Virus record (IMG/VR): IMGVR_UViG_3300032093_000005
From: a virus
Lineage: Duplodnaviria > Caudoviricetes
Reading direction: 5' to 3' (one strand)
Length of the DNA: 64,000 nucleotides
The translations under genes were made by a program, and so were the position numbers. The notes beneath the pieces are model-generated. The model was not told the DNA's origin and made no database searches. It worked only from the letters and a program-made list of their open reading frames with translations. This document shows positions 1 to 64,000 of the stretch, piece after piece (within the stretch, counting starts at the first letter, position 1; each line of letters begins with the position of its first letter).

Positions 1-112
1 ACAGGATTTTGAAGAACAACTACAGGATCTCCATCATTTTCATCTATCATAACTAATGATAGAATTTCTTCTCCTGATACTAGTTTAATAATTGCGTAAA
101 ACTCTTCTCCCA

Positions 113-1576
113 TCAGTTCTTTAGCGGTATGTTTACAATATCATAATTGAAATTTTCTTCATTATAAACTTTGATTCTTTCGATTAAGTGATTGAGTGTA
201 TAATTCTTTCTTGACTTATAACTGATATCATCGGCAATATCATATAAAGTTGCTTTGGTCTTATTGTCACCTTTTCTTAGAACTCTTCCGATTGATTGAA
301 GATTTCTGATTCTTGACTTTGATGGAGAAGCAAAGATAACATTGTGTAGATTTTTAATGTTAATACCAGTAGAGAAAGTTCCATAAGAAGCAACGATGAT
401 AGCGTTGTTTTCTTTTTCAGTAATTTCTCTAACTTTTTCTCGGTCTTCTGTATCAACACCACCATGCACAAAAAATACGTGGCGTTGTTCGACGGTGCTA
501 TTATTTATGAGGTCGTATAAAGGTTGTCCGTGACCTTCGACTCTGGAAAATAGAATTAAAGTATTTCCTTTGAGATCAAGTGCAAGGTTTCTGATGAATT
601 TATTACGTTTCTCATGATTGATAATATATTGGACTTCTTCTTCAAAGTTTTCAAATTTATGTGGTGAGTGTTTCAATAGAAGTATATTGATGTCAAGTTT
701 GGCAACGTGACCTTTCTGCATCAGTTCTTCTGTTCTGATGATTTTATAAGAAGGACCAAATAAACCTTCCAGAACCCATTTGTGTGTTTGTGTACCGTCC
801 AATGTTCCTGTAAAACCGTAACGATATTTTGCATCAGAAAGTTTTGTCATTATAGATACTAATGACTTTGATTTAAACTGGTGTGCTTCATCTCCAACGA
901 CCACATTAAATCTTGAGAAATATTGTCGGGGAAGTTTGTAGATGGACTGCCAGGTTGTAATGATCACCTGAGAATCCGTTTCTCTTTCTTTTCCCGCATA
1001 GATCTTGTGGCAGTATGAACCCACGTCCCACCCATAATCTGCAAAGTCTTTATACATCTGCTCTACAAGGGATGTCGTCGGAACGACTATCAGAATATTT
1101 TGTCCTTTCTCAACGTAATATCTCACAATCGAGTATATCATCAACGACTTTCCAGAAGCAGTTGGAGATATCAACAACTTTCGATTATGTTTTAAAGCGT
1201 CGTATACTCCCTCAACTTGGTATTCGCGGGGAGCATACTTGCAAATAGAAGTCATATAGTCTTTAACTCCTTCTTTTGAAATCATATCATTGACTTCAAA
1301 TGGGAGACCATAATATTTGTTATTTCTAAACTCATAAGTGTAGTTGTGTTGTTCACAAAATCTTATGAGTTTATCTAATAAACCAACGTATATTTCTTGC
1401 GTATTGACATTAAACAGATAAATGAATCCATCCCACCACTTATTTTTATAAGCGGGAGCAAACTTGGCATTCGGAACTTCAAATTGAAATGCGTCTCTTA
1501 ATTCATAGTAGACGTGTGGTTCTGCTTCAACCTGAAGATATACCTCATTCTTTTTTGAGATAATCAAATGTGACAT
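113..1576 (-). CDS. uvsW: UvsW SF2 DNA helicase
   Basis: Walker A SPTASGKS, DEAH box, TGT motif III, QSIGRVLR motif VI; T4-like synteny after uvsY. Confidence 0.96.
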   Translation of the reverse strand: MSHLIISKKNEVYLQVEAEPHVYYELRDAFQFEVPNAKFAPAYKNKWWDGFIYLFNVNTQEIYVGLLDKLIRFCEQHNYTYEFRNNKYYGLPFEVNDMISKEGVKDYMTSICKYAPREYQVEGVYDALKHNRKLLISPTASGKSLMIYSIVRYYVEKGQNILIVVPTTSLVEQMYKDFADYGWDVGSYCHKIYAGKERETDSQVIITTWQSIYKLPRQYFSRFNVVVGDEAHQFKSKSLVSIMTKLSDAKYRYGFTGTLDGTQTHKWVLEGLFGPSYKIIRTEELMQKGHVAKLDINILLLKHSPHKFENFEEEVQYIINHEKRNKFIRNLALDLKGNTLILFSRVEGHGQPLYDLINNSTVEQRHVFFVHGGVDTEDREKVREITEKENNAIIVASYGTFSTGINIKNLHNVIFASPSKSRIRNLQSIGRVLRKGDNKTKATLYDIADDISYKSRKNYTLNHLIERIKVYNEENFNYDIVNIPLKN

Positions 1577-1609
1577 TCATAACATATCAGTTATGAATAT
1601 TTATTTCGA

Positions 1610-2041
1610 TTAATTAAACCCTGCCTGGAATCTGTGCCATTCCACTGCGTTCTTGATTTGAAATGTTCTATTTGATATGCACTTAATTACTTCTTCAAGA
1701 AACTTAAGCATAATGTCATAATATCGAATCTTGAGATCAATTTTATTCAACCTCTCATCGGCATCCAGGTGCCTCTGTAGTGCTTCTTTATCTCTGACTT
1801 TATATGGGAAAGGATCTTCCTCATAGACCTCTGCTGGTGCCTTTCCCGTGTAGTAGTTGTATCTCTCAAGTCTCACCTTACTATAGGTCTCTCTTGCCTT
1901 TTCTCTAAGTAGGGTAATTGTATTGTAGATGGTATAATACTTTGCGTGAAGTTGAGGAATTTTTAAAGATTCATCATGTAAGTTATCAGGGTCGATAACA
2001 GAATCTCTCTGCCACATCTCCTGGATTTCATCAAGATTCAT
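1610..2041 (-). CDS. uvsY: UvsY recombination mediator
   Basis: 143 aa helical protein with QIKNAVEW C-terminus, between gp3 and uvsW. Confidence 0.9.
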   Translation of the reverse strand: MNLDEIQEMWQRDSVIDPDNLHDESLKIPQLHAKYYTIYNTITLLREKARETYSKVRLERYNYYTGKAPAEVYEEDPFPYKVRDKEALQRHLDADERLNKIDLKIRYYDIMLKFLEEVIKCISNRTFQIKNAVEWHRFQAGFN

Positions 2042-2592
2042 AAGGGAGTTCTACCGTCAGAGGAAAGGATATTATACACAGTATACTTGAAAGACGCCTG
2101 TGCTGTAAAGTATTGAATATCTGTGGCAGTTGAATTAAATTCTAACGATGATAAAGAAACTGGAAATAAGTCTTTAAATTTTACAATAGCACTCGTATTG
2201 TAATTGCTGTTAAGAATATATAAACTTCCATCACTGAATGCTTCCTTTGAATCTCTTAAATTATCCTCATTTGTGGTTAAATTTTTATATTGCTCTGCTG
2301 TTTCTGGAAATCCAAGTCCTGTAATCCAATTGTGAATCGCCATATAATTTTGCAATTTTTCATCAATTAAAAATGTTATTGTAAAATCTTCATATGTAAT
2401 TTTATCGCCAGGAACATCAATATCTTTCAAATAGTTTGATTGCAATTCAGTTCCTAATGTAATTTGTGGAATTTGTGCATTATTACAAAAAAACGCTACC
2501 TTTGGTTCTTTTGACAACGTGAATTTAAATCCAACTGGAGATAAAAAATTCCTGTTTTGGATTTGATTTGCAAATGCGTTCGTAGTCGCCAT
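2038..2592 (-). CDS. gp3: tail tube terminator / tail completion protein (gp3)
   Basis: NRNFLSPVGFKF N-terminus, tail-tube-like fold features, cyanophage position downstream of gp23. Confidence 0.85.
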   Translation of the reverse strand: MATTNAFANQIQNRNFLSPVGFKFTLSKEPKVAFFCNNAQIPQITLGTELQSNYLKDIDVPGDKITYEDFTITFLIDEKLQNYMAIHNWITGLGFPETAEQYKNLTTNEDNLRDSKEAFSDGSLYILNSNYNTSAIVKFKDLFPVSLSSLEFNSTATDIQYFTAQASFKYTVYNILSSDGRTPL

Positions 2593-2613
2593 TATTTTTA
2601 TTTTTATTTAGAT

Positions 2614-2638
2614 AAAAAAAGACCCCCTTGCGGGGGTC
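2614..2638 (-). terminator. intrinsic terminator after major capsid gene
   Basis: GACCCCC-4nt-GGGGGTC stem followed by 7 T on minus strand. Confidence 0.9.
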
Positions 2639-2659
2639 TGATGGATATGTGAATCGAAA

Positions 2660-4081
2660 TCACATAAGATTTGAAACCTTAACTCTTCTGTAGTATACGT
2701 TAGAGTTGGTAGCAATGTTACCACTTGTTGCATCTGGAGCAGTAGCTCCCTTAGCAAATGGATTGTTAACGACTCCATAACGAGTCTTAAATCCGATTTT
2801 TGGTTGGAAGGTTTGCTCACCAACAGCACGTACCATCTGGAGAGGTACGTATGGGCAGTAGAAGAGACCTGCATCGTAAGGCGAGGTGCCCTTATAACCG
2901 ACAACGTAGAACTGGTTAGCAGCAACGTTTGCCGAATATGGGTCAATATAGACTCTGTACTTACCTTGAAGGACACCAGCAAAGGTGTTGCCAGTATCAT
3001 CAACGTTCAGATTAGCGTTAAGTGCAGGGGTGTAATCGAGAACACCAGCCATGGTTAGTGCTGAAGCAACGTCTGCCGAGCACAGGATAGTGTTACCCTT
3101 TCCTCTACGAGTTTGCTGTGCAATTGCGTTTGCATCGCGCTCGATTTGGAAGATGAGACCCTTGAACTTCTCAACCGACCAACGACCGTTAGAGTCAACA
3201 TCAAGGTCAAAAGTACCTTGGGTTGCAGTGTTAACCTGAGCACCAGGAACAGCAATCTTATAGATGGTACGGATGATTTCTCTGTTGATTTCAGCGAGGA
3301 TCTCAGTGCTGAGGATGTTTGCAAGCTCAGCTTCTGCATTCAGACCGTGAATTGCCTTCAGGTCTTGTGCAAGTTCGAGTGAGTACTCAGCTTTCAGAGC
3401 ACGTGACTTAGCAGTAACGGTGAGCTTCTCGATTGAGAAAGCCATCTCGTTAAAGTAGTTGGTATTGCCGTCGCCAAGTGCTTCAGCATTACCAGTGGTC
3501 ATTGCTTCACCAACGTTATACTGGTTAGCACCAGCAGCAGCGTTAGTTGATTGATCAGTTGGGCTGAGAAGTGCTGGGTTGCGGTTGCTATCTTGAGTTG
3601 TAGTACCTAAACCAACAGCTCCATCGATGAATCCTGCATTGAGGTTACGGGAGTTATTCTGACCAGAGAATGCAGAATCAGCTTCGTTGTAGAATGCTTC
3701 AGTTCCAGATTGATTCTGATAACGTGAACGCATTGCGAAGATGAGTCCAGTAGGACCATTCATTGGTTGAACACCGCACAGATCATAAGCGATCAGGTTG
3801 GGCATTGAACGTCTGATCAGTGAGATCAGAACTGGATCGAAACCAGCAACAGGTGAACCTGTAGTATTTGATGCGCTACCACCAAAACCGCCGGTACCGG
3901 CAGAGTTGGTTGGGGATGCTTCGTAAAGGAATGAACGCTCTTCACGAAGTTCTCTTTCTTGGTTTTCGAGCAGGATAGCGGTTACCGATCTACGATGTGA
4001 ATCTTTGATTGGATCCATTCCTTGATAATCAAGGATTGGTGCCCACTTCTCCTGCAGATATTCGGAGTTGTACATCTGCAT
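2660..4081 (-). CDS. gp23: major capsid protein (gp23)
   Basis: KWAPILD, GVQPMNGPTGLIFAMR, EMAFSIEK..AKSRALKAEYSLELAQDLKAIHGL, YCPYVPL motifs. Confidence 0.99.
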   Translation of the reverse strand: MQMYNSEYLQEKWAPILDYQGMDPIKDSHRRSVTAILLENQERELREERSFLYEASPTNSAGTGGFGGSASNTTGSPVAGFDPVLISLIRRSMPNLIAYDLCGVQPMNGPTGLIFAMRSRYQNQSGTEAFYNEADSAFSGQNNSRNLNAGFIDGAVGLGTTTQDSNRNPALLSPTDQSTNAAAGANQYNVGEAMTTGNAEALGDGNTNYFNEMAFSIEKLTVTAKSRALKAEYSLELAQDLKAIHGLNAEAELANILSTEILAEINREIIRTIYKIAVPGAQVNTATQGTFDLDVDSNGRWSVEKFKGLIFQIERDANAIAQQTRRGKGNTILCSADVASALTMAGVLDYTPALNANLNVDDTGNTFAGVLQGKYRVYIDPYSANVAANQFYVVGYKGTSPYDAGLFYCPYVPLQMVRAVGEQTFQPKIGFKTRYGVVNNPFAKGATAPDATSGNIATNSNVYYRRVKVSNLM

Positions 4082-4129
4082 TGGGAATTACCTCTTTAAA
4101 AAGTTTTGTTTGACTATATTATATAAAAA

Positions 4130-5308
4130 TCACTTTTTAGCGACTCTACTGAGAGTTTGAAGATATGCTTCCATGACAGGGGAAACTGAAGTTAATTCAG
4201 ATCCATCATGCGACACTTCTTCAGATAGGTTCTCAGAGAAATCTCTTTGAGTACCAGTATTTGTTGGGAAATATGATTCCCTCAGAGTTACCAGTTTCTC
4301 ACGATAGTTTGCTTCACTATCAAACTCAACATTTTCGGCAAGAGAAGCGAGTTTGTCTTTCTGAGAAAGTGCAAGACCTTCAGCGACATCTGCAAAAATT
4401 ACATCAGCAACTGACTCTGCTAATCTTCTATTGAGAGCAACGTTTCTTTCGATTTGCTCGTTGAGTTTTTCTTCCATTTCATCAAGTTTATCTACCATAC
4501 TCTCGATAACATCATATCTATCTTCAGGGATTGAAACATAATGATCTTCAAAAAGACTCTTCATTCCTTGAAGGAATGATTCGGTCATTTCAGTCTTAAG
4601 ACCGTGCTCGATAGCGAGTGCATTTTCTTGAATCCACTCGTCGGCAACGTACTCAAGATAAGTATCTACACGCTCAGTTAATTCTTCTTTGATAAACTGA
4701 ACTTCTTCAATAAGTGCATTTTCATAAGTTTGCTGAAGTTCTTCTTTAATTTCAGAAACTTTTGAACGAATAGCAGCTTCGAAGATGGTGCGGGCTTTCT
4801 CTTGGAATTCCTCAGAAAGCTCTTCACCAGCAAGGAGAGCGTTGACATCTTCTTCGATGTCAAACTCTTCTTCCATTTTCTTCTTACCTTTTTTCTTACC
4901 ACCTTCTTCTTCTTCCTCCTCTTCTTCTTCCTCTTCTTCTTCCTCTTCTTCGTGCTTCTTGCCTTTCTTGCCTTCAGCAACTACCTCTTCATCTTCGTCG
5001 AGTTCTTCTTCATCGACAAGATCCTCATCCTCTTCAGTTTCTTCTGCAGCCATGGTTTTCATGGGTTCAGCAGCAGCTGCTTTAGCATTAACTACATTTC
5101 TTACCTGAGCAAGAGTTGATCCAGGTGTTTTAAGTGCAGCGGAATCGTCATCTGGACGATAATTTTCTGGAGTAGGACCACCTAAATCTTCCCAAGCGCC
5201 AGTTTGACCTGGAGTAATGGCTCCAGTTCCAGTTTGCATTGGTTCGGCAGGTGCAGCCCCTTTGGTTACTACGTTTTCCATTTCTTGTAAATTTCTACCA
5301 ACGGACAT
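4130..5308 (-). CDS. gp22: prohead core scaffolding protein (gp22)
   Basis: DLGGPTPEN, TIFEAA, YLEYVADEW motifs; acidic coiled coil between gp21 and gp23. Confidence 0.95.
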   Translation of the reverse strand: MSVGRNLQEMENVVTKGAAPAEPMQTGTGAITPGQTGAWEDLGGPTPENYRPDDDSAALKTPGSTLAQVRNVVNAKAAAAEPMKTMAAEETEEDEDLVDEEELDEDEEVVAEGKKGKKHEEEEEEEEEEEEEEEEGGKKKGKKKMEEEFDIEEDVNALLAGEELSEEFQEKARTIFEAAIRSKVSEIKEELQQTYENALIEEVQFIKEELTERVDTYLEYVADEWIQENALAIEHGLKTEMTESFLQGMKSLFEDHYVSIPEDRYDVIESMVDKLDEMEEKLNEQIERNVALNRRLAESVADVIFADVAEGLALSQKDKLASLAENVEFDSEANYREKLVTLRESYFPTNTGTQRDFSENLSEEVSHDGSELTSVSPVMEAYLQTLSRVAKK

Positions 5309-5348
5309 TTGTTTAGATATTTGGATATAATCTATATTTATTTATAAA

Positions 5349-5999
5349 TTATAGATTTGAAAGAAAATCGTTGAAAAGATTGAGTTTATGCTCTTCAAGT
5401 TTTCTTTGATCAACGAGAGTATTAATTCTTCTTTGAGTCTGTTCGGCAAGTTTTTCACGAAGAATTCCACCTTCCCAAACCCACTCTTTTCCTTCCATAA
5501 TTCCTTGCACAAAAGCATCAGGTGCAGAAGGATCGGCAACAATGTCAGCAGCAGTCGCAAGCATGAAATCTTCACCAACAATTTTATGACCTTCATTGGT
5601 CATCTTTAGTGAACCAACACCACGAGAAGAAACACCAAGACAAACTCCCTCACCAATAAGAGATTTTGCAATCTTACCCATTGGCGTTTCAAGAAGTTGT
5701 GCCTTACCTCTAAAATTTGATCCTTCACAAGTAAGAGAAACAATCTTGTGAGAAACACGATCAAGATTTACAGTTGGACCATCAGGATGTCCAAGTTCTC
5801 CAAGAGCACGACCTTTATTGACAAATGCTTCCGTGTATCTTTTCACCTCTCTGGAAAGAGTTTCCATAGGATACATTCTTCCGTTACGGTTACAAATGTC
5901 ACCCTGAAGGAAAATACCTTCAATAAACATTTTTTTATCAGCACCTTTTCCTTCGGTGATGAATTTTACTTGTGATACTTCTTCTGTGATGAGTTTCAT
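5349..5999 (-). CDS. gp21: prohead protease (gp21)
   Basis: MKLITE start, NRNGRMYP, GELGHP, GVSSRG, DIVADPSAP. Confidence 0.98.
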   Translation of the reverse strand: MKLITEEVSQVKFITEGKGADKKMFIEGIFLQGDICNRNGRMYPMETLSREVKRYTEAFVNKGRALGELGHPDGPTVNLDRVSHKIVSLTCEGSNFRGKAQLLETPMGKIAKSLIGEGVCLGVSSRGVGSLKMTNEGHKIVGEDFMLATAADIVADPSAPDAFVQGIMEGKEWVWEGGILREKLAEQTQRRINTLVDQRKLEEHKLNLFNDFLSNL

Positions 6000-6001
6000 T
6001 T

Positions 6002-6529
6002 TTATTCGGAAACTAGTTGAACTATTTCGGTAATACTAATATTTGTCGTTGCTCCATCTGCAAGTGCCGCAACTTTTACACTTCTTGATAGGGTCGCATC
6101 AGTAACAGTAATTACTCCAACAACTGATGAGGTATTTGCTGAGATTGTAACACTAGATTCAGTTAAATTTGTAATCAATTGATGGACAGTATTAATTCCA
6201 GCTGGTTGAGCATTTTCAATTGTTACATAGTCCCCAATCAAAAATGGATTTCCTGCATTTTCTGGAAGACTGATTACTGTGCTTGTTCCAGTTGTAATCC
6301 CAGATATTCTTTGTCTAGCTATTCTCTCTTTTAAAACTTCATTAGCATATGGGGAAATATAAAAAGAGTTCGTTGTTACTGTGGGATTACCTCCAGTTTC
6401 AACATAAACTGCGGTTAATCCAGCAGCAACTCTGATATAACCACTCTTTAAAGCAATTGGATTACTTGTTGCAGCAACAGAAACTGTTGGAGAAATTCTA
6501 TTTACATTTTGGACAACTTTAATTGCCAT
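6002..6529 (-). CDS. hypothetical beta-rich virion-associated protein
   Basis: 175 aa ORF in head gene cluster between gp20 and gp21. Confidence 0.7.
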   Translation of the reverse strand: MAIKVVQNVNRISPTVSVAATSNPIALKSGYIRVAAGLTAVYVETGGNPTVTTNSFYISPYANEVLKERIARQRISGITTGTSTVISLPENAGNPFLIGDYVTIENAQPAGINTVHQLITNLTESSVTISANTSSVVGVITVTDATLSRSVKVAALADGATTNISITEIVQLVSE

Positions 6530-6696
6530 TATTCTTCATCTCCTATTTGATCGGCATCACCGAACATCATCGCTGCAATTTCTGGACGAGCAGAATCTAC
6601 TCTTTCAGAAGCTTTAGCATATAGTAATTCTTTAATTTTGGTGGAAACATCTGAAGGTGCTCCATCAGTTGCAATCAAATCGATAAGTTCTTCCAT
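6529..6696 (-). CDS. small acidic protein at the T4 gp67/gp68 prohead-core position (55 aa, not in ORF track)
   Basis: Hand translation MEELIDLIATDGAPSDVSTKIKELLYAKASERVDSARPEIAAMMFGDADQIGDEE; TATAAATA late promoter at 6723-6730; stop overlaps next start. Confidence 0.75.
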   Translation of the reverse strand: MEELIDLIATDGAPSDVSTKIKELLYAKASERVDSARPEIAAMMFGDADQIGDEE

Positions 6697-6724
6697 AAAA
6701 TTTAGTTTATAATTATAAGATTAT

Positions 6725-8404
6725 TTATATCTTCCCACCTTTGGGTTCTGGTATTTCTACTGCTGTAGCATTTACAGTTGGTTCAAGTGGAACTTCTCCA
6801 CTAACACCTTGTTCTATTCCTTGTGCTTGATCTTGAGGAATGGGATTACCCATTTCATCAACAGGAGCATTTGGATCTGGTAAAATGCCCTTAGCAATTT
6901 CATCTTCAATTTGAAGATCAATCTCAATAATTTCAGAATCTGTTTGACGAAGAATTTTCTTACGAACATACTCAGTAGAATAGTATTTGCCAATGTATGG
7001 TTCAATCGTTGTTGCAAGAGTCAAGCGATTTGTTAATAATTCTGCTTCTTTTAATTCTGCAAAATGATTGTCATATAAGAAATCATATTGAATATGATCA
7101 CTCATCTTCTCCCAATCTTCTGGAGAAACAATGTTCTTAAGAAGTAACTGAGTGCGAAGAATATCATTGAAAAGATTAGCAAATCTTTTTCTAAGTCTTC
7201 CAACAAATTTAGAAAACATTAATTCATCACGAAGAATTTCTGATGATCTACCTAAATTAAATCCATCACCACCACCAGCAATTCTTGTTTCTGGAACTCC
7301 AAGTGCTCTATAAAGTTTCTTTTGGAAGTATTCAATATCCGAAAGTTCTCCAAGATTTTGTCCACCGGGAAGAGTAGTAATTTCAGTCCCTCTACCACCT
7401 TCTCTTCTTGGAAGCCAAAAATCTTCAAGCATACTCATAAATTTACGATCATCACGAACTTCGCCTGTATTAGCATCATAAACAAGTTTATTCCTATAGC
7501 GAGACATAACCTCTTTGAGGTACTGTTCTGCTTTTACTTTTGGAAGATTTCCTACATCAATGTAGAATATTCTACGTTCTGGAGCTCTAGATAGTCTATA
7601 AATTACAAGAGAATCCTCAATCATTCTTAACTGATTGAGTCCTTTAATTGCTTTGTGAAGATATGAAAGAACGGTTCCTTTATTTCTATCTACTAAACCC
7701 GATGTGCAATAAGTTACAGAATCTTTTGCGATTTTGATTCCTTTTTTTGAACCACCACTGATTGTCCCCGTTGGGAAATTTGGCATAGGAGTATATACAA
7801 AATACTCCTCAATTTCTGGAAAGTTGAATTGATCAGCATCATTTCCAGTTCTTAAATTTAAATTTCTATATCCATTTAATCCATTTTCCGTCTTTTTTTC
7901 CTGACGGACATGTTTCATTTTCATTGGATCAATATATCTAATTTCCTGAATTCCTGCCTCAGGATTTTTTTGATCGATGACTTTTAAATAAAATAGTCTA
8001 CCATCAATATACCAATTTCTGAAAATTTCATGACACTTTTTATCAAAGTCCATGACTTCTTTAATATATTTAAATTCTGCTCTAATAACATCTTTCAATC
8101 TATCACTTGCATTCAAATTTGAAAGTTCAATCTCAACAGGAGAATCATAAAGATCACTAACAATTGCTTCATTAACAATGTTTTCAATTGCACTGTCACA
8201 CTCTGGATGAAGTGCCATTTCACGATAACGACGAATTAAATCGTACTCTGTTCTGTAAACACCTTCAATATCTACATATTGTCCATAAAATCCAGACTGA
8301 ATAAAATAGTCAACCCCGTCCTCATTACTGGGAGGAACGGGGGCAACAACAGATTTCGATTTTTTTACATTATCCTCAATCGAAAAACCAAAAAGTTTCG
8401 CCAT
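6725..8404 (-). CDS. gp20: portal protein (gp20)
   Basis: MAKLFGFSI, YRLSRAPERRIFYIDVGNLPK, EDFWLPRREGGRGTEITTLPGGQNLG. Confidence 0.99.
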   Translation of the reverse strand: MAKLFGFSIEDNVKKSKSVVAPVPPSNEDGVDYFIQSGFYGQYVDIEGVYRTEYDLIRRYREMALHPECDSAIENIVNEAIVSDLYDSPVEIELSNLNASDRLKDVIRAEFKYIKEVMDFDKKCHEIFRNWYIDGRLFYLKVIDQKNPEAGIQEIRYIDPMKMKHVRQEKKTENGLNGYRNLNLRTGNDADQFNFPEIEEYFVYTPMPNFPTGTISGGSKKGIKIAKDSVTYCTSGLVDRNKGTVLSYLHKAIKGLNQLRMIEDSLVIYRLSRAPERRIFYIDVGNLPKVKAEQYLKEVMSRYRNKLVYDANTGEVRDDRKFMSMLEDFWLPRREGGRGTEITTLPGGQNLGELSDIEYFQKKLYRALGVPETRIAGGGDGFNLGRSSEILRDELMFSKFVGRLRKRFANLFNDILRTQLLLKNIVSPEDWEKMSDHIQYDFLYDNHFAELKEAELLTNRLTLATTIEPYIGKYYSTEYVRKKILRQTDSEIIEIDLQIEDEIAKGILPDPNAPVDEMGNPIPQDQAQGIEQGVSGEVPLEPTVNATAVEIPEPKGGKI

Positions 8405-8435
8405 TTTATAATTTTAGACTGCTTGTATATTTTAT

Positions 8436-9026
8436 TTAGTTGATGTCTGTTCCACCTGCTGCAGGTGAATTACCCTTCATTGCTTCCCACCAGAGAATTT
8501 GGAACTCTGCAGTAAATTCTTGAATTGTACTAGTATTGTAATCAAGAGTAATTGCACCGATAGAAGTTGGGAAAATATCATAGAAATGATATGCTCTCAA
8601 AGTTGATCCATCACGATCAAGTTGATAAACAAAAGCATCTGCAGTATATGCAGTTGGATCGGTTTCGCCAGTATTATCAGAAACTCTGTTAATTTTGTTC
8701 ATCCAGTTTTCCATAGCGGAACGGATTGCAAAATCGGTATCATTGATAACTGTCACAGTCCAACTTTCGAAAGATCTGTCTCCAGCGACTTTCAAAGTTC
8801 TTCCCCTAAAGGGAACATCAATTGCTGCCACATTAGATGCCGGTAAGTTTGCACCCTTAACTAAGAATCTTGCTTTATCAAGAACATTAGTATCTGCAGG
8901 TGCAATATCGGGAAATGAAAGAACAACTTCAAAAAGATTACTTCTTGCACCACCACCAGTTAACTTACTTTTGAAGTCAGTAATCTTTCTTAGGGGAGGT
9001 GGATTTAATTGTTGTCTAGTTGCCAT
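8436..9026 (-). CDS. gp19: tail tube protein (gp19)
   Basis: GGARSNLFEV, VPFRGR.LKVAGDRSF..WTVTVIND.DF. Confidence 0.97.
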   Translation of the reverse strand: MATRQQLNPPPLRKITDFKSKLTGGGARSNLFEVVLSFPDIAPADTNVLDKARFLVKGANLPASNVAAIDVPFRGRTLKVAGDRSFESWTVTVINDTDFAIRSAMENWMNKINRVSDNTGETDPTAYTADAFVYQLDRDGSTLRAYHFYDIFPTSIGAITLDYNTSTIQEFTAEFQILWWEAMKGNSPAAGGTDIN

Positions 9027-9045
9027 AGTTTTTTAAACCTCTAAA

Positions 9046-11472
9046 TTAAAAGTTTCCGATTACTTCTTCAAAATCAACACCAGTCTTGGTGGCAACAAAA
9101 TTCAGACCAATGAAGTTAATTGATCTTGCTGGTTTGACATAAATGTCCGCAACAAATTCATTATTATCAATCACAGCAGCAGTGTTATTTGTTTCATCAC
9201 AAATCACGACATAATCAAAAATACCTCTCTTAGATTGAATATCACGTAGGAAAGGTTCAATTGTATTTACAAAGTTTGTTCTTGTAATTTCATCATTAAA
9301 TTCAAAAAGTGCATCTTTCGCTGCTTGAGAAATTGCATCTTCAAGATAAACAAATAGACGACGGACGTTAATTCTATCAAATGCAGATGCTTTAGCAAGA
9401 CCAGTTTTATCACCAAAGAGAACAATTCCAGATCCAGGTGAGAAAATGACAGGATTAACTCTATTAGAATAAAGTCTGTCTCTTTGATTTTTTGATGGAT
9501 TATATGCTAACTTAACTGCATTTAAGATCGCACCTCTTGTTGTTCCTGCTGGCGAATACCATGCAAAATTATTAATGTCATTACGAGCACAAAGACCAGC
9601 AATATCGCCATTTAATGGAACATATCTGAATGTATTTGAGAATCTATCATACATGTACTTGTATCCACTATCAAATACAGCGTATGAAGAAGAGGAAACT
9701 GGTGCATAGAATTCTATTACTTTATCAGTAATATCTGTAGCAGAATAAATGTTTACTGCTGTATCTGTTGATGTATCTGTAAGTGCAGCACCTCTATATG
9801 GTGAAATAAATGCAATTGCATCTTTTCTTAACTCTGCAACAGAAATTAATTTGTTAGCAAGAGCCTGAGCAGTTGTAATATCATATGCAGCAGACCCCAT
9901 AAGGAGAAAATCTACCTTAAAGTTTTCTGTATTTTCAAAAAGATCATATCCATCAGAAAGTTCTGATAGTGATGCTGTTAAAGATCCAGTAGTTCCAATA
10001 CCTGCTTTTCGATTGTAATCTAAACCACCAGAAAGAACACTCGTTGAGGATCCTGTTGCTCCAAAAATAATACCATCAGTTTCTTGATTCCAGTCATTAT
10101 CAGATGCAAGAGTAAAACCAGAACTGTAACCAGTAGTTACAATACCTGATGGTTGATTTAATCCAAAAATGTATTGTGAATTATTTACTAGATATTTTCT
10201 CCAGTAAGATGGACTTCCTACAGAAAATTCTGCATCTTTTCCTTTTGAAAGTGATAAGTGCTTTTCAACAATTGTACCTGCATTACCAGTTACTGTTCCA
10301 AGAGCATCAATAACAACCACATGAACCTCATCAAATCTTGAGTTTCTTGCAGCAGCAAAAGCAGAAGTTCCAGGTCTTTGTGCAACAGTATTCCAATTAA
10401 TTGAAGATGATGTTGTTAACCCAATGGTTTGCTGATCAAACCAATCTCTACTCGCAGAATATGTTGTTGTTCCATATGCAACTGCCTGATCATTAGTATG
10501 AATACCAACAGTTCCAGAACTAGAAAATGCCCAAACACCTGATGGTTGATAATCTACTTGAGTCTCTGTTCCAGCAGCGGAAACATGAGAAAGAACTTTA
10601 ACATCAATTGTAGATGCTCCAACACCCGTAATTATACCTTTTAGATAACCATTTAAAATTGCTGTAGTGCCTATGCCAGGATTAACTCTACCTGCTACAG
10701 ACTGTTCGACTCCATAACCAATTTGAAGTGGAGCTGATGTAGTTGATGATATTCCAAACTGAATATTCAGTGTTAGTTGATCTACATTTAATGAAGTATT
10801 TGAAAATACAATTGTACTGACTCCTCGTTCTAATACAGTGGTATTTTCTGGGAAAATTCCACTAATTGCAGGAGTTCTTATAACTTGTCCAACACTAATA
10901 CCAGTTGTAGTAATACCTGTTACTCTATCAGTAGTGACTCCTAAGTTTGGTGTTTTAGTAGTTTGTACCGTAAAGGTTGCTACTTCACTAGTATTAATTC
11001 CGGTTAAAGTTTGATCTGCTTTACCATCAATAATTGCTACTCTTAAACCATTTGACCAAGAACCTGGATTTCGTGCTGCAACAACAACACCTGTAAGAGT
11101 ATTTTCATCATATTGTAGTGATTCATAATGATCTAAACTTTTAATTTTTACACTAGCAGCTGCACCCACAGTTGTTGGAACGAATCCATTTTTTAATTCT
11201 TGATCGTCCGATCTTACAACTCTAAGAGATCCACCATATGCAAGATATGACGAAGCAGTTAACCAATGCTCATAATGCTTATCAGTTGCATATGGTTCTC
11301 CAAAATTAATCAATAAATCATTTTCATTTTCTACTAAAGTTGGAGAGTCTACTGGTCCTTTTGCAAATGGTGCTACAATTGCACCAACTTTATTTGACGA
11401 AGGAGATACTCTTCCAAGTGTTAAATCAATTTCCTTTACTACAATTCCAGGAGATGCTAAATTTAGCGGCAT
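9046..11472 (-). CDS. gp18: tail sheath protein (gp18)
   Basis: SPGIVVKEIDL start, FDRINVRRLF, KPARSINFI.LNFVA C-terminus. Confidence 0.98.
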   Translation of the reverse strand: MPLNLASPGIVVKEIDLTLGRVSPSSNKVGAIVAPFAKGPVDSPTLVENENDLLINFGEPYATDKHYEHWLTASSYLAYGGSLRVVRSDDQELKNGFVPTTVGAAASVKIKSLDHYESLQYDENTLTGVVVAARNPGSWSNGLRVAIIDGKADQTLTGINTSEVATFTVQTTKTPNLGVTTDRVTGITTTGISVGQVIRTPAISGIFPENTTVLERGVSTIVFSNTSLNVDQLTLNIQFGISSTTSAPLQIGYGVEQSVAGRVNPGIGTTAILNGYLKGIITGVGASTIDVKVLSHVSAAGTETQVDYQPSGVWAFSSSGTVGIHTNDQAVAYGTTTYSASRDWFDQQTIGLTTSSSINWNTVAQRPGTSAFAAARNSRFDEVHVVVIDALGTVTGNAGTIVEKHLSLSKGKDAEFSVGSPSYWRKYLVNNSQYIFGLNQPSGIVTTGYSSGFTLASDNDWNQETDGIIFGATGSSTSVLSGGLDYNRKAGIGTTGSLTASLSELSDGYDLFENTENFKVDFLLMGSAAYDITTAQALANKLISVAELRKDAIAFISPYRGAALTDTSTDTAVNIYSATDITDKVIEFYAPVSSSSYAVFDSGYKYMYDRFSNTFRYVPLNGDIAGLCARNDINNFAWYSPAGTTRGAILNAVKLAYNPSKNQRDRLYSNRVNPVIFSPGSGIVLFGDKTGLAKASAFDRINVRRLFVYLEDAISQAAKDALFEFNDEITRTNFVNTIEPFLRDIQSKRGIFDYVVICDETNNTAAVIDNNEFVADIYVKPARSINFIGLNFVATKTGVDFEEVIGNF

Positions 11473-11556
11473 CTTTATTCTCCGTGCTATCCAGAATTAT
11501 TCTAGAAATATTTATGAAAACGGGTATTTACAATGGGAAAACGATGCATGAACACT

Positions 11557-11784
11557 TTACCAGTCAGGATATTCCCACTCAATTAAATATGGTTTTCTTT
11601 TTCTAGATTCTTGAACTCTTTTTATTGAACAATCTTTACATTCATACGAATATGATGATGAAATTGTATTATTTTTTCTAATTCTATAAAAACCATCTAT
11701 CAAATTTTTTCTTATTTTGCATGTTCTACATTTTCGTTCTGATAAAAATAAATGTTCTATTTCAAATTGATCATCTAAATCCAT
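11557..11784 (-). CDS. small Zn-finger protein
   Basis: CRTC...CKDC pair in 75 aa ORF abutting gp17. Confidence 0.7.
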   Translation of the reverse strand: MDLDDQFEIEHLFLSERKCRTCKIRKNLIDGFYRIRKNNTISSSYSYECKDCSIKRVQESRKRKPYLIEWEYPDW

Positions 11785-13482
11785 TTAATGATATTCCCAC
11801 ATATAAGAACGATCACCATATTCATCCACGTTCCAAACTTCAAGTGGATTATTTTCACTTTTTTGTCCAGCAAATATCCATCGATCTCCAGTCTCTTCAT
11901 CAATAGTAATGCCAAAATCATCTAACCCATCGGAAATAAATCCAAAAGGCGACATATCTTGTTCAATTTGATTTTTCTGCTCCTCATAAATTCTTTTACG
12001 AACATCATTATCCGTCATCTCTTTGAAATAATCTTGAGCAACCAACCAAGAGAAGATAACTAAACACATTGCCAAATCGTCATTACAACCTTCTTCTGCT
12101 TCAAAGGAATTGTGTTTCTGTGCAAATGTTGTAAGTTCTGAGATAATATCATAATCAACAGTTAATAACTTATCATCTTCCATTAAAGTTTTTAAGTTAG
12201 AGCACCCTAATTTTTTAACTGCTGCAGTAGTTCTCACACCAAGTTGAGATTTTTTACCACTAAATCCTGACCCTACAATTTGTCCAGCACGACCACGCAT
12301 TGCACACATAAGAACATTATCATATTCAAGATCAAAATGTAAAATATTTGCTACCTGATCTCCAATATCATTAACTTCAACTAACAACCAAGCATCATTA
12401 TAACCTTTTGCAACTTCATGAATAACGCTTGGAAATAGCATTGGTTTGATTTCATTGTTTCTATATTTTGCAACTACTTTATATGGAAAGTTAGTAATAT
12501 CAAAAACTATGAATGCTGAATAGTCATTACCCAAACCGCGAGCAACGTCAACTGTGATTAGATAATTATTTTCTTCTTTTGGATGTTCATAAACATCAAG
12601 ACCAGCATTTCTTTTAATTGGATTTTCATAGACAAGATTTCTCAGTTTTGCTGGATTGATTAGAGTATTAACCGATCCTAAAAATTCACATTCAAACTCA
12701 ACCTTAAACTGCTGTTCAGAAGTGTTAGCAATCGTCTGCTCCTTCCACGCAGCGTCCCTTCCGGGCACTTCAGACCAATGAACATCTGTGGGCACATATT
12801 CGTTCTTGCCGCGTTCAGCGTCATGCCACATACGGTAGAAGTGGTTCATACCGCGTGGTGTAGATACAATGATTACCTTCGTGCTTTGTCCAGAAGAAAT
12901 AGTAGGATAAACAGAGGCAAAGAAGTCATCAGCAATGTGATTCGGGATGAAAGCGAACTCGTCAAGAAAGATGACATTATAGGATCCGCCTCGGACAGCA
13001 GATGACGAAGTAGAGTTAGATGAAATTTTGGAGCCATTTTCTAGTTCTAAAGATCCTTTGTTCCAAGATATAATACCTTGTTGCATCCACTTGGGAAGGT
13101 TTTCATAAGCAAGTTGTAGTCTTCCAAGAAGGTCTCTTGCCGTGGATGCTTTGTTCGCTAGAATAGCTATATTAACGTTATCGTTGAATACGGCATAATG
13201 TAACAAATATGAAACACAAGTCGTAGATTTACCCGTCTGGCGAGGCATCTTACAGATATTAAATCTATTCTCGTGGAAGTTCTTTACAAGTTTCTCTTGA
13301 AATGGATACATCTCAAAAGGAACCAGACCGTGATCCAGAGAAACAATCTTAATATAATTTTTTGCGAAATATACAGGGTCTTCTTTACATTTTAAGAACT
13401 CGATGATTTGTTCTTCAGTAAATTGAATCTGTGTATTTGCTTTTTTTAAATTGGGGTTACCAAGATATACATTATCAGACAT
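11785..13482 (-). CDS. gp17: terminase large subunit (gp17)
   Basis: YLGNPNLK, RQTGKST Walker A, LDEFAF Walker B, VSTP, DDLAM nuclease motif. Confidence 0.99.
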   Translation of the reverse strand: MSDNVYLGNPNLKKANTQIQFTEEQIIEFLKCKEDPVYFAKNYIKIVSLDHGLVPFEMYPFQEKLVKNFHENRFNICKMPRQTGKSTTCVSYLLHYAVFNDNVNIAILANKASTARDLLGRLQLAYENLPKWMQQGIISWNKGSLELENGSKISSNSTSSSAVRGGSYNVIFLDEFAFIPNHIADDFFASVYPTISSGQSTKVIIVSTPRGMNHFYRMWHDAERGKNEYVPTDVHWSEVPGRDAAWKEQTIANTSEQQFKVEFECEFLGSVNTLINPAKLRNLVYENPIKRNAGLDVYEHPKEENNYLITVDVARGLGNDYSAFIVFDITNFPYKVVAKYRNNEIKPMLFPSVIHEVAKGYNDAWLLVEVNDIGDQVANILHFDLEYDNVLMCAMRGRAGQIVGSGFSGKKSQLGVRTTAAVKKLGCSNLKTLMEDDKLLTVDYDIISELTTFAQKHNSFEAEEGCNDDLAMCLVIFSWLVAQDYFKEMTDNDVRKRIYEEQKNQIEQDMSPFGFISDGLDDFGITIDEETGDRWIFAGQKSENNPLEVWNVDEYGDRSYMWEYH

Positions 13483-13489
13483 AATTTAT

Positions 13490-14764
13490 TTACCTCTGTT
13501 CAATCCAGTTCAGAACTGCAAGTGCCTTTTTACCAGTGTTGGGACTTGCACAAGCAAGAGTATAAGTATCACTAATTGTTCCAATACCACTTCTACCTAA
13601 CTGAAGTGCTGCTTTAATATCGAGATCAACTAATGTTCCATTACCATCAATCACAAAACCACTCAAGAGATCACTTCCACCTGTTGTTGCAGTTTCAGTA
13701 ATATTGTACTGCATAAAAGAGTTTGGATCTGGATGATTTACCCAAGTTCCGCCAGTATTTGTTGCATTCAAAAGAAGTTTCCAATAAACATTGGTATTAT
13801 CGTTTGTTGCTGCCTGCAATGATCTCAAAAGCATTACACCAGTTAAACTACTAGACTTTAGACGAATACTTATAATTGGATAAAATATATCATTCGATGT
13901 CATCGTTGTCCCTGTGATGGGATTGGATATACTCAAAAGAGTTCCAAGTTTCTCTGGTTCTCCTTCCTGAATCAGAGAATTAGAACCCTGATACATGTAA
14001 TGAGTTCCTGCAACACCAGTTACATTTTCTATCTCAAGTCTAATAGGTAAGAATGGAGTAGAACACCACACTCCTGGATTTGTATTTGAGTTCTCAAAAG
14101 TATGGGATACAACAGTCTCATTCTTCATCAACCAAGCAAATTCTACAATGCCAGCACCATACCATTCATAATTGATTGAAATCATTTGTTGTTTTGTTGG
14201 ATCCGCAGTTACTCCAGTCCAACCATTACCATCAAACTTTTCACCATTCCAATCATCTCTGTATACTCTGGTTTCTGTAACAATTCCAGTTACACTACTG
14301 CGGAGCACATAAGAATATGTTCCTCCATCATCCTCAAAATAAACGCCATTATTTTCATCAAATAATCCAAATCTTCTACGAATACCTACCTGTGGATTAT
14401 CAAGACGAATTGCAAATGCAAGAGTTGCACCTCTACCAGGAATGTATCTCATCACATTCTTGGTTTGGCGAATGATTTTGCTTCCTGTAGTGGAACCAAC
14501 TTGCATCACTACATTACTAGATGCTACATTATGAGTTGCAGTTGCTATTCCAACTATTCTTTCATCCCATACATCAGTTTCTTTACCATACTGGAAAGTG
14601 TTGAAGAAGACTGTTTGGAATGGAGCAATTTTGAGACGATTGTTATTGGTGAATTGAGGTCTCCAGTCTGTCTGGTTTCCCCAGTGATCTGCGATCATAT
14701 TTACTTCAAAAAGAGTTCTTTCTTGATCTAAGAAGTCTTGTGTTTTCTTATTCCACTGTGCCAT
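13490..14764 (-). CDS. hypothetical, probable virion structural beta-sandwich protein
   Basis: 424 aa beta-rich ORF between gp16 and gp17; late gene context. Confidence 0.65.
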   Translation of the reverse strand: MAQWNKKTQDFLDQERTLFEVNMIADHWGNQTDWRPQFTNNNRLKIAPFQTVFFNTFQYGKETDVWDERIVGIATATHNVASSNVVMQVGSTTGSKIIRQTKNVMRYIPGRGATLAFAIRLDNPQVGIRRRFGLFDENNGVYFEDDGGTYSYVLRSSVTGIVTETRVYRDDWNGEKFDGNGWTGVTADPTKQQMISINYEWYGAGIVEFAWLMKNETVVSHTFENSNTNPGVWCSTPFLPIRLEIENVTGVAGTHYMYQGSNSLIQEGEPEKLGTLLSISNPITGTTMTSNDIFYPIISIRLKSSSLTGVMLLRSLQAATNDNTNVYWKLLLNATNTGGTWVNHPDPNSFMQYNITETATTGGSDLLSGFVIDGNGTLVDLDIKAALQLGRSGIGTISDTYTLACASPNTGKKALAVLNWIEQR

Positions 14765-14767
14765 TAA

Positions 14768-15082
14768 TCAATCACTCCAGGTTAAACTTTCTGGTCTATA
14801 TCTTTGTGCATTTTTAATCTTTAAGGAATTGTTTGTTGATGGATAAATGTTGTGAACAATTGCTCCAGGATATTCACCCTGCAATTGTTCAGCAAGTGCA
14901 TTTTTATCCATCATCTTACCTTCAACTTCCATACGATATAATTTTCCTTGCCAAACAACATCGGCAAGAAAAGATTCACCAACTGGTTCTGACTGTGATT
15001 CAGAACTATTTACATAGAGATTTCCATTGAAGTCTCCTGCAATATTTACGCTTTCTGAAAGAAACTCTTTGAATGATTTCAT
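14768..15082 (-). CDS. hypothetical with T4 internal-protein-like capsid targeting leader
   Basis: Starts MKSFKEFLSE, similar to T4 IP leader MKTYQEFIAE. Confidence 0.65.
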   Translation of the reverse strand: MKSFKEFLSESVNIAGDFNGNLYVNSSESQSEPVGESFLADVVWQGKLYRMEVEGKMMDKNALAEQLQGEYPGAIVHNIYPSTNNSLKIKNAQRYRPESLTWSD

Positions 15083-15083
15083 T

Positions 15084-16883
15084 TTAGTTACAGTTCCAAC
15101 GACGGAGTGCTTTGTTGATTCTTGAATCTGGGTCTCTTGCAGTTTTTGCTGAAGTAAGTTTTGAACGCATTCCTTTCATACGACTACAAAAATTCTTACG
15201 TCTTTTTGCTCTTTTACCTTTTGGTTTTTTTTCAGTTACTGCGGTTTGAAGTTTAGAACCTGGATTTTCTTTGCGATAAGCATTAACTGCTGCTTGACTT
15301 AATCCATCAGTTTTATCTTTACGATTTACTGATTGCCAATCTTCCGATAATCCAAAATCTGCTCTCCAATTAGAAAACTCTTCCGCCTTAACACAGTTTG
15401 GATGTCTCTTTCCAAACATTGTTTTCATTCCTTTCTTTTTATAACCAGGCCAACACTTCTCATCAATTACTTCACCTTTTGGTTCATAATGTGCAACTTG
15501 TACCTTTGTTTCTTTTTTTGCTAGTGGAAGTTGTGGTCCAGTTCTTTTTAAGAAAATTTCCTTTTCATATGGATTGTCTGTACTGGATCCTTTATTATAA
15601 AGTTTTTGTCTTTTTTGCAAATCCTTATGCTTTTGTGGATCAATAGGTGGAAGCATTTGCTCTTTCATTTCTCCACTGTCAACATAATCTGCAGCAGAAT
15701 CTAAGTAGTCTGCTGCTTTAGTAATTTTTGATTGTACCCATGCTTCAATATTACCTTCACCATTCTTCATTTTTTTGCGAAGTCTTTTTGCCGCAGAAAT
15801 AATTGTAGAAATTTCTGATCGAGCCATTGAATACTCATGATCATATCCTTCTGGCATATTTCCAGGATGTGGTGTATTTGGAGTGTATTTTTTACCTAAA
15901 CCGATTGGAAGAGAATACATATCCCAGTAATTTTTACCATACTTGCACTCATCACGAGTTTCATCCTTTTGACATTTTGGGCAATATCTAATCATTTGAG
16001 CCTCCTCTGATTTAGTTCCCCAATTAGAAGCACCAACTTTACGACACTTGACCAGTGCTCCAGATGCATATGCACTTGGCCAGACATCATATCTTGCTTT
16101 AACTTTGTGATAACAAGCATCTTTGGAACCACTACCTTTTCCTGGTTTATCTTTTTGTGCTTCGTTAAGTTCCATTGCTTCTTTAATTCCTGGTTCTGCT
16201 TTTACGTAATTTGGATCTTTTTTACCCTTAGCAAAAGTTGGAACATTAGTTGGTGCCATCGCTCCAGATTTTGCTTGTTGCCCCTTATCTTTCTGTCTTT
16301 TTCTACGAATTGCTGATCTAATTAACGATTTTCCTTTTTTACCCTTTTTCTTCAATGATCTCAATCTGGCGCTACTAAAACATTTAGGTGTTTTAGTTTC
16401 TCCAGGTTCATTAGCACAGGGTGAACCATCTGCTTGAACCCATCCAGGTTTTCCACCTTTCGATTTTGAACCTCTGAACCAATGATGAAGAGTTCCTTCA
16501 GAAACAGAAACATCTTTGAACTTTTTATGTTCTTTCTTTGCTTTTGCTTCCATCTTTTTCAAGCGAGTATAATAATCGGGAATCTCATCTAAATGTTGAA
16601 GAGCAATATCAATTGCAAGGTCTTTGTCTTTTGTGTGTTCATGCTCAATAGGAACTCCCATTTTGAGTTGATTTTTTATAAAAGAAACTTCCATACGATG
16701 TTTCTTTGCAATTTGTTCAACTGTTTTATGAGACTTAACTTCATGCATTTCACTAAATGGTGATTTTGATTTAATATCTTCACCCTTTGCTCTTTTTTTA
16801 CGAGCAGCACAATGAGATTTCTGTGAGAATCCACTGGGATTCTCACAGTTTATTGATCGTTTATATTTGTCAGACCAACTCAT
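15084..16883 (-). CDS. modular basic protein containing a DUF5661-like segment
   Basis: EHEHT...IALQHLDEIPDYYTRL motif; several Cys/Trp-containing basic modules; CTAAATA late promoter upstream. Confidence 0.7.
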   Translation of the reverse strand: MSWSDKYKRSINCENPSGFSQKSHCAARKKRAKGEDIKSKSPFSEMHEVKSHKTVEQIAKKHRMEVSFIKNQLKMGVPIEHEHTKDKDLAIDIALQHLDEIPDYYTRLKKMEAKAKKEHKKFKDVSVSEGTLHHWFRGSKSKGGKPGWVQADGSPCANEPGETKTPKCFSSARLRSLKKKGKKGKSLIRSAIRRKRQKDKGQQAKSGAMAPTNVPTFAKGKKDPNYVKAEPGIKEAMELNEAQKDKPGKGSGSKDACYHKVKARYDVWPSAYASGALVKCRKVGASNWGTKSEEAQMIRYCPKCQKDETRDECKYGKNYWDMYSLPIGLGKKYTPNTPHPGNMPEGYDHEYSMARSEISTIISAAKRLRKKMKNGEGNIEAWVQSKITKAADYLDSAADYVDSGEMKEQMLPPIDPQKHKDLQKRQKLYNKGSSTDNPYEKEIFLKRTGPQLPLAKKETKVQVAHYEPKGEVIDEKCWPGYKKKGMKTMFGKRHPNCVKAEEFSNWRADFGLSEDWQSVNRKDKTDGLSQAAVNAYRKENPGSKLQTAVTEKKPKGKRAKRRKNFCSRMKGMRSKLTSAKTARDPDSRINKALRRWNCN

Positions 16884-16894
16884 TGAAAAATAGA

Positions 16895-17317
16895 TTACTC
16901 TTTATTATTTAGAAAACCTTGTTTGAGTAATTTTGATAACTCAGATGTAGATCCCACAAAGATAGCATTATTTGTTGTATTATTTGTAGTTTTATTAGAA
17001 TCTTCCTCCACTTCTTTTAATTTCTTTTGCAAATCAATAAGTTTATCAGTAACATCACCTACACTTTTAATTAACTGTCCGGCAACTTCATATGCTCTTG
17101 GTGAACCTCCCTCACCTGCAAGTTCCATGATGCCATTAATTGCTTCTTGACCTTTTTCAATTAATGAATAAAGATTTGCTCTTGTATATTCATAGTCCTT
17201 TTGTATATCATCAGGTTTAATAGGAGTTACACTTAACTCTTCTTTAACTTTTTCTACTTCTACAATACTACTCTCAATGTTTAGAGAAGAATTCAAACCG
17301 TCATAATTATTTTTCAT
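16895..17317 (-). CDS. gp16: terminase small subunit (gp16)
   Basis: DYEYTRANLY, PRAYEVAGQLIK, FVGST.EL.KLL. Confidence 0.95.
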   Translation of the reverse strand: MKNNYDGLNSSLNIESSIVEVEKVKEELSVTPIKPDDIQKDYEYTRANLYSLIEKGQEAINGIMELAGEGGSPRAYEVAGQLIKSVGDVTDKLIDLQKKLKEVEEDSNKTTNNTTNNAIFVGSTSELSKLLKQGFLNNKE

Positions 17318-17322
17318 AAAAC

Positions 17323-18117
17323 TTATATATCCTTTTGTTGTGTAGGACTATATTCTTTACCATCAAAGAACATATCTAAAGATTCCGTAAATCCAAAATC
17401 ATCATCAGGACTAGCAGTAATTGGATCTGGAACTACCGTGTATCTCATCTCCCTCTTTGCTGTTGTTTCTGTTCCAGTATAATAATCAACTTGAACCTTA
17501 CGAATTAATCCATCCGTACTATCGGCAATTGGTCCGAATAGATACGTTTTTGCAGTGAAATTAAAAGTGTAAATTAAAGTTCTTCTTGTGGAAAAATCAC
17601 CTTCATAGTCATCAGTAAAAGAAACACTATCTAAAACAACTGGAATATCCCTCTTTTCTCCAATGGAATCGACTAAATCTATTGTCAAATTAAATGCTGG
17701 TTGGAAGTATGGTAAAATTTGCTCAACCACTTGAAGGGCATCATCGTTTAATTTAGACATCAAATTTAGTTGAAATCCTATATTATATGGAACAGGTAAA
17801 AAAACTTTTTTTAAATTTGATCCATCTACAGCCTTAAAAGATTGAGTTATATTAGATTTTCTTGTAGAATCATATTGAATAGATGTCATTTCAAATGACA
17901 TTCGAGGTAGAGTAATTGCAATTGGTTTATTTAAATCTGCTTGCTGTTCTATTCTTGCTAGAAATTTTTGAATTGGACCATATGCTAAAGGAACTCTCAT
18001 CTCATTATAAACATCACCATCTCCATCCAGATGTTTAATATGAATTTGGTTAAAAAGAGTACCAAAAGCAATTATAGTTTTTCTGATAATTTGATGATAA
18101 TAATAAGTTCCTAACAT
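17323..18117 (-). CDS. gp15: tail sheath terminator (gp15)
   Basis: MLGTYYYH..IRK.IIAFGTLFN, VPLAYGP..KFLAR, LPRMSFE. Confidence 0.96.
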   Translation of the reverse strand: MLGTYYYHQIIRKTIIAFGTLFNQIHIKHLDGDGDVYNEMRVPLAYGPIQKFLARIEQQADLNKPIAITLPRMSFEMTSIQYDSTRKSNITQSFKAVDGSNLKKVFLPVPYNIGFQLNLMSKLNDDALQVVEQILPYFQPAFNLTIDLVDSIGEKRDIPVVLDSVSFTDDYEGDFSTRRTLIYTFNFTAKTYLFGPIADSTDGLIRKVQVDYYTGTETTAKREMRYTVVPDPITASPDDDFGFTESLDMFFDGKEYSPTQQKDI

Positions 18118-19508
18118 TAATAGTTACCAAATGGATTTGACTCTGAAAAATCGATAATTGAATCTGCTTCTATTTCAATTTGATCATTATCATCATATTT
18201 ATCTTCAAACTTTGCGTCATTTATTCTTTCTAGAGAATAAATAGCAGACGATCCTTGTCCTACAATAATATCTCCTGGTAAGAAAGTCCCATCAGTTGTA
18301 CCAACTTTAAGAATATTAGTATCTTTATTCCATGTTTTAACTCTTGCAGTTGCATTTGATATAGATCCAGTTACAACTTCATTGAAAATAAATGTTCCGA
18401 TTCCTGTTAAAATTGGAGGAGGTGAGATTGTTACTGATGAATTTGAGGTATAACCAATTCCGGCGTCATAAAGTAATATTTGAGAAACATTACCAACACT
18501 ACTAATTGATACTTTTCCGACTGCAGTTATAGCTAGACCTACAGTTGGTGCTCCAAATGTGATTGTGGGACTAGTTGGATATCCAATTCCACTATTACCT
18601 ATACTTACGGATGATATTCCAGCATAGTTTGAAACTAAAACGCAGGTTGCTGCAGCACCAACACCTACTCCCGTTATCGTTACTGATGGTGCTATAGTAT
18701 ATCCTGCTCCAGTATTTGTTAATAGAATCTCTTTAACTGAACAAACACCATTAATACACTGGGTTATAGCAACCGCAGATGCATTGACTCCTCCTGCAGG
18801 AGCTGAAGAAATTGCAACTGTTGGTATAGAAGTATATCCATGACCATCATTATTTAAAATAATTTTTCTAATATATCCAGTTGTTGTTATAGCAATACCA
18901 GTTGCTTGCACACCCAAAGAAATTAGTTTTAATGCTGTAATATATCCTCTATTTTCAAGAGTTGAATCTATTTCATCAACTGTTGTATTAAGATTATTCC
19001 AACCACCCATTTCATCTTCATATTCAAATAGTTCACATTTTAACTCATAAACATATAGTTTACCTAATTGATAAAAGGGATTTTCATGTTCTACAAACTT
19101 AACTTCAAATAGTCTTTGACCTAAAGGAAAATAAATTAAATCCCCTTCTCTTGGTCTAGAAGCAATTTCAATTTCTGGATCATTTGAGTCAAGAAACGGA
19201 GAAATAAAATCTTCAAATCTTTCTCTGGAAATGACTAAACTTACTTCATCTTTTAAATTCATTCCAAATTTTGTTAGAATGTCTCCCTGACCACTATAAC
19301 CATCATAATTATTAATGTATGCTTCAATTGCAAAATTGTCGTCAAATTTTGAAGCAGAAACTTCCTTTATAATAGTTTCTTTTCTAACAAATTTTCTTGG
19401 AATATAGATAACTTCAACTCCATAAATACGAAGTTGTTCATTTATCAACTCTTGAACTAATCTTTGTTCGTTAGGTGATCCTTGTAAAAAGAAGGGATTT
19501 AGTGCCAT
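18117..19508 (-). CDS. gp14: neck protein (gp14)
   Basis: MALNPFF, KFG....DE, RPREGDLIYFPL, LFEVKFVEHE.PFYQLG. Confidence 0.95.
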   Translation of the reverse strand: MALNPFFLQGSPNEQRLVQELINEQLRIYGVEVIYIPRKFVRKETIIKEVSASKFDDNFAIEAYINNYDGYSGQGDILTKFGMNLKDEVSLVISRERFEDFISPFLDSNDPEIEIASRPREGDLIYFPLGQRLFEVKFVEHENPFYQLGKLYVYELKCELFEYEDEMGGWNNLNTTVDEIDSTLENRGYITALKLISLGVQATGIAITTTGYIRKIILNNDGHGYTSIPTVAISSAPAGGVNASAVAITQCINGVCSVKEILLTNTGAGYTIAPSVTITGVGVGAAATCVLVSNYAGISSVSIGNSGIGYPTSPTITFGAPTVGLAITAVGKVSISSVGNVSQILLYDAGIGYTSNSSVTISPPPILTGIGTFIFNEVVTGSISNATARVKTWNKDTNILKVGTTDGTFLPGDIIVGQGSSAIYSLERINDAKFEDKYDDNDQIEIEADSIIDFSESNPFGNY

Positions 19509-20350
19509 TATCCAATAAAATCGTAAGGAGGAAGTTCGTAATCTGTGGACATTTTTTGTATAATATCATCTAATTCTTTTTGCCCATCTTCATAAAGTTC
19601 TCTACCATTTAATTCAATACCACCTGGAAGTCTAACTCCCCTGAATTTAATTAAATTTTGACCCCACTGTCTTTTCATCAATGCAGTCAAATATTTTTTT
19701 AGAAAACTATCATTATATACTTTAGTAAAAGTATTTGGATCTAAAATTCTATAACAATCAATAACTATAAATGTATCTTTTGCTTTTGCATTCCAATCAA
19801 TATCCAAATATAATCTATTTTGCCTCTTATTGAATCTTATTTGCTTATCAGTTGAAAGTAAAAAATCAATATCTTCAAGATATGTCTTTACCATTGCATA
19901 TTGTAGAAGTTCAACAGAATTGAAGTAATATAAATCATTCAAAAATAATTGATATTTGATACTCCACATTCCAGCAGAGATGGAACTAGTATCAAATTTG
20001 AATACTTTTTCTATACCAATAATAGAATCGGGAACTTGAATAAAATTTGAATTTTCATAGAAATTAAAAGTAGTGGTTCCTATTCCTGAAATATTTGCAG
20101 ATCCTGTAGTTGTTACAATACCTACACCATTTGTATATTGTGCTTTTCCTCTGTTAACATCTTCATCGGTAATTTTATATTTTAAGTACATTCTTTCAAC
20201 ACCATCAAAATGACGTTCTTGAAAATATTGAAGGGCATCGTCAACTAAATCATCTATTTGATCATCTGCCAGATTAATTTCCAAAACAGGAGCGCCCAAA
20301 CGTCTTAAACAATAATCTATCAATTCTTGTCTAGTTGTAGGTTTTGACAT
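19508..20350 (-). CDS. gp13: neck protein (gp13)
   Basis: P.TRQELIDYCLRRLGAPV.EIN, KRQWGQNL.KF.G..LPGG..LNG. Confidence 0.96.
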   Translation of the reverse strand: MSKPTTRQELIDYCLRRLGAPVLEINLADDQIDDLVDDALQYFQERHFDGVERMYLKYKITDEDVNRGKAQYTNGVGIVTTTGSANISGIGTTTFNFYENSNFIQVPDSIIGIEKVFKFDTSSISAGMWSIKYQLFLNDLYYFNSVELLQYAMVKTYLEDIDFLLSTDKQIRFNKRQNRLYLDIDWNAKAKDTFIVIDCYRILDPNTFTKVYNDSFLKKYLTALMKRQWGQNLIKFRGVRLPGGIELNGRELYEDGQKELDDIIQKMSTDYELPPYDFIG

Positions 20351-21087
20351 TAATAGGATCCTCCGTCTATTACATTTGACCAGGTTGGAATTCCTGATGC
20401 ATTAGTTGAAAGTATATAGTTAGTTTCACTAATTGCAGATGATGTTGTTCCCGTAGATACTAACTGATCATTAGCATCAAAATATGCAATTCCATATGCT
20501 TGACCTGGTGAGTAATAAATTGATTGCGCTACTGTAAGAATGCCAGAAATATAACCATTTCTTGCATTAAACTCATCAAATACTAAGTCATTGCTAACAT
20601 ATAAATCTCCATCAACATATAAATTGTTAAGAAAAGTTGCAACTCCAACAAAAGTTGAAACTCCACTTACATAAAGTTGACTTATAGATGAAATGCTAAT
20701 ATTTGCATTACTTATATCGGCATTTGATAATGTAGTAATTCCAGAAACATTTAAATTAGTATTACTAAGGTTAGTAATAATCCCTACAGTTGATTGTAGA
20801 GTTGAGATAGTTCCAATTCCTGAAATAATAATATTTCTACCAAAAATCTCATCTAAACTAACGTCATTAGTTACATATAAATTAGCGCCGATATAGAGAT
20901 CATTTGCAAATGATGATATACCAGTAAAGGTTGAAACACCGCTGACACTTAACTGTGTAACTGATGCTATACCACCTATTACATTAACTGAGTTAGTTGC
21001 GTTATCCGCAAAAACAGAACCACCAGCAACTGATGATAATATCTTGACAGTATTTTGTTGACCAACTCTAACTTTTATGTCGGGCAT
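20350..21087 (-). CDS. fibre/whisker-like virion protein
   Basis: GGIASVTQLSVSGVSTF.G repeats, IDGGSY C-terminus; position upstream of gp13. Confidence 0.6.
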   Translation of the reverse strand: MPDIKVRVGQQNTVKILSSVAGGSVFADNATNSVNVIGGIASVTQLSVSGVSTFTGISSFANDLYIGANLYVTNDVSLDEIFGRNIIISGIGTISTLQSTVGIITNLSNTNLNVSGITTLSNADISNANISISSISQLYVSGVSTFVGVATFLNNLYVDGDLYVSNDLVFDEFNARNGYISGILTVAQSIYYSPGQAYGIAYFDANDQLVSTGTTSSAISETNYILSTNASGIPTWSNVIDGGSY

Positions 21088-21428
21088 TATCGAGTGACTC
21101 CCTCTCTGACAAGGACCATCCCCTCAATCACTCTACTTTTAATTGAGTTTCTAGTAATTACTACATCATACACGTATCTACCAGGTTTTAAATTAGTTGT
21201 TTGTGCAGATGATAAACTAACTATTATTTTTCCTAAATTAGATGGTGTAGAAATTGAAGTGGTAAAATCAGTAGCCGTTGAACTTCCAGCATATTTTCGC
21301 ATCTGAGCAGTTGCTGTATATCCAGTAAGATCGAGAGCAGAATTTGTGTCACTGGTTTCTAAATTAAAGGTCTGAGAAAAATCAGACCCAGCATTGATTA
21401 CAAGATTATTGACATATACAGCTGCCAT
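21087..21428 (-). CDS. Ig-like/BppU-N-like virion protein
   Basis: NLVINAGSDF, LDLTGYTATAQMRK, GRYVYDVVI motifs; TATAAATA late promoter ~21452-21459. Confidence 0.65.
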   Translation of the reverse strand: MAAVYVNNLVINAGSDFSQTFNLETSDTNSALDLTGYTATAQMRKYAGSSTATDFTTSISTPSNLGKIIVSLSSAQTTNLKPGRYVYDVVITRNSIKSRVIEGMVLVREGVTR

Positions 21429-21459
21429 CTATTTTATAAGCTCTACTTTTTATTTATAC

Positions 21460-21630
21460 CTATATCAAATCGAGAGATGCTATTACCTCTTGCTGTTTAA
21501 GATACAATTTGCAATACAACTTTGCAAAATTTTTTAGTTCATTTTCATTCATTTCATCAATAACACGAACATGCTTTTCATACTCAAATAATTTATCAAT
21601 CGTCTCTAAAGCAATTTTACTTGGATCCAT
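21460..21630 (-). CDS. NblA-like small helical protein (56 aa, not in ORF track)
   Basis: Hand translation MDPSKIALETIDKLFEYEKHVRVIDEMNENELKNFAKLYCKLYLKQQEVIASLDLI; hydrophobic register matches NblA two-helix pattern without gaps. Confidence 0.55.
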   Translation of the reverse strand: MDPSKIALETIDKLFEYEKHVRVIDEMNENELKNFAKLYCKLYLKQQEVIASLDLI

Positions 21631-21817
21631 TTACTATTTCTCTCAATAAAGATTTAATTTCGTCAATGTCTTTTTTCATTTGTTCTATTTCATATTTTTG
21701 TATCTCCCTATTATTTTTTGCATTCATATATTGATTATATGATTGATTATCCACATTAAGAATAGCACCGCTATTCTCATCACGATATAAATTAGGAAAA
21801 CCTTTTACTGGAATCAT
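21617..21817 (-). CDS. small hypothetical, typical of T4-like cyanophages
   Basis: V.G.PNLYRDENSGAILN motif plus C-terminal coiled coil, immediately after the VrlC-like gene. Confidence 0.75.
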   Translation of the reverse strand: MIPVKGFPNLYRDENSGAILNVDNQSYNQYMNAKNNREIQKYEIEQMKKDIDEIKSLLREIVNGSK

Positions 21818-24800
21818 TATGCTAAAGCAATACTTCTTAAATCTTTAAATCTTGGAGAATATGCTTGATTTGTTCCAGACATCACTATTTTAATCGTATA
21901 ACCAGTAAAACTTCCAAGATTATTAGCGGTAAATTCATATTCTAAAAATTGGTCATTTAAACTTTCTGGAACAAAAACATCTGGAAGACCATTATTATTT
22001 GCTGGATTTATAATATCTAAATAACCATCTTGATTGTTATCCACTGTTAGATTGTTGTATCCAGGAAATAAATCAAATGAAGGTGTTATTTCACTTGAAT
22101 CTGGACGTATCAAACTATATAATACTCTAAAGTCTGCTGAAGAGTGTCTATAAGCACTTACAATCACTTTGAGCGCAGATGCTGGTTGTGCTAGTCTTAT
22201 TGTGTTAGAAACGTAAACAGCAGCGTGTGGATCCTCTATTATATTATTAGATCCATTTTCTCCAGCATAATCTTGAATTGGTTTATTTAATCTATTGCTT
22301 AATAGCTCTACAGAAGATTCTTTCCAGAAAACTAATGGGGAAAGATTTGAATCTGTGGTAGATAAATCAACCTTCATGGTAAATGATTTATTTCTCAAGA
22401 ATGATGGTGTATTCAAATATTGTAATTCGTTTACATTTGAACATACAATTCTAGTAGAAGATAGTTTATTTTCAACTCCAAGTTGTACGTTTTCATAAGT
22501 TTGGTCAATAAATGATGATTCATTACCATCAACGCTAGTTCCACTAACTGTTCTAATTTGACCAGTTACTGATGTAGAAGAACCGGGATTTAAAATTGCA
22601 AGATGTGGAGTTATACTATTAAATTGAATATTTTCAGTTGCCTTCACAATGTTTCCACCACACGATAATTCACCATTGAATGAAAGTTGTGGAAATCCTG
22701 TTGGGGAATTATCTGAATTTCTATTGATTGCATTTGAGTCAAAATTTGTTCTATCTACTTCAACATAATAAGTATCAATATCATTTTTACTATCACTTAT
22801 TGTATGTGTTTTGTTTATTCTTCTTAGAGATACTCCTCCAAGTTCATACTTATATACTAATGAATTTATATTATGAGTACTGACTAAAGTAGAATCTATG
22901 CCTCTTCCAGTAAGATTGAGAATTCCGACTCCAACAGTATATTTCATAATTTCATCATCAATTTTTATATAACCTGGATTGGTAACACCATCGACAGGCA
23001 TACCTTCAAATGTTGAGAAATTAGATGTCGAAGCAACGCTAATTGTTACATCTGTTAATGTAACAGGTAAAGTTAATTGAGATGGAGATACATCACTTTC
23101 AACATTTGATAGTGAAACTTTATTACCACTAGAATACATACCATGATTATAATGATTAACTTTAAAGAAGTTTCCTGAATATACTCCACCTACTGAAGTA
23201 GATGAAGTAATTGTAGTATTTGCAAGAGAAACTAAATTTCCAGAAAAATCATAATATGACAAAGTTGCTATTCCAACGTTAAATGAATTTCCCTGAACAT
23301 TTGATAAGTATAATGTATCAATACCAGTTCCTATTCCAGTGATTGTAATACGAGCATTACTTCCTCCAACAGGACTTACTGATGATGTAACAATTCCAAC
23401 AACATCACCAACCTTGTAACCATTTCCTGGATATGGTGTAGATACAGCAACTCCAGTTATAACTCCACCAGAAGCAATAATGTTCAATCTCAAACCACTT
23501 CCATTTCCGGTAATATTATAAGTTTGAACTCCAGGCGTTGTAGTATAATTAAATCCTCCCGTAGTTAATCCAACAGAAGTAACAGAACTTCCAGTTCCAA
23601 CAACATAACCATAATTATATGTTGCAGATTGAACAGAAATTTTTCTACCACTTGTTAATATTCCAATTATACTAGAGTCGGTAATTGTAGTTATGCCTAA
23701 ATTAACTTTTCTAGGTAAAATTGTTATTGGATTTGAACTTAATGTTGGAACATAACTATTACTTTGATCTAATGTTGGATTTTGAAATAATATGCTACCA
23801 ATTTTTGATGTGAAATTTGCTTTGTATAATTTAAATTTCAGATCCTGATAATCATTTGGAGTCCACTCTCCACCATTTTGAGATTTATACAATCTACCAA
23901 TTGCAAATTGTCTAGAATATCTTACTGCTTGAGAATCGGGCAGAGTCCTAGTTTCTATGGTCTTCTCTCCCATTTCTGCAATCCAAACTTCATACTCATC
24001 ACTCTGAGGGGCAAGGAGGACAATTGCATATTGCAATCCTGCTTCTAGATAAATTGGATATTCAAAAGTAACTCTTGTAGGTATAGATGCATTTGTAGAT
24101 GTATTAATATCACTTGGCCTTAAAGTTACTGATTTTCCAACAATAGTTCTTGTAGGAGTACCTAATTCTACGGTTCTTACTTCAACTGTTAATGGAGCAT
24201 TTCCACTATCTTTATTTGCAAAAAACAAATCAACTGCAGTTAAATAAGCTCCGTTAGCATCATCATTTGGTTTTAAACCATTTCCAGATTCTGCTACTCC
24301 ACCAACAGTAAAAGATTGAGCAAGAGGATCAACATAATAAATTGATGTTGTAGTTGTTATAACTCTTTGTCTTTCTTCCCAAGTTCCTTCAGATTTATAA
24401 ATGGTTTCTGCTGAAGAAATTAAAGTGCTTCCTGGTAATGGAATTTGATTTGTTGAACTTGATGATAATTTATAAACCTTTGAACCAGTTGTTATTCTGA
24501 CTGATGGTGGTGGAGTTGTATTTGGATCTTTTAAGAAGAAAGATCCTGATAAAAATCCATTAACATCAGTGATTAATCTTAGATCTTTTACATATGCTTC
24601 TGCACCACTAGTTTGTCCAACTAATTTCATACCAATATCCAAGTATCCAGAATATAATCCCTGAGTTTGGGCACATAAAGATGAGATATCAATATTCAAA
24701 GTTTTTGATGATGCACTATATGCTGAAGGAATAGTTTCTGAAATTGCGTATGGATTGGTTGTATATGTAATTGATGGATTGTTAAATGCACCTTCTTTAT

Positions 24801-27800
24801 GATTTGACGATGCAACTCTGAATGAAATTGCTTGTTTTAGTGTTCCAGAACTTGAATTTGTCCATCCAATTACAGTTTCTCCAACTTGGAAAGCAGCGGA
24901 AGATCCATAATTTTGAAGATTACTATCAGTGGAAATTTCAACAAGTTTTGGAATAAATTGAACACCACTATTTCCATCTAAAAATTGATAAACTCTAGTT
25001 AGTGGTTTCATGTTTACCGCAGTGAATCCAGTGTTTCTGGATCTCATATAAAGTTCTGCCCCAGTATTTCTTAGTACATCTTCAACATTTCTATTAACTG
25101 ATGATCCAACAACTCTAAAAGTTCCGGTTGCTCTTAACCAAATCCAATTTGTTTGATTGATGTTAACATCTTCTAATCTAATTGTTCTGACCCAACTATC
25201 ACTGGATGGATTTAATTTGATAGTTCCACTATAAGAAATAACGTTAAACGGATTTACATTTTCCACCTTTGTAGCAAATGTTTGTTCAATCCAATCTATC
25301 TGTTGATATTTTAATGTAATAGCATCGCCACTTTTTTGAACATTCGAATCATATAATTCAAAATTAGTTTCTAGATCTAAATTTTGATCTGTAACATTTT
25401 GAGATGGGACAGGTCTAAGATTTAAACTATTTTTTGATATTCTTGTGATTAATTCATCATTATCACTATCAATTTCAATCTTTGATAGTTGAGTATTAAT
25501 CAGACTAGTATCCTTAAAATCGTCTACAAAAAATCCCGTTTTAAATCTGTTGAGACCCTGTGCATCTTGTATTTGTAATGTTTGAGTATTAATCTCAAGT
25601 AAAGATAATGATGTTACTCTTTCTAGATTTTCAACTCTATCTTCAATTTTGCCAATATCCCGCATAGTATATCTTCTATTATCTGCTAAAGATACTAATG
25701 CATCTTTAGGATTATAAAGATATGGTGGCAATGTAATAGTAGCAATTTCCATTACATCATTTGGTTTATTTGGTTCTTTTGGTGTAATTGATGGTATCCC
25801 CTTAAGAACGGTAAATACTCCAAATTTATCCAGATATAGCTTATCAATTCTTCCAAGATAATATTGATAACCAATTACTGCACTTTCATTTGGAGACATA
25901 ATAATCTTTGGTTCTATTCCAAAAGATCTAGAAGCAAAATCAAATGGTGATGAAGTTATTGATGTAAATGGCGATACTCTTGGTCTAAAGTCCAAAGTAT
26001 CAGATGCTCTTATGTTACTTTTATCAATATATGGAATATCTGAAGAAAATCTTTCTGCAGCATAACTATTAACAGTAAATACATCTCCAGTATCATTAGA
26101 TGGAACTGAATAATGGTCAAATACTATTAAAAGTTGTTTAGAAGGAGGTGATTCTTCATTTCTTCTTACAATTCTTGAATAATCATAATATTGCTCTTTT
26201 TGTCCCTTATCTAAAGTATACTTTGAAGTAATATTTCTGTAAGTGCCAATTATAATCGATGAAATATTTGTATTAATATTTGATTCTTCAAAAGTTACAA
26301 TTTCATTAGTTACAAATTTACTATCATTTAAATAAACAATTCCTAATGTATTTGCTGCTGGTTTTGATACTATTCTCGCTATTGCATCGCTAGTTCTGCC
26401 TATAATATTTTCCCCAATAATTGCATTAGTATCGACATTTGCAATTGAACTAAATGTAAGTCTATCTAATGAAGGTGAATTTGCATCTAAAGACTCATAT
26501 ATTGCAATAACTTTGACAACATCAGGATAATTTAAACTTATTTCTTCATCTTGAATGCGTAAACCATAGTAAGGATTATAAGTAAGTCCATCATTAATTG
26601 ATGTATTAACACCAACTCCAGATCTAGGATCTTTTGATAATGTTACACTAATAGTTTGTGATCTGTTAAATTGTTTTATCTTACTTTGAATTTTATTTTT
26701 TACAAAAGTTGCATTGATTACTGAAATATTTTTGTTTTGAATATTTGAAAATGTAATTTGATTTGATCCTGCATTTAAAGTAACTTTGTCAGAAGTTAAT
26801 GATTCAATACTTCCATCTTCATAAAAAATAGAATATCTTTCTTCATCAAAAACCTGAAATTGTGCAGTTGTTGAATTAATTCCTAAATTAAATTTTCCAG
26901 TATCTACAGTTAATGTACTGGCAGATATTCCAGTAAATGATGTATTAGATTGTGCAGTAAAAGTAATTGTAGATGTGCTTAAGTCTGTTGAAGAAATGTT
27001 AGAGTTTGGTATCTGAGCATATAAAAATCCTTGCTGATCATTTTTAATTTTAGATAAACCAATAGAATATGGAACGCTAATCGTTAGACCTATACCAGGA
27101 AGAGATCCATCGCAAACTCCAGAAATAGTTGGAACAGCTTCCAACGTCATTGAATTTAAAGCAGGAGAAATTGAAACTACGCGATTATAAATCTCTGTAG
27201 ATATTCCAGGTCTCTGATATCTAATAATATTATCAGTTTTTATTCCACTAAAAGTTGCTGGTGCTGCTACAGTTGCTGTACTAATTCCATTTCCAGCAGC
27301 AGTAATTGTAATAATCTCTGATCGTAATCCTCTATCTAATTGAGTATCACATATAAATGCTGTTGTAAATCCTGAAACAGAAGTTGGTTGATGGATAGAC
27401 TTTACATCTTCAATTTCAAATGTTTTTACTGCAGCAATTGTCCTTGAAATATTATCTGAACCATTTATTAAAATTTGTTCTCCTATTGAAAAAGTTCCGG
27501 ATGTTTGGCGAATGTTAATTAGATTTGTTCCTGATCCAGCAGAAACTGTATACCCACTTGCCCCGCTGCTTTTACCTTTGATAAAAGAAGTCGCTGGAAT
27601 TTCTATAGACGAGACTGATTGATTTAATCTAAGTTCTGTATATGTTTGAATGTCATACAAATACAAATCCCAGTTTGTAGATGCTCCACTATATGCAGCA
27701 TCTGTTACATTAAAACTATAAACTCTTGCAGATCCAATTGTTGTCCCAGCAGCAACTATATTTCCCGAATTACCAATACTACTTTTTCTACGATTCTGAA

Positions 27801-29043
27801 AGAATATTTCTTGCCTTTGTTCTGGCGATCCACTTACATTATTAACTCTTAACAAATTTCCCATTTCAAATGGAATATTTGCAGAAGAAACAGATTGTTT
27901 TGTTCTTGGTTTTTCTACATCTATAATTTCAATACCAGTTTTTTCAATATCATATCCTCTAACATACGCTTTACCTGGAGAAAACTTAACACACATCAAA
28001 TCATCTGATGGTGTTGCATCCTGATCTGTTTTTTCTGTTGCGAAAAATAATCCATCATTTCCTAATCTATCATTTAGCGAATTATTTAATGAAAATTGAA
28101 ATGGATTAACAACATAATCCCCAGATTCATCATATGTTCTCTGGGCTAAGTAATCTTTAATTAATGAGTAACTTGATTTTATTTCTATTTTCTTGATTGC
28201 ACCATCTTTTACTCTTAGTAATTCAATAAAATCAGTATCATTAGTATCTGTTAGTAGTTTTTTAGATAGTGTTGTAGAAATTTTAAATCTATCTGCTCCA
28301 GGAGCAGCGTAATTTGTAAAACCTTTTGCATTGTCATATAATGCAGAATCATCTTTAGCGGTAATAATTTGTTCAGTTACTTTTAGACCAACTCTATAAG
28401 ATGGAGTATTGGTGTAATAGTCTAAAATTATTGTTTGCTTTGGAACTCTTACAAAAGTGCCTCTAATAAAATATACACCATCATTAATTGATACTGCAGA
28501 TCCAGTTACAGTTGCATTTGAAGAAATGGTCGTAGCAAAAGGTGTATTTGCTATTATTGATCCTACATTTTCAGATGCAGTTAATAATTCATTATCACTA
28601 AAAGGATTAATTTCAAAATTTGAATCAGAATTTAAATATTTTACATAAAGAGTTGGGTATTCAACATCAGAATTAGGAAGTTGAACTAATTGAACTACCG
28701 CTGTAACACCTGATATTTGACCTGTTATCTTTTTACCAACAAAATTTGACAAATAAGAAGTTAAATTAACTCCATATTGTTGTGTATTTAATTTTACTGC
28801 AGTAAATTGATCATCAAAGGTAATATTTCCTGGAATAACCAAAGATCCTTCTTTGAAAATATGACTCCCAAAAGTTTCTACTTGATCTTGTAATATAGAT
28901 TGAAGAGTATTTAACTCTCGTGCTTGTATTGGTTTGCCTGGATTAAAAAGAACTTTATAATAATTTTTATCTCTTGCACCGATATTTTGTTCGGCAAAGT
29001 CATCAAAATATGGACTTACATTGAGATTAGTTTTTTGAGCCAT
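21817..29043 (-). CDS. large virion structural protein, DUF4815/VrlC-like
   Basis: TNLNVSPYFDDF, VLFNPG.PIQARELNTLQSILQ, LAQRTYDESGDY, RFKTGFFVDDF. Confidence 0.85.
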   Translation of the reverse strand: MAQKTNLNVSPYFDDFAEQNIGARDKNYYKVLFNPGKPIQARELNTLQSILQDQVETFGSHIFKEGSLVIPGNITFDDQFTAVKLNTQQYGVNLTSYLSNFVGKKITGQISGVTAVVQLVQLPNSDVEYPTLYVKYLNSDSNFEINPFSDNELLTASENVGSIIANTPFATTISSNATVTGSAVSINDGVYFIRGTFVRVPKQTIILDYYTNTPSYRVGLKVTEQIITAKDDSALYDNAKGFTNYAAPGADRFKISTTLSKKLLTDTNDTDFIELLRVKDGAIKKIEIKSSYSLIKDYLAQRTYDESGDYVVNPFQFSLNNSLNDRLGNDGLFFATEKTDQDATPSDDLMCVKFSPGKAYVRGYDIEKTGIEIIDVEKPRTKQSVSSANIPFEMGNLLRVNNVSGSPEQRQEIFFQNRRKSSIGNSGNIVAAGTTIGSARVYSFNVTDAAYSGASTNWDLYLYDIQTYTELRLNQSVSSIEIPATSFIKGKSSGASGYTVSAGSGTNLINIRQTSGTFSIGEQILINGSDNISRTIAAVKTFEIEDVKSIHQPTSVSGFTTAFICDTQLDRGLRSEIITITAAGNGISTATVAAPATFSGIKTDNIIRYQRPGISTEIYNRVVSISPALNSMTLEAVPTISGVCDGSLPGIGLTISVPYSIGLSKIKNDQQGFLYAQIPNSNISSTDLSTSTITFTAQSNTSFTGISASTLTVDTGKFNLGINSTTAQFQVFDEERYSIFYEDGSIESLTSDKVTLNAGSNQITFSNIQNKNISVINATFVKNKIQSKIKQFNRSQTISVTLSKDPRSGVGVNTSINDGLTYNPYYGLRIQDEEISLNYPDVVKVIAIYESLDANSPSLDRLTFSSIANVDTNAIIGENIIGRTSDAIARIVSKPAANTLGIVYLNDSKFVTNEIVTFEESNINTNISSIIIGTYRNITSKYTLDKGQKEQYYDYSRIVRRNEESPPSKQLLIVFDHYSVPSNDTGDVFTVNSYAAERFSSDIPYIDKSNIRASDTLDFRPRVSPFTSITSSPFDFASRSFGIEPKIIMSPNESAVIGYQYYLGRIDKLYLDKFGVFTVLKGIPSITPKEPNKPNDVMEIATITLPPYLYNPKDALVSLADNRRYTMRDIGKIEDRVENLERVTSLSLLEINTQTLQIQDAQGLNRFKTGFFVDDFKDTSLINTQLSKIEIDSDNDELITRISKNSLNLRPVPSQNVTDQNLDLETNFELYDSNVQKSGDAITLKYQQIDWIEQTFATKVENVNPFNVISYSGTIKLNPSSDSWVRTIRLEDVNINQTNWIWLRATGTFRVVGSSVNRNVEDVLRNTGAELYMRSRNTGFTAVNMKPLTRVYQFLDGNSGVQFIPKLVEISTDSNLQNYGSSAAFQVGETVIGWTNSSSGTLKQAISFRVASSNHKEGAFNNPSITYTTNPYAISETIPSAYSASSKTLNIDISSLCAQTQGLYSGYLDIGMKLVGQTSGAEAYVKDLRLITDVNGFLSGSFFLKDPNTTPPPSVRITTGSKVYKLSSSSTNQIPLPGSTLISSAETIYKSEGTWEERQRVITTTTSIYYVDPLAQSFTVGGVAESGNGLKPNDDANGAYLTAVDLFFANKDSGNAPLTVEVRTVELGTPTRTIVGKSVTLRPSDINTSTNASIPTRVTFEYPIYLEAGLQYAIVLLAPQSDEYEVWIAEMGEKTIETRTLPDSQAVRYSRQFAIGRLYKSQNGGEWTPNDYQDLKFKLYKANFTSKIGSILFQNPTLDQSNSYVPTLSSNPITILPRKVNLGITTITDSSIIGILTSGRKISVQSATYNYGYVVGTGSSVTSVGLTTGGFNYTTTPGVQTYNITGNGSGLRLNIIASGGVITGVAVSTPYPGNGYKVGDVVGIVTSSVSPVGGSNARITITGIGTGIDTLYLSNVQGNSFNVGIATLSYYDFSGNLVSLANTTITSSTSVGGVYSGNFFKVNHYNHGMYSSGNKVSLSNVESDVSPSQLTLPVTLTDVTISVASTSNFSTFEGMPVDGVTNPGYIKIDDEIMKYTVGVGILNLTGRGIDSTLVSTHNINSLVYKYELGGVSLRRINKTHTISDSKNDIDTYYVEVDRTNFDSNAINRNSDNSPTGFPQLSFNGELSCGGNIVKATENIQFNSITPHLAILNPGSSTSVTGQIRTVSGTSVDGNESSFIDQTYENVQLGVENKLSSTRIVCSNVNELQYLNTPSFLRNKSFTMKVDLSTTDSNLSPLVFWKESSVELLSNRLNKPIQDYAGENGSNNIIEDPHAAVYVSNTIRLAQPASALKVIVSAYRHSSADFRVLYSLIRPDSSEITPSFDLFPGYNNLTVDNNQDGYLDIINPANNNGLPDVFVPESLNDQFLEYEFTANNLGSFTGYTIKIVMSGTNQAYSPRFKDLRSIALA

Positions 29044-29046
29044 CTT

Positions 29047-30621
29047 TTAAAATTCCAGGATAATTTTAACGTCTTCTTTTTGTCTAGAATTTCGAGAAAC
29101 TGTTGATCTATTATCAATATAAATTATATCTCCCGACTTATTATTTATCTCTGGATTTGCAAGTCCATTAGTAAATTCAACTCCAAGATTTATAACTTTA
29201 TTTGAAATAGTTGTAGTTATTCCAGAAAATCCACTAATTGTTCCATTCCATCCACTGGGGAATTTATTGACACTTGTAATTGTATTAAATCCAACTGATT
29301 TTCCGGAAGAATTGAAAAACGTAGACATGCCTACAAAATCAGTATGTCCAATTCCACCGCCACCACTAAAATATATAGATCTATCCGAATAATATTTCAA
29401 AACATTTGTTTCAGAGTCATAAGAAACAACATAACCTAATGCTTTTTTTCCATCCGATTGAATTTGCTGTATCTTATCACCTACTGCTGGTGTTCCACCA
29501 GTAATAGAACTAAATCTCATAGAATAAACACCAGAAAAATCACTTTGAGTATAAACTGAAGTGTTTATCCCTGTTGAATCAAATACAGTTGGATTCTTTA
29601 TGATTCCAACTTGAGAAAATTTAGAATCTACTGGAAAATCTTTTGTTGAATCATCAAACCTTGCATAGATTAAAATTTTATCTGCACCAAGTTCTTTATA
29701 TAAATCAAATCCATGACCCTTTGAAGGTGGGATGATTGGAATTAATTCTGCAAAAACTCCATCATTTCCAAGAGCACCTTGTTGAGTTGCTAAATCAACT
29801 AAAGCAAAAGTATAATTTTTTCCACCAGATGTAACAGTAACATCTGTAATTTTAGTTGATGCGTCTACAGTGACTAAAACTGTTCCATTAGATCCATCAC
29901 CAACTAAATTGCAAGATCTAGTTCCTGAAGCATATCCAAGACCTTGATTTTTAATATAAACTTTTTTAATCTGATTTTCGTTAAGATCAGAATTTCCATT
30001 TTCTCTTACTGATACAATTTGAGAATTAGTGGAAGTTTGCCAATCATTAGGAAGAGTTATATACTCTGTTGAATCGAACTTAATAATGTCTGATGGGGAA
30101 ATTGTGTAAAGATATTTCCAAGAATATCCATCACTTAATTGTGTTGGTTCTAAATCTGTAAAAGTTGGTTCTATTTGAGAAGCATTCCCTGTACTATTAA
30201 TTCCAGAAGAACCATTGTCAATGCAAATATAAATTCTATAATCAGAATTTATAACATAATAATTTGTATCATATAATCTTAAAGAACCTGCTACTGGAGA
30301 ACGATTTAAATCACTATAATCTGGGCGATACATCTCATATTTTTGTCCAGAATTCCAATCAACTTTTCTAATTACTCTTCTTATATTTGCACTTGTTATT
30401 TTTTTACCAAATAGAATAGTTGAATTATAATGATTTAAATAATCAATATTATCAGTTGGATTTGGTGGTATAGTATCCCAAGTAGCACTTCTTCCAAATC
30501 CAGATGCTGTTGGGTTGGATAATCCAACAAAAACATAATAAGAATTTGAAGAGTCGTTAACAGAATCTACAAAATTAGATGCATTAAGTATTCTAAACTG
30601 ATCTGTTACAATTGCAGGCAT
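29047..30621 (-). CDS. gp8: baseplate wedge subunit (gp8)
   Basis: AIVTDQFRILNA, GYSWKYLYTI, GDIIYIDNR, QKEDVKIILEF. Confidence 0.93.
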   Translation of the reverse strand: MPAIVTDQFRILNASNFVDSVNDSSNSYYVFVGLSNPTASGFGRSATWDTIPPNPTDNIDYLNHYNSTILFGKKITSANIRRVIRKVDWNSGQKYEMYRPDYSDLNRSPVAGSLRLYDTNYYVINSDYRIYICIDNGSSGINSTGNASQIEPTFTDLEPTQLSDGYSWKYLYTISPSDIIKFDSTEYITLPNDWQTSTNSQIVSVRENGNSDLNENQIKKVYIKNQGLGYASGTRSCNLVGDGSNGTVLVTVDASTKITDVTVTSGGKNYTFALVDLATQQGALGNDGVFAELIPIIPPSKGHGFDLYKELGADKILIYARFDDSTKDFPVDSKFSQVGIIKNPTVFDSTGINTSVYTQSDFSGVYSMRFSSITGGTPAVGDKIQQIQSDGKKALGYVVSYDSETNVLKYYSDRSIYFSGGGGIGHTDFVGMSTFFNSSGKSVGFNTITSVNKFPSGWNGTISGFSGITTTISNKVINLGVEFTNGLANPEINNKSGDIIYIDNRSTVSRNSRQKEDVKIILEF

Positions 30622-30653
30622 TTGAATATTGTTTTTTCTATATTTATACTATG

Positions 30654-33600
30654 TTATAGATCCTTTTTAATTGCACCAGTATTTCTTAATCCATAATTTC
30701 TTCTTTGGATGGTTGGGAACGTGGTTAATCCTGAATTAACCGTAAATCCAGAAATACCAATTGAAATTGGAGTTAACGATCTTGTTAGTGAAGATAATTT
30801 ACCCCAAGAAAACTTACCAACATTATCACCCGTAGTTGCAATTCCAACTATTGAAGTTTGAGAATGAATATTACATGTAACCACACCCGCAGAAATTGCA
30901 CTTATTCGGTAAATGTTATCTACGCATATAGTACCAATCCCGATCACATCAGTATTTGAATTTATAATAGAAGTAACACCATTTCCAACTATTGTATCAT
31001 AAACAAAAATATAATCACCAATAGAGAGAGATGGTACTAATGAATCAAAGTTTTGTGCAGTAAATCTAAGGGCCAAATCTGTTCCAATACCGACTGTTGT
31101 TCCAATACCAGTTAGATTTCCAGATTTACCTGCTACTGCGGTAATGTTGGTGATATTTTCATAAGTTGGATCTGGTAAAGGAACAAGAACTTGTGGTGGA
31201 TTTGACGTTGTATAACCAAATCCCGGATTATTAATTGTAACTGCAGATAAAGAACCGTTAACTATACTAATTGATGCATTTGCTGTAGTCCCAATCCCAA
31301 CACCTATTCTCATTGGAGACGAAATGCTTACATTTATAGACGCACCTACATAACCACCACCAGCATTATTAATTGATAATGACTGAATTGTTCCTGCAAT
31401 AGAAACAACAGCAGTAACAGCAGCAGATACTGGATCTGGAGTGCCAGAAATAATTAATGCATTAAAATCTGGAGTTATTTCCGATTCATAGTTAAAGAAT
31501 TCTGAATTATCGACATATATTGTACCATCTGTCGATGTCAAGTCTTTAATAATTTTAGCAGTTGGATAAATTTGAGGTTCAATAGAATCTCTAGATTTAG
31601 AAATTAATTCACCATCGATGACCTTATCTACTTTTTGTTTTGTCCAATTTAGTGGTTTGAAGTTACTAGCATCAATACCTTGAAAACCATATGGTGATGT
31701 TTCTATAATATCTGATGTTACTATTCCAGAAATTACTCTAGAATTTTGTGTAGTTGTAATTCCAGAAAGTAAATTGTTACTTAAAATTTGAATATCATCA
31801 CCAGGTTTAAGAGTTTCAAAAACTGTTATATATTCACTATCTAAAGAACTTCCCCTATAGAAATAAATTGATATATTATCTTCTACTTTAGGTGGTTCAG
31901 TAAATGTAAACGAGGTTCCTCCATTAAATTGATATGCAACACCTGGTTGCTGAAGAATTCCATTGATAAAAATTACTAATAATGTATTAAAATCGATTAA
32001 TTGAGAGTCTTGATCTTTTGAATTTTTCTCAAAACTTAATAACTGTGAGTTGTAATAAAGTGGGAATCTAACTCTTAGTCCGTCTTGTAAATTTTTAATT
32101 GAATCAATGTAATCTAATTCACCAAACTGCCAAGCAGAGAATGAGTCTGTAAAAGTATCAACAACTGTTAATTTAAATTCCGAAATAGGTGAAGATAAAC
32201 CATATGCAGTTACAAGTCCAACGACCTTAACAACATCTCCAGGTTTAAATCCATATCCATTTCTTACAATTTCAAAATTAGTTACTTCAAAGAGTGTTGA
32301 TCCAATTCCTGTAGTTGAACATGCACCAACATCAACATTTACTAATAATCCTGTTCCACAACTAGTTGTTGTCCCTATTCCTAATCTAGAAACTCCAATT
32401 ACTGTTAAATTACTATAACTTGGAGCAGAAACATTAATTGTTGGATTTGTGTATCCACTCCCACCATTAACAATAGTAAATGAAAGAGTTCCTCCAGCAC
32501 CTACGTTTGCTGAAATTATTGATCCATTACCAGTAGAGTCGGTAACCGCTACAGAAACTGGATTTGTATATCCAGATCCCCAATTACCTGTTGTTCCTAT
32601 TCCAATAGATGTAATTATACCTCCAGAAATAATAGATGTAACAGATGCTCCAACTAAAGGAGCATAACCTAATCCAGGAGTTGATCCTAAAGATACAATT
32701 ACACCACCTCTTGGAAGTTGATTTAAATTTATATCTGATTCTGAAACTATAAGTGACCCATTTGTTGATGTAATTCCTGAAAATACTATACTACTAACAC
32801 CAACTACAGTATCCTCAAAAATTCTGAAGTTATTGTTTATATTATTTTCTGTGGTTGGAGTTTGATAAATTCCATTAATTAAAACAATTCCATTTCCACC
32901 TATAGTTCCCAATCCAATAGTGTTTCCTCCACCAACAGTTAATTTATAAGTCTGTCCTATTCCTGTGAAATTTTCAGAAATGTTATCATAAACTACATTT
33001 GAAGTATAATCTTTTCTTAAAAATACTCTACCATTAAAGTATGATTTTGCCTCAGGAAGTTCATCAAAATCGACAAGTAATTGATCTTCTAAACTTCCTT
33101 GTGGAGGATATGTAAAATAAATAGCACTCTTTGAAATATTAAAAGATCCTCTATAAACAGACGCAATTCCCGAGTTTGAATGTGAAGTTGCCGAAGATCC
33201 AACAAAACCTCTTTTAACGCCAACTAATGGGAATGTCCCTGCAAAAGAAATTGGTCCGGAGTATGTTGTGCCAAATCCAACATTTTCAACTTTCATATAT
33301 TCGTTATCAATCTTAAGAATATCTCCAATAAGAATTGAAGATATACCACTTAATGCAAAGAATGTAGTTGCTGCACCAATAGAAGTACCATTATTAACGG
33401 TATAATTTAATAAAGAGTATGATATTGGAGATTGAATTATATTATCAATTGTAATAATTGATTTTTCATTTTTCTTGACCATTTCCAATTCATGTGCATT
33501 ACCAAGACCAACTGAAGTAAATGTTACCGCTATTCCAGCTGCGGCATATTCTTTTCTGGTTGCTATTTTAAATTTATCATTATTAATTTTAATTGCATAT

Positions 33601-36600
33601 ACAACTGGAGGAAGAAGATTGGTAACGACTCCAACATAATTTAAAGTAGATCCAATTCCAACTGAAGTTGCAGCAACTCCAATAAAAGTTGAATTTGGTC
33701 TGTAAATTAATTCTTCACCTGTACTAAAGAAATGATTTGAAATATTAAAGTTTCCAGTTGATGGTTCTAATACTAAAGAATTTGAGGGATCAAAAGTTTT
33801 CATGAAAATTGGCACGCCATTATATTTAAGATCAAATTGAAGAGTATTAATATCATCATCATTAATAGCAAAGTACTTAGAAACTCCAACTGATTCTAAA
33901 ACATTACTATATTCTAAATTTGGAGCAATATTTACATAATCATTTTCTCTATAAAAACTTTGATTAAAACTTAAAATTTCAAAAGTTCCTGAGAATCCTG
34001 CATCAGGATAAAATTTCAATGATACTGTTGATCCAGATATTTCACCACCAAAAGTTCCTATTCCAGAAGTGCTTCCTATTGATAAGAATGGATATTGAGT
34101 TGTATAAACATTATTAGAATCTGAAATAAGCATTACTTGATGTAATGCACTTGTTTGACCAATACTTACCTTTAAAACTGATTTTACTGCATTAAATTGT
34201 GTAGACTGATATGAAATAATAGTTGATGCTGATGAAACATTTGTATATAATGAATCATATTTCACAGTATTTTCATATCCTTCAAGTTGAGCTGGTTGTT
34301 TAAATCTATATGTCCCTATACCAGATCCAGATGCAGTTGTTCCAAATCCAATATTTTTGGATCGAATTGTTATACTATTGGTTGAAGTATTTGTGCAGGT
34401 TAATGATAAAATACCACTTGGACTAATGGAAGCTCCAAATGATCCAATAAAATTAGAACTCATTCCATCTTCACTATCAAAATAAAATTCTGATATATTT
34501 GTATCTGTACCATTATGATCTACAAAAAGTTCAACATAATTCATTTCATTAGTTACATTATCAATTAAATGAATTTCAGAATGAATAGATTCTATTACTG
34601 CAGCACTTGATTCTAATAAAATTGCAGTTGAACCTGAAGAAACTGTAGATGTTGTTCCAGTGAGATTAATAAATCCTATAGAAGCAGTGCCTACACCTGA
34701 AGTGTAATTTGTAAAGGTGGTATTTAAATATTTTATATTATAAGATGTATTGTATCCTTCTCTAGGAGTAAACTTAAGATAGTAATCTCCAGTGCTATCA
34801 TCAATGTATCCATAAACATCTCCAATACTATTTGAAATATAACCAGTTTCAATTGAAGATCCTACAGATATTGTTCCTTTTTCTAACGTAATAATATTGG
34901 AATTATCATTTAAGACTATTACTTCATTAAATTGAGATTGGGAATAGTCCTTACTTGATATTTGTACGAGATACTTATTATACTTTCTAGAAGAAATGAT
35001 ATCTACAATTTTTGCAGAAGTATCTAAATCAAGTGCCTGGTCGGAGGTTGAAAATTCAGAACTAATATCATCAATTTCAAGAACTCTGTTTGTTCTGCAT
35101 TCAAAATAATTTGATAGTCTTTTATTTTGGAGTTTTACAAATCTAGAAATATTTTTAGTTTGATTCACATCAAAATCCTGAACAAAATCAAAATTATTAA
35201 TTGTATCTACTCTATTTTCATCTATAATATTGTAGTAAGAATTGACATACTCTTCTACATTTGTTGTTCCAACACCAACATTCTGAATAATTTGAGTATC
35301 TGCAAAGTTTTTGAGACCACTTGGATGAAGTATTCCATTTACAGGACTTACTATATCAATCCATTCTTGATTACTTTTTACAGTATATGATAAATTTTGA
35401 TAATAATCATTATCAGATATGACTTGAGTATCTTCATCTAATTTACCAATATTATCTGACCATCCAATATTTTGAACTGATGAATAATCAATGATAAATT
35501 GTCCGGTTGATTCTTTAACTTCATTAATTGTAGCGATTGAACCAGATTGAGTTCCGCGTATAATTTGACCTTTTTCTAATTCATATGATCCCGAAGTCTT
35601 AATATAATTATTATTTGATTCTGAAATTTTTAAATCTTTTTCAATAAAATTACTTTGTTCTTTTATTTCTAGCGATTCTCCAATAATAAAATTTGAAAAA
35701 ACTTGATTAAAGTTAAATGATGGATAATCACTGTAGTTAATAATTCTTCCATAATTATTATCGAGTGTTTTTGCAATTCCTGGATTTGTTGTTAAACCTG
35801 ATAAATTAAATCTTACAACTGCTGGGGTACTTGATGTTGATGCAGTATAACTAGAAACTGTAAAAAATTGATAACCATAATTTTCAGAATTTAGTCCATC
35901 TCCTTCAGTTCCATACTTTTCAATTCCCTCTACATAAATTTTATCACCAACTGCAAATGGTTCTACACTAAAACCAGATGATGGTGATAGTAAAGAACAA
36001 GTTACTATTCCAGATGATGAAGATTGTATAGAACTAATACCAACTCCATTTGAATTATTAATTACTTTCATAGTAACAGGATTTTCAGGCAATCCCTTTG
36101 GTTCAATAATAACATTGACTGATGTAATTACATTTGCGGATAAATTTGCTAGAATTAATCCCGAATCAATTTTTTCTCCAGTATCAGAATTTACTAAAAT
36201 TATATCTGGTGCTGAAATATAATTTTTTCCACCATATGTAACATTAACTTCCTCAATTGTTTTTGAATTTTCAATAGTTAAAAACTTAGGAATAGATGCT
36301 TCTGGTCGCAAAGTTTTATCTGAAGAATATTCAAAACCTTCATTTAGAATTCTAATTTCATTAATTTGTCCAACATAATCTGATTTTGGTATAATATATG
36401 CACCTGTTCCTGAAATTGAATCAATTCCTTCGAATACTGGTAACTTTTTAAAATTGGATCCTGCTGAAATTGTCCTAACCTTAGAAACTCCACCAGAAGC
36501 ACTTGCAGAAGTTGTAGTGTATTCTAAACTATCACAATCACTTTGAGTATAATAATTTTTCTCTGGTGATTTTGTTAATGAAATACTAAATGTTGTTGTC

Positions 36601-39600
36601 CCAACTCCAGAAATATTGTAAGAACCATTATAATAACTATCAATAAAATTAATTTGAGAATAATTTTGAACTTCTTTATCAGCAGTGCTAATGTAACCAG
36701 ATTTCTCTAAGGCATAGAATAGTTGAGTTGGTAAACCTTCACTATAATTAATTGTTAGCGAAGCATTGGTTGATATCCCAACAGTTCCTAGACCACTTAC
36801 AGAGAATGTGGATGTAGATCCTATAGAAATAAATTCATCCTTAAATTCCTGATCATAGAATATTTTAAACTTATAACCAGATAGAGAAGAATCCGTTAAA
36901 TTGAATACAAGGTTATTATTTTTGATTGTAGGAATTGCTGGATTGATTTGAGCAAAAGTTGCAGTTGTAAAAGAAAAATTATTGACTATGAGAGGAGGAT
37001 TTGAAATTGAATCAAGATACGTTTCACAAATATTAATGGTATCTTTATCAATTTTATAAACAAAGTATTCTTTTTTATTGTTTACAAAATAATCTAAGAA
37101 AATTTTATTGCCCGTTTCGAGTCCATGATTTGGAATATATAAAACATTTCCATAATTTTTAACAGCTGGAGCTACATTAAATCCTAAAGCACCAGGAGAT
37201 ATATCTCCTGGTGCAGAGGCAAATCTTGCAATTAAAAGACCATCTCCAAGAGGTTGTACTAATCCACTACCATCAACATCAAAATAAGAACTGACTATTC
37301 CACATCTTGCGTAACATGTTGCATGTGTTGTTCTAATTGCATTTTGTGGGAATGTAATTCCAGTTGCAATATTCGGAAAAGATGCAAGTCCAAATAGATA
37401 TCTTGTAATTAATACTCCATCATTATAACTTACAACTCCATCCCCATCAATATCAAATTGAGTGTAGTTATCCCAAATGTAATCATATATTTGTTGAGCA
37501 TTTCTAGTTGCTGTGGGAGAAATTGCACTACTAGTCCAAGCTATTCCAACTGCAGTATCTAAAGTTACAACTCTAGTTGGGTATGTGTAACTAAATTCGG
37601 AAGCACTACCAACTCCTGATACATTACTTCCTGTAAGTGATAATGAATTAATTAGTAATTTGTTATATGCTTGATTATATTTTAATCTAACAGCAGTAGA
37701 AGTTCCAATACCAACGGAAAGATTTGGTTTTACTGAAAGATTAATTATATCTCCAGAAATGAGTTCGTGAGATGTTGAAACTGAAACTTGAGTTACAATT
37801 TTTTCAATATCACCCTTTACTTGTGTAAAGTTTGATTGTAAGGAATATTGATAATCATTAGAACCATTATTGATAAAGAACAAACCACTTGTTGATGTTG
37901 TCAATCCAATTTGAGTGACAATACCAATATGATCTACTGATTTTTTAATTATATAAACAGTTTGACTATCTCCACTTGAAGGTAAATTAAATGCCGTGCT
38001 TCCTTCAGTATTCGCAACAGAAATTGCAGATGCACTTGAAGGTTTTGTGAAAGTTACTGCTTGATTTGTTTTAAATGAATGATTTGGTAAATAAATTGAT
38101 TGAGTTGGAATTGAGATGAGATTATTAGTTTGAACTCCAATGTTGTTAATAACTTTAACATCAATACCAGAAGTAGTGCCTACACCAATAGATTGATTTG
38201 CATTAAAATAAATTAAATCATTAATTTTAGATTCAAAATAATCTACAGATTTATTAACTATAAATGTGTCTGTATTGAAATATATTGGTGTTGTTGCAGT
38301 ATGAGCAGCGCCAGTTGTTTCTCTAACAACTCTAAGTACATTTTGAACCGGAAAAATATTTAATACTGATAATCTTTCTGATTCTATTGTTAAACTACTT
38401 CCTATAGAAATATTTTCAGGGATATTAGAAACATAAACATCAGTAACAATACCAGCTGCTGAATATGATGGAATTTCTTGAATAATAACTGATGTATATG
38501 AAGTTACTCCTATTTGTTGAAATCCATTTAATGAAGAAAGTGATGTGGAAAAACCAGAAATGTTTACATAATCTAGATTTTCAAAATTGTGTTTTGGACT
38601 AACTTTAACTTCAACTTGATTTCCATTTTTCCAAGTGAAAATTGCATCATTATATGATGTTATTGAAGTTTGTAAGTTTGAAATTTCTTCACCTTTAATT
38701 TCAGATACTTGTGCTATTAGTCCTCCACCATTTGTATTTTCTTCATTGAATTGTAAAGTATTCCCAATTTTATAGTTATATCCAGAATTTATGATATCAA
38801 AACTATCAATTGAACCAAAAGTGACTGATTCAACAACTGCAGTTTGATTAACAATTTCGTTTGATTCAATTATAAAATCATTATCAGCATAGTTATCATT
38901 AACTTTATATGGAAATGTATTTCTGACTAAATTAGAATTATTAAAATCAAATGATTGATTTAAAGTTTTGTTTTCTGCTATAAATTTGGATCTATATCTG
39001 TCTCCAATAAAATATGGAAAACTGCCAACTACATTGTTTTCATCATCAATTATTGATGTTGCAAAATAAGCATATACTCCATTTGGAAATTCTGGAGTTA
39101 TACAGTATCTTCCATTATATTCATCTAAATCTCCAGAATTTGTAAATTTGTAGTCTTCTACAAAAAATCCAGAGTTAAATCCAGATGGTCTGTTTAAAAT
39201 ATTTGCAGTATTTAAAGTATAACCAGATACTAATTTTTTAAGTGTTGAATTATCTTTTGGATTTTCATAACCATATGGTCCATAAATTGGATTACCATCA
39301 TATGCCCATCCAATAATAGGTGAGTGAATTGTTCCATCATCAAAAAATTGAGATTGCCCCTCATACCTTTTAAATTCTGATTGAAGCGTTTGAGAATATG
39401 AAAAAACTCCATATTGCAAATTATTATATGATGATGTTACTAGATCTACTGCCTCTAAAGAAGTATCATCTATATCTTTATATAAAACATTTTTTTTAAC
39501 TGTAATAGATCTTACTTGAGGATCAAGTAAAACATTTTTGCCTGCAGGGATTACTGAAATAGTGGTATTTGCAGTGGAGTATCCTGTACCAGGATTTACA

Positions 39601-42600
39601 ACAATCACGTCAGTAATTTTATTATTAACCACAATAGCTCTCAAAGCAGCACCAGTTCCTGTGCCAGTTACAATAATATCTGGAGTTGAATAGTATTCAG
39701 TTCCACCATATTGAACAAAAACATCTTGTATTGATCCATTAATAATGTTTGCTTTAAGTTGAGCATCTTTACCATTTTTAATGGAAATAGATGGTTTTTT
39801 ATGGTAGTTTAAAATTGTAGATCCATAGTCAGATCCTTTCTCATAAACATAAACATCTACAATTTCTCCACGTATAGTTGGAGTTGCATCAATAACACCT
39901 GTAATTTGAGTGCTACCAAAACCAACTGCAGAATATTCTACTTTTAAATAAATATCTGGATAATTGAAAACGTGATAACCAGAACCTGTAGATCCTAAAC
40001 TAATATAATTTTTTCTTAAATAATTTGTTCTTACTGTTCCTCCAATGCCAGCATTAGATAATTTAAAAGTATCATTATCAACCTTAAGAACATAGTATTG
40101 ATTTGTTGTAGTCAATCCTGATATTAAATTACCTGTACTTGAATATACAATTAATTCACCATCTTTAAAACCGTGATTTGAAAATGAGATTGTATGATTG
40201 ATTGTAGAAATTCCAGTTGGAACAACTCTTAATTTTCTATTTGTATATCCACTTCCTTGATTTATGATCTTAATTTCAGATAGAGTATTTTTTGGTTCTG
40301 TAGCAAACTTATGAATACCACTTGTACCAATTGTTGTAAATCCTACAGTATTAATTCCAGATTTAAAATCCTCAAATGACTCATAAAGTTGAATTGTATT
40401 ATTACTGATAAATTTGCTATAATATAATGACTCATTTTTAAGTGTCCTTCCAGTATTAGCATCTGATCCATAATAAGTGCCAATACCCAATGGAGAATTT
40501 CCACCCTGTCTATAAAGAATAGGTTGACCATCATATAAATTATGATCACTAAGAAATGTAATAGTTTCAAAAGTTGTACTTATTCCACCACCATTTGATA
40601 TTTCTCTTGCATCAAATGCAATCTCTCTTCTTTTTCTTTCTACAATTGGTTCAAAAGTAGCATCTGTCCCATTTCCACCGGTTAAAGCAACTGAAACAAT
40701 AACGTCAATATCAAAATCTTGAGGATCAACATAAATTTTTTCTACTGAACCACTAATGACTGGTTGAACAAGAGCAGATCCAGAGGACAGTGATAGTAAT
40801 GGGGGGTTAATAACATCATAACCAGTTCCCCCACTTAGTACATTTACAGACTCTAGGGGTCCATAGTAAATTTTTTTATCAGATTTATAATTAAAAATTT
40901 CAACTCCATTAACTAAAATTCCAACTGCTCCAGGAAGTGTTAAATCAGATTTACCATCACCAATATTATTGGAAATAGGAAATTTTCTAAGTATTTTTTG
41001 TGGTGATAAAACTTTTTGTTTTTGAGAATCTAAAATAAAATTATGTGTACCATCCGTTAAAGTGCCAAAAGACACATAGTTTTCAGTTCCAACTAAACTC
41101 TTAGAAAGATATAGTTTAATTTGTTGATTATTTGTTCCTGAAACAACTTCGACATAATATAATCCTTCACTCAATCCTGAGATTGGGGTATCTGAAGCAG
41201 TATAGTATATTTCACTACCTGTCAAAAAAGAAACTCTTTCTGAAAAAGTAATGGTTGAATATAATTGTGTGATTGAGTTTTTTCCACTAACTCCAGAAGC
41301 ATTATAAGAAAAGAGTGAATTTGAAATTTGATATGATGGCAATGAGTTTGAGGCAACATACATGTGCTCATTATTTTCATCATAAACATTTTGAACGTCT
41401 GAAGTTGTAGGATTATATTCAAATTCTACATTAGAAGCATTAGCATTTTTAATCTTTCTTCTAATATCATATTTTAAATCTGGTAAAAGACTAAAACCCT
41501 CTGCAATTGTTATTTGATTTTCAAAAATTGAAGTTATTTCTAAATTAGAATTTATTATAGTTTGGGAATCACGAGTTAAAATGTCAATATAATCACCGAC
41601 TTTAAGACTAGATTTATCAATATTACTTTTTAGAGTAATTTGTGGAGTTGAAAAAGAATCAATTTGATATCTTGAGCTGGTATTGTAAATCCAACTATTT
41701 GCAAAAATTTCTTTATAAGTTTTTTGAATTGGTAATTGTGGATTTTTTATAATTGTTCCAATATTTTTAACTTTTATTTGTTCACCTATGGAAATTGAAG
41801 AATTTGTAGTGATTGGTTTATAATTTGATATAACTCCAGTAATTCTAATTTCGACTTTTTTAGATTTATCTCCTTCAGCATACCCATAATATGTTTCATC
41901 TGAATAAATGGTAGAAGCAGTTGCAATACCAGATGTAACTCCGGAACATCCAAAAAATTGGTTAATACTTTTATCAATATATGTAATTTTATTATTTCCA
42001 GAATAAATTGTTCCAGATTGTGGAAATCCTAATGTTGAATCTACAGTAATGACTGAATCACCTTCACTTACATAATTTAAATTTTTTGTGTTCCCTGTAA
42101 TATTGAAAGTTCCTGTTATTGTTGGGAATGCATCATCATAACCAATAAAAAGTAAAAGTTTGTAATATGTTTTATTTTTTCTTCGAATTATCTCAACTTC
42201 TGATACCGAAGCTGATGTTGTAATATCATTGTTTTTAAATATTGTTTGACCTTTTAATTGTAAAGGATCTCCTGAAATTACATCAGCAATAACAACCGCT
42301 CTCCTTACATAAGTTGATGATGATGGTTTTAACAAAAATTGTTCAAGATCAATTACCTTTGGAGTTTCACCAAATAAAACATTAAAAAGAATTTTAAATG
42401 ATTCTTCAGTCCCTTTAGATTCATAAAGAGTTCTTGCTTCTTTAATGAAATTGCCAACATTCAAATCTGAAACAAAATCTTTGTTTTCTAGATCTGGAGT
42501 TAAAGAATATTTAATTTTTTTATAAAATTCTTTTAAAAATAAAGAGCTTAAATTTTGTACGGTCGATAATCCTACATGTGATGCTGAGTTTGATGTAGAA

Positions 42601-43025
42601 AATACCAGTTCTTCAGATTGGAGATCATGATGATAATTTGTAATTCCAGAAAAACCACGAACACAACCGGTGAAGGTATTTGTAGTTAATCCAGTATATG
42701 TAATAATTTCATCATCAATTTTTAAAAGACCATAATTTTGAGGAAATCCTTTGGTTGTTGAAACTTCAATAGTAGTTGTGGACGAAGAAATATCAGTAGA
42801 AAGAGTTGTAAATCCAACTATTACTTCCGGAGTTAAGTTATCAAGTTTTAAATATTGATCTAGATTTTCAGCAATGTCAACTGTTGCTCCTTGATTTTCT
42901 AGAGAAATATAATATTGCTTCAGAAAGTCTACAACTTTTGGACTCTCATCTAAAATAAATTCAGGAAGTTGACTATCAATTATTTGTTGTACTTTTATCC
43001 TAGAGTCAAAACCTGTTTGTATCAT
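30654..43025 (-). CDS. gp7: baseplate wedge initiator (gp7-like), 4123 aa
   Basis: FIKEARTLYESKGTEESFKILF, HSPIIGWAYDGNPIYGPYG, many V.V.N.GSGY repeats; between gp6 and gp8. Confidence 0.85.
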   Translation of the reverse strand: MIQTGFDSRIKVQQIIDSQLPEFILDESPKVVDFLKQYYISLENQGATVDIAENLDQYLKLDNLTPEVIVGFTTLSTDISSSTTTIEVSTTKGFPQNYGLLKIDDEIITYTGLTTNTFTGCVRGFSGITNYHHDLQSEELVFSTSNSASHVGLSTVQNLSSLFLKEFYKKIKYSLTPDLENKDFVSDLNVGNFIKEARTLYESKGTEESFKILFNVLFGETPKVIDLEQFLLKPSSSTYVRRAVVIADVISGDPLQLKGQTIFKNNDITTSASVSEVEIIRRKNKTYYKLLLFIGYDDAFPTITGTFNITGNTKNLNYVSEGDSVITVDSTLGFPQSGTIYSGNNKITYIDKSINQFFGCSGVTSGIATASTIYSDETYYGYAEGDKSKKVEIRITGVISNYKPITTNSSISIGEQIKVKNIGTIIKNPQLPIQKTYKEIFANSWIYNTSSRYQIDSFSTPQITLKSNIDKSSLKVGDYIDILTRDSQTIINSNLEITSIFENQITIAEGFSLLPDLKYDIRRKIKNANASNVEFEYNPTTSDVQNVYDENNEHMYVASNSLPSYQISNSLFSYNASGVSGKNSITQLYSTITFSERVSFLTGSEIYYTASDTPISGLSEGLYYVEVVSGTNNQQIKLYLSKSLVGTENYVSFGTLTDGTHNFILDSQKQKVLSPQKILRKFPISNNIGDGKSDLTLPGAVGILVNGVEIFNYKSDKKIYYGPLESVNVLSGGTGYDVINPPLLSLSSGSALVQPVISGSVEKIYVDPQDFDIDVIVSVALTGGNGTDATFEPIVERKRREIAFDAREISNGGGISTTFETITFLSDHNLYDGQPILYRQGGNSPLGIGTYYGSDANTGRTLKNESLYYSKFISNNTIQLYESFEDFKSGINTVGFTTIGTSGIHKFATEPKNTLSEIKIINQGSGYTNRKLRVVPTGISTINHTISFSNHGFKDGELIVYSSTGNLISGLTTTNQYYVLKVDNDTFKLSNAGIGGTVRTNYLRKNYISLGSTGSGYHVFNYPDIYLKVEYSAVGFGSTQITGVIDATPTIRGEIVDVYVYEKGSDYGSTILNYHKKPSISIKNGKDAQLKANIINGSIQDVFVQYGGTEYYSTPDIIVTGTGTGAALRAIVVNNKITDVIVVNPGTGYSTANTTISVIPAGKNVLLDPQVRSITVKKNVLYKDIDDTSLEAVDLVTSSYNNLQYGVFSYSQTLQSEFKRYEGQSQFFDDGTIHSPIIGWAYDGNPIYGPYGYENPKDNSTLKKLVSGYTLNTANILNRPSGFNSGFFVEDYKFTNSGDLDEYNGRYCITPEFPNGVYAYFATSIIDDENNVVGSFPYFIGDRYRSKFIAENKTLNQSFDFNNSNLVRNTFPYKVNDNYADNDFIIESNEIVNQTAVVESVTFGSIDSFDIINSGYNYKIGNTLQFNEENTNGGGLIAQVSEIKGEEISNLQTSITSYNDAIFTWKNGNQVEVKVSPKHNFENLDYVNISGFSTSLSSLNGFQQIGVTSYTSVIIQEIPSYSAAGIVTDVYVSNIPENISIGSSLTIESERLSVLNIFPVQNVLRVVRETTGAAHTATTPIYFNTDTFIVNKSVDYFESKINDLIYFNANQSIGVGTTSGIDVKVINNIGVQTNNLISIPTQSIYLPNHSFKTNQAVTFTKPSSASAISVANTEGSTAFNLPSSGDSQTVYIIKKSVDHIGIVTQIGLTTSTSGLFFINNGSNDYQYSLQSNFTQVKGDIEKIVTQVSVSTSHELISGDIINLSVKPNLSVGIGTSTAVRLKYNQAYNKLLINSLSLTGSNVSGVGSASEFSYTYPTRVVTLDTAVGIAWTSSAISPTATRNAQQIYDYIWDNYTQFDIDGDGVVSYNDGVLITRYLFGLASFPNIATGITFPQNAIRTTHATCYARCGIVSSYFDVDGSGLVQPLGDGLLIARFASAPGDISPGALGFNVAPAVKNYGNVLYIPNHGLETGNKIFLDYFVNNKKEYFVYKIDKDTINICETYLDSISNPPLIVNNFSFTTATFAQINPAIPTIKNNNLVFNLTDSSLSGYKFKIFYDQEFKDEFISIGSTSTFSVSGLGTVGISTNASLTINYSEGLPTQLFYALEKSGYISTADKEVQNYSQINFIDSYYNGSYNISGVGTTTFSISLTKSPEKNYYTQSDCDSLEYTTTSASASGGVSKVRTISAGSNFKKLPVFEGIDSISGTGAYIIPKSDYVGQINEIRILNEGFEYSSDKTLRPEASIPKFLTIENSKTIEEVNVTYGGKNYISAPDIILVNSDTGEKIDSGLILANLSANVITSVNVIIEPKGLPENPVTMKVINNSNGVGISSIQSSSSGIVTCSLLSPSSGFSVEPFAVGDKIYVEGIEKYGTEGDGLNSENYGYQFFTVSSYTASTSSTPAVVRFNLSGLTTNPGIAKTLDNNYGRIINYSDYPSFNFNQVFSNFIIGESLEIKEQSNFIEKDLKISESNNNYIKTSGSYELEKGQIIRGTQSGSIATINEVKESTGQFIIDYSSVQNIGWSDNIGKLDEDTQVISDNDYYQNLSYTVKSNQEWIDIVSPVNGILHPSGLKNFADTQIIQNVGVGTTNVEEYVNSYYNIIDENRVDTINNFDFVQDFDVNQTKNISRFVKLQNKRLSNYFECRTNRVLEIDDISSEFSTSDQALDLDTSAKIVDIISSRKYNKYLVQISSKDYSQSQFNEVIVLNDNSNIITLEKGTISVGSSIETGYISNSIGDVYGYIDDSTGDYYLKFTPREGYNTSYNIKYLNTTFTNYTSGVGTASIGFINLTGTTSTVSSGSTAILLESSAAVIESIHSEIHLIDNVTNEMNYVELFVDHNGTDTNISEFYFDSEDGMSSNFIGSFGASISPSGILSLTCTNTSTNSITIRSKNIGFGTTASGSGIGTYRFKQPAQLEGYENTVKYDSLYTNVSSASTIISYQSTQFNAVKSVLKVSIGQTSALHQVMLISDSNNVYTTQYPFLSIGSTSGIGTFGGEISGSTVSLKFYPDAGFSGTFEILSFNQSFYRENDYVNIAPNLEYSNVLESVGVSKYFAINDDDINTLQFDLKYNGVPIFMKTFDPSNSLVLEPSTGNFNISNHFFSTGEELIYRPNSTFIGVAATSVGIGSTLNYVGVVTNLLPPVVYAIKINNDKFKIATRKEYAAAGIAVTFTSVGLGNAHELEMVKKNEKSIITIDNIIQSPISYSLLNYTVNNGTSIGAATTFFALSGISSILIGDILKIDNEYMKVENVGFGTTYSGPISFAGTFPLVGVKRGFVGSSATSHSNSGIASVYRGSFNISKSAIYFTYPPQGSLEDQLLVDFDELPEAKSYFNGRVFLRKDYTSNVVYDNISENFTGIGQTYKLTVGGGNTIGLGTIGGNGIVLINGIYQTPTTENNINNNFRIFEDTVVGVSSIVFSGITSTNGSLIVSESDINLNQLPRGGVIVSLGSTPGLGYAPLVGASVTSIISGGIITSIGIGTTGNWGSGYTNPVSVAVTDSTGNGSIISANVGAGGTLSFTIVNGGSGYTNPTINVSAPSYSNLTVIGVSRLGIGTTTSCGTGLLVNVDVGACSTTGIGSTLFEVTNFEIVRNGYGFKPGDVVKVVGLVTAYGLSSPISEFKLTVVDTFTDSFSAWQFGELDYIDSIKNLQDGLRVRFPLYYNSQLLSFEKNSKDQDSQLIDFNTLLVIFINGILQQPGVAYQFNGGTSFTFTEPPKVEDNISIYFYRGSSLDSEYITVFETLKPGDDIQILSNNLLSGITTTQNSRVISGIVTSDIIETSPYGFQGIDASNFKPLNWTKQKVDKVIDGELISKSRDSIEPQIYPTAKIIKDLTSTDGTIYVDNSEFFNYESEITPDFNALIISGTPDPVSAAVTAVVSIAGTIQSLSINNAGGGYVGASINVSISSPMRIGVGIGTTANASISIVNGSLSAVTINNPGFGYTTSNPPQVLVPLPDPTYENITNITAVAGKSGNLTGIGTTVGIGTDLALRFTAQNFDSLVPSLSIGDYIFVYDTIVGNGVTSIINSNTDVIGIGTICVDNIYRISAISAGVVTCNIHSQTSIVGIATTGDNVGKFSWGKLSSLTRSLTPISIGISGFTVNSGLTTFPTIQRRNYGLRNTGAIKKDL

Positions 43026-43026
43026 A

Positions 43027-44967
43027 TTATGACCTCGTTAAATCCCCGTTCGAATAGCTTGATCTATAGTAGTCGTTTGTAGAAAAGACGACTCCAGATA
43101 CATCATCACCAGAAGCAATGACATCCTTAACCATATTTATTTTACTTTTAGAAATGCTAAAAGATAAGTATAAATCTTTTAATCCTACAATATCATTTGA
43201 CTCTGGAAATGCTTGAATTTCAATAATATTTTGTTCTAAACTTGTAGATGCAACAGTTAAAGAACTCAATAAAATTTCTCCAGTTTCATAATTAACTGTT
43301 CCTGCAGATTGAACAATTACAGGAGTTTGGAATGTTTTGGTAGAACCTGCTCCGACTAAAACAGGTACATTTTTTACAATTGAAATTGTACCTTCAGTAT
43401 AAGATCCATCAGAATTTTTAATTGGAGTATCTGTAAAATAAACAGTATCTGTTTCATTCAAAATATTAAATCCTGTTGACTTAATATTTTTTCCTGCTGG
43501 ATTAACATGAAATTTATTTCCAAAACAAATTTCATACTGTGTAGGAGTGTTAATATTTACCTTTAAGTCTCTTCTTAGTATAACTTTTGTAATGTTTGAA
43601 GTCACTGCCTTATCTGTATTATCAATAACTTGTAAAACTTTACTATACTTAAATCTACCACCAAAAGCATTTAGATCAGGAGATTGTGCATAAGAATTTA
43701 AAGACTTGATGATATTTGTTTTTAAGTTTTCAACACTGTTTATTTGAGAATAATTATAATAAACTGTTGAATCTATTTCAACATAGAGTATCTTTAAATC
43801 TGTAATTTGAGGATTAATTCCTGCAACTGTATATTGTTTTAATTTATTTTTAATCTGTTGTTTATTAAAATCAGAAACAAAAGTTCCATTCTTTGGTTTG
43901 ATACTAATAATCACTGTTCCATACTGTGGTGGTGATAATTCTTCCCCACCCACAACAGACACTGACTCAGTTTCTGGATATATTATTGATTTTATAATTG
44001 CCTCATAGTCTCTTGGCGTTACCGCTCTATATTGAGAAGAGTATAGTCTAGGAGCAAAATTACGAACCGAATCAATAGACTCTATCTCAGACCCATTTTG
44101 AGACGACTGAACAGTTGCAATTGATACAGCAGGACCATTAATAAGTTCAACTGCATCATTCTCATTTTTAAAAGTCCCTGCAAATGCAAAGGAACTTGCA
44201 CCATTACCATCTTTCCCATCTGTTACAATATAGGTAACCGTGATGATTGCACCATTTTCAAGTTTTTTTCCAAATCTACCATCACCAAATAATAGTTCAT
44301 ACTTTTCATCTTTAACTTCTTGAATTAGGAAAATTTTTGAAGTTGAATCAATATCAAAAATATTATCAACAAGAGTATAAGTTTGCCCAAGTCCAGTATC
44401 ACTTGTTCCTTTTACATAAACACGAATTGTAGATGTATCAATAAAAGAATTATCAAGTATAAATTTTTGATCTAAAGAACCATCGACTGTAAATTTTTTA
44501 GTTAGAAAAATTCCTTGCTTAACTGTAAGATTATTAAATGTTGCTATACCATTTACAACAGATGCTGTTGTATTTTCTGGAATTGAAAAGACATAAGATG
44601 TTCCACTTGCAGATCCAGTGCAGACAAGACCAGATTGTAACGTTAATGTTGATGTAGAACTTGTTGGTTGTGCAGTGAATGAAACTACAGCACTCGCCGC
44701 TGTTCTAGATCTAGGAACATAACCAATATTACGTGCTAATGAAACAACGTTTTCTCTAACTGTTGCAGAATCCAAAAAGGATTCATTCACAACCATGTTA
44801 GAGTTAAATGCGGTGATATATGTATTATACGCTAAAGTATCAATTAAGATAGAAAAATTAGATCCTTCAAAATCAAAGTCAGTAAAATTTGAATTTGCAC
44901 GCAAATAATCTTTGATTGAAGTTCTAATCTGATCAAAATCTAGATTAGTAAATTTAGTAAAAGGCAT
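43027..44967 (-). CDS. gp6: baseplate wedge subunit (gp6)
   Basis: LDFDQIR.SIKDYLR, FTDFDFEGS, ESFLDSAT.RENVVSLAR.IGY, QYRAVT..DYEA. Confidence 0.96.
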   Translation of the reverse strand: MPFTKFTNLDFDQIRTSIKDYLRANSNFTDFDFEGSNFSILIDTLAYNTYITAFNSNMVVNESFLDSATVRENVVSLARNIGYVPRSRTAASAVVSFTAQPTSSTSTLTLQSGLVCTGSASGTSYVFSIPENTTASVVNGIATFNNLTVKQGIFLTKKFTVDGSLDQKFILDNSFIDTSTIRVYVKGTSDTGLGQTYTLVDNIFDIDSTSKIFLIQEVKDEKYELLFGDGRFGKKLENGAIITVTYIVTDGKDGNGASSFAFAGTFKNENDAVELINGPAVSIATVQSSQNGSEIESIDSVRNFAPRLYSSQYRAVTPRDYEAIIKSIIYPETESVSVVGGEELSPPQYGTVIISIKPKNGTFVSDFNKQQIKNKLKQYTVAGINPQITDLKILYVEIDSTVYYNYSQINSVENLKTNIIKSLNSYAQSPDLNAFGGRFKYSKVLQVIDNTDKAVTSNITKVILRRDLKVNINTPTQYEICFGNKFHVNPAGKNIKSTGFNILNETDTVYFTDTPIKNSDGSYTEGTISIVKNVPVLVGAGSTKTFQTPVIVQSAGTVNYETGEILLSSLTVASTSLEQNIIEIQAFPESNDIVGLKDLYLSFSISKSKINMVKDVIASGDDVSGVVFSTNDYYRSSYSNGDLTRS

Positions 44968-44968
44968 T

Positions 44969-45370
44969 TTATCTTGTTGCCTCTAATATAAATGAAAATT
45001 GTTGTGTTGGAATGTCTTGCCCAATAATATTAAAAGTAACTGTAATTTCAAACTCATTTAGATCTGGTTTTGGATCTACTTGAACAATCGTATTATTTAC
45101 CCTAGGTTCATAATTAGAAATCACTTCATAAATTTGATCTTCAATGGCAGATGCAGTTCCATAATCAAAAAAATCAAACAAACTACTTCTTACATTTGAA
45201 CCAAGTGTTGAATTAAAAAATCGTTCAGTTGGAATGGTTTCAACTAAATTGCGAATAGAACGAATGATTGCTCTTTCATTAGTTAAAATTGCCAAATCTT
45301 TTGTCACCGGATGTGGATCAAAAGATAAACTAATATCTTTAAAAGATCTAGATATCCGAGTAACTGCCAT
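44969..45370 (-). CDS. gp25: baseplate wedge / sheath initiator (gp25)
   Basis: FKDISLSF..HP, IRNLVET..TERFFN..LGS, NYEPRV. Confidence 0.95.
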   Translation of the reverse strand: MAVTRISRSFKDISLSFDPHPVTKDLAILTNERAIIRSIRNLVETIPTERFFNSTLGSNVRSSLFDFFDYGTASAIEDQIYEVISNYEPRVNNTIVQVDPKPDLNEFEITVTFNIIGQDIPTQQFSFILEATR

Positions 45371-45394
45371 TGTTAAATAAATTTCTTTACTTAT

Positions 45395-45643
45395 TTATGA
45401 CAATTTCCAGGAAGATCCATACGTTGGTTCTGTCCCATAATCCCAATCGTTATAATCTTCATCATTTCTAATCTTCTCATGCAATTCAAGTTGTTTTTTG
45501 AAGTCATGTCTTGGTGCAACATCATGCATAACTTCTTGAATTACTCGTTTTTGTGGTGTTGAAGTATAATCAGTAATTAATTGAGTGGTTCCCCACATTT
45601 CATACATGTAATTTTTGTCTCTATCGACAGGTAAATTAGACAT
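45395..45643 (-). CDS. hypothetical protein
   Basis: 82 aa ORF with upstream purine-rich RBS-like sequence. Confidence 0.7.
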   Translation of the reverse strand: MSNLPVDRDKNYMYEMWGTTQLITDYTSTPQKRVIQEVMHDVAPRHDFKKQLELHEKIRNDEDYNDWDYGTEPTYGSSWKLS

Positions 45644-45710
45644 TTTAGCTCCTGTTTTAAGTAATAAAACAGAACTTTTATAAAGGAGGTTGCTATCTCC
45701 TTATGTCTAT

Positions 45711-46052
45711 TTAACGTTCAACTTCTCTCAATGAATATGAGTCTGAATCAAGGTATTTTAAAATTTCAAGAGCAATCAATCTAGGATTTCCTTCACCACA
45801 TGTGTAAACATCAACCGCTAGACACCCATTTTCTGGCCAAGTATGACAAGAAACGTGACTTTCTGCCAGTGCAATGACCACTGTACACCCCTGAGGAATA
45901 AAACAATGGGAAAAAGTGTTTAAAATCGTCATCTTTGCACGATTTATACCTTTGATCATGGCATTTTGAAGCGATTCTACATCATTAATCGCTTCAAAAT
46001 CGACATCATACACCTCTAAGAGCAGGTGTTTACCCATTGAGTACTGTTTCAA
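45711..46052 (-). CDS. speD: S-adenosylmethionine decarboxylase proenzyme
   Basis: MGKHLLLE, F.PQG.T.V..LAE|SH.S.HTWPE autocleavage motif, DVYTCG. Confidence 0.95.
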   Translation of the reverse strand: MKQYSMGKHLLLEVYDVDFEAINDVESLQNAMIKGINRAKMTILNTFSHCFIPQGCTVVIALAESHVSCHTWPENGCLAVDVYTCGEGNPRLIALEILKYLDSDSYSLREVER

Positions 46053-46074
46053 TTCAATTATTGTAAAAATTTAT

Positions 46075-46674
46075 TTATTTGACCCAAAAACCCTTACGTT
46101 CGTAACTGGAGTCTTCAATAAATCGATATCCTTCACGATTTTCGTCATTTCTACCCTCCCAGACTGGTATTGCAACAGTGTTTCCATATCTAAAATTTGG
46201 ATTTCTACGAAATTGTACCTCTATCAGGTGTCCATCAATGAATTCACAATTTATCCATTCATAATTTTTGTTCAAATTCTTCAAAATATTAGGGAAATCG
46301 ACTTTTCTATCTACTTTTTCCCATTTAGACCACTGATGAATAGAGTCAATTTCTGTTTTTGTGCCCAAAATCACTAAATCTTGTTGTTGGTTGTGATAAT
46401 CAACACTTAAATGTTCTCCTTCAAAGATTTCACACCAAAACTCTGATGGGTGTATGTTATCTGTTTCTTTTTCTATCCATTCTTTACGAGCAAAAAGGCT
46501 CATTCCAAATAAATTAAACGATGGTCGAACAATATAAAAGTCGGGTTTTGGAACTGTGGTTCCCGCTGGACCACAAGTATAACCTAAAACCCGACTTAAA
46601 AAGAGTTTATTGTAAATCCAGAGGTCTGATGGATGTATTTGATTCCATTCATCATCACACTCTAGGTAATACAT
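46075..46674 (-). CDS. ATP-grasp-like protein
   Basis: YIVRP..N..GM, FWCE.F.GEHLSVD, INCEFI...IEV..R.NP resemble ATP-grasp motifs. Confidence 0.5.
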   Translation of the reverse strand: MYYLECDDEWNQIHPSDLWIYNKLFLSRVLGYTCGPAGTTVPKPDFYIVRPSFNLFGMSLFARKEWIEKETDNIHPSEFWCEIFEGEHLSVDYHNQQQDLVILGTKTEIDSIHQWSKWEKVDRKVDFPNILKNLNKNYEWINCEFIDGHLIEVQFRRNPNFRYGNTVAIPVWEGRNDENREGYRFIEDSSYERKGFWVK

Positions 46675-46829
46675 TATCCTTTACCTTGACCCCTATACTT
46701 TTTACGTGCTCCATTGCGAGAAGACGCAGCATATTTAGTTCCACCACCTTGTCCTTGACGAGACTTTTTCGGAGGACCCGCAATATAAGAACTATTCTTA
46801 CTCAATCCACCTTTTGCTTTTGTAGCCAT
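46674..46829 (-). CDS. small basic protein (51 aa, not in ORF track)
   Basis: Hand translation MATKAKGGLSKNSSYIAGPPKKSRQGQGGGTKYAASSRNGARKKYRGQGKG; stop overlaps next start. Confidence 0.75.
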   Translation of the reverse strand: MATKAKGGLSKNSSYIAGPPKKSRQGQGGGTKYAASSRNGARKKYRGQGKG

Positions 46830-46999
46830 ACATTATTCTCCACTAAAATTTCAGTTTCAAGATCTTCAGGTTTTGGAGAACCTGTCTGATAATACTCAAT
46901 TGACAGATCCTCCATTGCATTGAAATATTCTTCTTCTGTAAGACTTGTGTAAATTCTACGTCCCTTACAAAGAATATTATAGCGTTCGTTAGACATCAA
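46802..46999 (-). CDS. hypothetical protein
   Basis: 65 aa ORF coupled by overlap to neighbours. Confidence 0.7.
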   Translation of the reverse strand: MMSNERYNILCKGRRIYTSLTEEEYFNAMEDLSIEYYQTGSPKPEDLETEILVENNVWLQKQKVD

Positions 47000-47751
47000 A
47001 TAATCCTTGTTTTTTCGTGCCCTACGCGAATGCGAGGATCACACCAAATCTCAAATCCTGCTTCCTTTGCATCCAAACAGAATGATACGTCTTCTCCACA
47101 CATATCTTGTACATCACCAGACTCAAAGACTTGCATCTTTGGTGCAAACCATGGATACTTCATCTCAGAATGCTCGAAGACTCCATTTTTAATCAACAAC
47201 CATCCAAATCCAGTGTAGTCAACAGTAAATGGTTTACGACGCTTTGAGATACTCTCAACGGTTTCATGATTCATGACACCGCCATTATTGCGGAAATCAT
47301 CTTCTTCTAACCAGTGAGCAACAGAGGTCGTGTGCCCGTCTTCAGTTGCATACCAACCAGCAGCGATGTCTTTATCCATCAAAACTAATTGCCAGAAATT
47401 GTTTGAATTGAATACAATATCAGAATCAATCCAAAGTTGCCAATCATAATTCAGTTTGCCGTCCCAAGGAATCTGATCAGGTCCACGCAGTACATTCGCT
47501 CCTAAACATTTGCAACGAGCAAAGTTTACCATTGAGGAATAGTCCTGCGAGATCTGGATACTTGCTCCTGATTGTACAAGATCAAAACAGAGTTGTACAA
47601 AGTTCTTTAGATATGTGTAAGAAACTCCTCTGCCAGGAAGACAAAAGACAATAGACTTGCCTTTTACCATCTCTCTTGCTAGGTTATAATCCCATTCTTG
47701 TTGCTGCGAAACAGTTGGTGCTTTTGCTTTTACGGTAAATCCTTTAGCCAT
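46996..47751 (-). CDS. GT-A fold glycosyltransferase-like protein
   Basis: WIDSDIVF (DxD), GFGWLLIK..VF, GEDVSFC, WCDPRIRVGHEK. Confidence 0.8.
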   Translation of the reverse strand: MAKGFTVKAKAPTVSQQQEWDYNLAREMVKGKSIVFCLPGRGVSYTYLKNFVQLCFDLVQSGASIQISQDYSSMVNFARCKCLGANVLRGPDQIPWDGKLNYDWQLWIDSDIVFNSNNFWQLVLMDKDIAAGWYATEDGHTTSVAHWLEEDDFRNNGGVMNHETVESISKRRKPFTVDYTGFGWLLIKNGVFEHSEMKYPWFAPKMQVFESGDVQDMCGEDVSFCLDAKEAGFEIWCDPRIRVGHEKTRII

Positions 47752-47773
47752 AATAGAAAGTAGTTACTTCAGT

Positions 47774-47802
47774 ATCATACAATATTATCTATGCTTTGTC
47801 AA
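47774..47802 (-). promoter_or_regulatory. sigma70-type promoter for the glycosyltransferase operon
   Basis: TTGACA-17 nt-TATGAT on minus strand. Confidence 0.85.
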
Positions 47803-47969
47803 TCTGCCTCTGTCAGAATAACTTCACCGCCTTCGATGGAAAATTTAATCTTTGTGTCCTCATACCATTCTAATTCATTCATAATCTGCTCAGGAATCTG
47901 AATGAAATACTGCCCGCTAATTGGATCGACTTGTACGGACTCAAAAATATCTCCGGAATTTTTTCTCAT
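47799..47969 (-). CDS. AbrB/MazE-like swapped-hairpin DNA-binding protein (56 aa, not in ORF track)
   Basis: Hand translation MRKNSGDIFESVQVDPISGQYFIQIPEQIMNELEWYEDTKIKFSIEGGEVILTEAD; I.IP..I...L.W....I.F...G..I pattern. Confidence 0.7.
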   Translation of the reverse strand: MRKNSGDIFESVQVDPISGQYFIQIPEQIMNELEWYEDTKIKFSIEGGEVILTEAD

Positions 47970-48195
47970 TATTGTGAATATAAAGGTTTATTTTGTTTTT
48001 ATATAGCGGGGAATTTTTTTATTTTGTTTGGGTCTTATATTCGATTTCCTTTGAGTCTTATATTTAACTAGCGAAAGCAAGACTTTATAGCTTATGGGGA
48101 CCCATTGATTTTATATCGCATACCCCCGACCCGCCCATCAGGATCGCTTAACTGTCAAACACGAACGCATAAGGTATTCTCATCAGTCACGATTA

Positions 48196-48224
48196 GGGCG
48201 GCAGAGTATAAAGAACTGCCGCCC
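48196..48224. terminator. GC-rich hairpin at end of early region
   Basis: GGGCGGCAG-11nt-CTGCCGCCC perfect 9-bp stem downstream of last early ORF. Confidence 0.65.
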
Positions 48225-48237
48225 ACGAAAGACTAAC

Positions 48238-48552
48238 TTAGTCGCGCAATCCTAAGTGCTTCGCTACAGTGTACGCCATAAGTGTGACATCCACGCCATA
48301 ATCGAACTCCTCAGATTCTGACGGGAAAAATGTTACATACCATCCGCCGGTTCCTGTTATAGTTGGAACTGTACCCTCTAATTGACACTTAACCGCATAA
48401 TTGTAGGCGATCGTTCTAATGTAAGACGCCATACTTTCGGCGTTAGTGTGACCGTTGCGGTTGATTTGCATCAGAACTTTAACAGTATCCTCCAAACCAG
48501 AGTATTCCCAATTGATGCGAATTTGGTTGGTGAGAGTAGCAGTCATGATCAA
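48238..48552 (-). CDS. hypothetical early protein
   Basis: 104 aa ORF in early gene array. Confidence 0.7.
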   Translation of the reverse strand: MIMTATLTNQIRINWEYSGLEDTVKVLMQINRNGHTNAESMASYIRTIAYNYAVKCQLEGTVPTITGTGGWYVTFFPSESEEFDYGVDVTLMAYTVAKHLGLRD

Positions 48553-48570
48553 AAGTGCAGTGGTGAAAGT

Positions 48571-48600
48571 GTAAAGAATGGGGGCGGATCTTGCCGCCCC
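48571..48600 (-). terminator. intrinsic terminator
   Basis: GGGGCGG/CCGCCCC stem followed by ATTCTTTAC on minus strand. Confidence 0.7.
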
Positions 48601-48610
48601 TAATTATAGT

Positions 48611-48835
48611 TCAATCCTCCCAGATCATACCCCAGAAGGAACCCTTACCGTAGGTCGATTCGCACCATGCTTCTGCACTTTCAGTGAGCAGATCCTCCCA
48701 TTCTGACTGATCACAATCCATCCATTCTGCAGGCACGGTCAATTCTACAGTGGCGACACCGTTAGGAATCCAGTGCCGAGCATCGGTAGGTAGGAAGTAG
48801 GAAATGCAAACCTCAGCGGTGGTGGTGGCGGTCAT
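48611..48835 (-). CDS. hypothetical early protein
   Basis: 74 aa ORF preceded by TAATCT -10 and palindromic box. Confidence 0.75.
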   Translation of the reverse strand: MTATTTAEVCISYFLPTDARHWIPNGVATVELTVPAEWMDCDQSEWEDLLTESAEAWCESTYGKGSFWGMIWED

Positions 48836-48859
48836 GAGTCAGTGGCGTTTGACTCCCAT

Positions 48860-48918
48860 AGATTAACCCCCAGCACTGACCCTGCCTAGGGGGATCAGGA
48901 CAGTCTGCCGATTGGCAC
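48860..48918 (-). promoter_or_regulatory. early promoter with palindromic upstream box
   Basis: -10 TAATCT (48860-48865); box AGGACA-N10-TGGCAC at 48897-48918. Confidence 0.65.
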
Positions 48919-49045
48919 AAGACCCCAGTTTGTATAAAGAATAAGACAGGGATGAATGTAAAGAATAAACCACACCACTGACAATAAATTACATTCAACC
49001 CTGAGTTATTCTTTATACTCAGTGGTAAGTATAAAGAATTAAAAA

Positions 49046-49171
49046 CTACTTTTTCTTCTTTCTAGTATTCGCTGCCTTCTTTGCCCCATTAGTTTTTGCT
49101 TGAGACTTTACATTCTTGAATCTTTTATCAGGACGGGATTTGCCATCCTTGTGAATCCATCTACCAAACAT
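49046..49171 (-). CDS. small basic protein (41 aa)
   Basis: Hand translation MFGRWIHKDGKSRPDKRFKNVKSQAKTNGAKKAANTRKKKK. Confidence 0.6.
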   Translation of the reverse strand: MFGRWIHKDGKSRPDKRFKNVKSQAKTNGAKKAANTRKKKK

Positions 49172-49180
49172 TGTTCTTCC

Positions 49181-49345
49181 TCAGATAAACTTAGCAGGTG
49201 AACCACAAGACTTATAGAATGCAATCATTCTTTCTGCCTCTTCTTTAGTGGTGAAAGATTGTGTTCTCCATTCACAATCATTGTATGGTGATTGATAAGT
49301 AATTGTGAACCCGATTGAATTGATTTGTTGTTGATTGTTGTACAT
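49181..49345 (-). CDS. hypothetical early protein (54 aa)
   Basis: Hand translation MYNNQQQINSIGFTITYQSPYNDCEWRTQSFTTKEEAERMIAFYKSCGSPAKFI. Confidence 0.7.
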   Translation of the reverse strand: MYNNQQQINSIGFTITYQSPYNDCEWRTQSFTTKEEAERMIAFYKSCGSPAKFI

Positions 49346-49370
49346 GAATCTAGATGTGTTAGGTGTGTGT

Positions 49371-49448
49371 ATCTCGTCGAGATGTATGTATGTGTGTCTC
49401 GACGAGATAATGTGTGCGCTCTCGACTAGATTATTCTTTTCGAGATCT
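49371..49448. repeat. cluster 1 of CTCGWCGAG palindromic repeats
   Basis: CTCGTCGAG 49373, CTCGACGAG 49398, CTCGACTAG 49421. Confidence 0.8.
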
Positions 49449-49589
49449 AATCTTTGCTTTTCTCATTTCACGAATGAGTGAAAGATAATTTTGTCGTGCA
49501 GTTTTTTCTAATTCTGCACATTCATCAGTACGATGAAGATGCCACTCAGCAAAAGCAGTTTGCCACTCAGAATGTAAAGATTTAATCAT
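49431..49589 (-). CDS. hypothetical early protein (52 aa)
   Basis: Hand translation MIKSLHSEWQTAFAEWHLH...KIRSRKE; start overlaps upstream stop. Confidence 0.55.
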   Translation of the reverse strand: MIKSLHSEWQTAFAEWHLHRTDECAELEKTARQNYLSLIREMRKAKIRSRKE

Positions 49590-49744
49590 CAGTAGTGGTG
49601 GTGTGACATAACATTGTTGGGGTCATTGTACCAATCAGAATCCTCATAAGATTCAGTCATTCGAATCATCAACTCATCAGTAAGTTCAACGACTCCGGTT
49701 GTAACTAACTGTAGGATTTCTTCAGCGGTGAGGAATGTTTGCAT
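49589..49744 (-). CDS. hypothetical early protein (51 aa)
   Basis: Hand translation MQTFLTAEEILQLVTTG...DPNNVMSHHHY. Confidence 0.65.
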   Translation of the reverse strand: MQTFLTAEEILQLVTTGVVELTDELMIRMTESYEDSDWYNDPNNVMSHHHY

Positions 49745-49791
49745 GGTTCTGTAGTGTGGTTAAGAGGGGGGAATGTTACCCCCCGTGAATG

Positions 49792-49944
49792 TTACTTTTG
49801 AATGCAGTATCCGTACTCATCAATCGGGAAATCTTCATGATTCCAGTGTTCCTGAAGATCCTCCCAATTCTCTTGAATGTATTCATGAAGATCAAGTGCC
49901 CGATCTTCTTCCAGTTGGCGGCAGTTGGTGATGGGGTAGTTCAT
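49792..49944 (-). CDS. acidic hypothetical early protein (50 aa)
   Basis: Hand translation MNYPITNCRQLEEDRALDLHEYIQENWEDLQEHWNHEDFPIDEYGYCIQK. Confidence 0.6.
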   Translation of the reverse strand: MNYPITNCRQLEEDRALDLHEYIQENWEDLQEHWNHEDFPIDEYGYCIQK

Positions 49945-49981
49945 TCAGTGGTGTGGTGTGAACTGAGAGAAGTCTACAGGG

Positions 49982-50098
49982 TCAGTGGCGCACCATCTCA
50001 GCAGCGGTGGACAGTGCATCCGCTGTCACAGTGCGGATCGGGCGAATCGGTTCCCAGAGAATCCAGAGCAGTAGGGTTGCGATCATCAGGCGGAGCAT
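49982..50098 (-). CDS. small membrane peptide (38 aa)
   Basis: MLRLMIATLLLWILWEPIRPIRTVTADALSTAAEMVRH; leader ATCCTACCATG shared with upstream ORF. Confidence 0.6.
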   Translation of the reverse strand: MLRLMIATLLLWILWEPIRPIRTVTADALSTAAEMVRH

Positions 50099-50130
50099 GG
50101 TAGGATTGGCAGTTGCTTTGCTGAGTGCTT

Positions 50131-50268
50131 TCACTTGAGACCACAGGCAGATGGACGGGTGATGCAGATGCGATCGGCGGCGGATTCTGTGCTAGTATTG
50201 ACGGTTGCCAATGCCATTTGAGCAACGCCACACGCGAACAGGCAGAACAGGAGAGGGAATGCTTTCAT
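50131..50268 (-). CDS. small signal-peptide-like/membrane peptide (45 aa)
   Basis: MKAFPLLFCLFACGVAQMALATVNTSTESAADRICITRPSACGLK; upstream promoter TTGCCG-17-TACAAT. Confidence 0.6.
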   Translation of the reverse strand: MKAFPLLFCLFACGVAQMALATVNTSTESAADRICITRPSACGLK

Positions 50269-50301
50269 GGTAGGATGGGGGGTTGGTGCCCCCGTATTGT
50301 A

Positions 50302-50562
50302 TCACCCGAACAGGGCAGCGGCAAGACGATCACGCTTGCGGATCTTATCGGGAAAAATGCTCCACTGATCACGCTTGCCATCAGGGCGCAGTGTGGCGGT
50401 GAGAATGCCCTCCCGCTCCATCTCCACCATAATGGCGTGAACAGTGCCCTTATGCTTACGGGGGTCCATTCCCATGCCGCGCACAATGTCGCTGCATGTT
50501 TGCTCGCCGTTCTGAATCAGTGTGGCGCGGACGGCGGTGCGGATGGCGGTTCGGAGGTTCAT
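50302..50562 (-). CDS. winged-helix-like DNA-binding protein
   Basis: NGEQTCSDIVRGMG...TVHAIMVEMEREGIL..T..PDG..W pattern typical of wHTH. Confidence 0.55.
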   Translation of the reverse strand: MNLRTAIRTAVRATLIQNGEQTCSDIVRGMGMDPRKHKGTVHAIMVEMEREGILTATLRPDGKRDQWSIFPDKIRKRDRLAAALFG

Positions 50563-50587
50563 CGGAGTGGTGTGGTGAACTGATACC

Positions 50588-50683
50588 AGTATGGGGGCAG
50601 ATGGGGGGCAGATCCATCCAGGTTGTGCCAGTGGTCAGACTGTCCACCGATGCGGGTTTTGCGGGGGATCGGATGCTTATAAT
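50588..50683. promoter_or_regulatory. divergent promoter pair sharing one palindromic box
   Basis: Box GTGCCA-N10-TGTCCAC 50625-50647; minus -10 CATACT 50588-50593; plus -10 TATAAT 50678-50683, each ~30 nt from the box. Confidence 0.7.
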
Positions 50684-50689
50684 ACGGGG

Positions 50690-50805
50690 ACAATCAAGAG
50701 AGGGGCAGGGTCGCCCCGTTGACGCAAACGGTCGCCACCGAACCTGCCTGCCGGTATTATAAAAAAAAGTATAAAGAAAGGGGGCGGATTGTGCCCCCTC
50801 TTTTA
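50690..50805 (+). ncRNA. putative small RNA, copy A
   Basis: No ORF; plus-strand promoter, GGGGC/GCCCC hairpin, ends at hairpin plus T tract; homologous to 52490-52604. Confidence 0.5.
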
Positions 50806-50809
50806 TACT
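50768..50809. terminator. bidirectional terminator
   Basis: GGGGGC-7nt-GCCCCC stem flanked by AGTATAAAGAAA and TCTTTTATACT. Confidence 0.8.
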
Positions 50810-50815
50810 TTAGGA

Positions 50816-51088
50816 TCAGACTTCGATCTGTTCAATGTCACCATGCTTCAGAGCACGGTTAAACAACTGACCCCAAGATGTTGCCGCTTTGTCTTCATCA
50901 TTGGAGAGAAGTGCAAACCAACGCTCACACTCACCTTCATCTTCCCAAGCGTAGCGATAAACTTTATCGCTGCTGTTAAATGTCACCAGCAGATCGTAAC
51001 AATCCCCATCGGCGCGAACAATAGCAAGATGGGCGATGGCGCTGGATTGAACGCTGGCGCTGATCGTGAAGTCGGTTGCGGTTGCCAT
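50816..51088 (-). CDS. KTSC-domain-like protein (start moved to MATAT)
   Basis: SSAIAHL...LLVTFNSSDKVYRY...SWGQLFNRALK matches KTSC pattern SS.I..v.Y...L.V.F..G..Y.Y...S.G..FN..Ik. Confidence 0.6.
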   Translation of the reverse strand: MATATDFTISASVQSSAIAHLAIVRADGDCYDLLVTFNSSDKVYRYAWEDEGECERWFALLSNDEDKAATSWGQLFNRALKHGDIEQIEV

Positions 51089-51158
51089 AGTGTCGTTTGC
51101 GGTTGACTCTGTAAGTCTACAGGATAGGTGGGGGGCATCCGCGCCCCCCGTGTGCATC

Positions 51159-51836
51159 TTAACGATCTGTCACAATGGCGTCAACTGCCTTCTTAGCAGT
51201 CCCGTGTGCAGGAAATGCTATAATAAACTCACGGTCGGATTGTTGACACAAACCGCAGGTGCTGCAGTTAACTTTACCCTTGTGAATCTTAGCAGGGCAA
51301 ACAACAACCTTACGACCGCTCTCAGTGTTAAAGAACCGCCGCGATTCTGTGGAAGGAACAACAGCAACCGCAGGGATTCCGTGCTCTGACATAACCGAAT
51401 CAGCAACCTCTACGGATTCTGTGCTCACGTTGACTGTGAACCCGTTAGCGTTAGCGTTCTGAATCACTTTTAGGTTGTGATCATTCAGAACGTGGTGAGT
51501 GTAGGTGAAACCTTTCTTGCCACGATTTGCCCGCACAAGTGCATCAACCATCAGCGGATTGATGTCACCTAAGAGATGCGGGAGATCCCCAGTTACGTTA
51601 TGACGCCATAAAGAATTGGGGGCAAATTTACGAACCTTGGAGATAAACTCATCCCAAGATACGCCGCGCTCGTGATTAGAAACCTTGCGCCAATGTACAC
51701 CCTGTAGATGATACTTACCGTAGCACCCTGTTTCATAAAAAGGGCAGGCAGTTGAGCAGGATGCCCGTTCTGTGACGGTGGTGGGGATCGGTCCCGTGTT
51801 GCTGTTGCCTGAGGCGGTGGTGATGGCGACTTGCAC
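51159..51836 (-). CDS. Cys-rich GP88/radical-SAM-like putative Fe-S protein (probable GTG start at 51836)
   Basis: N..TGPIP, CSTACPF..TGCY, WRHNVTGDL, GFTYTH, GFTVNVS, CPA..V.CSTCGLC, IAFPAHG. Confidence 0.55.
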   Translation of the reverse strand: MQVAITTASGNSNTGPIPTTVTERASCSTACPFYETGCYGKYHLQGVHWRKVSNHERGVSWDEFISKVRKFAPNSLWRHNVTGDLPHLLGDINPLMVDALVRANRGKKGFTYTHHVLNDHNLKVIQNANANGFTVNVSTESVEVADSVMSEHGIPAVAVVPSTESRRFFNTESGRKVVVCPAKIHKGKVNCSTCGLCQQSDREFIIAFPAHGTAKKAVDAIVTDR

Positions 51837-51862
51837 GGTGGTGTGGTGCGGTTGACCTTTTA

Positions 51863-51921
51863 AGTATAGGGGTTGGGGGCACCCTGTCGATGCCCCCTGT
51901 GCCACCTTGCCAACTGTCACA
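51863..51921 (-). promoter_or_regulatory. early promoter with palindromic box
   Basis: TCGACA-16-TATACT; box GTGCCA-N10-TGTCAC at 51899-51920. Confidence 0.75.
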
Positions 51922-52339
51922 CCTTCCAGAGTTTCTCTTCAATCAGGCGATCAATCAGTGCCTTAGAGAGTGAACCACAGTGCTCACAATGCGATTCCAG
52001 GTTGATACGTTCATGCAGAGAATTACGATAGCAGTAATGCTGAAAGGATGCAAAATGCCAGCGATAAACTGCACTCAGAGTCTGCAGATACTTACGGAAG
52101 ACAACATAATCCGAATAATCTGAGAACCTTCTGATTGTATGATAAACAGAGTTAAATCCCCGAAAATCTGTAGTGTGGCGATTGCGACCACGACAATACT
52201 TAAGAGTATTCATAATCACCTCAGTGTAATGCTCATTGAAAAACTTTGAGGTGACTTCTTGACAAATACGATCCAAATCTTTGATCTGGTTGGAGTTAAG
52301 ATCCTGATCCAGGGAAGGATTAAAGAAAGGGGTGTTCAT
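51917..52339 (-). CDS. hypothetical early protein (probable start MNTPFF)
   Basis: ORF with C-terminal CEHC; upstream extension in track runs through promoter/ncRNA region. Confidence 0.7.
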   Translation of the reverse strand: MNTPFFNPSLDQDLNSNQIKDLDRICQEVTSKFFNEHYTEVIMNTLKYCRGRNRHTTDFRGFNSVYHTIRRFSDYSDYVVFRKYLQTLSAVYRWHFASFQHYCYRNSLHERINLESHCEHCGSLSKALIDRLIEEKLWKV

Positions 52340-52425
52340 GGTGGTGGGGTGGTGTGTGGTCGGCGTCAGTGGTGCGCCGTTGACGGAATGATGAACGATG
52401 AGAACCTGCCACCACAAGCGGGTTT

Positions 52426-52483
52426 GTGCCACCTTTAGAACTGGCACAACCCACCGGGTTTTGATGCGGTCTGGCAGTATCCT
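52426..52483 (+). promoter_or_regulatory. plus-strand promoter with palindromic box
   Basis: GTGCCA-N10-TGGCAC 52426-52447, 30 nt, -10 TATCCT 52478-52483 followed by ATGGGG. Confidence 0.65.
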
Positions 52484-52489
52484 ATGGGG

Positions 52490-52604
52490 ACAATCAGATG
52501 AGGGGAGGGGTATCCCTGTGGACGACAACACATCGCCACCGCCCCTGCCATAAAATAATAGAATGTGAAGAATAGTAAAAAGGATCAGGCACCACCCTGA
52601 TCCT
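52490..52604 (+). ncRNA. putative small RNA, copy B
   Basis: Shares GGGGACAATCA..GAGGGG, GACG..AAC..TCGCCACCG..CCTGCC and A-rich tail with copy A. Confidence 0.5.
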
Positions 52605-52695
52605 CAGCGTCCACATCACCTTAACCATGCTAGAATTATCTGTTCGCTTCGTGGGTGACTTTCTTTTAGCGGAGGCAAACCCCTTCCTCCTTGTC

Positions 52696-52884
52696 TTATA
52701 ATTCTACCATCCAGTCTGGGTCATTGTCAAGTGTTGCCCAGAAATGATTGCGACCGTTCAATGATGTGAGAAACACTTTGTTACCTTTGTGTTGCTCAAT
52801 GATGCAGATCTCGATGCGATTCATGATGTTCGAGAATCTGTTCTTTGCTTTCTTCGAGATTGGTGTAACAGATGCAGTTTGCAT
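52696..52884 (-). CDS. hypothetical early protein (probable start MQTASV)
   Basis: 62 aa; upstream extension overlaps the repeat cluster. Confidence 0.7.
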   Translation of the reverse strand: MQTASVTPISKKAKNRFSNIMNRIEICIIEQHKGNKVFLTSLNGRNHFWATLDNDPDWMVEL

Positions 52885-52890
52885 GATGGT

Positions 52891-53022
52891 CTCGTCGAGA
52901 TGTGCATAATCTAGTTGATCTTGCTGATCTCGTCGAGAGAGGTGTACCACTAGATGAACTGGCACACCTCGACGAGTTTCAGAACTGGATCTCGTCTAGT
53001 GTTGGAACATTATCTTGACTAG
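52891..53022. repeat. cluster 2 of CTCGWCGAG palindromic repeats
   Basis: Exact copies at 52891, 52929, 52968; variants CTCGTCTAG 52991, CTTGACTAG 53014. Confidence 0.8.
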
Positions 53023-53121
53023 ATTCACTGCTGTCCACCCCATCACAGAGTACATCAAGAATGTGAAGGATGTCGTTCCCATTTTTGCCTTGGCGAAGTT
53101 GAGAGATCAGAAGTTGTTTGG

Positions 53122-53304
53122 TCATTGTGCAGATTCCTCCAGCAGTTCGGGATAGTATTCTTCACACTCAGTAATCAATTCTTCATCCGAATACTTTGCA
53201 TAACCCTCATCCAGATAATCATAACAAAGTTGGGTCATTGTCTTGAGGTCCATGTCATCCAACATCTGCTGAATGAGTTGATCTTGAAGTTCAGTGCGGT
53301 TCAT
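53122..53304 (-). CDS. hypothetical early protein
   Basis: 60 aa acidic helical ORF in tightly packed array. Confidence 0.75.
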   Translation of the reverse strand: MNRTELQDQLIQQMLDDMDLKTMTQLCYDYLDEGYAKYSDEELITECEEYYPELLEESAQ

Positions 53305-53306
53305 AA

Positions 53307-53576
53307 TCAGTTAGCGTAGAGGGGCAGTTTCTTACGGAGGCGGATTGCGTCCTCCAATACATCACCAATCTGTTCGTAGATGTAGTCGCAACCTCCCACA
53401 TCACAGAGAACATCTTGAGTGAAAAGTTCAGGAAAACGATGCTCTTCTGTCATTTCCTCATTATACTCAAAAACATCGTTTTGAGTGAATACAAACGCAG
53501 CACAACCTGCGTCCTCACCTTGACTCTCAATCAGTTGGTTGATAGAGTCACGAAGTTCAGAAAGAGTGCGGTACAT
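53307..53576 (-). CDS. hypothetical early protein
   Basis: 89 aa acidic ORF. Confidence 0.75.
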   Translation of the reverse strand: MYRTLSELRDSINQLIESQGEDAGCAAFVFTQNDVFEYNEEMTEEHRFPELFTQDVLCDVGGCDYIYEQIGDVLEDAIRLRKKLPLYAN

Positions 53577-53578
53577 AA

Positions 53579-53755
53579 TCAGAAACGAATTACAGGGTGG
53601 TCAACATCAAGGACATCACATTCATCAGTTGTAAATGCAAGATCTACATCAAGTTGAATGTGTTGATCTTCCCAACTGTTGTAGATGCAAACATCCTGAT
53701 TCAGTTGTTCTTCATTCAGTTGTTGCAACTGTTGCAGAAGTTCCTTGTAAGTCAT
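53579..53755 (-). CDS. hypothetical early protein (58 aa)
   Basis: Hand translation MTYKELLQQLQQLNEEQLNQDV...DHPVIRF; coupled stop/start. Confidence 0.7.
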   Translation of the reverse strand: MTYKELLQQLQQLNEEQLNQDVCIYNSWEDQHIQLDVDLAFTTDECDVLDVDHPVIRF

Positions 53756-53928
53756 CAGTCGTCTCCGAAGTTGTTGGTGAGGAAGTCTTCAAGTTCAATG
53801 AGTTTGCTGTCACTTAGAGAGACAATGTACTCATCGACAATCATAGCAAGAAGGTCGTGATCTTCCCTGCATTTAGCATACAAAAACTCAAAGAGTTCTG
53901 TGCCCGTAGAGTAACGAAGGTCAGTCAT
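53755..53928 (-). CDS. hypothetical early protein (57 aa)
   Basis: Hand translation MTDLRYSTGTELFEFLYAKC...; TGATG coupling. Confidence 0.7.
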   Translation of the reverse strand: MTDLRYSTGTELFEFLYAKCREDHDLLAMIVDEYIVSLSDSKLIELEDFLTNNFGDD

Positions 53929-54077
53929 CAGAAATCGTTGAGACAGTGACGGTAGGTTTGATTCAAACGAATGAGAATGTCATTCCAAAACTCTACATCC
54001 TCATCATCATTGTATTGGTTGTTCTCTTCAACCAAACGAATCAGATTGTTGAGATCGTGAGGAGTGAGATAGTTCAT
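53928..54077 (-). CDS. hypothetical early protein (49 aa)
   Basis: Hand translation MNYLTPHDLNNLIRLVEENN...; TGATG coupling. Confidence 0.7.
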   Translation of the reverse strand: MNYLTPHDLNNLIRLVEENNQYNDDEDVEFWNDILIRLNQTYRHCLNDF

Positions 54078-54226
54078 CAAACTTCATCCCGCATTTCAGA
54101 GAGTTTGTCATAGAGTGCGGAAACATCGCACCCCACAATTTCACTCACTTCATCCCAATCATCATGAAACTCTATCAGCGCCAGAAGCGCATCCAGTTCT
54201 TCAAAAGTCAGAGCAGTGAGAGTCAT
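54077..54226 (-). CDS. hypothetical early protein (49 aa)
   Basis: Hand translation MTLTALTFEELDALLALIEFHDD...; TGATG coupling. Confidence 0.7.
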   Translation of the reverse strand: MTLTALTFEELDALLALIEFHDDWDEVSEIVGCDVSALYDKLSEMRDEV

Positions 54227-54360
54227 TTGTCTTTAGAGCGACGGTGACGGTCAGAAGCGGTAGGGTCAGGATCATAAACCCCCAACCCCATCCGATCCTC
54301 ATAGTAGAACATGGCACCGAACATTGTCAAGATGCCAGCACCCAGAATCAGAGTAACCAT
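54223..54360 (-). CDS. small membrane protein (45 aa)
   Basis: MVTLILGAGILTMFGAMFYYEDRMG...; N-terminal hydrophobic helix, ATGA coupling. Confidence 0.6.
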   Translation of the reverse strand: MVTLILGAGILTMFGAMFYYEDRMGLGVYDPDPTASDRHRRSKDK

Positions 54361-54500
54361 CAGAAATCCCAATCAGAGTTCAGAAAAGCATTCCAGGTTG
54401 CCTCATCATTCTGGTATTCTTCATCCAATTCCCGCATCTCAGGAATGTCGAAGATCTCACCAGGAGCATCAGCAATTTCGATCCAGAGTGTGTCTTCCAT
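54360..54500 (-). CDS. acidic hypothetical early protein (start MEDTLW)
   Basis: 46 aa; preceded by TATACT -10 (54527-54532) and box at 54563. Confidence 0.7.
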   Translation of the reverse strand: MEDTLWIEIADAPGEIFDIPEMRELDEEYQNDEATWNAFLNSDWDF

Positions 54501-54572
54501 GTGGTGTGTGGTTGGTTGACTCTTGTAGTATAAGGGGCACCAGAGGCGCTTCCAGTGCCCTTGTGACACTTC

Positions 54573-54974
54573 TTAAACTGCCAGGTTACCAGCAGGAATC
54601 TCCACCAGTGAAGGTTTTTTCTTCTCAAACTGGTGCATGTCATAACATACCCATTCACCCTTACGGTAAAGGTATGCAAACTCTTCACCTGCTGAGAGAT
54701 ACTCTTTCAGTGAAGAATCATAACGGGGAGGAGTATCTTCCCCACGCTGAGAATAGTATTGAGCACCGTATTCTTGTGCTTTACTATCCCAGCGATCTTC
54801 AGTCCAGCAGGATGACATGTCGCCACCATCAATCAGTGCAGCGACCTTATCCCTGTTGTGATAATGAGTGCGAAGAATCCTACCCAACCATTCAGGATAA
54901 CCATCCCAGTGGTGATAGGCAGAAAGAATCGAACCGTCTGCCAGTTCGATGCCAATGCGTGATCTGGTTGCCAT
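54573..54974 (-). CDS. conserved phage protein with Y.HWDGYP motif
   Basis: MATRSRIG...YHHWDGYPEWLG...GGDMSS; promoter TTGACG-17-TAAATT upstream. Confidence 0.8.
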   Translation of the reverse strand: MATRSRIGIELADGSILSAYHHWDGYPEWLGRILRTHYHNRDKVAALIDGGDMSSCWTEDRWDSKAQEYGAQYYSQRGEDTPPRYDSSLKEYLSAGEEFAYLYRKGEWVCYDMHQFEKKKPSLVEIPAGNLAV

Positions 54975-54998
54975 TGGTGTGTGGTGTTGAACAATGTC

Positions 54999-55056
54999 AA
55001 TTTACGGGATTCTCAGCAGTCCGTCAAGACCCTTGTGCCACTACAGAAACTGGCAT
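54999..55056 (-). promoter_or_regulatory. early promoter with palindromic box
   Basis: TTGACG (55022-55027)-17-TAAATT; box GTGCCA-N10-TGGCAT at 55035-55056. Confidence 0.75.
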
Positions 55057-55243
55057 AAGCAGATCCCGAATCCGCAGGAGTTGTGCTTCATCCTCTGGCG
55101 TCTCACAGTCTGCCAAATCTACAGGAGCACATTCCTCCAAGTCAACCATCCCATACACATTGATCGGTGCAAAGAACAACTCATGGTTGTCCACAAAGTA
55201 TAAGCAACCGTGACCGTTCTCAATGTAAAACTTGGTGGGCATG
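55024..55243 (-). CDS. hypothetical early protein (probable start MPTKFY)
   Basis: ~72 aa ORF; track start lies in terminator region. Confidence 0.6.
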
Positions 55244-55276
55244 AGTTCTAATGTTTCAACGCAACCAATATAAGAC

Positions 55277-55316
55277 AAAAGCGGCACTTGGATTGTCTCC
55301 TTGTGCCGCTTTTTTA
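55277..55316. terminator. bidirectional terminator
   Basis: AAAAGCGGCAC...GTGCCGCTTTTTT. Confidence 0.75.
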
Positions 55317-55326
55317 TGTGTCACAA

Positions 55327-55479
55327 TCAATAAAGATCAGAGTAATCTTTGATTCTACAGTCTACCTCTTCACCACCTTCCAATTGCAGGACTTCCCTCC
55401 AATTGATATCTTCTAGATCTAGATCATCATAACATCTAATGTCCAGCGTGACTCGAACTAGTCTCTTTTGTGCAATCAT
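55327..55479 (-). CDS. hypothetical early protein (50 aa)
   Basis: Hand translation MIAQKRLVRVTLDIRCYDDLDLEDINWREVLQLEGGEEVDCRIKDYSDLY. Confidence 0.7.
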   Translation of the reverse strand: MIAQKRLVRVTLDIRCYDDLDLEDINWREVLQLEGGEEVDCRIKDYSDLY

Positions 55480-55510
55480 AAGATCCTCGTGCGTTGTGTT
55501 CTAGATTCTA

Positions 55511-55651
55511 TCATGCATAATGGCGATATGCAAGATCTTGATAATCTTGCCCATCTCGTGCATAATCCTCGTCGAGATCTTGTGTATACTCGTCGAGATC
55601 GTATGAATAGTCTGATGCGTATGTATAGTCGAGATCGTAGTCGTCGTACAT
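55511..55651 (-). CDS. Asp/Tyr-rich microprotein (start MYDDY, 46 aa)
   Basis: MYDDYDLDYTYASDYSYDLDEYTQDLDEDYARDGQDYQDLAYRHYA. Confidence 0.6.
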   Translation of the reverse strand: MYDDYDLDYTYASDYSYDLDEYTQDLDEDYARDGQDYQDLAYRHYA

Positions 55652-55768
55652 AATGCTCGTCGAGATTGTGTAACTGAATGAATTATAGCATAATCCTCGA
55701 CGAGATTGCAAGCTTTATGATGCACCGTCTCGTCGAGATCATGCTAATATATATGCACTATCGTCGAG
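55553..55768. repeat. cluster 3 of CTCGWCGAG palindromic repeats
   Basis: Exact copies at 55568, 55589, 55656, 55696, 55729; variants at 55628, 55760. Confidence 0.85.
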
Positions 55769-55803
55769 AATTGTGTGCTTTTATAAACATGAGATCTCTG
55801 AGT

Positions 55804-55832
55804 ATCATAACACGAACGCACAAGACTGTCAA
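55804..55832 (-). promoter_or_regulatory. sigma70-type promoter (leftward)
   Basis: TTGACA-17-TATGAT on minus strand. Confidence 0.8.
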
Positions 55833-55880
55833 GGTCTCTGAGTCTTATGTGTGGGTCTCATGGGAAATTTTTGGAGGCGC

Positions 55881-55909
55881 TTGACTTTTTTGAGTTCTTG
55901 TGATAGACT
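55881..55909 (+). promoter_or_regulatory. sigma70-type promoter (rightward, into tandem repeat)
   Basis: TTGACT-17-TAGACT. Confidence 0.75.
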
Positions 55910-55933
55910 GCTCGCCTAACTCACAAGACCTAG

Positions 55934-56080
55934 AAGGTTTTAATGAGTATTACATAAGGTTTTAATGAGTATTACATAAGGTTTTAATGAGTATTACATA
56001 AGGTTTTAATGAGTATTACATAAGGTTTTAATGAGTATTAGTAGAAGGATTTAGAGAGTATTACATAAGGTTTTAATGAG
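55934..56080 (+). repeat. 22-bp tandem repeat, ~6.6 copies (AAGGTTTTAATGAGTATTACAT)
   Basis: Four perfect units 55934-56021, two variant units, one partial; no spacers. Confidence 0.97.
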
Positions 56081-56110
56081 AATAAACACACCTATTCTCA
56101 ACTAATACCC

Positions 56111-56152
56111 TTATTGATTCTCAATAACAATCACCTTATTGAGAATCAATAT
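56111..56152. repeat. 16-bp perfect inverted repeat, each arm itself a TTATTGA-N3-TCAATA palindrome
   Basis: TATTGATTCTCAATAA-caatcacc-TTATTGAGAATCAATA followed by TATGTTTTTT. Confidence 0.9.
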
Positions 56153-56193
56153 ATGTTTTTTAATACCTTTTTTAATTAAATTTAAGTTAAAAT

Positions 56194-56379
56194 ATGTCTA
56201 AAATCACAAAAAGACCACAAAATATGTGTTATTCCTGTTGGTATACATGGTATCCAAGAGGTAAGAACATTTCGAATGTTTGTCCTAATTGCGGAAGTCG
56301 TAATACAGGAATTGATCTCAGTGGGTTAATACTCTTTGTGATTATACTGATTATGATCTTGATCTTTGCGACGATCTAA
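56194..56379 (+). CDS. Zn-ribbon protein with C-terminal transmembrane helix
   Basis: CYSC...CPNCG plus hydrophobic LILFVIILIMILIFATI; the only credible plus-strand ORF in the window. Confidence 0.6.
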   Translation: MSKITKRPQNMCYSCWYTWYPRGKNISNVCPNCGSRNTGIDLSGLILFVIILIMILIFATI

Positions 56380-56568
56380 TTCATTTTGAAGTTGTTGCAC
56401 ATAGTCTTGAGTGTTTGGAAAGAACATACAATCTGCAATCTCACACCATAGATCTTCTGATGGAATATCTGCAAGTTCTTCATCAGACCAGTAACAAGGA
56501 GGAAAAATCATTTCAACCTCCACCATAAACATAAGACACAACACCAGCAGGATGATTGACATTCTCAA
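56326..56568 (-). CDS. hypothetical protein (start probably near MIFPP)
   Basis: Acidic ORF; 3' end overlaps the convergent plus-strand ORF. Confidence 0.55.
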   Translation of the reverse strand: MRMSIILLVLCLMFMVEVEMIFPPCYWSDEELADIPSEDLWCEIADCMFFPNTQDYVQQLQNELDRRKDQDHNQYNHKEY

Positions 56569-56776
56569 TCACCTTGATTTCTGCAGTATTGAAATCTTTT
56601 TGCAGTTCTTCATTTCGCATTTTTGAATAATCAGAACCACCATCGCTACTAAAGTGTTCCATAAAGATCTGTTCACAATGAGGCATCGATTCCGCTGCGA
56701 TTACACACATTCCAGAAGTGTAATCATAAAGAACATCATTGATAATGTAGAGATTCATGATCGAGTGAGGAAACAA
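56513..56776 (-). CDS. hypothetical protein (probable start MNLYII)
   Basis: L.DYTSGMCVIAAES, YVYGGG C-terminus. Confidence 0.75.
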   Translation of the reverse strand: MFPHSIMNLYIINDVLYDYTSGMCVIAAESMPHCEQIFMEHFSSDGGSDYSKMRNEELQKDFNTAEIKVIENVNHPAGVVSYVYGGG

Positions 56777-56939
56777 GTGAAGTGAGTGAATTTAGAACTT
56801 TAAGAGTAAACCGTTCAACAATGGGTTCATCATTCTCAGTATACAATTGATGACACCAATCGTCAAACAGATACTCATTCAGATAAGAGAGATCATCAAG
56901 TTGCTGTTCAATACAGCGAATCAGTTGGTCTTGATTCAT
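56736..56939 (-). CDS. hypothetical protein
   Basis: 67 aa acidic ORF in array. Confidence 0.65.
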   Translation of the reverse strand: MNQDQLIRCIEQQLDDLSYLNEYLFDDWCHQLYTENDEPIVERFTLKVLNSLTSLVSSLDHESLHYQ

Positions 56940-56942
56940 GAT

Positions 56943-57098
56943 TCAGTTCCAGTTGTAGTAAGTTTGATCAGGATAAAGACCCATTTCTTCACAGCGGCAT
57001 TCGTAGGCGATTCGCTTGAGCATTTCAAGATCCATATCCTCAATGGATTTCAGAATGGAACGACGGATCTGAGCGTCTTGAGCAGTGTCGGTAATCAT
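56943..57098 (-). CDS. hypothetical early protein (51 aa)
   Basis: Hand translation MITDTAQDAQIRRSILKSIE...; preceded by TATAAT (57124-57129) and box at 57160. Confidence 0.7.
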   Translation of the reverse strand: MITDTAQDAQIRRSILKSIEDMDLEMLKRIAYECRCEEMGLYPDQTYYNWN

Positions 57099-57177
57099 GA
57101 GAGGTGGATTGGATTACCCCTGTATTATAAGGGTGCTACAGGCGATTCTGATGGGGCGTGTGACAGTTCTTCAAGTG

Positions 57178-57828
57178 TCAGTCTGCCAGTCCAACTCCTG
57201 CAATTCCAAATCTTCCACCTGCTCCAGGAGTGTATGATGTTGAGTTGGTTCTAGAGTTTGTATTTGAAAGAGATCCTGACATGCGAGTTTGTGTTCTTCT
57301 TTCTTTACCTTTTGCTCGAATTGTTGGTTGAGGATTGGTTACAATAGACTTATTTGCAACATCCTTATCCATCATCACATAAGATCCTTGTGCCTGTCCT
57401 GGTCTTGGAGTAAATCCTCCATGTGCATTTGGAACTCTAACTACTTTAGCACCTTGTTTGAATGCTGCTTTTGCCTGATCAACAGAACTGGTTGGTTTAC
57501 CTTTCTTATCAGCAATATCTTCATCAGATGCTGATGCCATCCAACGTTTGATGTTTTTACCAAAATCTCTTGGTGAATCTGTGTTTGTCATTCTTGGATT
57601 GACAACTCTTAGATTCACTCTTGATCCACCATAATCAGAACCAACTCTGGATGATGGAGTAGTATAAACAACTCCTTTTCGTTCATCAGGATGATAGGTT
57701 CCAGTGGATGGTGAGTCCTGGAATCCAGTTTTGAGGATATTTTCCTTATTTGAAGCAGAAGTATAATGTGCTGTGCGAAGAACTCTCATTCTTCTTGCTT
57801 CTGCAATAAATTCAGAAAATGTCTTCAT
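57178..57828 (-). CDS. ADP-ribosyltransferase-fold-like protein with capsid targeting leader
   Basis: MKTFSEFIAE leader; AHYTS.SN.ENILKTGF and GVVYTT.S..VG..YG ART-like motifs; ATAAATA late promoter 57844-57850. Confidence 0.55.
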   Translation of the reverse strand: MKTFSEFIAEARRMRVLRTAHYTSASNKENILKTGFQDSPSTGTYHPDERKGVVYTTPSSRVGSDYGGSRVNLRVVNPRMTNTDSPRDFGKNIKRWMASASDEDIADKKGKPTSSVDQAKAAFKQGAKVVRVPNAHGGFTPRPGQAQGSYVMMDKDVANKSIVTNPQPTIRAKGKERRTQTRMSGSLSNTNSRTNSTSYTPGAGGRFGIAGVGLAD

Positions 57829-57846
57829 GACTCTTTTAAAAATTAT

Positions 57847-58140
57847 TTATCTTCCAGGACGATCTTGATTCAGCATATAAGTCAGTTTTGCTAGATCTGG
57901 ATCTGCTCTCTTTTCTGCTGGTGTTCTGCGTCGTTGTTGACGTTCAGTTTGATACTGTTTTAGTTTGTTAATATCTTCCTTAACTGCTTTTGCTAACTTA
58001 ACTGGTGGTTTCTTTAATGGTTCCAGATACCTTTCCTTCCAACCTGGTGGTGGTGTTGATGGTTCAGGTTGTGGTGCTGGTTTATAAGGTTGATACGGAG
58101 ATCCACCGCTTTCGGACATGAACTGTGAAAATGTCTTCAT
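57847..58140 (-). CDS. probable internal head protein
   Basis: MKTFSQFMSE leader; Pro-rich then basic. Confidence 0.6.
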   Translation of the reverse strand: MKTFSQFMSESGGSPYQPYKPAPQPEPSTPPPGWKERYLEPLKKPPVKLAKAVKEDINKLKQYQTERQQRRRTPAEKRADPDLAKLTYMLNQDRPGR

Positions 58141-58144
58141 GATT

Positions 58145-58351
58145 CTACAGTGGTGAGAGCATCGTGTTGATTCTCATTCTTTGAATGAATTGTCTCACAC
58201 GATCTGGATCTTTTGTTGGTTTTGGTGCTTGAGTTGGTTGTCTCATGGCACTTCTGAGATTTCTTTGAACTTCTGGATCTTTGAGTGAGATCACCTGTGC
58301 TGGTTTAATTGGATCACCCACTGCTTCCAGAAATTGTGCAAAGGTTTTCAT
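58145..58351 (-). CDS. probable internal head protein
   Basis: MKTFAQFLE leader; CTAAATA late promoter ~58362-58368. Confidence 0.6.
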   Translation of the reverse strand: MKTFAQFLEAVGDPIKPAQVISLKDPEVQRNLRSAMRQPTQAPKPTKDPDRVRQFIQRMRINTMLSPL

Positions 58352-58360
58352 GTTTTATTT

Positions 58361-59254
58361 TTATTTAGACCATGCCTTTTGCATCGTGAAGTTCGCATGA
58401 CTGAAGAACTCTCTGTTGACCAGTTTATAAGTGCCATACTCATTGGACATTACATAACCTTCGGCATCAATCCGATCATATCCAATATAAGCAGCAGGGC
58501 CATCATTGCGACACAGGAACAGACAATCTTCCTTGATGGATTTGACCAACTTCCACAGGCGAATCAGATTGGCATCACAATCAAATGCATCATCCTCAAT
58601 CTTACGCTGTTCCCGAATACACGCATTGATCGCTTTCTTCAATTCAGTCAGTTGTTTACCAGACACAAAGGTGCAAGTAGTAGACATTTGACGGGCAAAG
58701 TCACAGATTTCTTCCACATCAGCAAAAGAGATCTGATTGTGTTGAATATATGCTTTGGGTTTCACAAACAACACTTCATCAGTGCTGTTCAGATTAACTG
58801 TAAGTGGAATTGCCCAACTGTCACGCAGATCATCATTTGCCTCATAACGAGTATGAGGAGCAAGAATCACCTTGTGTGTGATGACATCAGGAAACTGATA
58901 AGTGATGGTATTAGGAGTGTATTCAGTGTCTCCACCAAAACCAATGAAATCACCTTGAATAATATCTTCGGTACGTGGCAGAACATCAAAACACTCATGC
59001 AAAATGTTTGCCACATTGCCTTCATAGAATTGATCAATCTCTTCATGAGAATGTGCAATGCGAATCTTTACCTTGTTGAAAACCGCTTTGGTGCCAACAA
59101 AGAATTGACCATTAGCAGGATTGGTTCCCCATACAATCGCAGGAGCACCATCAATCTTCAGAGACAATGTGCCTGCAGCAGTGAACCAATCCAGCACATT
59201 CAGATCACCATTCAGAATGGTGTCTTCAGGATGCTCAATGTGAAGGTTTTGCAT
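58361..59254 (-). CDS. nucleotide-ligase-fold protein (DUF6267-like, RNA ligase-like)
   Basis: H.EHPED, LKIDGAPA (KxDG), QGDF, EGYV, YKLV motifs; early promoter with box upstream (59280-59338). Confidence 0.6.
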   Translation of the reverse strand: MQNLHIEHPEDTILNGDLNVLDWFTAAGTLSLKIDGAPAIVWGTNPANGQFFVGTKAVFNKVKIRIAHSHEEIDQFYEGNVANILHECFDVLPRTEDIIQGDFIGFGGDTEYTPNTITYQFPDVITHKVILAPHTRYEANDDLRDSWAIPLTVNLNSTDEVLFVKPKAYIQHNQISFADVEEICDFARQMSTTCTFVSGKQLTELKKAINACIREQRKIEDDAFDCDANLIRLWKLVKSIKEDCLFLCRNDGPAAYIGYDRIDAEGYVMSNEYGTYKLVNREFFSHANFTMQKAWSK

Positions 59255-59334
59255 GAGTTGGTTTGTTTGGTATGCAATCAGTATAAGGGCAGAGTGTGAG
59301 CAGAGTCAGGGCAGAGTGGACAGTTGTTCGACTG

Positions 59335-59661
59335 TCACACCCCCAGCAGTTCTCTTTGCTCTGGTGTGAGAGATTCAATCAGTTCTTTACGCTTTTGTGC
59401 CTTGATTTCTTTCTCTTGTTGTTTCGTAATCATTTCATCCAGAATGTTATCCATTGTGTAGAAATCATAATCCCCAGTATCCCAACTGGATTCACCTTCG
59501 TTGTCAATGAAAATGGATTGTTTATAGTTATTGCCATCATCGTGCCAATCACAATACAGAGTGATTTTATAACCTTCATCAGTTTGACGAAAGGTTGCTC
59601 CACAAGGAGAAACTCTTTGTGCTTTGGTGAGAAAATTAAGAAGTTCAGTTGCAGTAATCAT
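59335..59661 (-). CDS. hypothetical protein
   Basis: 108 aa ORF, C-terminal LT.EQRELLGV. Confidence 0.75.
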   Translation of the reverse strand: MITATELLNFLTKAQRVSPCGATFRQTDEGYKITLYCDWHDDGNNYKQSIFIDNEGESSWDTGDYDFYTMDNILDEMITKQQEKEIKAQKRKELIESLTPEQRELLGV

Positions 59662-59662
59662 T

Positions 59663-59836
59663 TCAGTTGCACTCAGAGTGAAGAATGTCTAGCATTTGTT
59701 GATGATAGTTGTCAGCATCACGAATCACATTTGCTGCCTCTGATACATCTTCAATTTCGTATTGTGTCATCTCCAGAGAGTGAATCACATTGGAGAGAAG
59801 TTCAGTCAGAGCATCAATCTTTTGTGCGTCGGTCAT
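59663..59836 (-). CDS. hypothetical protein (57 aa)
   Basis: Hand translation MTDAQKIDALTELLSNVIHSLEMTQYE... Confidence 0.7.
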   Translation of the reverse strand: MTDAQKIDALTELLSNVIHSLEMTQYEIEDVSEAANVIRDADNYHQQMLDILHSECN

Positions 59837-60050
59837 TGCCATTCCACTTCAAAGTTTTGGGGTTCAGATACTTGCGACCATAATAACTTGCGTTCTGATA
59901 AGGTTCATAGAACAGACCTGCAAAGGCATAAACTTGATACACAAAGAACCAATGAATACCCTTCCAAATCGAATCAATTGCAAGTAAAACAAGAGTAATG
60001 CCCACATAGACAATGATCTTTGTTCTGTGAAGAATTATATTGCGGGTCAT
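59814..60050 (-). CDS. hypothetical membrane protein
   Basis: Hydrophobic N-terminal segment. Confidence 0.55.
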   Translation of the reverse strand: MTRNIILHRTKIIVYVGITLVLLAIDSIWKGIHWFFVYQVYAFAGLFYEPYQNASYYGRKYLNPKTLKWNGNDRRTKD

Positions 60051-60265
60051 TTGATTGTTCTCAGTTGGTTGAGTTGGTAAGCAATTCTACATGCTTCAAG
60101 TGTACTCTCACACTCACTGCAACAATATGAAAGTCCGAATGGAAGATTACGATAGATTCGATTCTCTTCCACCCGATAAGATCCTGATGCTTTGATTAGA
60201 TTGTTCAACAAAAATCTAGTCATTGTTGTAAGGAGGATTATCAAAACGATGCATCCAAAGAGCAT
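60047..60265 (-). CDS. hypothetical protein
   Basis: 72 aa ORF, ATGA coupling to next gene. Confidence 0.55.
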   Translation of the reverse strand: MLFGCIVLIILLTTMTRFLLNNLIKASGSYRVEENRIYRNLPFGLSYCCSECESTLEACRIAYQLNQLRTIK

Positions 60266-60509
60266 GAGACCGCTCTCGCAATTCCAGAATCATATTATAC
60301 TTCTGTTTGACTGGAGAATCATCAGGCAAATCATAGATTTCACTGTAACCAGTAAAATCATAGGCATCAAGAGCATGATTTAGAATATTATTGATTACAT
60401 CATGCTCTTCAAATGAAAATTGCATTGTGACTGGTTTTTGATCACAATAGTTGGTTTCATTGAGTTCAATCATTGGAACGTCCAAGAGAATCCTCCTTGT
60501 GGAATACAT
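60216..60509 (-). CDS. hypothetical early protein
   Basis: Preceded by TATAAT (60512-60517) and box GTGCCA-N10-TGTCTA at 60548. Confidence 0.7.
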   Translation of the reverse strand: MYSTRRILLDVPMIELNETNYCDQKPVTMQFSFEEHDVINNILNHALDAYDFTGYSEIYDLPDDSPVKQKYNMILELRERSHALWMHRFDNPPYNND

Positions 60510-60709
60510 GTATTATACAGCAGATTATCCTGCTTTAGATTGGCAGTGTGCCAGTGTTTAAACTGTCTACCGATTTGACACAAATGCCAGAATGACACCA
60601 AAAATAAGACCAGTAGCGAACAGTTTCATTTCAGAAGATCGGAACAATTTCAACATTAGTGAATCCTTCTTGAATGACATGTTTTTCCCAAAATGATGCA
60701 TCCTCAATT

Positions 60710-61000
60710 TTATAGAATGTTGCAACTTGTTTGGATTGTTTGTTCTTTTTGTTTTTCAGGTAAATCACTTGGTACTTCATAAAAATGTAAATGAATGGTT
60801 TCTCCGTCGTTCCAGTGTCTTAAGACTCCTGCAACAATGAAAATATTAGTAAGAAGATAAGTGAGGAATATAACAGTCCGTATACTAGCAATGTAATCTG
60901 ATTCGTTGTCATTTTTAGACGCTTTCTCCCCCAATGCTTTTGCCCACCAACGCCACAACGTTTTTCTCTTCTTCGTATACTGATTTTCTAGTTGTGACAT
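60710..61000 (-). CDS. membrane protein
   Basis: WRWWAKALGEKA...D.IA.IRT.IF..Y..TN.FIVAGV.RHW. Confidence 0.75.
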   Translation of the reverse strand: MSQLENQYTKKRKTLWRWWAKALGEKASKNDNESDYIASIRTVIFLTYLLTNIFIVAGVLRHWNDGETIHLHFYEVPSDLPEKQKEQTIQTSCNIL

Positions 61001-61211
61001 ACTTTAATTCATTCCATTGATTATGGTAACATAAAACTAACAATCTGTCATTACGATGAAGACGACAGGCATTGTAATTTTGCAAATCCTTTGGTTGAAC
61101 AGATGCTTCAATTGTAATATATTCATCACTCTTAAAGTATACCCATCCCTCAACACCTTTTGTCCATGTTACATAATCATTGACTTCAGGGATATAATTC
61201 ATACAAAACAT
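60915..61211 (-). CDS. hypothetical protein
   Basis: Y.PEVNDYV.W, EGWVYFK..EYITIE. Confidence 0.75.
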   Translation of the reverse strand: MFCMNYIPEVNDYVTWTKGVEGWVYFKSDEYITIEASVQPKDLQNYNACRLHRNDRLLVLCYHNQWNELKYVTTRKSVYEEEKNVVALVGKSIGGESV

Positions 61212-61486
61212 GACTCCAATGCGGTTAGTTTTGGCACCATTGCACTATAAGGTGTTGTATTTCTTATGTCCACCGATTGTCCAACACTTTTGGAGTTGAT
61301 GGGGGAATGATAGGTTCTAGTTTTGGTGTTGTAGAATCCCCAGATACAACAAACGGGATCACCACCATTGTAAATAAACCTACGCTGATAATGAATCCAA
61401 ATTGCAACAACATTCTGTTTAAAGTCTGTCTGCTCATAATAGTAACCTTTAGGTGCTTTATGTGGAAAATCAGTAATCATCTCCAT
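61199..61486 (-). CDS. hypothetical protein
   Basis: FPH.AP.GY.YE, IWGFY, TTPYSAM. Confidence 0.75.
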   Translation of the reverse strand: MEMITDFPHKAPKGYYYEQTDFKQNVVAIWIHYQRRFIYNGGDPVCCIWGFYNTKTRTYHSPINSKSVGQSVDIRNTTPYSAMVPKLTALESCFV

Positions 61487-61769
61487 ATTCTAATCCAGAT
61501 TCAGCATTCATCATTTCAACAGTCGTTTGGAATTTTTTTGCGATGGTAAGATCATGAGTCTTTCCAATGTCGTAGATTGCTTCAACATCGTAGGTTGGTG
61601 CAGTAATCCAACTAAATCCCTTGCCAAAAGTATTATCAGGGTTGACCACATACCAATGGCAAGCAGTGTCAGGGACGAATACAGAACATTTTTTCCAGTC
61701 ATTGTCCCATTGTGGCACTTGTACAAATGATAATGCAGCAAACAGAAAACCAAAAAGACTCAGAAACAT
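61470..61769 (-). CDS. putative exported/membrane-anchored protein
   Basis: Signal-like N-terminus, two Cys, ACHWYVVNPDNTFG. Confidence 0.7.
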   Translation of the reverse strand: MFLSLFGFLFAALSFVQVPQWDNDWKKCSVFVPDTACHWYVVNPDNTFGKGFSWITAPTYDVEAIYDIGKTHDLTIAKKFQTTVEMMNAESGLEYGDDY

Positions 61770-61930
61770 CAGTTGTCAATAACAGCACGAAGATTATTGG
61801 GGTTATGTCCCAAAGAAAGATAATTATTCAACATAAGATCACACTGTTCTTTTGTTAGTTTTTGTGCCTCATCATCAATCAAGGTCCATCCAGTGGTATA
61901 CAATTCTTCAATACGATAGAGTTTTGTCAT
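61769..61930 (-). CDS. hypothetical protein (53 aa)
   Basis: Hand translation MTKLYRIEELYTTGW...LRAVIDN. Confidence 0.7.
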   Translation of the reverse strand: MTKLYRIEELYTTGWTLIDDEAQKLTKEQCDLMLNNYLSLGHNPNNLRAVIDN

Positions 61931-62157
61931 GTGGTAAATGCCTCCAGAATACCCGATTCATACTCATCAACAAGTGCAAACTTCTGAGAATTGACAACAC
62001 GTTCCATAATACGATCTGTGTAACGATCATCAAATGATTGTTCTTTTGAGAGAATCTCAAATGCTTCAGTGTCGTTACTTGCAATTAAATTGATTAGACC
62101 ACCATATTCACTAGAAGGAAATGGCACCCAGTAATCAATAATGTAAAGATACTTCAT
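61927..62157 (-). CDS. hypothetical protein
   Basis: YIIDYWVPFPSSEYGG motif; strong promoter upstream. Confidence 0.75.
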   Translation of the reverse strand: MKYLYIIDYWVPFPSSEYGGLINLIASNDTEAFEILSKEQSFDDRYTDRIMERVVNSQKFALVDEYESGILEAFTT

Positions 62158-62180
62158 CGGTTTTTGTAAATTACTTTTTT

Positions 62181-62209
62181 ATTTTAGAGGAATGATTCAA
62201 ATTTGTCAA
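62181..62209 (-). promoter_or_regulatory. sigma70-type promoter
   Basis: TTGACA-17-TAAAAT. Confidence 0.85.
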
Positions 62210-62337
62210 CTGACGTTGAAGTTCAATTTGAATTGACATTAGATGAGAATATAGAAATTGTTGATACTCATTATCCTTTATCAATGATGTCAGATTATCA
62301 ATTTGCATTAATGCGAGAATGAGTTTTGTTTGTTGAT

Positions 62338-62520
62338 TCATATAAATTCTGCCATATAATAATCAACAGTTACTTCTAACTCGCTTGCTTTTTGTTCATA
62401 AAACAATTCAGTATACTTTTCTGCTTCTTGCCATTTCTGATGTGAATCAATTTCGGTTTCAGAATGTTTCATGAAATCTTCAAAAGCAGACATAAATTGC
62501 TGAATATCTTTTTCGTTCAT
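62338..62520 (-). CDS. hypothetical protein
   Basis: 60 aa; E..A.ELEVTVDYYMAEF C-terminus. Confidence 0.75.
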   Translation of the reverse strand: MNEKDIQQFMSAFEDFMKHSETEIDSHQKWQEAEKYTELFYEQKASELEVTVDYYMAEFI

Positions 62521-62768
62521 CAGCAGGCACCGTTCATAGGATTGACATTTTTAACTTCAGTGTTGAACCCAGTCACTTCCCAACCCAATCCAATGCGTTC
62601 ATCCATCTCACGTTGAAAGTCACGCATCGTGATACACTTGTAAGACATAGCATCAACACCACGAAACTTGAGCACTTTGAACATGTGACGAGTGCTATCT
62701 TTGACAGGAAAGTAATCCACAGTCATGGAGGGTTCACCGTCAATCTTGGAGAAGGTAGACAGTTGCAT
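62520..62768 (-). CDS. hypothetical protein
   Basis: 82 aa coupled ORF. Confidence 0.7.
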   Translation of the reverse strand: MQLSTFSKIDGEPSMTVDYFPVKDSTRHMFKVLKFRGVDAMSYKCITMRDFQREMDERIGLGWEVTGFNTEVKNVNPMNGAC

Positions 62769-62801
62769 CAGAGTCTCTCTCGATTACCTCTGTATTATAG
62801 G

Positions 62802-63005
62802 TCAGAAAGAGGGCACCACATCGTTGCGTAGACCAGTTTGCGAACTGTCCATTTGTTCAAAAACTGAATAGAGTTTGTTATACAGTGCTGGAACACTTCC
62901 GTATTCCCGTGCAATCTGATGTTCCTCACGCAAAGTTAGAGTCTGTAGTGCAGATAGAATTACACCGATTTCATGCACATTCAGATTTACAATAGTTTCA
63001 GTCAT
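62802..63005 (-). CDS. hypothetical protein
   Basis: 67 aa ORF. Confidence 0.7.
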   Translation of the reverse strand: MTETIVNLNVHEIGVILSALQTLTLREEHQIAREYGSVPALYNKLYSVFEQMDSSQTGLRNDVVPSF

Positions 63006-63155
63006 TTAATTCTCCATCATTGAATTAATTTTGTCAATAATAATACTACATTCATCAGCATAATCTTCTTCTTCTAACATTCCTTCTTGCTCAACAGCGT
63101 CCAGAATGATCTCCCACTCACGTTCGGTAAAAAACTCTTTGATTGATTGTTTCAT
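63006..63155 (-). CDS. acidic hypothetical protein (49 aa)
   Basis: Hand translation MKQSIKEFFTEREWEIILDAVE...; TGATG coupling. Confidence 0.7.
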   Translation of the reverse strand: MKQSIKEFFTEREWEIILDAVEQEGMLEEEDYADECSIIIDKINSMMEN

Positions 63156-63520
63156 CAGTCCCAAGATACATTTTCAAGAAGAACTCCAGGCATTACATAA
63201 GTCCAACCAGTTCCACCAGGTTTGTAATCCCACTTGTATTCATATTTGTTGTGACTATCCCAAGTCATATATCCTTTTTCTTTATCAAATCGCCCCTTGA
63301 TCGTCAGAGCAAACTTATTAGAGAAAATATTGCGAGTGCGAAGCGCACCGCTCTTTTCCCGAGTTTCAATCACAACACAAGTATCCTCAAAGAACTCAGT
63401 ACCAGACTCAATTCCACAGGGAGTTTCATAGCGAAACGGACGATACGTTGAAGTTTGCTGCTGTTGTGCGAATACAGGAGACGCAAGAAGAAAAAAGGAA
63501 AGAAAAATAGATTTCATCAT
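63155..63520 (-). CDS. putative exported protein
   Basis: Signal peptide MKSIFLSFFLLASPVFA, two Cys, beta-rich. Confidence 0.75.
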   Translation of the reverse strand: MMKSIFLSFFLLASPVFAQQQQTSTYRPFRYETPCGIESGTEFFEDTCVVIETREKSGALRTRNIFSNKFALTIKGRFDKEKGYMTWDSHNKYEYKWDYKPGGTGWTYVMPGVLLENVSWD

Positions 63521-63556
63521 TTGTGAGTCTGCTTGTGTCGGATAATGACCTTCATA

Positions 63557-64000
63557 TTATACTGCCTGAGTCAAGCGGTTAGGAAAAAACTGTACCACTT
63601 CTGGAACTGGTACATTCAGTTCGTCAAACAAATACTCAAGATATAGGGTTTCTTCTTGTTCCCGTGCCTCAATTTCGTGTGGTTGATGCCAATACTCATA
63701 CTTCTCTACGGGTTCTTTAGAATAACACAATTTTCCATAACGAACCCGCAACGAACCATCTACCCACTGCCGCATATGCGTCAGTTCATGCAAAAGAGTT
63801 TTTATATACAATTCCTCATTCATGTAAGTATCAAGTTCAATTTGAAATTCACGAGGACGATACTGCTTATCTATTATATCACAATATCCATTGACACCTT
63901 CACGTTTCAAACCACGATGAATAATATCAATGACAATCTTATGGCGTGGAAAGAATTTATTCAGAAACCAAGCGGTAACATCCTCACAGACCCGTTTGCG
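63557..64000 (-). CDS. HExxH zinc metallopeptidase-like protein, 5' truncated by window edge
   Basis: TLLHELTHMRQW ... PHEIEA; frame appears to remain open past the track start toward 64000. Confidence 0.65.
   Translation of the reverse strand, partial: RKRVCEDVTAWFLNKFFPRHKIVIDIIHRGLKREGVNGYCDIIDKQYRPREFQIELDTYMNEELYIKTLLHELTHMRQWVDGSLRVRYGKLCYSKEPVEKYEYWHQPHEIEAREQEETLYLEYLFDELNVPVPEVVQFFPNRLTQAV

What the first reader, a model, noticed from the sequence alone, without database searches (positions are those of the whole stretch)
21460..21630. Unannotated NblA-like ORF inside the late structural cluster
Seen: a 56-aa ORF below the track cutoff, ..TIDKLFEYEKHVRVIDEMNENELKNFAKLYCKLYLKQQEVI.. 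It aligns without gaps to the recalled NblA pattern SLEQQF-x11-MSREQAQEFL..LYRQM.VK..LF, keeping F, M and F and the spacing of two helices. Established: NblA is the adaptor for phycobilisome proteolysis, and functional viral NblAs are known. Inference: a divergent NblA-fold protein co-expressed with virion genes; identity is low, so it may be an unrelated helical hairpin.
Basis: partly seen in the sequence, partly recalled or inferred. Interest (0 to 1): 0.72.

Follow-up and report, generated by a model that had tools for sequence, protein, structure and literature searches.

The report
Divergent NblA-like gene in freshwater cyanophage
The 56-codon gene is real, well conserved, and most likely a very divergent viral copy of NblA, the adaptor that marks the cyanobacterial light-harvesting antenna for destruction. 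Close relatives were already flagged as NblA-like in the literature, and nobody has tested this branch at the bench.

Summary
The ORF at 21460-21630 (minus strand, 56 aa) exists as described. It is a real gene: 706 protein clusters and 336 IMG/VR loci hold relatives. In the 80 loci examined it starts with ATG and shows dN/dS of about 0.12-0.16.

Pfam NblA (PF04485) does not detect it or any of 73 family representatives. The link to NblA rests on four other results:
- The family profile matches a multi-copy small-protein family of picocyanobacteria (hhalign 98.5%, E 1.6e-15).
- That host family matches canonical NblA (91.5%, E 8.5e-7).
- The host-only profile finds exactly this ORF in the 175-kb phage record.
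- In an exhaustive comparison with 48,161 PDB chains, the AF2 model's three best matches are the three NblA structures (1OJH: Z 6.9, rmsd 1.0 Å over 50 residues).

The direct phage-to-canonical profile match is weak. The canonical E-Q of helix 1 and the C-terminal tail are missing.

The gene is the last cistron after the VrlC-like giant protein and a 66-aa virion protein, which it overlaps by 14 nt. Late expression is inferred from this layout, not shown.

The S-SRM01 homologue (75% identical) was already called a distant NblA by HHpred in 2022, and S-SCSM1 and S-SCSM2R carry the label. This scan also reached the same reading on other DNA. Verdict: a new member of a known, untested group.

The parts
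21460..21630 (-). 56-aa NblA-like ORF (stop codon included). Predicted helix-loop-helix, with helices at residues 11-25 and 29-54.
   Evidence: ORF; phrog_27081, E 1.7e-17; AF2 pLDDT 91.4; NblA structures are the top 3 matches; profile links; purifying selection
21617..21630 (-). 14-nt overlap between the end of the 66-aa virion-protein gene and the start of the NblA-like ORF. This suggests translational coupling.
   Evidence: The same 14-nt overlap geometry follows from the match coordinates in the loci printed; it was not tallied across all 80.
21617..21817 (-). 66-aa virion structural protein gene, immediately upstream in the same transcription direction
   Evidence: phrog_473, E 7.9e-20; annotated as 'virion structural protein' in S-SRM01 and S-SM2
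21817..29043 (-). 2408-aa VrlC/VriC-like giant protein gene, upstream with no intergenic gap
   Evidence: phrog_358; annotated VriC/VrlC in S-SRM01 and S-SM2
30641..30648 (-). TATAAATA (T4-type late-promoter-like motif), 20 nt upstream of the baseplate-wedge gene 29047-30621. This is the candidate start of the transcription unit that ends with the NblA-like ORF.
   Evidence: The promoter function is inferred.
21451..21458 (-). TATAAATA motif 1 nt after the ORF's stop codon and 23 nt before the LtfC-like gene. This is a candidate late promoter for the next unit, which places the ORF at the end of its own unit.
   Evidence: NATAAATA lies 0-2 nt after the stop in 38 of 80 related loci.
21087..21428 (-). 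113-aa LtfC-like beta-sandwich protein gene, the downstream neighbour
   Evidence: PF23926, E 2.9e-4, below cut-off; phrog_3304, E 7e-37

Best explanation
The ORF encodes a small two-helix protein that is a highly divergent viral homologue of NblA. It belongs to the same sequence type as the multi-copy NblA-like proteins of picocyanobacteria (Synechococcus/Cyanobium).

Most likely mechanism (inferred): it pairs up like NblA and bridges host phycobiliproteins, and possibly other proteins, to the ClpC-ClpP protease. This would dismantle the antenna and free amino acids for phage production, as shown experimentally for the T7-like cyanophage S-TIP37 NblA.

In this phage it is the last cistron of a structural-gene unit and overlaps the preceding 66-aa virion-protein gene by 14 nt. 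It is therefore probably made together with late proteins.

Shown here: the gene is real and under purifying selection; its homology chain to NblA; its NblA-like predicted fold; its conserved position.

Inferred only: dimerisation, ClpC and phycobiliprotein binding, the bleaching effect and expression timing.
For: Real gene:
- phrog_27081 at E 1.7e-17 and 706 clusters.
- 336 IMG/VR loci; 80 of 80 examined start with ATG, are 55-61 aa long and have median dN/dS 0.12-0.16 with pS about 0.72.

Homology chain:
- The family profile A2 matches 122 of 151 picocyanobacterial genomes. Genomes of 2.1-3.5 Mb hold 2-7 copies; genomes of 1.5-1.9 Mb hold none or 1-2, mostly weak, matches. This is the distribution published for picocyanobacterial nblA (PMC12695635).
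- hhalign A2 vs host family A5: 98.5%, E 1.6e-15.
- A5 vs 25 canonical PF04485 NblAs (A4): 91.5%, E 8.5e-7 over 55 columns.
- Merged A2+A5 vs A4: 79%, E 1.6e-5.
- Column-shuffled controls score at most 14.4-18.6, against real scores of 23.5, 30.3 and 36.9.
- The reciprocal test with the host-only profile A5 finds one hit in the 174,667-bp phage record, and it is this ORF (E 6e-7).

Fold:
- The AF2 model has pLDDT 91.4.
- An exhaustive VIA-align search ranks 1ojh_A (Z 6.9, rmsd 1.0 Å, 50 aa), 2q8v_A (Z 6.4) and 3cs5_A (Z 5.3, rmsd 0.9 Å) as numbers 1-3 of 48,161 chains.
- An ESM-atlas NblA/ycf18 cluster matches at TM 0.77.

Other support:
- Relatives sit outside structural modules in S-TIM5 and S-SKS1, and at other sites in S-SCSM1 and S-SCSM2R, as expected for a mobile auxiliary gene.
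- HHpred gave 95-97% probability to NblA for S-SRM01, S-B43, SynMITS9220M01 and S-SCSM1.
- The phage carries psbA and psbD, and its psbA is closest to freshwater Synechococcus/Cyanobium.
Against: - No match to Pfam PF04485 for this protein, for any of 73 family representatives or anywhere in the phage record. There is no PDB sequence match either.
- The direct profile match to canonical NblA is weak (27%, P 6.6e-4). A comparable score (22.3) arises against the reversed host alignment, so the link depends on the intermediates.
- The host intermediates are themselves not recognised by Pfam or NCBIfam.
- The canonical near-invariant E and Q of helix 1 (LEQxF) are replaced (..DKLF), and the C-terminal K-H-x-W-G-L tail is absent.
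- Z scores of 5-7 are in the range where helical hairpins match by shape alone. The model of a host homologue did not single out NblA (1ojh at rank 19, Z 4.6).
- Tight and universal linkage to virion genes in this clade (80 of 80 loci) is unusual for an auxiliary gene.
- No member of this branch has been tested experimentally.
Confidence: 0.65

Rival explanations
1. The protein is NblA-derived but not a degradation adaptor of the classical kind. It pairs with one of the host's several NblA paralogues, or competes with them. In this way it either blocks starvation-type bleaching so that light harvesting continues during infection, or redirects Clp-dependent proteolysis to other targets.
For: - The canonical E-Q of the N-terminal (ClpC-binding) motif and the C-terminal tail are not kept.
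- Hosts carry 2-7 paralogues, some as adjacent pairs. Canonical NblA1/NblA2 act as a heterodimer (review PMC7966870).
- One viral NblA (G1b) failed to complement, and its authors proposed that it needs a host partner (10.1101/494369).
- The phage keeps psbA and psbD, genes that sustain photosynthesis.
- Viral NblA also directs degradation of non-phycobilisome proteins (PMC12695635).
Against: - There is no direct evidence for inhibition.
- The only functionally dissected marine viral NblA promotes degradation (PMC12695635).
- Host picocyanobacterial NblA-like proteins also lack parts of the canonical motifs, so the losses may be lineage-typical rather than inactivating.
Confidence: 0.18
2. The protein is an unrelated helical hairpin that serves virion assembly, for example as a small chaperone or accessory of the VrlC-like protein, the 66-aa virion protein or the LtfC-like protein. 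Its resemblance to NblA would be convergent.
For: - Synteny is invariant, with a 14-nt overlap with the 66-aa virion-protein gene in related viral loci and in S-SRM01 and S-SM2.
- It sits inside a block with late-promoter-like motifs.
- Pfam shows no NblA signal.
- Fold-match Z scores lie in the range common to helical hairpins.
Against: - Homologues lie among small accessory genes, tRNAs and redox genes in S-TIM5 and S-SKS1, and next to a helicase or terminase in S-SCSM1 and S-SCSM2R.
- Clear homologues exist in multiple copies in host chromosomes (hhalign E 1.6e-15), which is not expected for a virion assembly factor.
- The host family links to canonical NblA at E 8.5e-7.
Confidence: 0.12
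3. It is not a gene: a chance open frame in AT-rich DNA between structural genes.
For: It is short and was missed by annotation cut-offs. In the window the Shine-Dalgarno-like sequence is weak.
Against: - It is intact with an ATG start in 80 of 80 related loci.
- dN/dS is 0.12-0.16 while synonymous sites are near saturation.
- 19 residues are invariant across 44 relatives.
- The AF2 model has pLDDT 91.
- A conserved AAGGAG lies upstream of the ATG in the relatives shown.
Confidence: 0.02

Closest known systems
Cyanomyovirus NblA-like group: S-SRM01 gp198 (YP_010670173.1 / QPX48163.1), S-SM2 SSM2_101, Bellamy, SynMITS9220M01, S-B43, S-SCSM1 ORF237 ('phycobilisome degradation protein'), S-SCSM2R ORF118 ('NblA'), S-TIM5 gp189
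   Same: It is the same protein family: 75% identity to S-SRM01 and 42-53% to the others. The gene order VrlC-like / 66-aa virion protein / ORF / LtfC-like / gp13 is the same as in S-SRM01 and S-SM2. These proteins were predicted to be distant NblA homologues by HHpred at 95-97% probability (PMC9602691 Table S4). S-TIM5 was listed by Nadel et al. 2019 (as cited).
   Different: It comes from an uncultured freshwater phage record and was unannotated there. The genomic position differs from S-SCSM1, S-SCSM2R, S-TIM5 and S-SKS1. None of these proteins has been tested functionally.
Picocyanobacterial NblA-like paralogues (marine and freshwater Synechococcus/Cyanobium; described in Nadel et al. 2025, PMC12695635)
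   Same: Homology is clear (hhalign 98.5%, E 1.6e-15). They share an F-E-x-E-K-x-S-R-x-I-D core in helix 1 and A-K in helix 2, and their length is similar. The copy-number pattern matches the published one.
   Different: The viral proteins end about 5-10 residues earlier. They carry a K-L-Y-L-K-Q-Q-E second helix instead of L-L-x-A-W-x-Q-Q. The host proteins form their own clade in a poorly resolved tree. The function of the host paralogues is itself mostly inferred.
Canonical NblA (Pfam PF04485; Nostoc PCC 7120 1OJH, T. vulcanus 2Q8V, S. elongatus 3CS5)
   Same: Both are helix-loop-helix proteins of about 60 aa. The predicted structure superposes on 1OJH at 1.0 Å over 50 residues. The register of L, F and the hydrophobic positions of helix 1 and of the helix-2 core is the same.
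   Different: There is no Pfam hit. The near-invariant E, Q (helix 1) and Q-A (helix 2) are not kept, and there is no K-H-x-W-G-L C-terminal tail.
T7-like cyanophage NblA (S-TIP37), the only marine viral NblA dissected genetically
   Same: Both are small viral NblA-family genes of picocyanobacterial phages. S-TIP37 provides the functional model: it speeds the infection cycle and directs phycobilisome and other protein degradation (PMC12695635).
   Different: T7-like NblAs resemble canonical cyanobacterial NblAs more than their hosts' and match PF04485 by HHpred. This family resembles the hosts' divergent type. The genomic context also differs: downstream of the exonuclease gene there, against the end of a structural operon here.

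Membership tests
NblA (Pfam PF04485) | Sequence scores above the Pfam gathering threshold (25 bits) | tested here: not met
   There is no PF04485 hit for P0001 at E<=10, none in the six-frame search of the whole phage record, and none among 73 family representatives at E<=1.
NblA (Pfam PF04485) | Profile-profile homology to canonical NblA | tested here: inconclusive
   The direct comparison is weak: 27% probability, P 6.6e-4, 40 columns in the expected register. Through picocyanobacterial intermediates it is significant: 98.5%/E 1.6e-15, then 91.5%/E 8.5e-7. The merged profile gives 79%/E 1.6e-5. Shuffled controls score at most 18.6, but one reversed control reached 22.3.
NblA (Pfam PF04485) | Helix-loop-helix monomer of about 60 aa that superposes on solved NblA structures | tested here: met
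   AF2 gives pLDDT 91.4 with helices 11-25 and 29-54. 1ojh_A (Z 6.9, rmsd 1.0 Å over 50 aa), 2q8v_A (Z 6.4) and 3cs5_A (Z 5.3) rank 1-3 of 48,161 chains. Caveat: Z below 8 is common for helical proteins.
NblA (Pfam PF04485) | Functional form is a dimer (four-helix bundle) | tested here: inconclusive
   The one multimer job gave no verdict (see Tried and rejected). Indirect hint only: one metagenomic representative (P0130, 134 aa) carries two units in a single chain.
NblA (Pfam PF04485) | Conserved N-terminal motif (L-x-L-E-Q-x-F), reported to bind ClpC (Karradt 2008, as cited in PMC4103541) | tested here: not met
   The L and F positions and their spacing are kept. The near-invariant E and Q of the 25 canonical sequences are replaced by D/S and an invariant K in the viral family. 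Host-type proteins keep the Q.
NblA (Pfam PF04485) | C-terminal motif reported to bind phycobiliproteins (Bienert 2006, as cited in PMC4103541; from my own memory, L51 and K53 of Nostoc NblA) | tested here: inconclusive
   By the structural alignment (model 7-56 = 1OJH 5-54), L51 corresponds to L53, so a hydrophobic residue is kept, and K53 corresponds to L55. The K-H-x-W-G-L tail is absent because the protein ends at residue 56. The residue numbers are recalled, not checked in a held paper.
NblA (Pfam PF04485) | Causes phycobilisome degradation (bleaching); binds ClpC and phycobiliproteins | not testable with these tools
   This needs expression, complementation or a phage deletion mutant. 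No member of this branch has been tested.
Picocyanobacterial-type NblA-like family (Nadel et al. 2025) and its cyanomyovirus relatives | Significant reciprocal profile similarity to the multi-copy small proteins of Synechococcus/Cyanobium | tested here: met
   The viral profile finds 2-7 copies per genome in 2.1-3.5 Mb picocyanobacterial genomes. hhalign gives E 1.6e-15. The host-only profile returns this ORF as the single hit in the phage record (E 6e-7).
Picocyanobacterial-type NblA-like family (Nadel et al. 2025) and its cyanomyovirus relatives | Score of 20 bits or more against the authors' custom NblA profiles (Supplementary Data 10) | not tested
   The supplementary files are not held.

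The most novel reading that the evidence does not exclude
This cyanomyovirus branch has lost the canonical ClpC-binding E-Q and the C-terminal tail, and it is hard-wired by a 14-nt overlap to the end of a late virion operon. It might not be a plain degradation adaptor. It could be a late-acting NblA mimic that pairs with host NblA paralogues, either to hold the antenna intact until lysis or to retarget Clp proteolysis.
Probability: 0.15. Interest if true: 0.6.

Novelty: new member of a known kind. Interest (0 to 1): 0.3.

Why it matters
Viral NblA has recently been shown to speed infection and reduce light harvesting by oceanic picocyanobacteria, but only for T7-like phages. This gene extends the host-type, highly divergent NblA-like family to an abundant group of freshwater T4-like cyanophages: 336 IMG/VR loci, and lake and freshwater metagenomes.

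Standard profiles miss the whole group, so counts of phage-encoded antenna-degradation genes are probably underestimates. Its fixed place at the end of a structural operon raises a testable question about when and why myoviruses would attack the antenna.

The gain is incremental, because close relatives were already flagged by HHpred and annotated as NblA.

Tried and rejected
Sequence searches that found no NblA:
- Pfam and NCBIfam scans of the protein, of 73 family representatives and of 18 host homologues: no NblA hit.
- Sequence and profile searches of the PDB: only chance hits, such as a short AcrIIA15 segment at E 0.1-0.3.
- Foldseek against the PDB: nothing below E = 1.
- megablast of the region against phage genomes: no match.

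Attempts that were uninformative:
- hhalign against a narrow Ma-LMM01-type NblA alignment: P 0.009, uninformative because that alignment has Neff 1.3.
- The search for related loci with the Ma-LMM01-type alignment in genome contigs found nothing. Canonical NblAs were instead collected with PF04485 from 81 cyanobacterial genomes.
- Homodimer prediction (complex prediction, two copies with alignment A1): no verdict. Score 0.35 against a mark of 0.42, controls 0.00. This is not evidence either way.
- Fold search with a model of a host homologue (pLDDT 72): NblA only at ranks 19 and 26, tied with many helical proteins, so not discriminating.
- The tree of 99 sequences is too poorly resolved and is unrooted, so it cannot give a donor or direction of transfer.

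Missing data:
- Sequencing runs: no RNA holder listed. All 20 holders are DNA metagenomes, mostly freshwater or lake.
- The supplementary NblA profiles and sequences of PMC12695635 are not held.
- Dines et al. 2008 is not held.

Other negatives:
- Sigma-70-like promoter hits around the ORF are no more frequent than in shuffles.
- No CpeT or bilin reductase gene was found in the (78% complete) phage record.

Rejected readings: a chance ORF, rejected on the conservation pattern; and long proteins P0198 and P0216 as relatives, because they share only a local motif or low-complexity sequence.

Full report
**Observation**

The window holds an ATG-to-stop ORF at 21460..21630 on the minus strand (56 aa, P0001). 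Its start overlaps the last 14 nt of a 66-aa gene (21617..21817). Its stop is followed after 1 nt by TATAAATA and after 31 nt by the next gene (21087..21428).

The surrounding genes are structural (same order in S-SRM01 and S-SM2). In order they are:
- a baseplate-wedge protein (phrog_438)
- a 2408-aa VrlC/VriC-like protein (phrog_358)
- the 66-aa virion structural protein (phrog_473)
- this ORF
- an LtfC-like protein (phrog_3304)
- a baseplate-wedge-like repeat protein
- gp13-like Ad2 and gp14-like Hc2

The record is an IMG/VR virus contig of 174,667 bp, estimated 78% complete. It carries psbA and psbD. Its psbA is closest to freshwater Synechococcus/Cyanobium, and the DNA occurs in lake and freshwater metagenomes. 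This is a freshwater T4-like cyanomyovirus.

**Is it a gene?**

Yes.
- It matches PHROG 27081 (unknown function) at E 1.7e-17.
- It has 706 relatives at 90% clustering in metagenomes.
- 119 relatives at 50% clustering match at E<=1e-3.
- 336 IMG/VR loci encode relatives.

In the 80 best loci the ORF always starts with ATG and is 55-61 aa long. Against the window, pS is about 0.72 and pN about 0.16. Median dN/dS is 0.12 against the window and 0.16 over 1,522 pairs. Nineteen residues are invariant among 44 relatives.

The protein is about as conserved as its structural neighbours, or more so.

**Is it NblA?**

The simple test fails:
- Pfam PF04485 gives no hit for the protein even at E<=10.
- It gives none in a six-frame search of the whole phage record.
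- It gives none for 73 diverse family representatives.
- Sequence and profile searches of the PDB and Foldseek are also blank.

This agrees with the literature. Marine cyanophage and picocyanobacterial NblAs are reported to score poorly against the Pfam profile (10.1101/494369; PMC12695635).

More sensitive tests are positive.

First, I searched 151 picocyanobacterial genomes with the family profile A2. 122 have matches. Genomes of 2.1-3.5 Mb typically carry 2-7 copies. Genomes of 1.5-1.9 Mb carry none or 1-2, mostly weak, matches. Nadel et al. 2025 describe exactly this distribution for nblA in marine Synechococcus versus Prochlorococcus. Several host copies lie as adjacent pairs, as do the canonical nblA1/nblA2 genes of Synechocystis.

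Second, I built two alignments: 18 host proteins (A5) and 25 canonical, Pfam-positive NblAs from diverse cyanobacteria and Microcystis phages (A4). The hhalign results are in the table.

| Comparison | Probability | E or P | Score |
|---|---|---|---|
| A2 vs A5 | 98.5% | E 1.6e-15 | 78.5 |
| A5 vs A4 | 91.5% | E 8.5e-7 (55 columns) | 36.9 |
| A2+A5 merged vs A4 | 79% | E 1.6e-5 | 30.3 |
| A2 vs A4 (direct) | 27% | P 6.6e-4 | 23.5 |

The direct A2-A4 match, though weak, is in the same register as the others.

Controls: column-shuffled A4 reached at most 14.9, 18.6 and 14.4, and reversed A4 scored 9.7-11.9. However, A2 against reversed A5 scored 22.3. The direct A2-A4 score alone is therefore not decisive, and the argument rests on the chain through the host family.

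Third, the reciprocal test: the host-only profile A5 finds one hit in the whole phage record, and it is this ORF (E 6e-7).

**Structure**

A template-free AF2 model built on 44 relatives has pLDDT 91.4 and two helices, 11-25 and 29-54.

In an exhaustive VIA-align comparison with 48,161 PDB representatives, the top three matches are the three NblA structures:

| Chain | Source | Z | rmsd | Aligned residues |
|---|---|---|---|---|
| 1ojh_A | Nostoc | 6.9 | 1.0 Å | 50 of 52 |
| 2q8v_A | T. vulcanus | 6.4 | 2.8 Å | 51 |
| 3cs5_A | S. elongatus | 5.3 | 0.9 Å | 46 |

The first unrelated chain follows at Z 5.3 with rmsd 3.0 Å.

The ESM-atlas shape search returns an NblA/ycf18 cluster at TM 0.77, behind the protein's own family. 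The feature search lists a viral cluster in which 45% of members carry PF04485, at score 0.77 (a lead only).

Caveats: Z values below 8 are common for helical proteins. A lower-quality model of a host homologue (pLDDT 72) did not single out NblA (ranks 19 and 26, Z 4.5-4.6).

**What is not conserved**

A three-way alignment keeps the leucine and phenylalanine of helix 1, the hydrophobic register and the helix-2 core.
- The canonical near-invariant E-Q (L-x-L-E-Q-x-F, the region reported to bind ClpC; PMC4103541) reads D/S-K in the viral family. Host-type proteins keep the Q.
- The viral proteins stop at about residue 56 and lack the K-H-x-W-G-L tail.
- By the structural alignment, Nostoc L51 corresponds to L53 here and K53 to L55. 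That these two Nostoc residues matter for phycobiliprotein binding is from my memory of Bienert et al. 2006 and was not checked.

**Context and expression**

The order VrlC-like C-terminus / 66-aa protein / ORF / LtfC-like is present in 69 of 80 related loci. Of the other eleven, nine show no LtfC-like match and two show no VrlC-like match (one of these also lacks the 66-aa protein); some of these loci end close to the gene. The same order occurs in S-SRM01 and S-SM2.

In S-TIM5 and S-SKS1 the homologue sits among small accessory ORFs, tRNAs and redox genes. In S-SCSM1 it lies between a virion protein and a helicase. In S-SCSM2R it lies next to the terminase genes. Such mobility argues against a dedicated assembly role.

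TATAAATA, the T4-type late-promoter core, occurs four times in the window. All four copies are on the gene-bearing minus strand. Three lie 20-31 nt upstream of gene starts, including 30641-30648 (before the baseplate-wedge gene) and 21451-21458 (just after this ORF).

There is no gap between 30621 and 21460. The ORF is therefore probably the last cistron of a late unit and is translationally coupled to the 66-aa gene. This is inference. No RNA data were available, and sigma-70-like hits are at background level.

**Comparison with what is known**

- Nadel et al. 2019 predicted nblA in S-TIM5 (as cited in PMC9602691).
- The S-SCSM1 paper (PMC9602691) predicted nblA in S-SCSM1 and seven cyanomyovirus homologues by HHpred. 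One of them is S-SRM01 QPX48163.1 (96.9%, E 2.5e-2), which is 75% identical to this protein.
- S-SCSM2R ORF118 is annotated NblA (PMC12801897).
- Functional proof exists only for other branches: freshwater phages, one metagenomic G1 NblA, and S-TIP37.
- Two earlier follow-ups of this scan reached the same reading for homologues in other genomes.

**Verdict**

The gene is a new, unannotated member of an already flagged but experimentally untested group of host-type NblA-like genes in cyanomyoviruses.

My estimates:
- About 0.8 that it is a true NblA homologue.
- About 0.65 that it is a true homologue and also acts as a proteolysis adaptor for the antenna.
- About 0.18 that it is NblA-derived but modulates or antagonises host NblA.
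- About 0.12 that it is an unrelated assembly hairpin.

Noticed in passing
P0130 (metagenomic representative, 134 aa, sequence): One chain carries two complete NblA-like units in tandem, joined by a short linker. It could be a natural single-chain dimer, which would support dimerisation, or two adjacent genes read through by the gene caller.
   Followed up: partly
host genomes, e.g. G119:C1:869322-869641, G135:C3:1335972-1336288, G132:C1:1201083-1201408, G197:C1:928039-928355: In several picocyanobacterial genomes, two NblA-like matches lie about 100 nt apart on the same strand. This parallels the canonical nblA1/nblA2 pair found in Synechocystis (G003:C84:12072-12496).
   Followed up: no
window 5339-5346, 6722-6729, 21451-21458, 30641-30648 (all minus strand): TATAAATA occurs only 4 times (7.2 expected by chance), always on the gene-bearing strand. 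Three copies lie 20-31 nt upstream of gene starts. They look like T4-type late promoters.
   Followed up: partly
L157 (S-SKS1, NC_020851.1), locus 2264-2677: The S-SKS1 homologue is annotated as the C-terminal third of a 137-aa ORF (SWZG_00226). The family-like part begins at an internal position (match 2501-2662), so the annotated start is probably too far upstream. P0133, P0171 and other 130-140-aa representatives show the same pattern.
   Followed up: no
P0032: One 56-aa family member, 77% identical to the query, is named 'ferredoxin-thioredoxin reductase catalytic subunit' by JGI. This is almost certainly a mis-transferred name.
   Followed up: no
window 30654-43025 (minus strand): A 4123-aa ORF lies directly upstream of the baseplate-wedge gene. 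Together with the 2408-aa VrlC-like protein, two giant structural genes fill about 19.6 kb of the window.
   Followed up: no
8jfr_B / 8jfo_B (AcrIIA15): The family's helix-1 motif (L-x-S-x-x-K-L-F-E-Y-x-K) matches residues 42-62 of the anti-CRISPR AcrIIA15 at E 0.1-0.3. It is a short, sub-significant match, probably chance.
   Followed up: no

Follow-up and report, generated by a model that had tools for sequence, protein, structure and literature searches.

The DNA analysed here was a stretch of 64,000 nucleotides (hereafter, the window) that forms part of a 174.7-kb IMG/VR virus record (IMGVR_UViG_3300032093_000005). The closest named relatives of the source phage were the freshwater Synechococcus myovirus S-SRM01 (Kyanoviridae) and the metagenome-assembled DSL-LC03, and the source phage is a freshwater T4-like cyanophage. 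All credible genes between 49.1 and 53.6 kb lay on the minus strand. Two homologous units, copy A (50686–50809) and copy B (52486–52605 or further), were found on the plus strand, each situated exactly between one minus-strand terminator and the next minus-strand promoter (Table 1). Along the plus strand, each unit was composed of a palindromic box, the tract GGGTTTTG, a −10 element, two bases, a conserved core, an A/U-rich tail, and a GC hairpin. The terminator region of copy A abutted the stop codon of the convergent gene.

Table 1. Positions of the two RNA units and the neighbouring genes in the window.
Feature	Position	Strand	Details
Palindromic box, copy A	50624–50646		TGTGCCA-N10-TGTCCA; between the divergent −10s of RNA A (plus) and gene 50302–50562 (minus)
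Promoter, copy A	50654–50683	plus	Weak −35-like GGGTTTTG at 50654–50661; −10 TATAAT at 50678–50683
Core, RNA A	50686–50748	plus	Covariance-model match, 85.3 bits; covariation
Hairpin in core A	50702–50717	plus	GGGGC / loop AGGGTC / GCCCC
Blocks of core A		plus	5′ GGGGACAATC; TCGCCACCG at 50732–50740; CCTGCC at 50743–50748
Tail and terminator, RNA A	50749–50809	plus	A/U-rich; bidirectional hairpin 50779–50799, U tract on both strands
Palindromic box, copy B	52425–52448		Perfect TGTGCCA-N10-TGGCACA; between RNA B and divergent gene 51917–52339
Promoter, copy B	52456–52483	plus	GGGTTTTG at 52456–52463; −10 TATCCT at 52478–52483
Core, RNA B	52486–52549	plus	Covariance-model match, 83.9 bits
Hairpin in core B	52502–52517	plus	GGGGA / loop GGGGTA / TCCCT; basal G:U
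Blocks of core B		plus	TCGCCACCG at 52533–52541; CCTGCC at 52544–52549
Tail, RNA B	52550–52605	plus	A/U-rich; hairpin 52580–52605 with conserved loop GCACCACC
Possible 3′ extension, RNA B	52606–52699	plus	Conserved spacer; conserved TANNNT at 52631–52636; membership in the RNA uncertain
Second hairpin, RNA B extension	52671–52690		Loop CAAACCCCTT; plus-strand U tract
Gene	50302–50562	minus	86 aa, winged-helix; divergent from copy A
Gene	50816–51088	minus	phrog_4357; convergent with copy A
Gene	51159–51836	minus	DUF7227
Gene	51917–52339	minus	Divergent from copy B
Gene	52696–52884	minus	phrog_1653; convergent with copy B

The two copies had the same sense, were spaced 1.8 kb apart, and were 76% identical in an alignment of about 230 nt that included the box, the promoter, and the core. 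Their common 3′ block, TCGCCACCGNNCCTGCC, occurred exactly twice in the window, compared with 0.08 occurrences expected by chance. By itself, GGGGACAATCA was unremarkable (12 matches with up to two mismatches versus 15 expected), and a third exact GGGGACAATCA at 7759 lay inside a coding region and was regarded as a chance match. A preliminary description of this DNA had placed two homologous small-RNA units here, each preceded by a box, a GGGTTTTG tract, and a −10, and all these features were recovered at their places. The compensatory stem change that it had noticed (GGGGC/GCCCC versus GGGGA/TCCCT) was genuine, being among about 18 variants that the stem showed across the family. It had also found no open reading frame common to the copies, in agreement with the present result that the 25-codon frame of copy B was not conserved and copy A had no ATG. 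In the whole family no conserved reading frame was found. The conserved core was 63–64 nt long in the window and 61–66 nt across the family, and the ATGs were irregular, which excludes a shared reading frame.

The family was searched for by motif scans of IMG/VR and metagenome contigs and then with a covariance model built from nine copies. The search recovered 56 and 106 matches, which gave 105 distinct cores, and the hairpin covaried in these homologues as the first two copies had suggested. Their sources were 31 viral contigs, 82 metagenome contigs, drawn in part from the same assemblies as the viral set, and the GenBank phages S-SRM01 and DSL-LC03. These two were the only GenBank phages with the family; S-SRM01 carried two copies in the same arrangement and DSL-LC03 one, all unannotated, and the paper on S-SRM01 made no mention of such an RNA. 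Each of the five whole genome records searched had one or two copies, up to four copies were present at two contig loci (L255 and L250), and the syntenic region was constant. The synteny was stable: the A type adjoined a homologue of gene 50302–50562 and the B type was located between homologues of 51917–52339 and 52696–52884, and the genes separating the two types varied among relatives. The family was restricted to phages. A strict motif scan of 185,579 species genomes for host copies returned 75 chance matches and one mis-binned phage contig, and the covariance model gave only chance-level scores over 121 genomes of the host family.

No match to Rfam 15 was obtained at the gathering score over the whole window. 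At E values up to 10 over 50600–52650, there were three chance-level matches only, all outside the cores, and neither a CRISPR-DR family nor another decoy-like Rfam family was among them. ARAGORN detected no tRNA or tmRNA in the window. The units appear to represent a previously undescribed family of phage small RNAs.

The core hairpin, with 5 bp and a six-base loop, was the sole supported helix in the core. In two independent alignments, standard pairs were present in 217 of 217 and 363 of 363 cells (580 in total), compared with about 68–70% in shuffles, and double changes were observed at all five hairpin pairs. The covariation scores were 0.82 and 0.80, respectively, against 0.22 for shuffles and at most 0.17 when the partners were slid. 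About 18 different stems bore the near-invariant loop RGGGUM. In the plus sense, the wobbles comprised 27 and 46 G:U (73 in total) and no A:C. Most of the G:U came from the terminal stem pair, and without that pair the ratio was about 9 G:U to 0 A:C. The presence of G:U without A:C indicates that the plus-strand RNA is the selected molecule. In addition, two blocks were invariant, GGACAAYC on the 5′ side and UCGCCACCG-NN-CCUGC on the 3′ side, and neither was paired in any supported fold. In the RNA, the core was G-rich in its 5′ half and C-rich in its 3′ half.

Beyond the hairpin, no further helices or pseudoknots were found by RNAalifold and mutual information, and the core was not unusually stable (z = +0.9 and −0.6). 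Several other pairings were considered and rejected. Pairings between the 5′ and 3′ ends, including a tRNA acceptor-like one, were not kept when the 5′ end varied. The variants likewise failed to preserve GAC/GUC pairings or other ways of pairing the G-rich half with the C-rich half. A kissing interaction of GGGGU in the core loop with ACCCC in the loop of hairpin 2 was possible in some B types only and lacked covariation, and hairpin 2 was missing from most members. The earlier reading of a structured phage RNA family transcribed against the early genes is well supported by the promoter, the covarying hairpin, the plus-only wobbles, the 105 variants, and the lack of an Rfam match. The structure is modest, however, consisting of one 5-bp hairpin and the terminal hairpin without a larger fold.

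The promoter signature was shared by the family. All 43 promoters with sufficient upstream sequence had a TANNNT hexamer, whose offset was identical in 38 of them and within a few bases of the fixed place in the others, and the −10 hexamers comprised at least 12 different sequences. A box half-site was found 51–54 nt upstream of the −10 in 33 of the 43 promoters. In DSL-LC03 (TTGACG-16-TAGAAT) and at contig locus L257 (TTGACA-17-TACAAT), the box was replaced by a canonical-type −35 at a suitable distance, and the −10 and the start were kept. A gene that is transcribed would be expected to behave in this way, exchanging one type of promoter for another without moving its start. Thus, each RNA gene would have a promoter of its own, as is typical of trans-acting sRNAs of the bacterial type. 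The plus-strand RNA is predicted to start at or near GGACAAUC, within GGGGACAAUC. A start about 7 nt past the −10 would fall within GGGGAC, which would explain why GGACAAYC alone was invariant. Transcription would be carried out by the host RNA polymerase, with the weak −35 backed by the upstream box or, in some lineages, with a canonical TTGACA −35.

The consensus of the box was TGTGNCA-N10-TGNCACA. About 15 boxes of this genome clustered at 48.9–71 kb (window numbering), mostly before minus-strand genes, where their distance to a TANNNT hexamer was similar (about 24–33 nt). Perfect boxes were also present in S-SRM01 and two related records, and reversed-pattern controls gave none. At both RNA genes the box lay between divergent −10 elements, and the minus-side pattern at the boxes was TATGAT/CATACT, six bases, and then AGTTCAC. 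Because the same class of box precedes the neighbouring minus-strand genes, the RNAs are probably co-regulated and made together with these presumably early genes.

The gene divergent from copy A encodes a predicted winged-helix protein (pLDDT 91), and its best fold matches were MarR/PadR regulators (E about 3e-3). Divergent pairs of a regulator and an sRNA are well known in bacteria, such as OxyR-oxyS, GcvA-gcvB, and SgrR-sgrS. Copy A resembled these pairs in that it diverged from the winged-helix gene with a palindromic site between the promoters. However, the complete genome of S-SRM01 has the boxes and both RNAs and no homologue of the winged-helix gene, which differs from these pairs and weakens the case for gene 50302–50562 as the box-binding factor. 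The protein may be an attractive candidate regulator, although it is not a necessary partner.

The terminal hairpin mentioned in the preliminary description was present, but its assignment to the RNAs held only in part. It had a long minus-side U tract, and many copies had A:C in the plus sense, which corresponds to G:U in the minus sense. In B-type copies it lacked a plus-side U tract and contained A:C mismatches in the plus sense, and in most copies the plus-strand U tract was weak or absent. The hairpin thus seems to be first of all, and mainly, the terminator of the convergent minus-strand gene. The hairpin of copy A also had a plus-strand U tract and is probably bidirectional, and that of copy B was a good terminator on the minus strand only (gene 52696–52884). 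A second hairpin (loop CAAACCCCUU), with covarying stems and a plus-strand U tract, was found in a subset of B types and could end a form of RNA B of about 210 nt; this extension was present in 25 of 115 family members with enough flank.

Taken in this way, the locus would contain two paralogous small non-coding RNA genes, with predicted products of about 120–125 nt for A and about 120 or 210 nt for B. No plus-strand gene followed either copy, which does not fit a riboswitch or a cis-regulatory leader. The unpaired conserved blocks, the recognition-type hairpin, the A/U-rich stretch, and the terminal hairpin together give the anatomy of a trans-acting sRNA. We put the chances at about even that the units form a new family of presumably early, trans-acting small non-coding RNAs of phages. 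Most likely, such RNAs would pair with a conserved RNA of the host or the phage, using the C-rich 3′ block, the 5′ block, or both. When the conserved blocks were scanned for duplexes over the phage genome, only the antisense strands of the loci themselves and glycine-repeat coding sites were found. Against one Cyanobium 16S rRNA, the duplexes were no better than those of shuffled queries, and a 7-nt match to GUGGCGA in helix 23 was at chance level. Searches of sequencing runs turned up no RNA run that contained the region. Four "RNA-Seq" runs contained small shares of it; these were probably DNA contigs of related phages and have no bearing on expression.

The reading that ranks next, though we regard it as unlikely, is that the RNAs bind or decoy a protein, with the RGGGUM loop and the C-rich blocks sequestering a protein of the host or the phage; defence nucleases, RNA chaperones, RNases, and translation factors would be examples. 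Recognition hairpins typically keep their loop sequence while the stem covaries freely, as was the case here, and the scans of the phage genome and the Cyanobium 16S rRNA found no complementary RNA target. Moreover, CCACC-type motifs were seen repeatedly: the core has them, as do the loop of the terminal hairpin in B types and the leaders of neighbouring genes, which lack a Shine-Dalgarno sequence. Nevertheless, the neighbouring proteins had no RNA-binding signal, and no CRISPR-repeat or other decoy-like Rfam family matched the units. A look-up of the neighbouring proteins in a protein atlas gave no lead.

Somewhat less probable again is a cis-acting transcription unit, in which a promoter set against the minus-strand flow insulates the cassettes or an antisense RNA pairs with read-through transcripts. 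A possible variant, mainly for B types, is that the RNA pairs with the 3′ UTR of gene 52696–52884. The exact fit of each copy into the gap that separates one minus-strand terminator from the following minus-strand promoter would suit this idea, and the best duplex partners in the genome were the antisense strands of the two loci. In B types, whose first hairpin has no plus U tract, the RNA may extend into the convergent 3′ UTR by about 115 nt, but the hairpin-2 extension is confined to the minority of members given above. Furthermore, interference needs neither invariant blocks of 8–9 nt nor a covarying hairpin with a conserved loop, and the minus-strand terminators look strong, so that read-through should be small.

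The T4 genome is known to have origins of promoter-driven R-loop design. An origin of the T4 oriF/oriG type, at which the transcript stays as an R-loop over an A+T tract and primes leading-strand synthesis, was considered improbable for the present units, and the R-loop primer raised in the preliminary description is accordingly disfavoured. The units shared with oriF (uvsY) and oriG a dedicated promoter, an A+T-rich tract, an RNA, and a T4-like genome. The promoter was followed by the G-rich 5′ half of the RNA and then, in every copy, by a tract of about 35 nt (about 85% A+T) 3′ of the core, as would be expected of an unwinding element. However, a stable R-loop is not favoured by the many C residues in the 3′ half of the RNA core, and the A+T tract consists in part of the U tract that belongs to the minus-strand terminator. 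Unlike the T4 origins, the present units have an RNA hairpin and invariant single-stranded blocks under selection, and the two same-sense copies 1.8 kb apart also argue against an origin. The least probable explanation, which we largely discount, is that the unit works at the DNA level, as an array of protein sites or a single-stranded DNA hairpin, or that it encodes a small protein on one of the two strands. Proteins could bind to the invariant blocks, and a minus-strand ATG (complement of CAT in GCCATAAAA) opened frames of at least 15 codons in 67 of the 105 copies, but the pairing was kept by double changes with wobbles in one sense only, core lengths differed by 1–3 nt, frames differed, and this ATG was missing in many copies, copy A included.

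Several non-coding RNAs have been described in cyanophages, including CfrI, PhotoRC-II, wcaG, manA, glnA, and abiF (PMC9964418). The present family resembled these and the sRNAs of phages and prophages in being a short non-coding unit with its own promoter, single-stranded blocks, a hairpin, and a terminal hairpin. It was different from CfrI, which is antisense to a gene, and from the riboswitch-like motifs, which are located upstream of a gene. In contrast to the listed cyanophage RNAs, it occurred as two paralogues on box-type promoters and matched no Rfam family. The PeSL cassettes of T4-like phages, which join a promoter and a stem-loop, are regulatory spacers with the orientation of the genes (PMC2839356, PMC4122927). 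Like PeSLs, the units were repeated intergenic modules with a terminator-like stem-loop and a presumably early promoter among the small genes of a variable region, but their conserved 63-nt core, which is probably transcribed, faced the opposite way to the genes. Type I toxin-antitoxin loci with convergent 3′ overlap are also relevant here, as in txpA/ratA and bsrG/SR4. The B-type RNA and gene 52696–52884 may likewise overlap at their 3′ ends. However, the convergent products of 62 and 90 aa were hydrophilic, the 62-aa product had no membrane helix, and A types lacked such an overlap; no small hydrophobic toxin overlapped by the RNA was present among the convergent products, in disagreement with a type I system.

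To our knowledge, little has been learnt about the small RNAs of lytic phages, and in T4-like cyanophages none has been characterised beyond an antisense RNA and riboswitch-like motifs. The present family is well defined, with 105 variants, clean covariation, a clear promoter, and a phage-only distribution. Since the family occurs in a cultured pair, S-SRM01 and Synechococcus sp. KCZYC6, its expression and role are directly testable. It also provides a handle on a box-dependent class of promoters that appears to organise the variable early region. A more speculative reading, to which we give little weight, is that the two RNAs, as co-regulated early transcripts, are a host-takeover device of freshwater T4-like cyanophages whose invariant blocks capture a conserved RNA or protein of the host, for example a component of defence or translation, or that they are RNA primers of replication origins. 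If either were true, they would be the first functionally defined class of small RNAs in T4-like cyanophages.

The palindromic box TGTGNCA-N10-TGNCACA was found upstream of many minus-strand genes in window 48900-71000, where a TANNNT hexamer accompanies it at a distance of roughly 24-33 nt. The same box was also present in S-SRM01, a freshwater Synechococcus myovirus relative, and in related records. The box plus TANNNT looks like an activator-dependent promoter class restricted to window 48900-71000. Moreover, two homologous minus-strand spacers had the order box, GC hairpin (GGGGGG...CCCCCC), TATCCT/TATACT and short leader, with the hairpin occupying the -35 position. These spacers resembled the PeSLs (promoter/stem-loop cassettes) of other T4-like phages.

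A box also lies between RNA A, one of the two paralogous putative small RNA genes, and the divergent gene of an 86-aa protein. A winged-helix fold was confidently predicted for this protein (pLDDT 91), with MarR/PadR regulators as the top fold matches; the protein was absent from the complete S-SRM01 genome.

Coordinates of the features discussed (window numbering)
Feature	Position	Strand
C/A-rich gene leaders, CACCACACCACC type	50563-50585, 51837-51860, 52340-52365	-
Box examples, before minus-strand genes	50030, 51151-51174, 51898-51921, 52943-52966, 55034-55057, 59339	
Homologous spacers	51100-51180, 51848-51925	-
Winged-helix protein gene	50302-50562	-
Spacer separating RNA B from gene 52696-52884, conserved and non-coding	52606-52730	
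Conserved TANNNT in it	52631-52636	+
Hairpin in it, covarying stems, conserved loop CAAACCCCTT	52671-52690	
Strong TTGACA-18-TAGAAT in it	52730-52701	-

The CACCACACCACC-type leaders immediately precede the start codons of their genes, and the three tabulated leaders lacked a Shine-Dalgarno sequence. A similar sequence, GCACCACC, was conserved in the loop of the terminal hairpin (52580-52605) of copies like RNA B, the second RNA gene.

Some contigs carried 3 or 4 diverged RNA copies (L255:6719-9874, L250:1762-7076), and in L255 two of them were face-to-face with 48 nt between (7889-7951 +; 8000-8062 -). In addition, the 7.9-kb contig JAIYDG010000246.1, filed as a Bacteroidetes MAG, held the RNA plus five neighbouring phage genes; judged by this content, the contig is a piece of a cyanophage that was mis-binned with bacterial sequence.

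Downstream of RNA B, the CAAACCCCTT loop of the spacer hairpin was complementary to GGGGU, the loop of the hairpin in the conserved RNA core. The conserved spacer containing it may be transcribed as a further small RNA or else form a long 3' UTR.

What the first reader, a model, noticed from the sequence alone, without database searches (positions are those of the whole stretch)
55881..56379. Plus-strand cassette: promoter, 22-nt tandem repeats, hairpin plus U-tract, then a Zn-ribbon membrane ORF
Seen: a TTGACT-17-TAGACT promoter points into ~6.6 copies of AAGGTTTTAATGAGTATTACAT. A 16-bp perfect inverted repeat with a T-tract follows, then the only credible plus-strand ORF in 64 kb (CxxC..CPxCG plus TM helix). 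TCTTGTGA/TCACAAGA inverted half-sites flank the -10. Established: promoter, tandem-repeat RNA, terminator, toxin ORF is the layout of type III toxin-antitoxin loci (toxIN, abiQ), and phage phiTE evades ToxIN with expanded pseudo-ToxI repeats. Inference: this is a repeat RNA decoy or antitoxin, perhaps controlling the downstream membrane protein. The alternative is an iteron origin (22 bp = two helical turns, paired palindromes, AT-rich tract 56152-56195). The ORF does not resemble ToxN.
Basis: partly seen in the sequence, partly recalled or inferred. Interest (0 to 1): 0.82.

Follow-up and report, generated by a model that had tools for sequence, protein, structure and literature searches.

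The report
Origin-like control module of cyanophages
The promoter, repeat array, hairpin and small gene are all real, but they are not a toxin-antitoxin-style RNA locus: they are one copy of a conserved non-coding module found in over a hundred cyanophage contigs, most likely a transcription-activated replication origin carrying binding sites for host regulators.

Summary
The window comes from a 174.7-kb T4-like cyanophage record.

The cassette is not private to this phage. A profile of the promoter region finds one copy in each of 106 fetched cyanophage loci. These include cultured phages S-SRM01, DSL-LC03, S-T4 and Bellamy, and the siphovirus S-SKS1.

The shared anatomy, in order:
- CTCG-N-CGAG palindromes
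- two back-to-back sigma-70 promoters
- an optional array of units of 11, 20-22 or 31-33 bp
- a host-factor cassette
- an AT-rich tract
- an optional counter-oriented passenger gene

The window's 16-bp inverted repeat is a pair of boxes matching the core of the cyanobacterial FurA consensus. In other modules, clustered cyanobacterial DnaA boxes occupy that position.

The passenger is a GIY-YIG or HNH homing endonuclease, the Zn-ribbon ORF, or nothing.

As RNA the arrays are unstructured. The inverted repeat shows no compensatory changes, and no ToxN-like gene exists. A type III toxin-antitoxin or decoy reading is therefore not supported.

The closest architecture is T4 oriE. I found no published description.

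The parts
55567..55769 (.). Six copies of the odd palindrome (T)CTCG-W-CGAGA, lying in the roughly 320-nt leader of the leftward early promoter. This is the upstream flank of the module.
   Evidence: 11 sites in the window against 0.44 expected, in three clusters. The same motif flanks the module in relatives.
55804..55832 (-). P_left: TTGACA, 17 nt, TATGAT with an extended TG. It points into the early genes and sits back to back with P_right, 48 bp away.
   Evidence: 11 of 12 matches. The TGTCAAG sequence is conserved in relatives.
55833..55880 (.). Conserved G-rich spacer between the two promoters (TGTGTGGGTCTC...GGG...).
   Evidence: Alignments.
55881..55909 (+). P_right: TTGACT, 17 nt, TGnTAGACT. 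It points against all neighbouring genes.
   Evidence: The nhmmer profile hits 106 loci, one copy each. The -35 is nearly invariant.
55896..55928 (.). Inverted half-sites TCTTGTGA and TCACAAGA around the -10. The right half resembles the array core TYAYAAGA and is the start of the first array unit in some relatives.
55934..56080 (+). 6.6 copies of a 22-bp unit, each made of two related 11-bp halves. These are candidate iterons, meaning helically phased protein-binding sites.
   Evidence: array periods across modules are 11, 12, 20-22, 31-33 and 45; shared core GGCATTTATAAG; unstructured as RNA.
56077..56103 (.). Small hairpin GAGAATA-N8-TATTCTC, containing box 1 (TATTCTCAAC).
56112..56151 (.). 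Perfect 16-bp inverted repeat. It is boxes 2 and 3, ATTCTCAATAA-N8-TTATTGAGAAT, which match the core of the cyanobacterial FurA box. This is the host-factor cassette, type A.
   Evidence: FurA consensus from PMC4005646. The same pair with the same gap occurs in cyanobacterial genomes.
56152..56195 (.). AT-rich tract with two TTTTTTAAT repeats (56156-56164 and 56168-56176). This is the candidate DNA unwinding element.
56194..56379 (+). 61-aa Zn-ribbon protein with a C-terminal hydrophobic helix. It is a passenger gene in the variable slot downstream of the module.

Best explanation
The cassette is the window's copy of a conserved, single-copy, cis-acting DNA module of T4-like cyanophages, also present in the siphovirus S-SKS1. 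Most likely it is a replication origin of the T4 oriE/oriF type.

Proposed mechanism, all of it inferred:
1. Host RNA polymerase fires early from the strong sigma-70 promoter P_right, against the direction of all phage genes.
2. Transcription runs through a lattice of helically phased protein-binding repeats, here the 22-bp array of two 11-bp halves.
3. It then passes a cassette of host-protein sites. Here these are three Fur-box-like sites, two of which form the 16-bp inverted repeat. In other phages the cassette is 2-5 DnaA boxes.
4. It enters an easily melted AT-rich tract. There the transcript (as an R-loop) and/or the bound proteins open the duplex, so the phage helicase loader and replisome can assemble.
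5. The bound host proteins may couple firing to the state of the host.

The Zn-ribbon ORF is a lineage-specific passenger that uses P_right read-through. Homing-endonuclease genes do the same at this position in other phages. The ORF is not a toxin partner of the repeats.

What is shown: the anatomy, its conservation, and the identity of the DnaA boxes. What is inferred: promoter activity, Fur binding, the protein that binds the repeats, and replication initiation itself.
For: 1. Conservation. One copy per locus in 106 loci. A single copy in the 174.7-kb record. Present in cultured phages S-SKS1, S-SRM01, DSL-LC03, S-T4, Bellamy and Sf-CH5.

2. DnaA boxes. Clusters occupy the position of the window's inverted repeat in 18 of 80 modules. 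In S-SKS1, 3 of the 9 boxes in 208 kb lie within 51 bp directly after the array, at 21-bp spacing. In DSL-LC03, 7 of 13 lie within 460 bp around the module. TTTTCCACA is the cyanobacterial DnaA box (PMC4674748).

3. Helical phasing. Array periods are 11, 12, 20-22, 31-33 and 45 bp, which are multiples of a helical turn. The arrays share a strand-biased core.

4. AT tract. It is conserved, carries two T6AAT repeats, and is the 6th least stable 60-bp window in the genome.

5. No RNA-level selection. The arrays are unstructured as RNA, with z-scores of +0.65, +1.65, -1.69 and +2.22. The inverted repeat has no compensatory changes, and its distance to the T-run varies from 4 to about 20 nt.

6. 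Precedent in T4.
- oriE depends on an early promoter and carries evenly spaced direct repeats (PMC3016281).
- The T4 record shows oriE firing on the strand opposite the surrounding genes. The 50-aa and 45-aa ORFs repEA and repEB lie downstream on that strand, and a GIY-YIG gene lies 0.85 kb away.

7. Homing endonucleases. Their genes cluster at conserved or essential loci (PMC10055350). Here 37 of 80 modules carry one.
Against:
- The window's own module has no DnaA box. Its origin status rests on homology of the module.
- No initiator protein was found among the neighbours.
- Cumulative GC skew is monotonic and uninformative.
- The transcribed region is C-rich rather than G-rich, with mean GC skew -0.16, so it lacks a classic R-loop signature.
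- Only 22 of 80 modules have an array of 2.5 copies or more, so the array is dispensable.
- Fur has no established role at origins.
- About 16 modules carry an NtcA-like GTA-N8-TAC site beside the AT tract. Together with the Fur-like and DnaA boxes, this fits a purely transcriptional control region equally well.
- The locus sample was gathered through the palindrome motif, so it is biased.
Confidence: 0.45

Rival explanations
1. A host-state-sensing control hub for early transcription, with no origin function. Host Fur, DnaA and NtcA, plus an unknown protein that binds the repeats, act as operators or roadblocks among P_left, P_right and perhaps a leftward promoter in the AT tract. They set early gene expression and read-through into the counter-oriented passenger genes.
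For: - The divergent consensus promoters are conserved.
- Fur-like boxes begin 1 nt downstream of a leftward promoter-like site, TTAAAA-16-TATATT, at 56175->56148.
- NtcA-like palindromes sit at a fixed place next to the AT tract in about 16 modules.
- In Nostoc, the same inverted box pair overlaps a TATAAT.
- Passenger genes always lie in the P_right orientation.
Against: - Clusters of up to 7 DnaA boxes are more typical of origins or titration sites than of operators.
- The leftward promoter is weak (9 of 12), and its distance to the boxes varies.
- This reading does not explain the helically phased arrays or why the AT tract is conserved as such.
Confidence: 0.25
2. The P_right transcript is itself the functional product. 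It would be an early, unstructured repeat RNA that sponges an RNA-binding protein, or acts as antisense RNA to the convergent upstream genes.
For: - The promoter is strong and conserved.
- The array starts 6-20 nt after the predicted transcription start.
- The core motif is almost always on the sense strand, for example GCATTTA 61 against 0.
- The arrays are unstructured, as expected for a single-strand binding platform.
Against: - Unit lengths follow the DNA helical repeat.
- The same transcribed stretch carries double-stranded DNA sites such as DnaA boxes.
- No conserved terminator defines a 3' end.
- There is no Rfam match even at E=1.
- Arrays are absent from most modules.
Confidence: 0.12
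3. Decoy DNA. As the genome replicates to hundreds of copies, the clustered Fur-like, DnaA and repeat sites titrate host regulators. This would derepress host iron uptake and block host replication initiation.
For: - Fur-like and DnaA cassettes are interchangeable at one position between about 90%-identical flanks (L088 against L061).
- The DnaA-box clusters are the only ones in their genomes.
- That multicopy Fur boxes titrate Fur is my own knowledge of the principle behind the FURTA assay. I did not check it here.
Against: - Three boxes per genome is a small sink.
- This does not explain the fixed order of promoter, array, boxes and AT tract.
- 24 of 80 modules have neither cassette.
Confidence: 0.08
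4. The variable part (array, cassette and endonuclease gene) is a homing-endonuclease cassette and its target or immunity region. It would have no function for the phage beyond mobility.
For: - 33 GIY-YIG and 4 HNH_3 genes lie directly downstream in the P_right orientation.
- Endonuclease subfamilies partly track the cassette type.
- Array and cassette differ as a block between near-identical flanks.
Against: - 34 of 80 modules, including those of S-SKS1, S-SRM01, DSL-LC03 and Bellamy, have an intact promoter, boxes and AT tract but no endonuclease gene.
- The endonucleases carry no DnaA- or Fur-like DNA-binding domain.
Confidence: 0.08
5. One reading: a type III toxin-antitoxin-like locus or a pseudo-ToxI decoy. 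The repeat RNA would neutralise a toxin, either the downstream membrane ORF or a host ToxN-like nuclease.
For: The layout in the window resembles toxIN on the surface: promoter, tandem repeats, hairpin with T-run, then an ORF.
Against: - The ORF has no ToxN, AbiQ, CptN or TenpN match and no PADLOC match.
- The units are 22 nt and unstructured.
- The hairpin arms are conserved protein-box sequences without covariation.
- DnaA boxes replace the hairpin in relatives that keep the ORF.
- Most modules lack the ORF.
- A scan for the unit in viral contigs found single-copy matches only, with no second array. Four of those 41 loci later proved to be module copies.
Confidence: 0.02

Closest known systems
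Phage T4 oriE (early promoter, evenly spaced direct repeats, repEA and repEB)
   Same: - An early-type promoter fires on the strand opposite the surrounding genes.
- The transcript crosses a cluster of direct repeats and reaches the origin.
- It also carries tiny ORFs of 50 and 45 aa.
- A GIY-YIG endonuclease gene lies nearby.
Sources: PMC3016281 and the T4 record.
   Different: - T4's repeats lie inside the coding repeat of late gene 5. Here the module is non-coding and sits in the early region.
- The Zn-ribbon ORF has no sequence similarity to RepEA or RepEB.
- T4 oriE has no DnaA or Fur-like boxes.
- The role of the T4 repeats is itself unproven.
Phage T4 oriF and oriG (promoter plus downstream unwinding element, R-loop primed)
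   Same: A promoter with a sigma-70-type -10, followed within a few hundred bp by an A+T-rich, easily melted tract.
   Different: - T4 uses MotA-dependent middle promoters, with the unwinding element about 50 bp downstream.
- Here the promoter is a full -35/-10 host-type promoter, and the AT tract lies about 240 bp downstream, after the repeats and host-factor boxes.
- R-loop formation was not tested.
Iteron-type theta origins of plasmids (R6K gamma, pPS10, P1 oriR, F ori2, RK2 oriV)
   Same: - Direct repeats of about 20-22 bp in 3-7 copies, phased with the helix, next to an AT-rich tract.
- DnaA boxes in relatives.
- A promoter flanked by inverted half-sites that resemble the repeat core.
Sources. 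The plasmid features are from my own knowledge and from the R6K mention.
   Different: - No adjacent rep gene or identifiable initiator.
- The promoter points into the repeats rather than into a rep gene.
- The arrays are optional.
Cyanobacterial Fur (FurA) operator
   Same: The three boxes carry ATTCTCAA(T/C)(A/T)A. Boxes 2 and 3 match 11 of 11 of the core of the FurA consensus AAATAAATTCTCAATAAAT and 13-14 of 19 overall. The 11-mer is 5-11 times over-represented in three cyanobacterial genomes. It lies 24 nt upstream of a ferritin-like gene in one of them.
   Different: - The boxes lie about 200 bp inside a transcription unit, not over a clear promoter.
- In Nostoc, the same inverted pair is mostly in plasmid-like non-coding repeats with no iron link.
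- Binding by Fur was not tested.
Type III toxin-antitoxin loci (toxIN, abiQ/antiQ, cptIN, tenpIN) and the phage phiTE pseudo-ToxI
   Same: In the window, the order is promoter, tandem repeats, hairpin, ORF.
   Different: - No endoribonuclease toxin.
- The repeats are half the usual length and unstructured.
- There is no conserved terminator.
- The repeats are optional and vary between close relatives.
Sources.

Membership tests
Type III toxin-antitoxin (ToxIN/AbiQ/CptIN/TenpIN) | A ToxN/AbiQ-fold endoribonuclease gene of about 170-200 aa immediately downstream of the repeats | tested here: not met
   The ORF is a 61-aa Zn-ribbon protein with a membrane helix. Pfam gives only a weak Zn_ribbon_19 hit. 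PADLOC gives no hit. The nearest ESM Atlas clusters are unnamed hypothetical proteins, with small zinc-ribbon families at lower scores and no nuclease family.
Type III toxin-antitoxin (ToxIN/AbiQ/CptIN/TenpIN) | Antitoxin repeats of roughly 34-45 nt that fold (as a pseudoknot) and are cut into units by the toxin | tested here: not met
   The units are 22 nt, made of two 11-nt halves. Three-unit folds are no more stable than shuffles, with z-scores of +0.65, +1.65, -1.69 and +2.22. Processing was not testable.
Type III toxin-antitoxin (ToxIN/AbiQ/CptIN/TenpIN) | A Rho-independent terminator between the repeats and the toxin gene | tested here: inconclusive
   The window has a 16-bp stem with T6 four nt later. 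In 38 relatives, however, only the inner 11 bp are kept, by sequence and with 0 compensatory changes. The T-run lies 4 to about 20 nt away. DnaA boxes replace the stem in relatives that keep the ORF.
T4-type transcription-activated origin (oriE/oriF/oriG) | A promoter active early or in middle mode that fires into the origin | tested here: inconclusive
   The sequence gives a consensus-like -35, a 17-nt spacer and an extended -10, conserved in 96 distinct modules.
T4-type transcription-activated origin (oriE/oriF/oriG) | An A+T-rich unwinding element downstream of the promoter | tested here: met
   The tract at 56152-56195 is conserved with two T6AAT repeats. It is the 6th least stable 60-bp window of 174.7 kb.
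T4-type transcription-activated origin (oriE/oriF/oriG) | Evenly spaced direct repeats (oriE) | tested here: met
   6.6 copies of 22 bp here. Relatives have units of 11, 12, 20-22 and 31-33 bp. T4 repeats were seen at 79426-79540.
T4-type transcription-activated origin (oriE/oriF/oriG) | Replication actually initiates there (R-loop, nascent DNA, plasmid amplification) | not testable with these tools
   No read-depth or RNA data could be obtained. GC skew is uninformative.
Iteron-type theta origin | A cognate Rep initiator gene adjacent to the iterons | tested here: not met
   Neighbouring ORFs have no Rep-like Pfam or PHROG assignment. Downstream genes are homing endonucleases, the Zn-ribbon ORF, or nothing.
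Iteron-type theta origin | DnaA boxes next to the iterons and the AT-rich region | tested here: not met
   None in the window's module. The feature is met in 18 of 80 related modules, including S-SKS1 and DSL-LC03.
Cyanobacterial Fur box | Match to the FurA consensus AAATAAATTCTCAATAAAT | tested here: met
   Boxes 2 and 3 match the ATTCTCAATAA core 11 of 11 and the full consensus 13-14 of 19. Box 1 matches 9 of 11.
Cyanobacterial Fur box | Bound by Fur and associated with iron-regulated genes | tested here: inconclusive
   Of five cyanobacterial chromosomal or plasmid contexts, one is a ferritin-like gene, two are possibly iron-related and two are plasmid functions. The Nostoc copies are mostly in non-coding, plasmid-like repeats. 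Binding was not testable.

The most novel reading that the evidence does not exclude
Cyanophages carry a modular origin or early-control element in which interchangeable cassettes of host-regulator sites are slotted between an early promoter and an unwinding element. The cassettes are Fur-like boxes, DnaA boxes, and in some modules an NtcA-like site. The phage would then gate the start of its DNA replication, or its early counter-transcription, on the host's iron, nitrogen or replication status. Homing endonucleases would shuffle the cassettes between phages.
Probability: 0.2. Interest if true: 0.85.

Novelty: new variant of a known kind. Interest (0 to 1): 0.6.

Why it matters
To my knowledge, no replication origin has been defined for T4-like cyanophages, which are among the most abundant viruses of aquatic primary producers. 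The papers I could search describe none.

This module gives a concrete and testable candidate. It is present in several cultured phages. It is a compact non-coding element with an early promoter, phased repeats, host DnaA or Fur-like sites and an AT-rich tract.

If the host-factor cassettes work, they would extend the known cyanophage use of host nutrient regulators. PhoB and NtcA sites are known, from my own knowledge. Iron status and the replication initiator would be additions, and the regulation would act at replication or early control rather than on auxiliary genes.

The module is also a hot spot for homing endonucleases and a boundary of mosaic exchange.

For annotation, the result warns that a promoter-repeats-hairpin-ORF layout is not enough to call a type III toxin-antitoxin locus.

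Tried and rejected
- **RNA-seq and read depth.** There is no expression or copy-number evidence.
- **Rfam.** No hit at gathering thresholds over the whole window, and none at E<=1 on 55400-56500.
- **Scan of viral contigs for the 22-nt unit**. Single-copy matches only, with no second array. Four of the 41 loci later proved to be real modules.
- **GC skew of the 174.7-kb record**. It declines monotonically because all genes lie on one strand, so it is uninformative.
- **G-rich R-loop signature.** Absent. Mean GC skew of the transcribed region is -0.16.
- **RpaB/HLR1 reading of the array.** The window's unit matches 13 of 16. Across 89 modules, however, such sites are no more frequent than in shuffles: 1.24 against 0.98 per module. 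Rejected as a general explanation.
The downstream nucleases are plain GIY-YIG or HNH_3, in some cases with a weak NUMOD1 match. Rejected.
- **Initiator search.** Pfam and PHROGs on neighbouring ORFs gave only unknown-function families. No initiator candidate emerged.
- **PADLOC** on the ORF and its neighbours gave nothing.
- **Zn-ribbon ORF against T4 RepEA and RepEB.** No alignment.
- **The 66-aa Asp/Tyr-rich minus-strand ORF at 55511-55711.** Gene callers do not call it in most relatives. It looks like a by-product of the palindromes.
- **Literature.** I found no description of this module, of cyanophage Fur boxes, or of cyanophage iterons. One search was wasted on word-start matches. The original oriE paper, PMC94188, is not held, so details of oriE beyond searches are from memory.
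Full report
**What is there.** The window lies in a 174,667-base virus record that is about 78% complete. Its best DNA matches are Synechococcus phages. Almost all ORFs are on the minus strand.

At the finding's coordinates every element is present:
- a TTGACT-17-TAGACT promoter with an extended -10 TG, at 55881-55909;
- the half-sites TCTTGTGA and TCACAAGA around the -10;
- 6.6 copies of a 22-nt unit at 55934-56080;
- a perfect 16-bp inverted repeat at 56112-56151, followed by a T-run;
- an AT-rich tract;
- a 61-aa plus-strand ORF with CxxC...CPNCG and a hydrophobic tail.

I also found a second, stronger promoter on the minus strand at 55832->55804 (TTGACA-17-TATGAT). It sits back to back with the first. 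Its leader holds six copies of the palindrome CTCG-W-CGAG.

**It is a widespread module.**
- S-SKS1, a siphovirus, has the same palindromes, the same promoter with the same half-sites and 4.7 copies of a related 22-nt unit. Three DnaA boxes, an AT-rich tract and no plus-strand ORF follow.
Many of them carry a 20-22-bp tandem array nearby.
- An nhmmer profile of the promoter region then found exactly one copy in each of 106 loci.
- After removing duplicates, 96 modules remain, and 80 have at least 450 nt downstream.
- In the window's own record the module is single-copy.
- Cultured carriers are S-SRM01, DSL-LC03, S-T4, Bellamy, Sf-CH5 and Sf-CH8. Weaker matches to module DNA occur in S-SM2, SynMITS9220M01, S-SCSM1 and S-SCSM2R, which I did not inspect.

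The sample was collected through the palindrome motif, so the proportions below are biased.

**Anatomy across modules.**
- The -35 hexamer, the TG of the extended -10 and the first 20 or so transcribed bases are conserved.
- Arrays begin 6-20 nt after the predicted start.
- Only 22 of 80 modules have 2.5 copies or more. Their periods are 11 (three modules), 12 (one), 20 (seven), 21 (three), 22 (four), 31-33 (three) and 45 (one). These are multiples of one helical turn.
- The window's unit is two related 11-nt halves.
- The arrays share a core, GGCATTTATAAG. It lies almost only on the P_right sense strand.
- The half-site after the -10, TCACAAGA, resembles this core. In some phages it is the start of the first unit.

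**The host-factor cassette.** One of two cassettes follows the array.

Type A is found in 38 of 80 modules, including the window. It has three boxes: TATTCTCAACA, then ATTGATTCTCAATAA, then after 8-12 nt the inverted TTATTGAGAAT. The window's '16-bp perfect inverted repeat' is boxes 2 and 3. Evidence on what binds them:
- Their 11-nt core equals the core of the published Anabaena FurA consensus AAATAAATTCTCAATAAAT (PMC4005646).
- The same inverted pair with the same gap occurs in cyanobacterial genomes.
- The 11-mer is 5-11 times more frequent than its reversed control in three such genomes.
- One copy lies 24 nt upstream of a ferritin-like gene.
- Many Nostoc copies, however, lie in plasmid-like non-coding repeats.

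Fur is therefore the best candidate binder, not an established one.

Type B is found in 17 of 80 modules, and one further module has both types. It has 2-5 DnaA boxes at the same position. TTTTCCACA is the cyanobacterial box (PMC4674748). In S-SKS1 and DSL-LC03 these are the only DnaA-box clusters in the whole genome.

The two cassettes can sit behind about 90%-identical promoters, as in L088 and L061. About 16 modules, but not the window, also carry an NtcA-like GTA-N8-TAC palindrome right after the AT tract.

**The AT tract and the variable slot.** The AT tract is conserved and carries two T6AAT repeats. In the window it is the 6th least stable 60-bp stretch of the record.

The slot after it, always in the P_right orientation, holds:
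- a GIY-YIG homing endonuclease gene (33 modules);
- an HNH_3 endonuclease gene (4);
- the Zn-ribbon ORF (5);
- another ORF of 100 aa or more that I did not classify (4);
- nothing (34).

The Zn-ribbon ORF is a real gene. It has seven homologues with an invariant N-terminal domain. In all five contexts examined it lies behind a module, and those modules carry DnaA boxes rather than the inverted repeat.

**DNA element or RNA?**
- As RNA the arrays fold no better than shuffles.
- The hairpins in the window are significant, with z = -9.2.
- Across 38 type A modules, only the inner 11 pairs of the stem are kept, by sequence. There are no compensatory changes and there are uncompensated breaks. The outer five pairs are mostly broken.
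- The T-run lies 4 to about 20 nt from the stem.
- There is no Rfam match.

Unit lengths that follow the helical repeat, and recognised double-stranded DNA sites in the same stretch, point to a DNA-level function. The transcript may still matter, as a primer or as an activator of unwinding.

**Comparison with known systems.** Type III toxin-antitoxin membership fails on the toxin and on repeat length and structure, and is inconclusive on the terminator.

The closest architecture is T4:
- oriF and oriG are a promoter plus an A+T-rich unwinding element, primed through an R-loop.
- oriE uses an early promoter and has evenly spaced direct repeats of unproven role (PMC3016281).
- The T4 record annotates oriE as firing on the strand opposite late gene 5. 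The 50-aa and 45-aa ORFs repEA and repEB lie downstream on that strand, repeats lie just upstream, and segC (GIY-YIG) is 0.85 kb away.

The order here is the same: counter-oriented early promoter, repeats, AT tract, tiny ORF. There is no sequence similarity between the ORFs.

Iteron plasmids share the phased 20-22-bp repeats, the AT tract, the DnaA boxes and the operator-like inverted half-sites. No Rep gene is present here.

**Verdict.** My odds for each reading:

| Reading | Confidence |
|---|---|
| Transcription-activated origin with host-factor cassettes | 0.45 |
| Purely transcriptional hub that senses host state | 0.25 |
| Functional repeat RNA | 0.12 |
| Decoy DNA | 0.08 |
| Endonuclease cassette | 0.08 |
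| Type III toxin-antitoxin or decoy RNA | 0.02 |

I found no published description of the module.

Noticed in passing
window 49372-49430, 52890-52938, 55567-55769: The odd palindrome (T)CTCG-W-CGAGA forms three clusters. In the whole 174.7-kb record it occurs only in the early region. The clusters lie just upstream of minus-strand start codons or in the P_left leader. Pairs of the motif occur in more than 119 IMG/VR contigs. It may be the operator of a dimeric phage regulator, or an RNA processing or translation signal.
   Followed up: partly
loci L099, L064, L069, L162, L104, L113, L149 (GIY-YIG); L120, L125, L023, L172 (HNH_3): The slot downstream of the module is a hot spot for free-standing homing endonuclease genes. 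They always lie in the P_right orientation, counter to all other phage genes. Endonuclease subfamilies partly track the cassette type.
   Followed up: partly
L190 about 1000-1060 (contig of Synechococcus sp. AG-670-B23): The same Fur-like inverted box pair, plus a third box, lies in a contig that encodes a T7-type terminase and ThyX. This is a T7-like cyanopodovirus sequence inside a single-cell genome, so the box cluster is not confined to T4-like phages.
   Followed up: partly
L201, L202, L203 (Nostoc flagelliforme contigs): ATTCTCAATAA-N8-TTATTGAGAAT pairs recur about 425 bp apart in non-coding stretches of small contigs. Each pair is directly followed by TATAAT. The motif AAAATGTCTGCTATTT is repeated between them. 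This looks like a multicopy plasmid or mobile-element control region. It weakens a simple 'Fur regulon' reading of the box.
   Followed up: partly
L001 (S-SKS1) against window 53.4-63.0 kb: tblastx shows that the siphovirus S-SKS1 shares a syntenic block of small early genes around the module with this T4-like phage. The module therefore travels within a shared early-gene block, not alone.
   Followed up: partly
L066, L133, L058, L094, L095, L128, L165, L001, L011, L021, L109, L150, L068 (downstream of the AT tract): An NtcA-like palindrome GTA-N8-TAC, often GTATCAACGGATAC, sits at a fixed position just after the AT-rich tract in about 16 modules. The window has none.
   Followed up: partly
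L171 1580-1690; L169 2180-2260 and 2600-2640: Extra clusters of 3-7 DnaA boxes flank the module in some phages, on either side of the promoter, box and AT-tract core.
   Followed up: partly
window 58361-59254 (-): A 297-aa protein with a strong DUF6267 match (E 7.5e-79) lies 2 kb from the module. Its function is unknown.
   Followed up: no
window 56326-56379: The 3' end of the Zn-ribbon ORF overlaps the 3' end of the convergent minus-strand ORF by about 54 nt. In relatives L173 and L174 the overlap is only 4 nt.
   Followed up: no
window 1-837: The first 837 bases of the window are not part of the held record.
   Followed up: partly
L170 2275-2374: A run of N interrupts the tandem array in a 241-kb metagenome scaffold. 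Arrays of this kind break assemblies, so copy numbers in metagenomic relatives are lower bounds.
   Followed up: no
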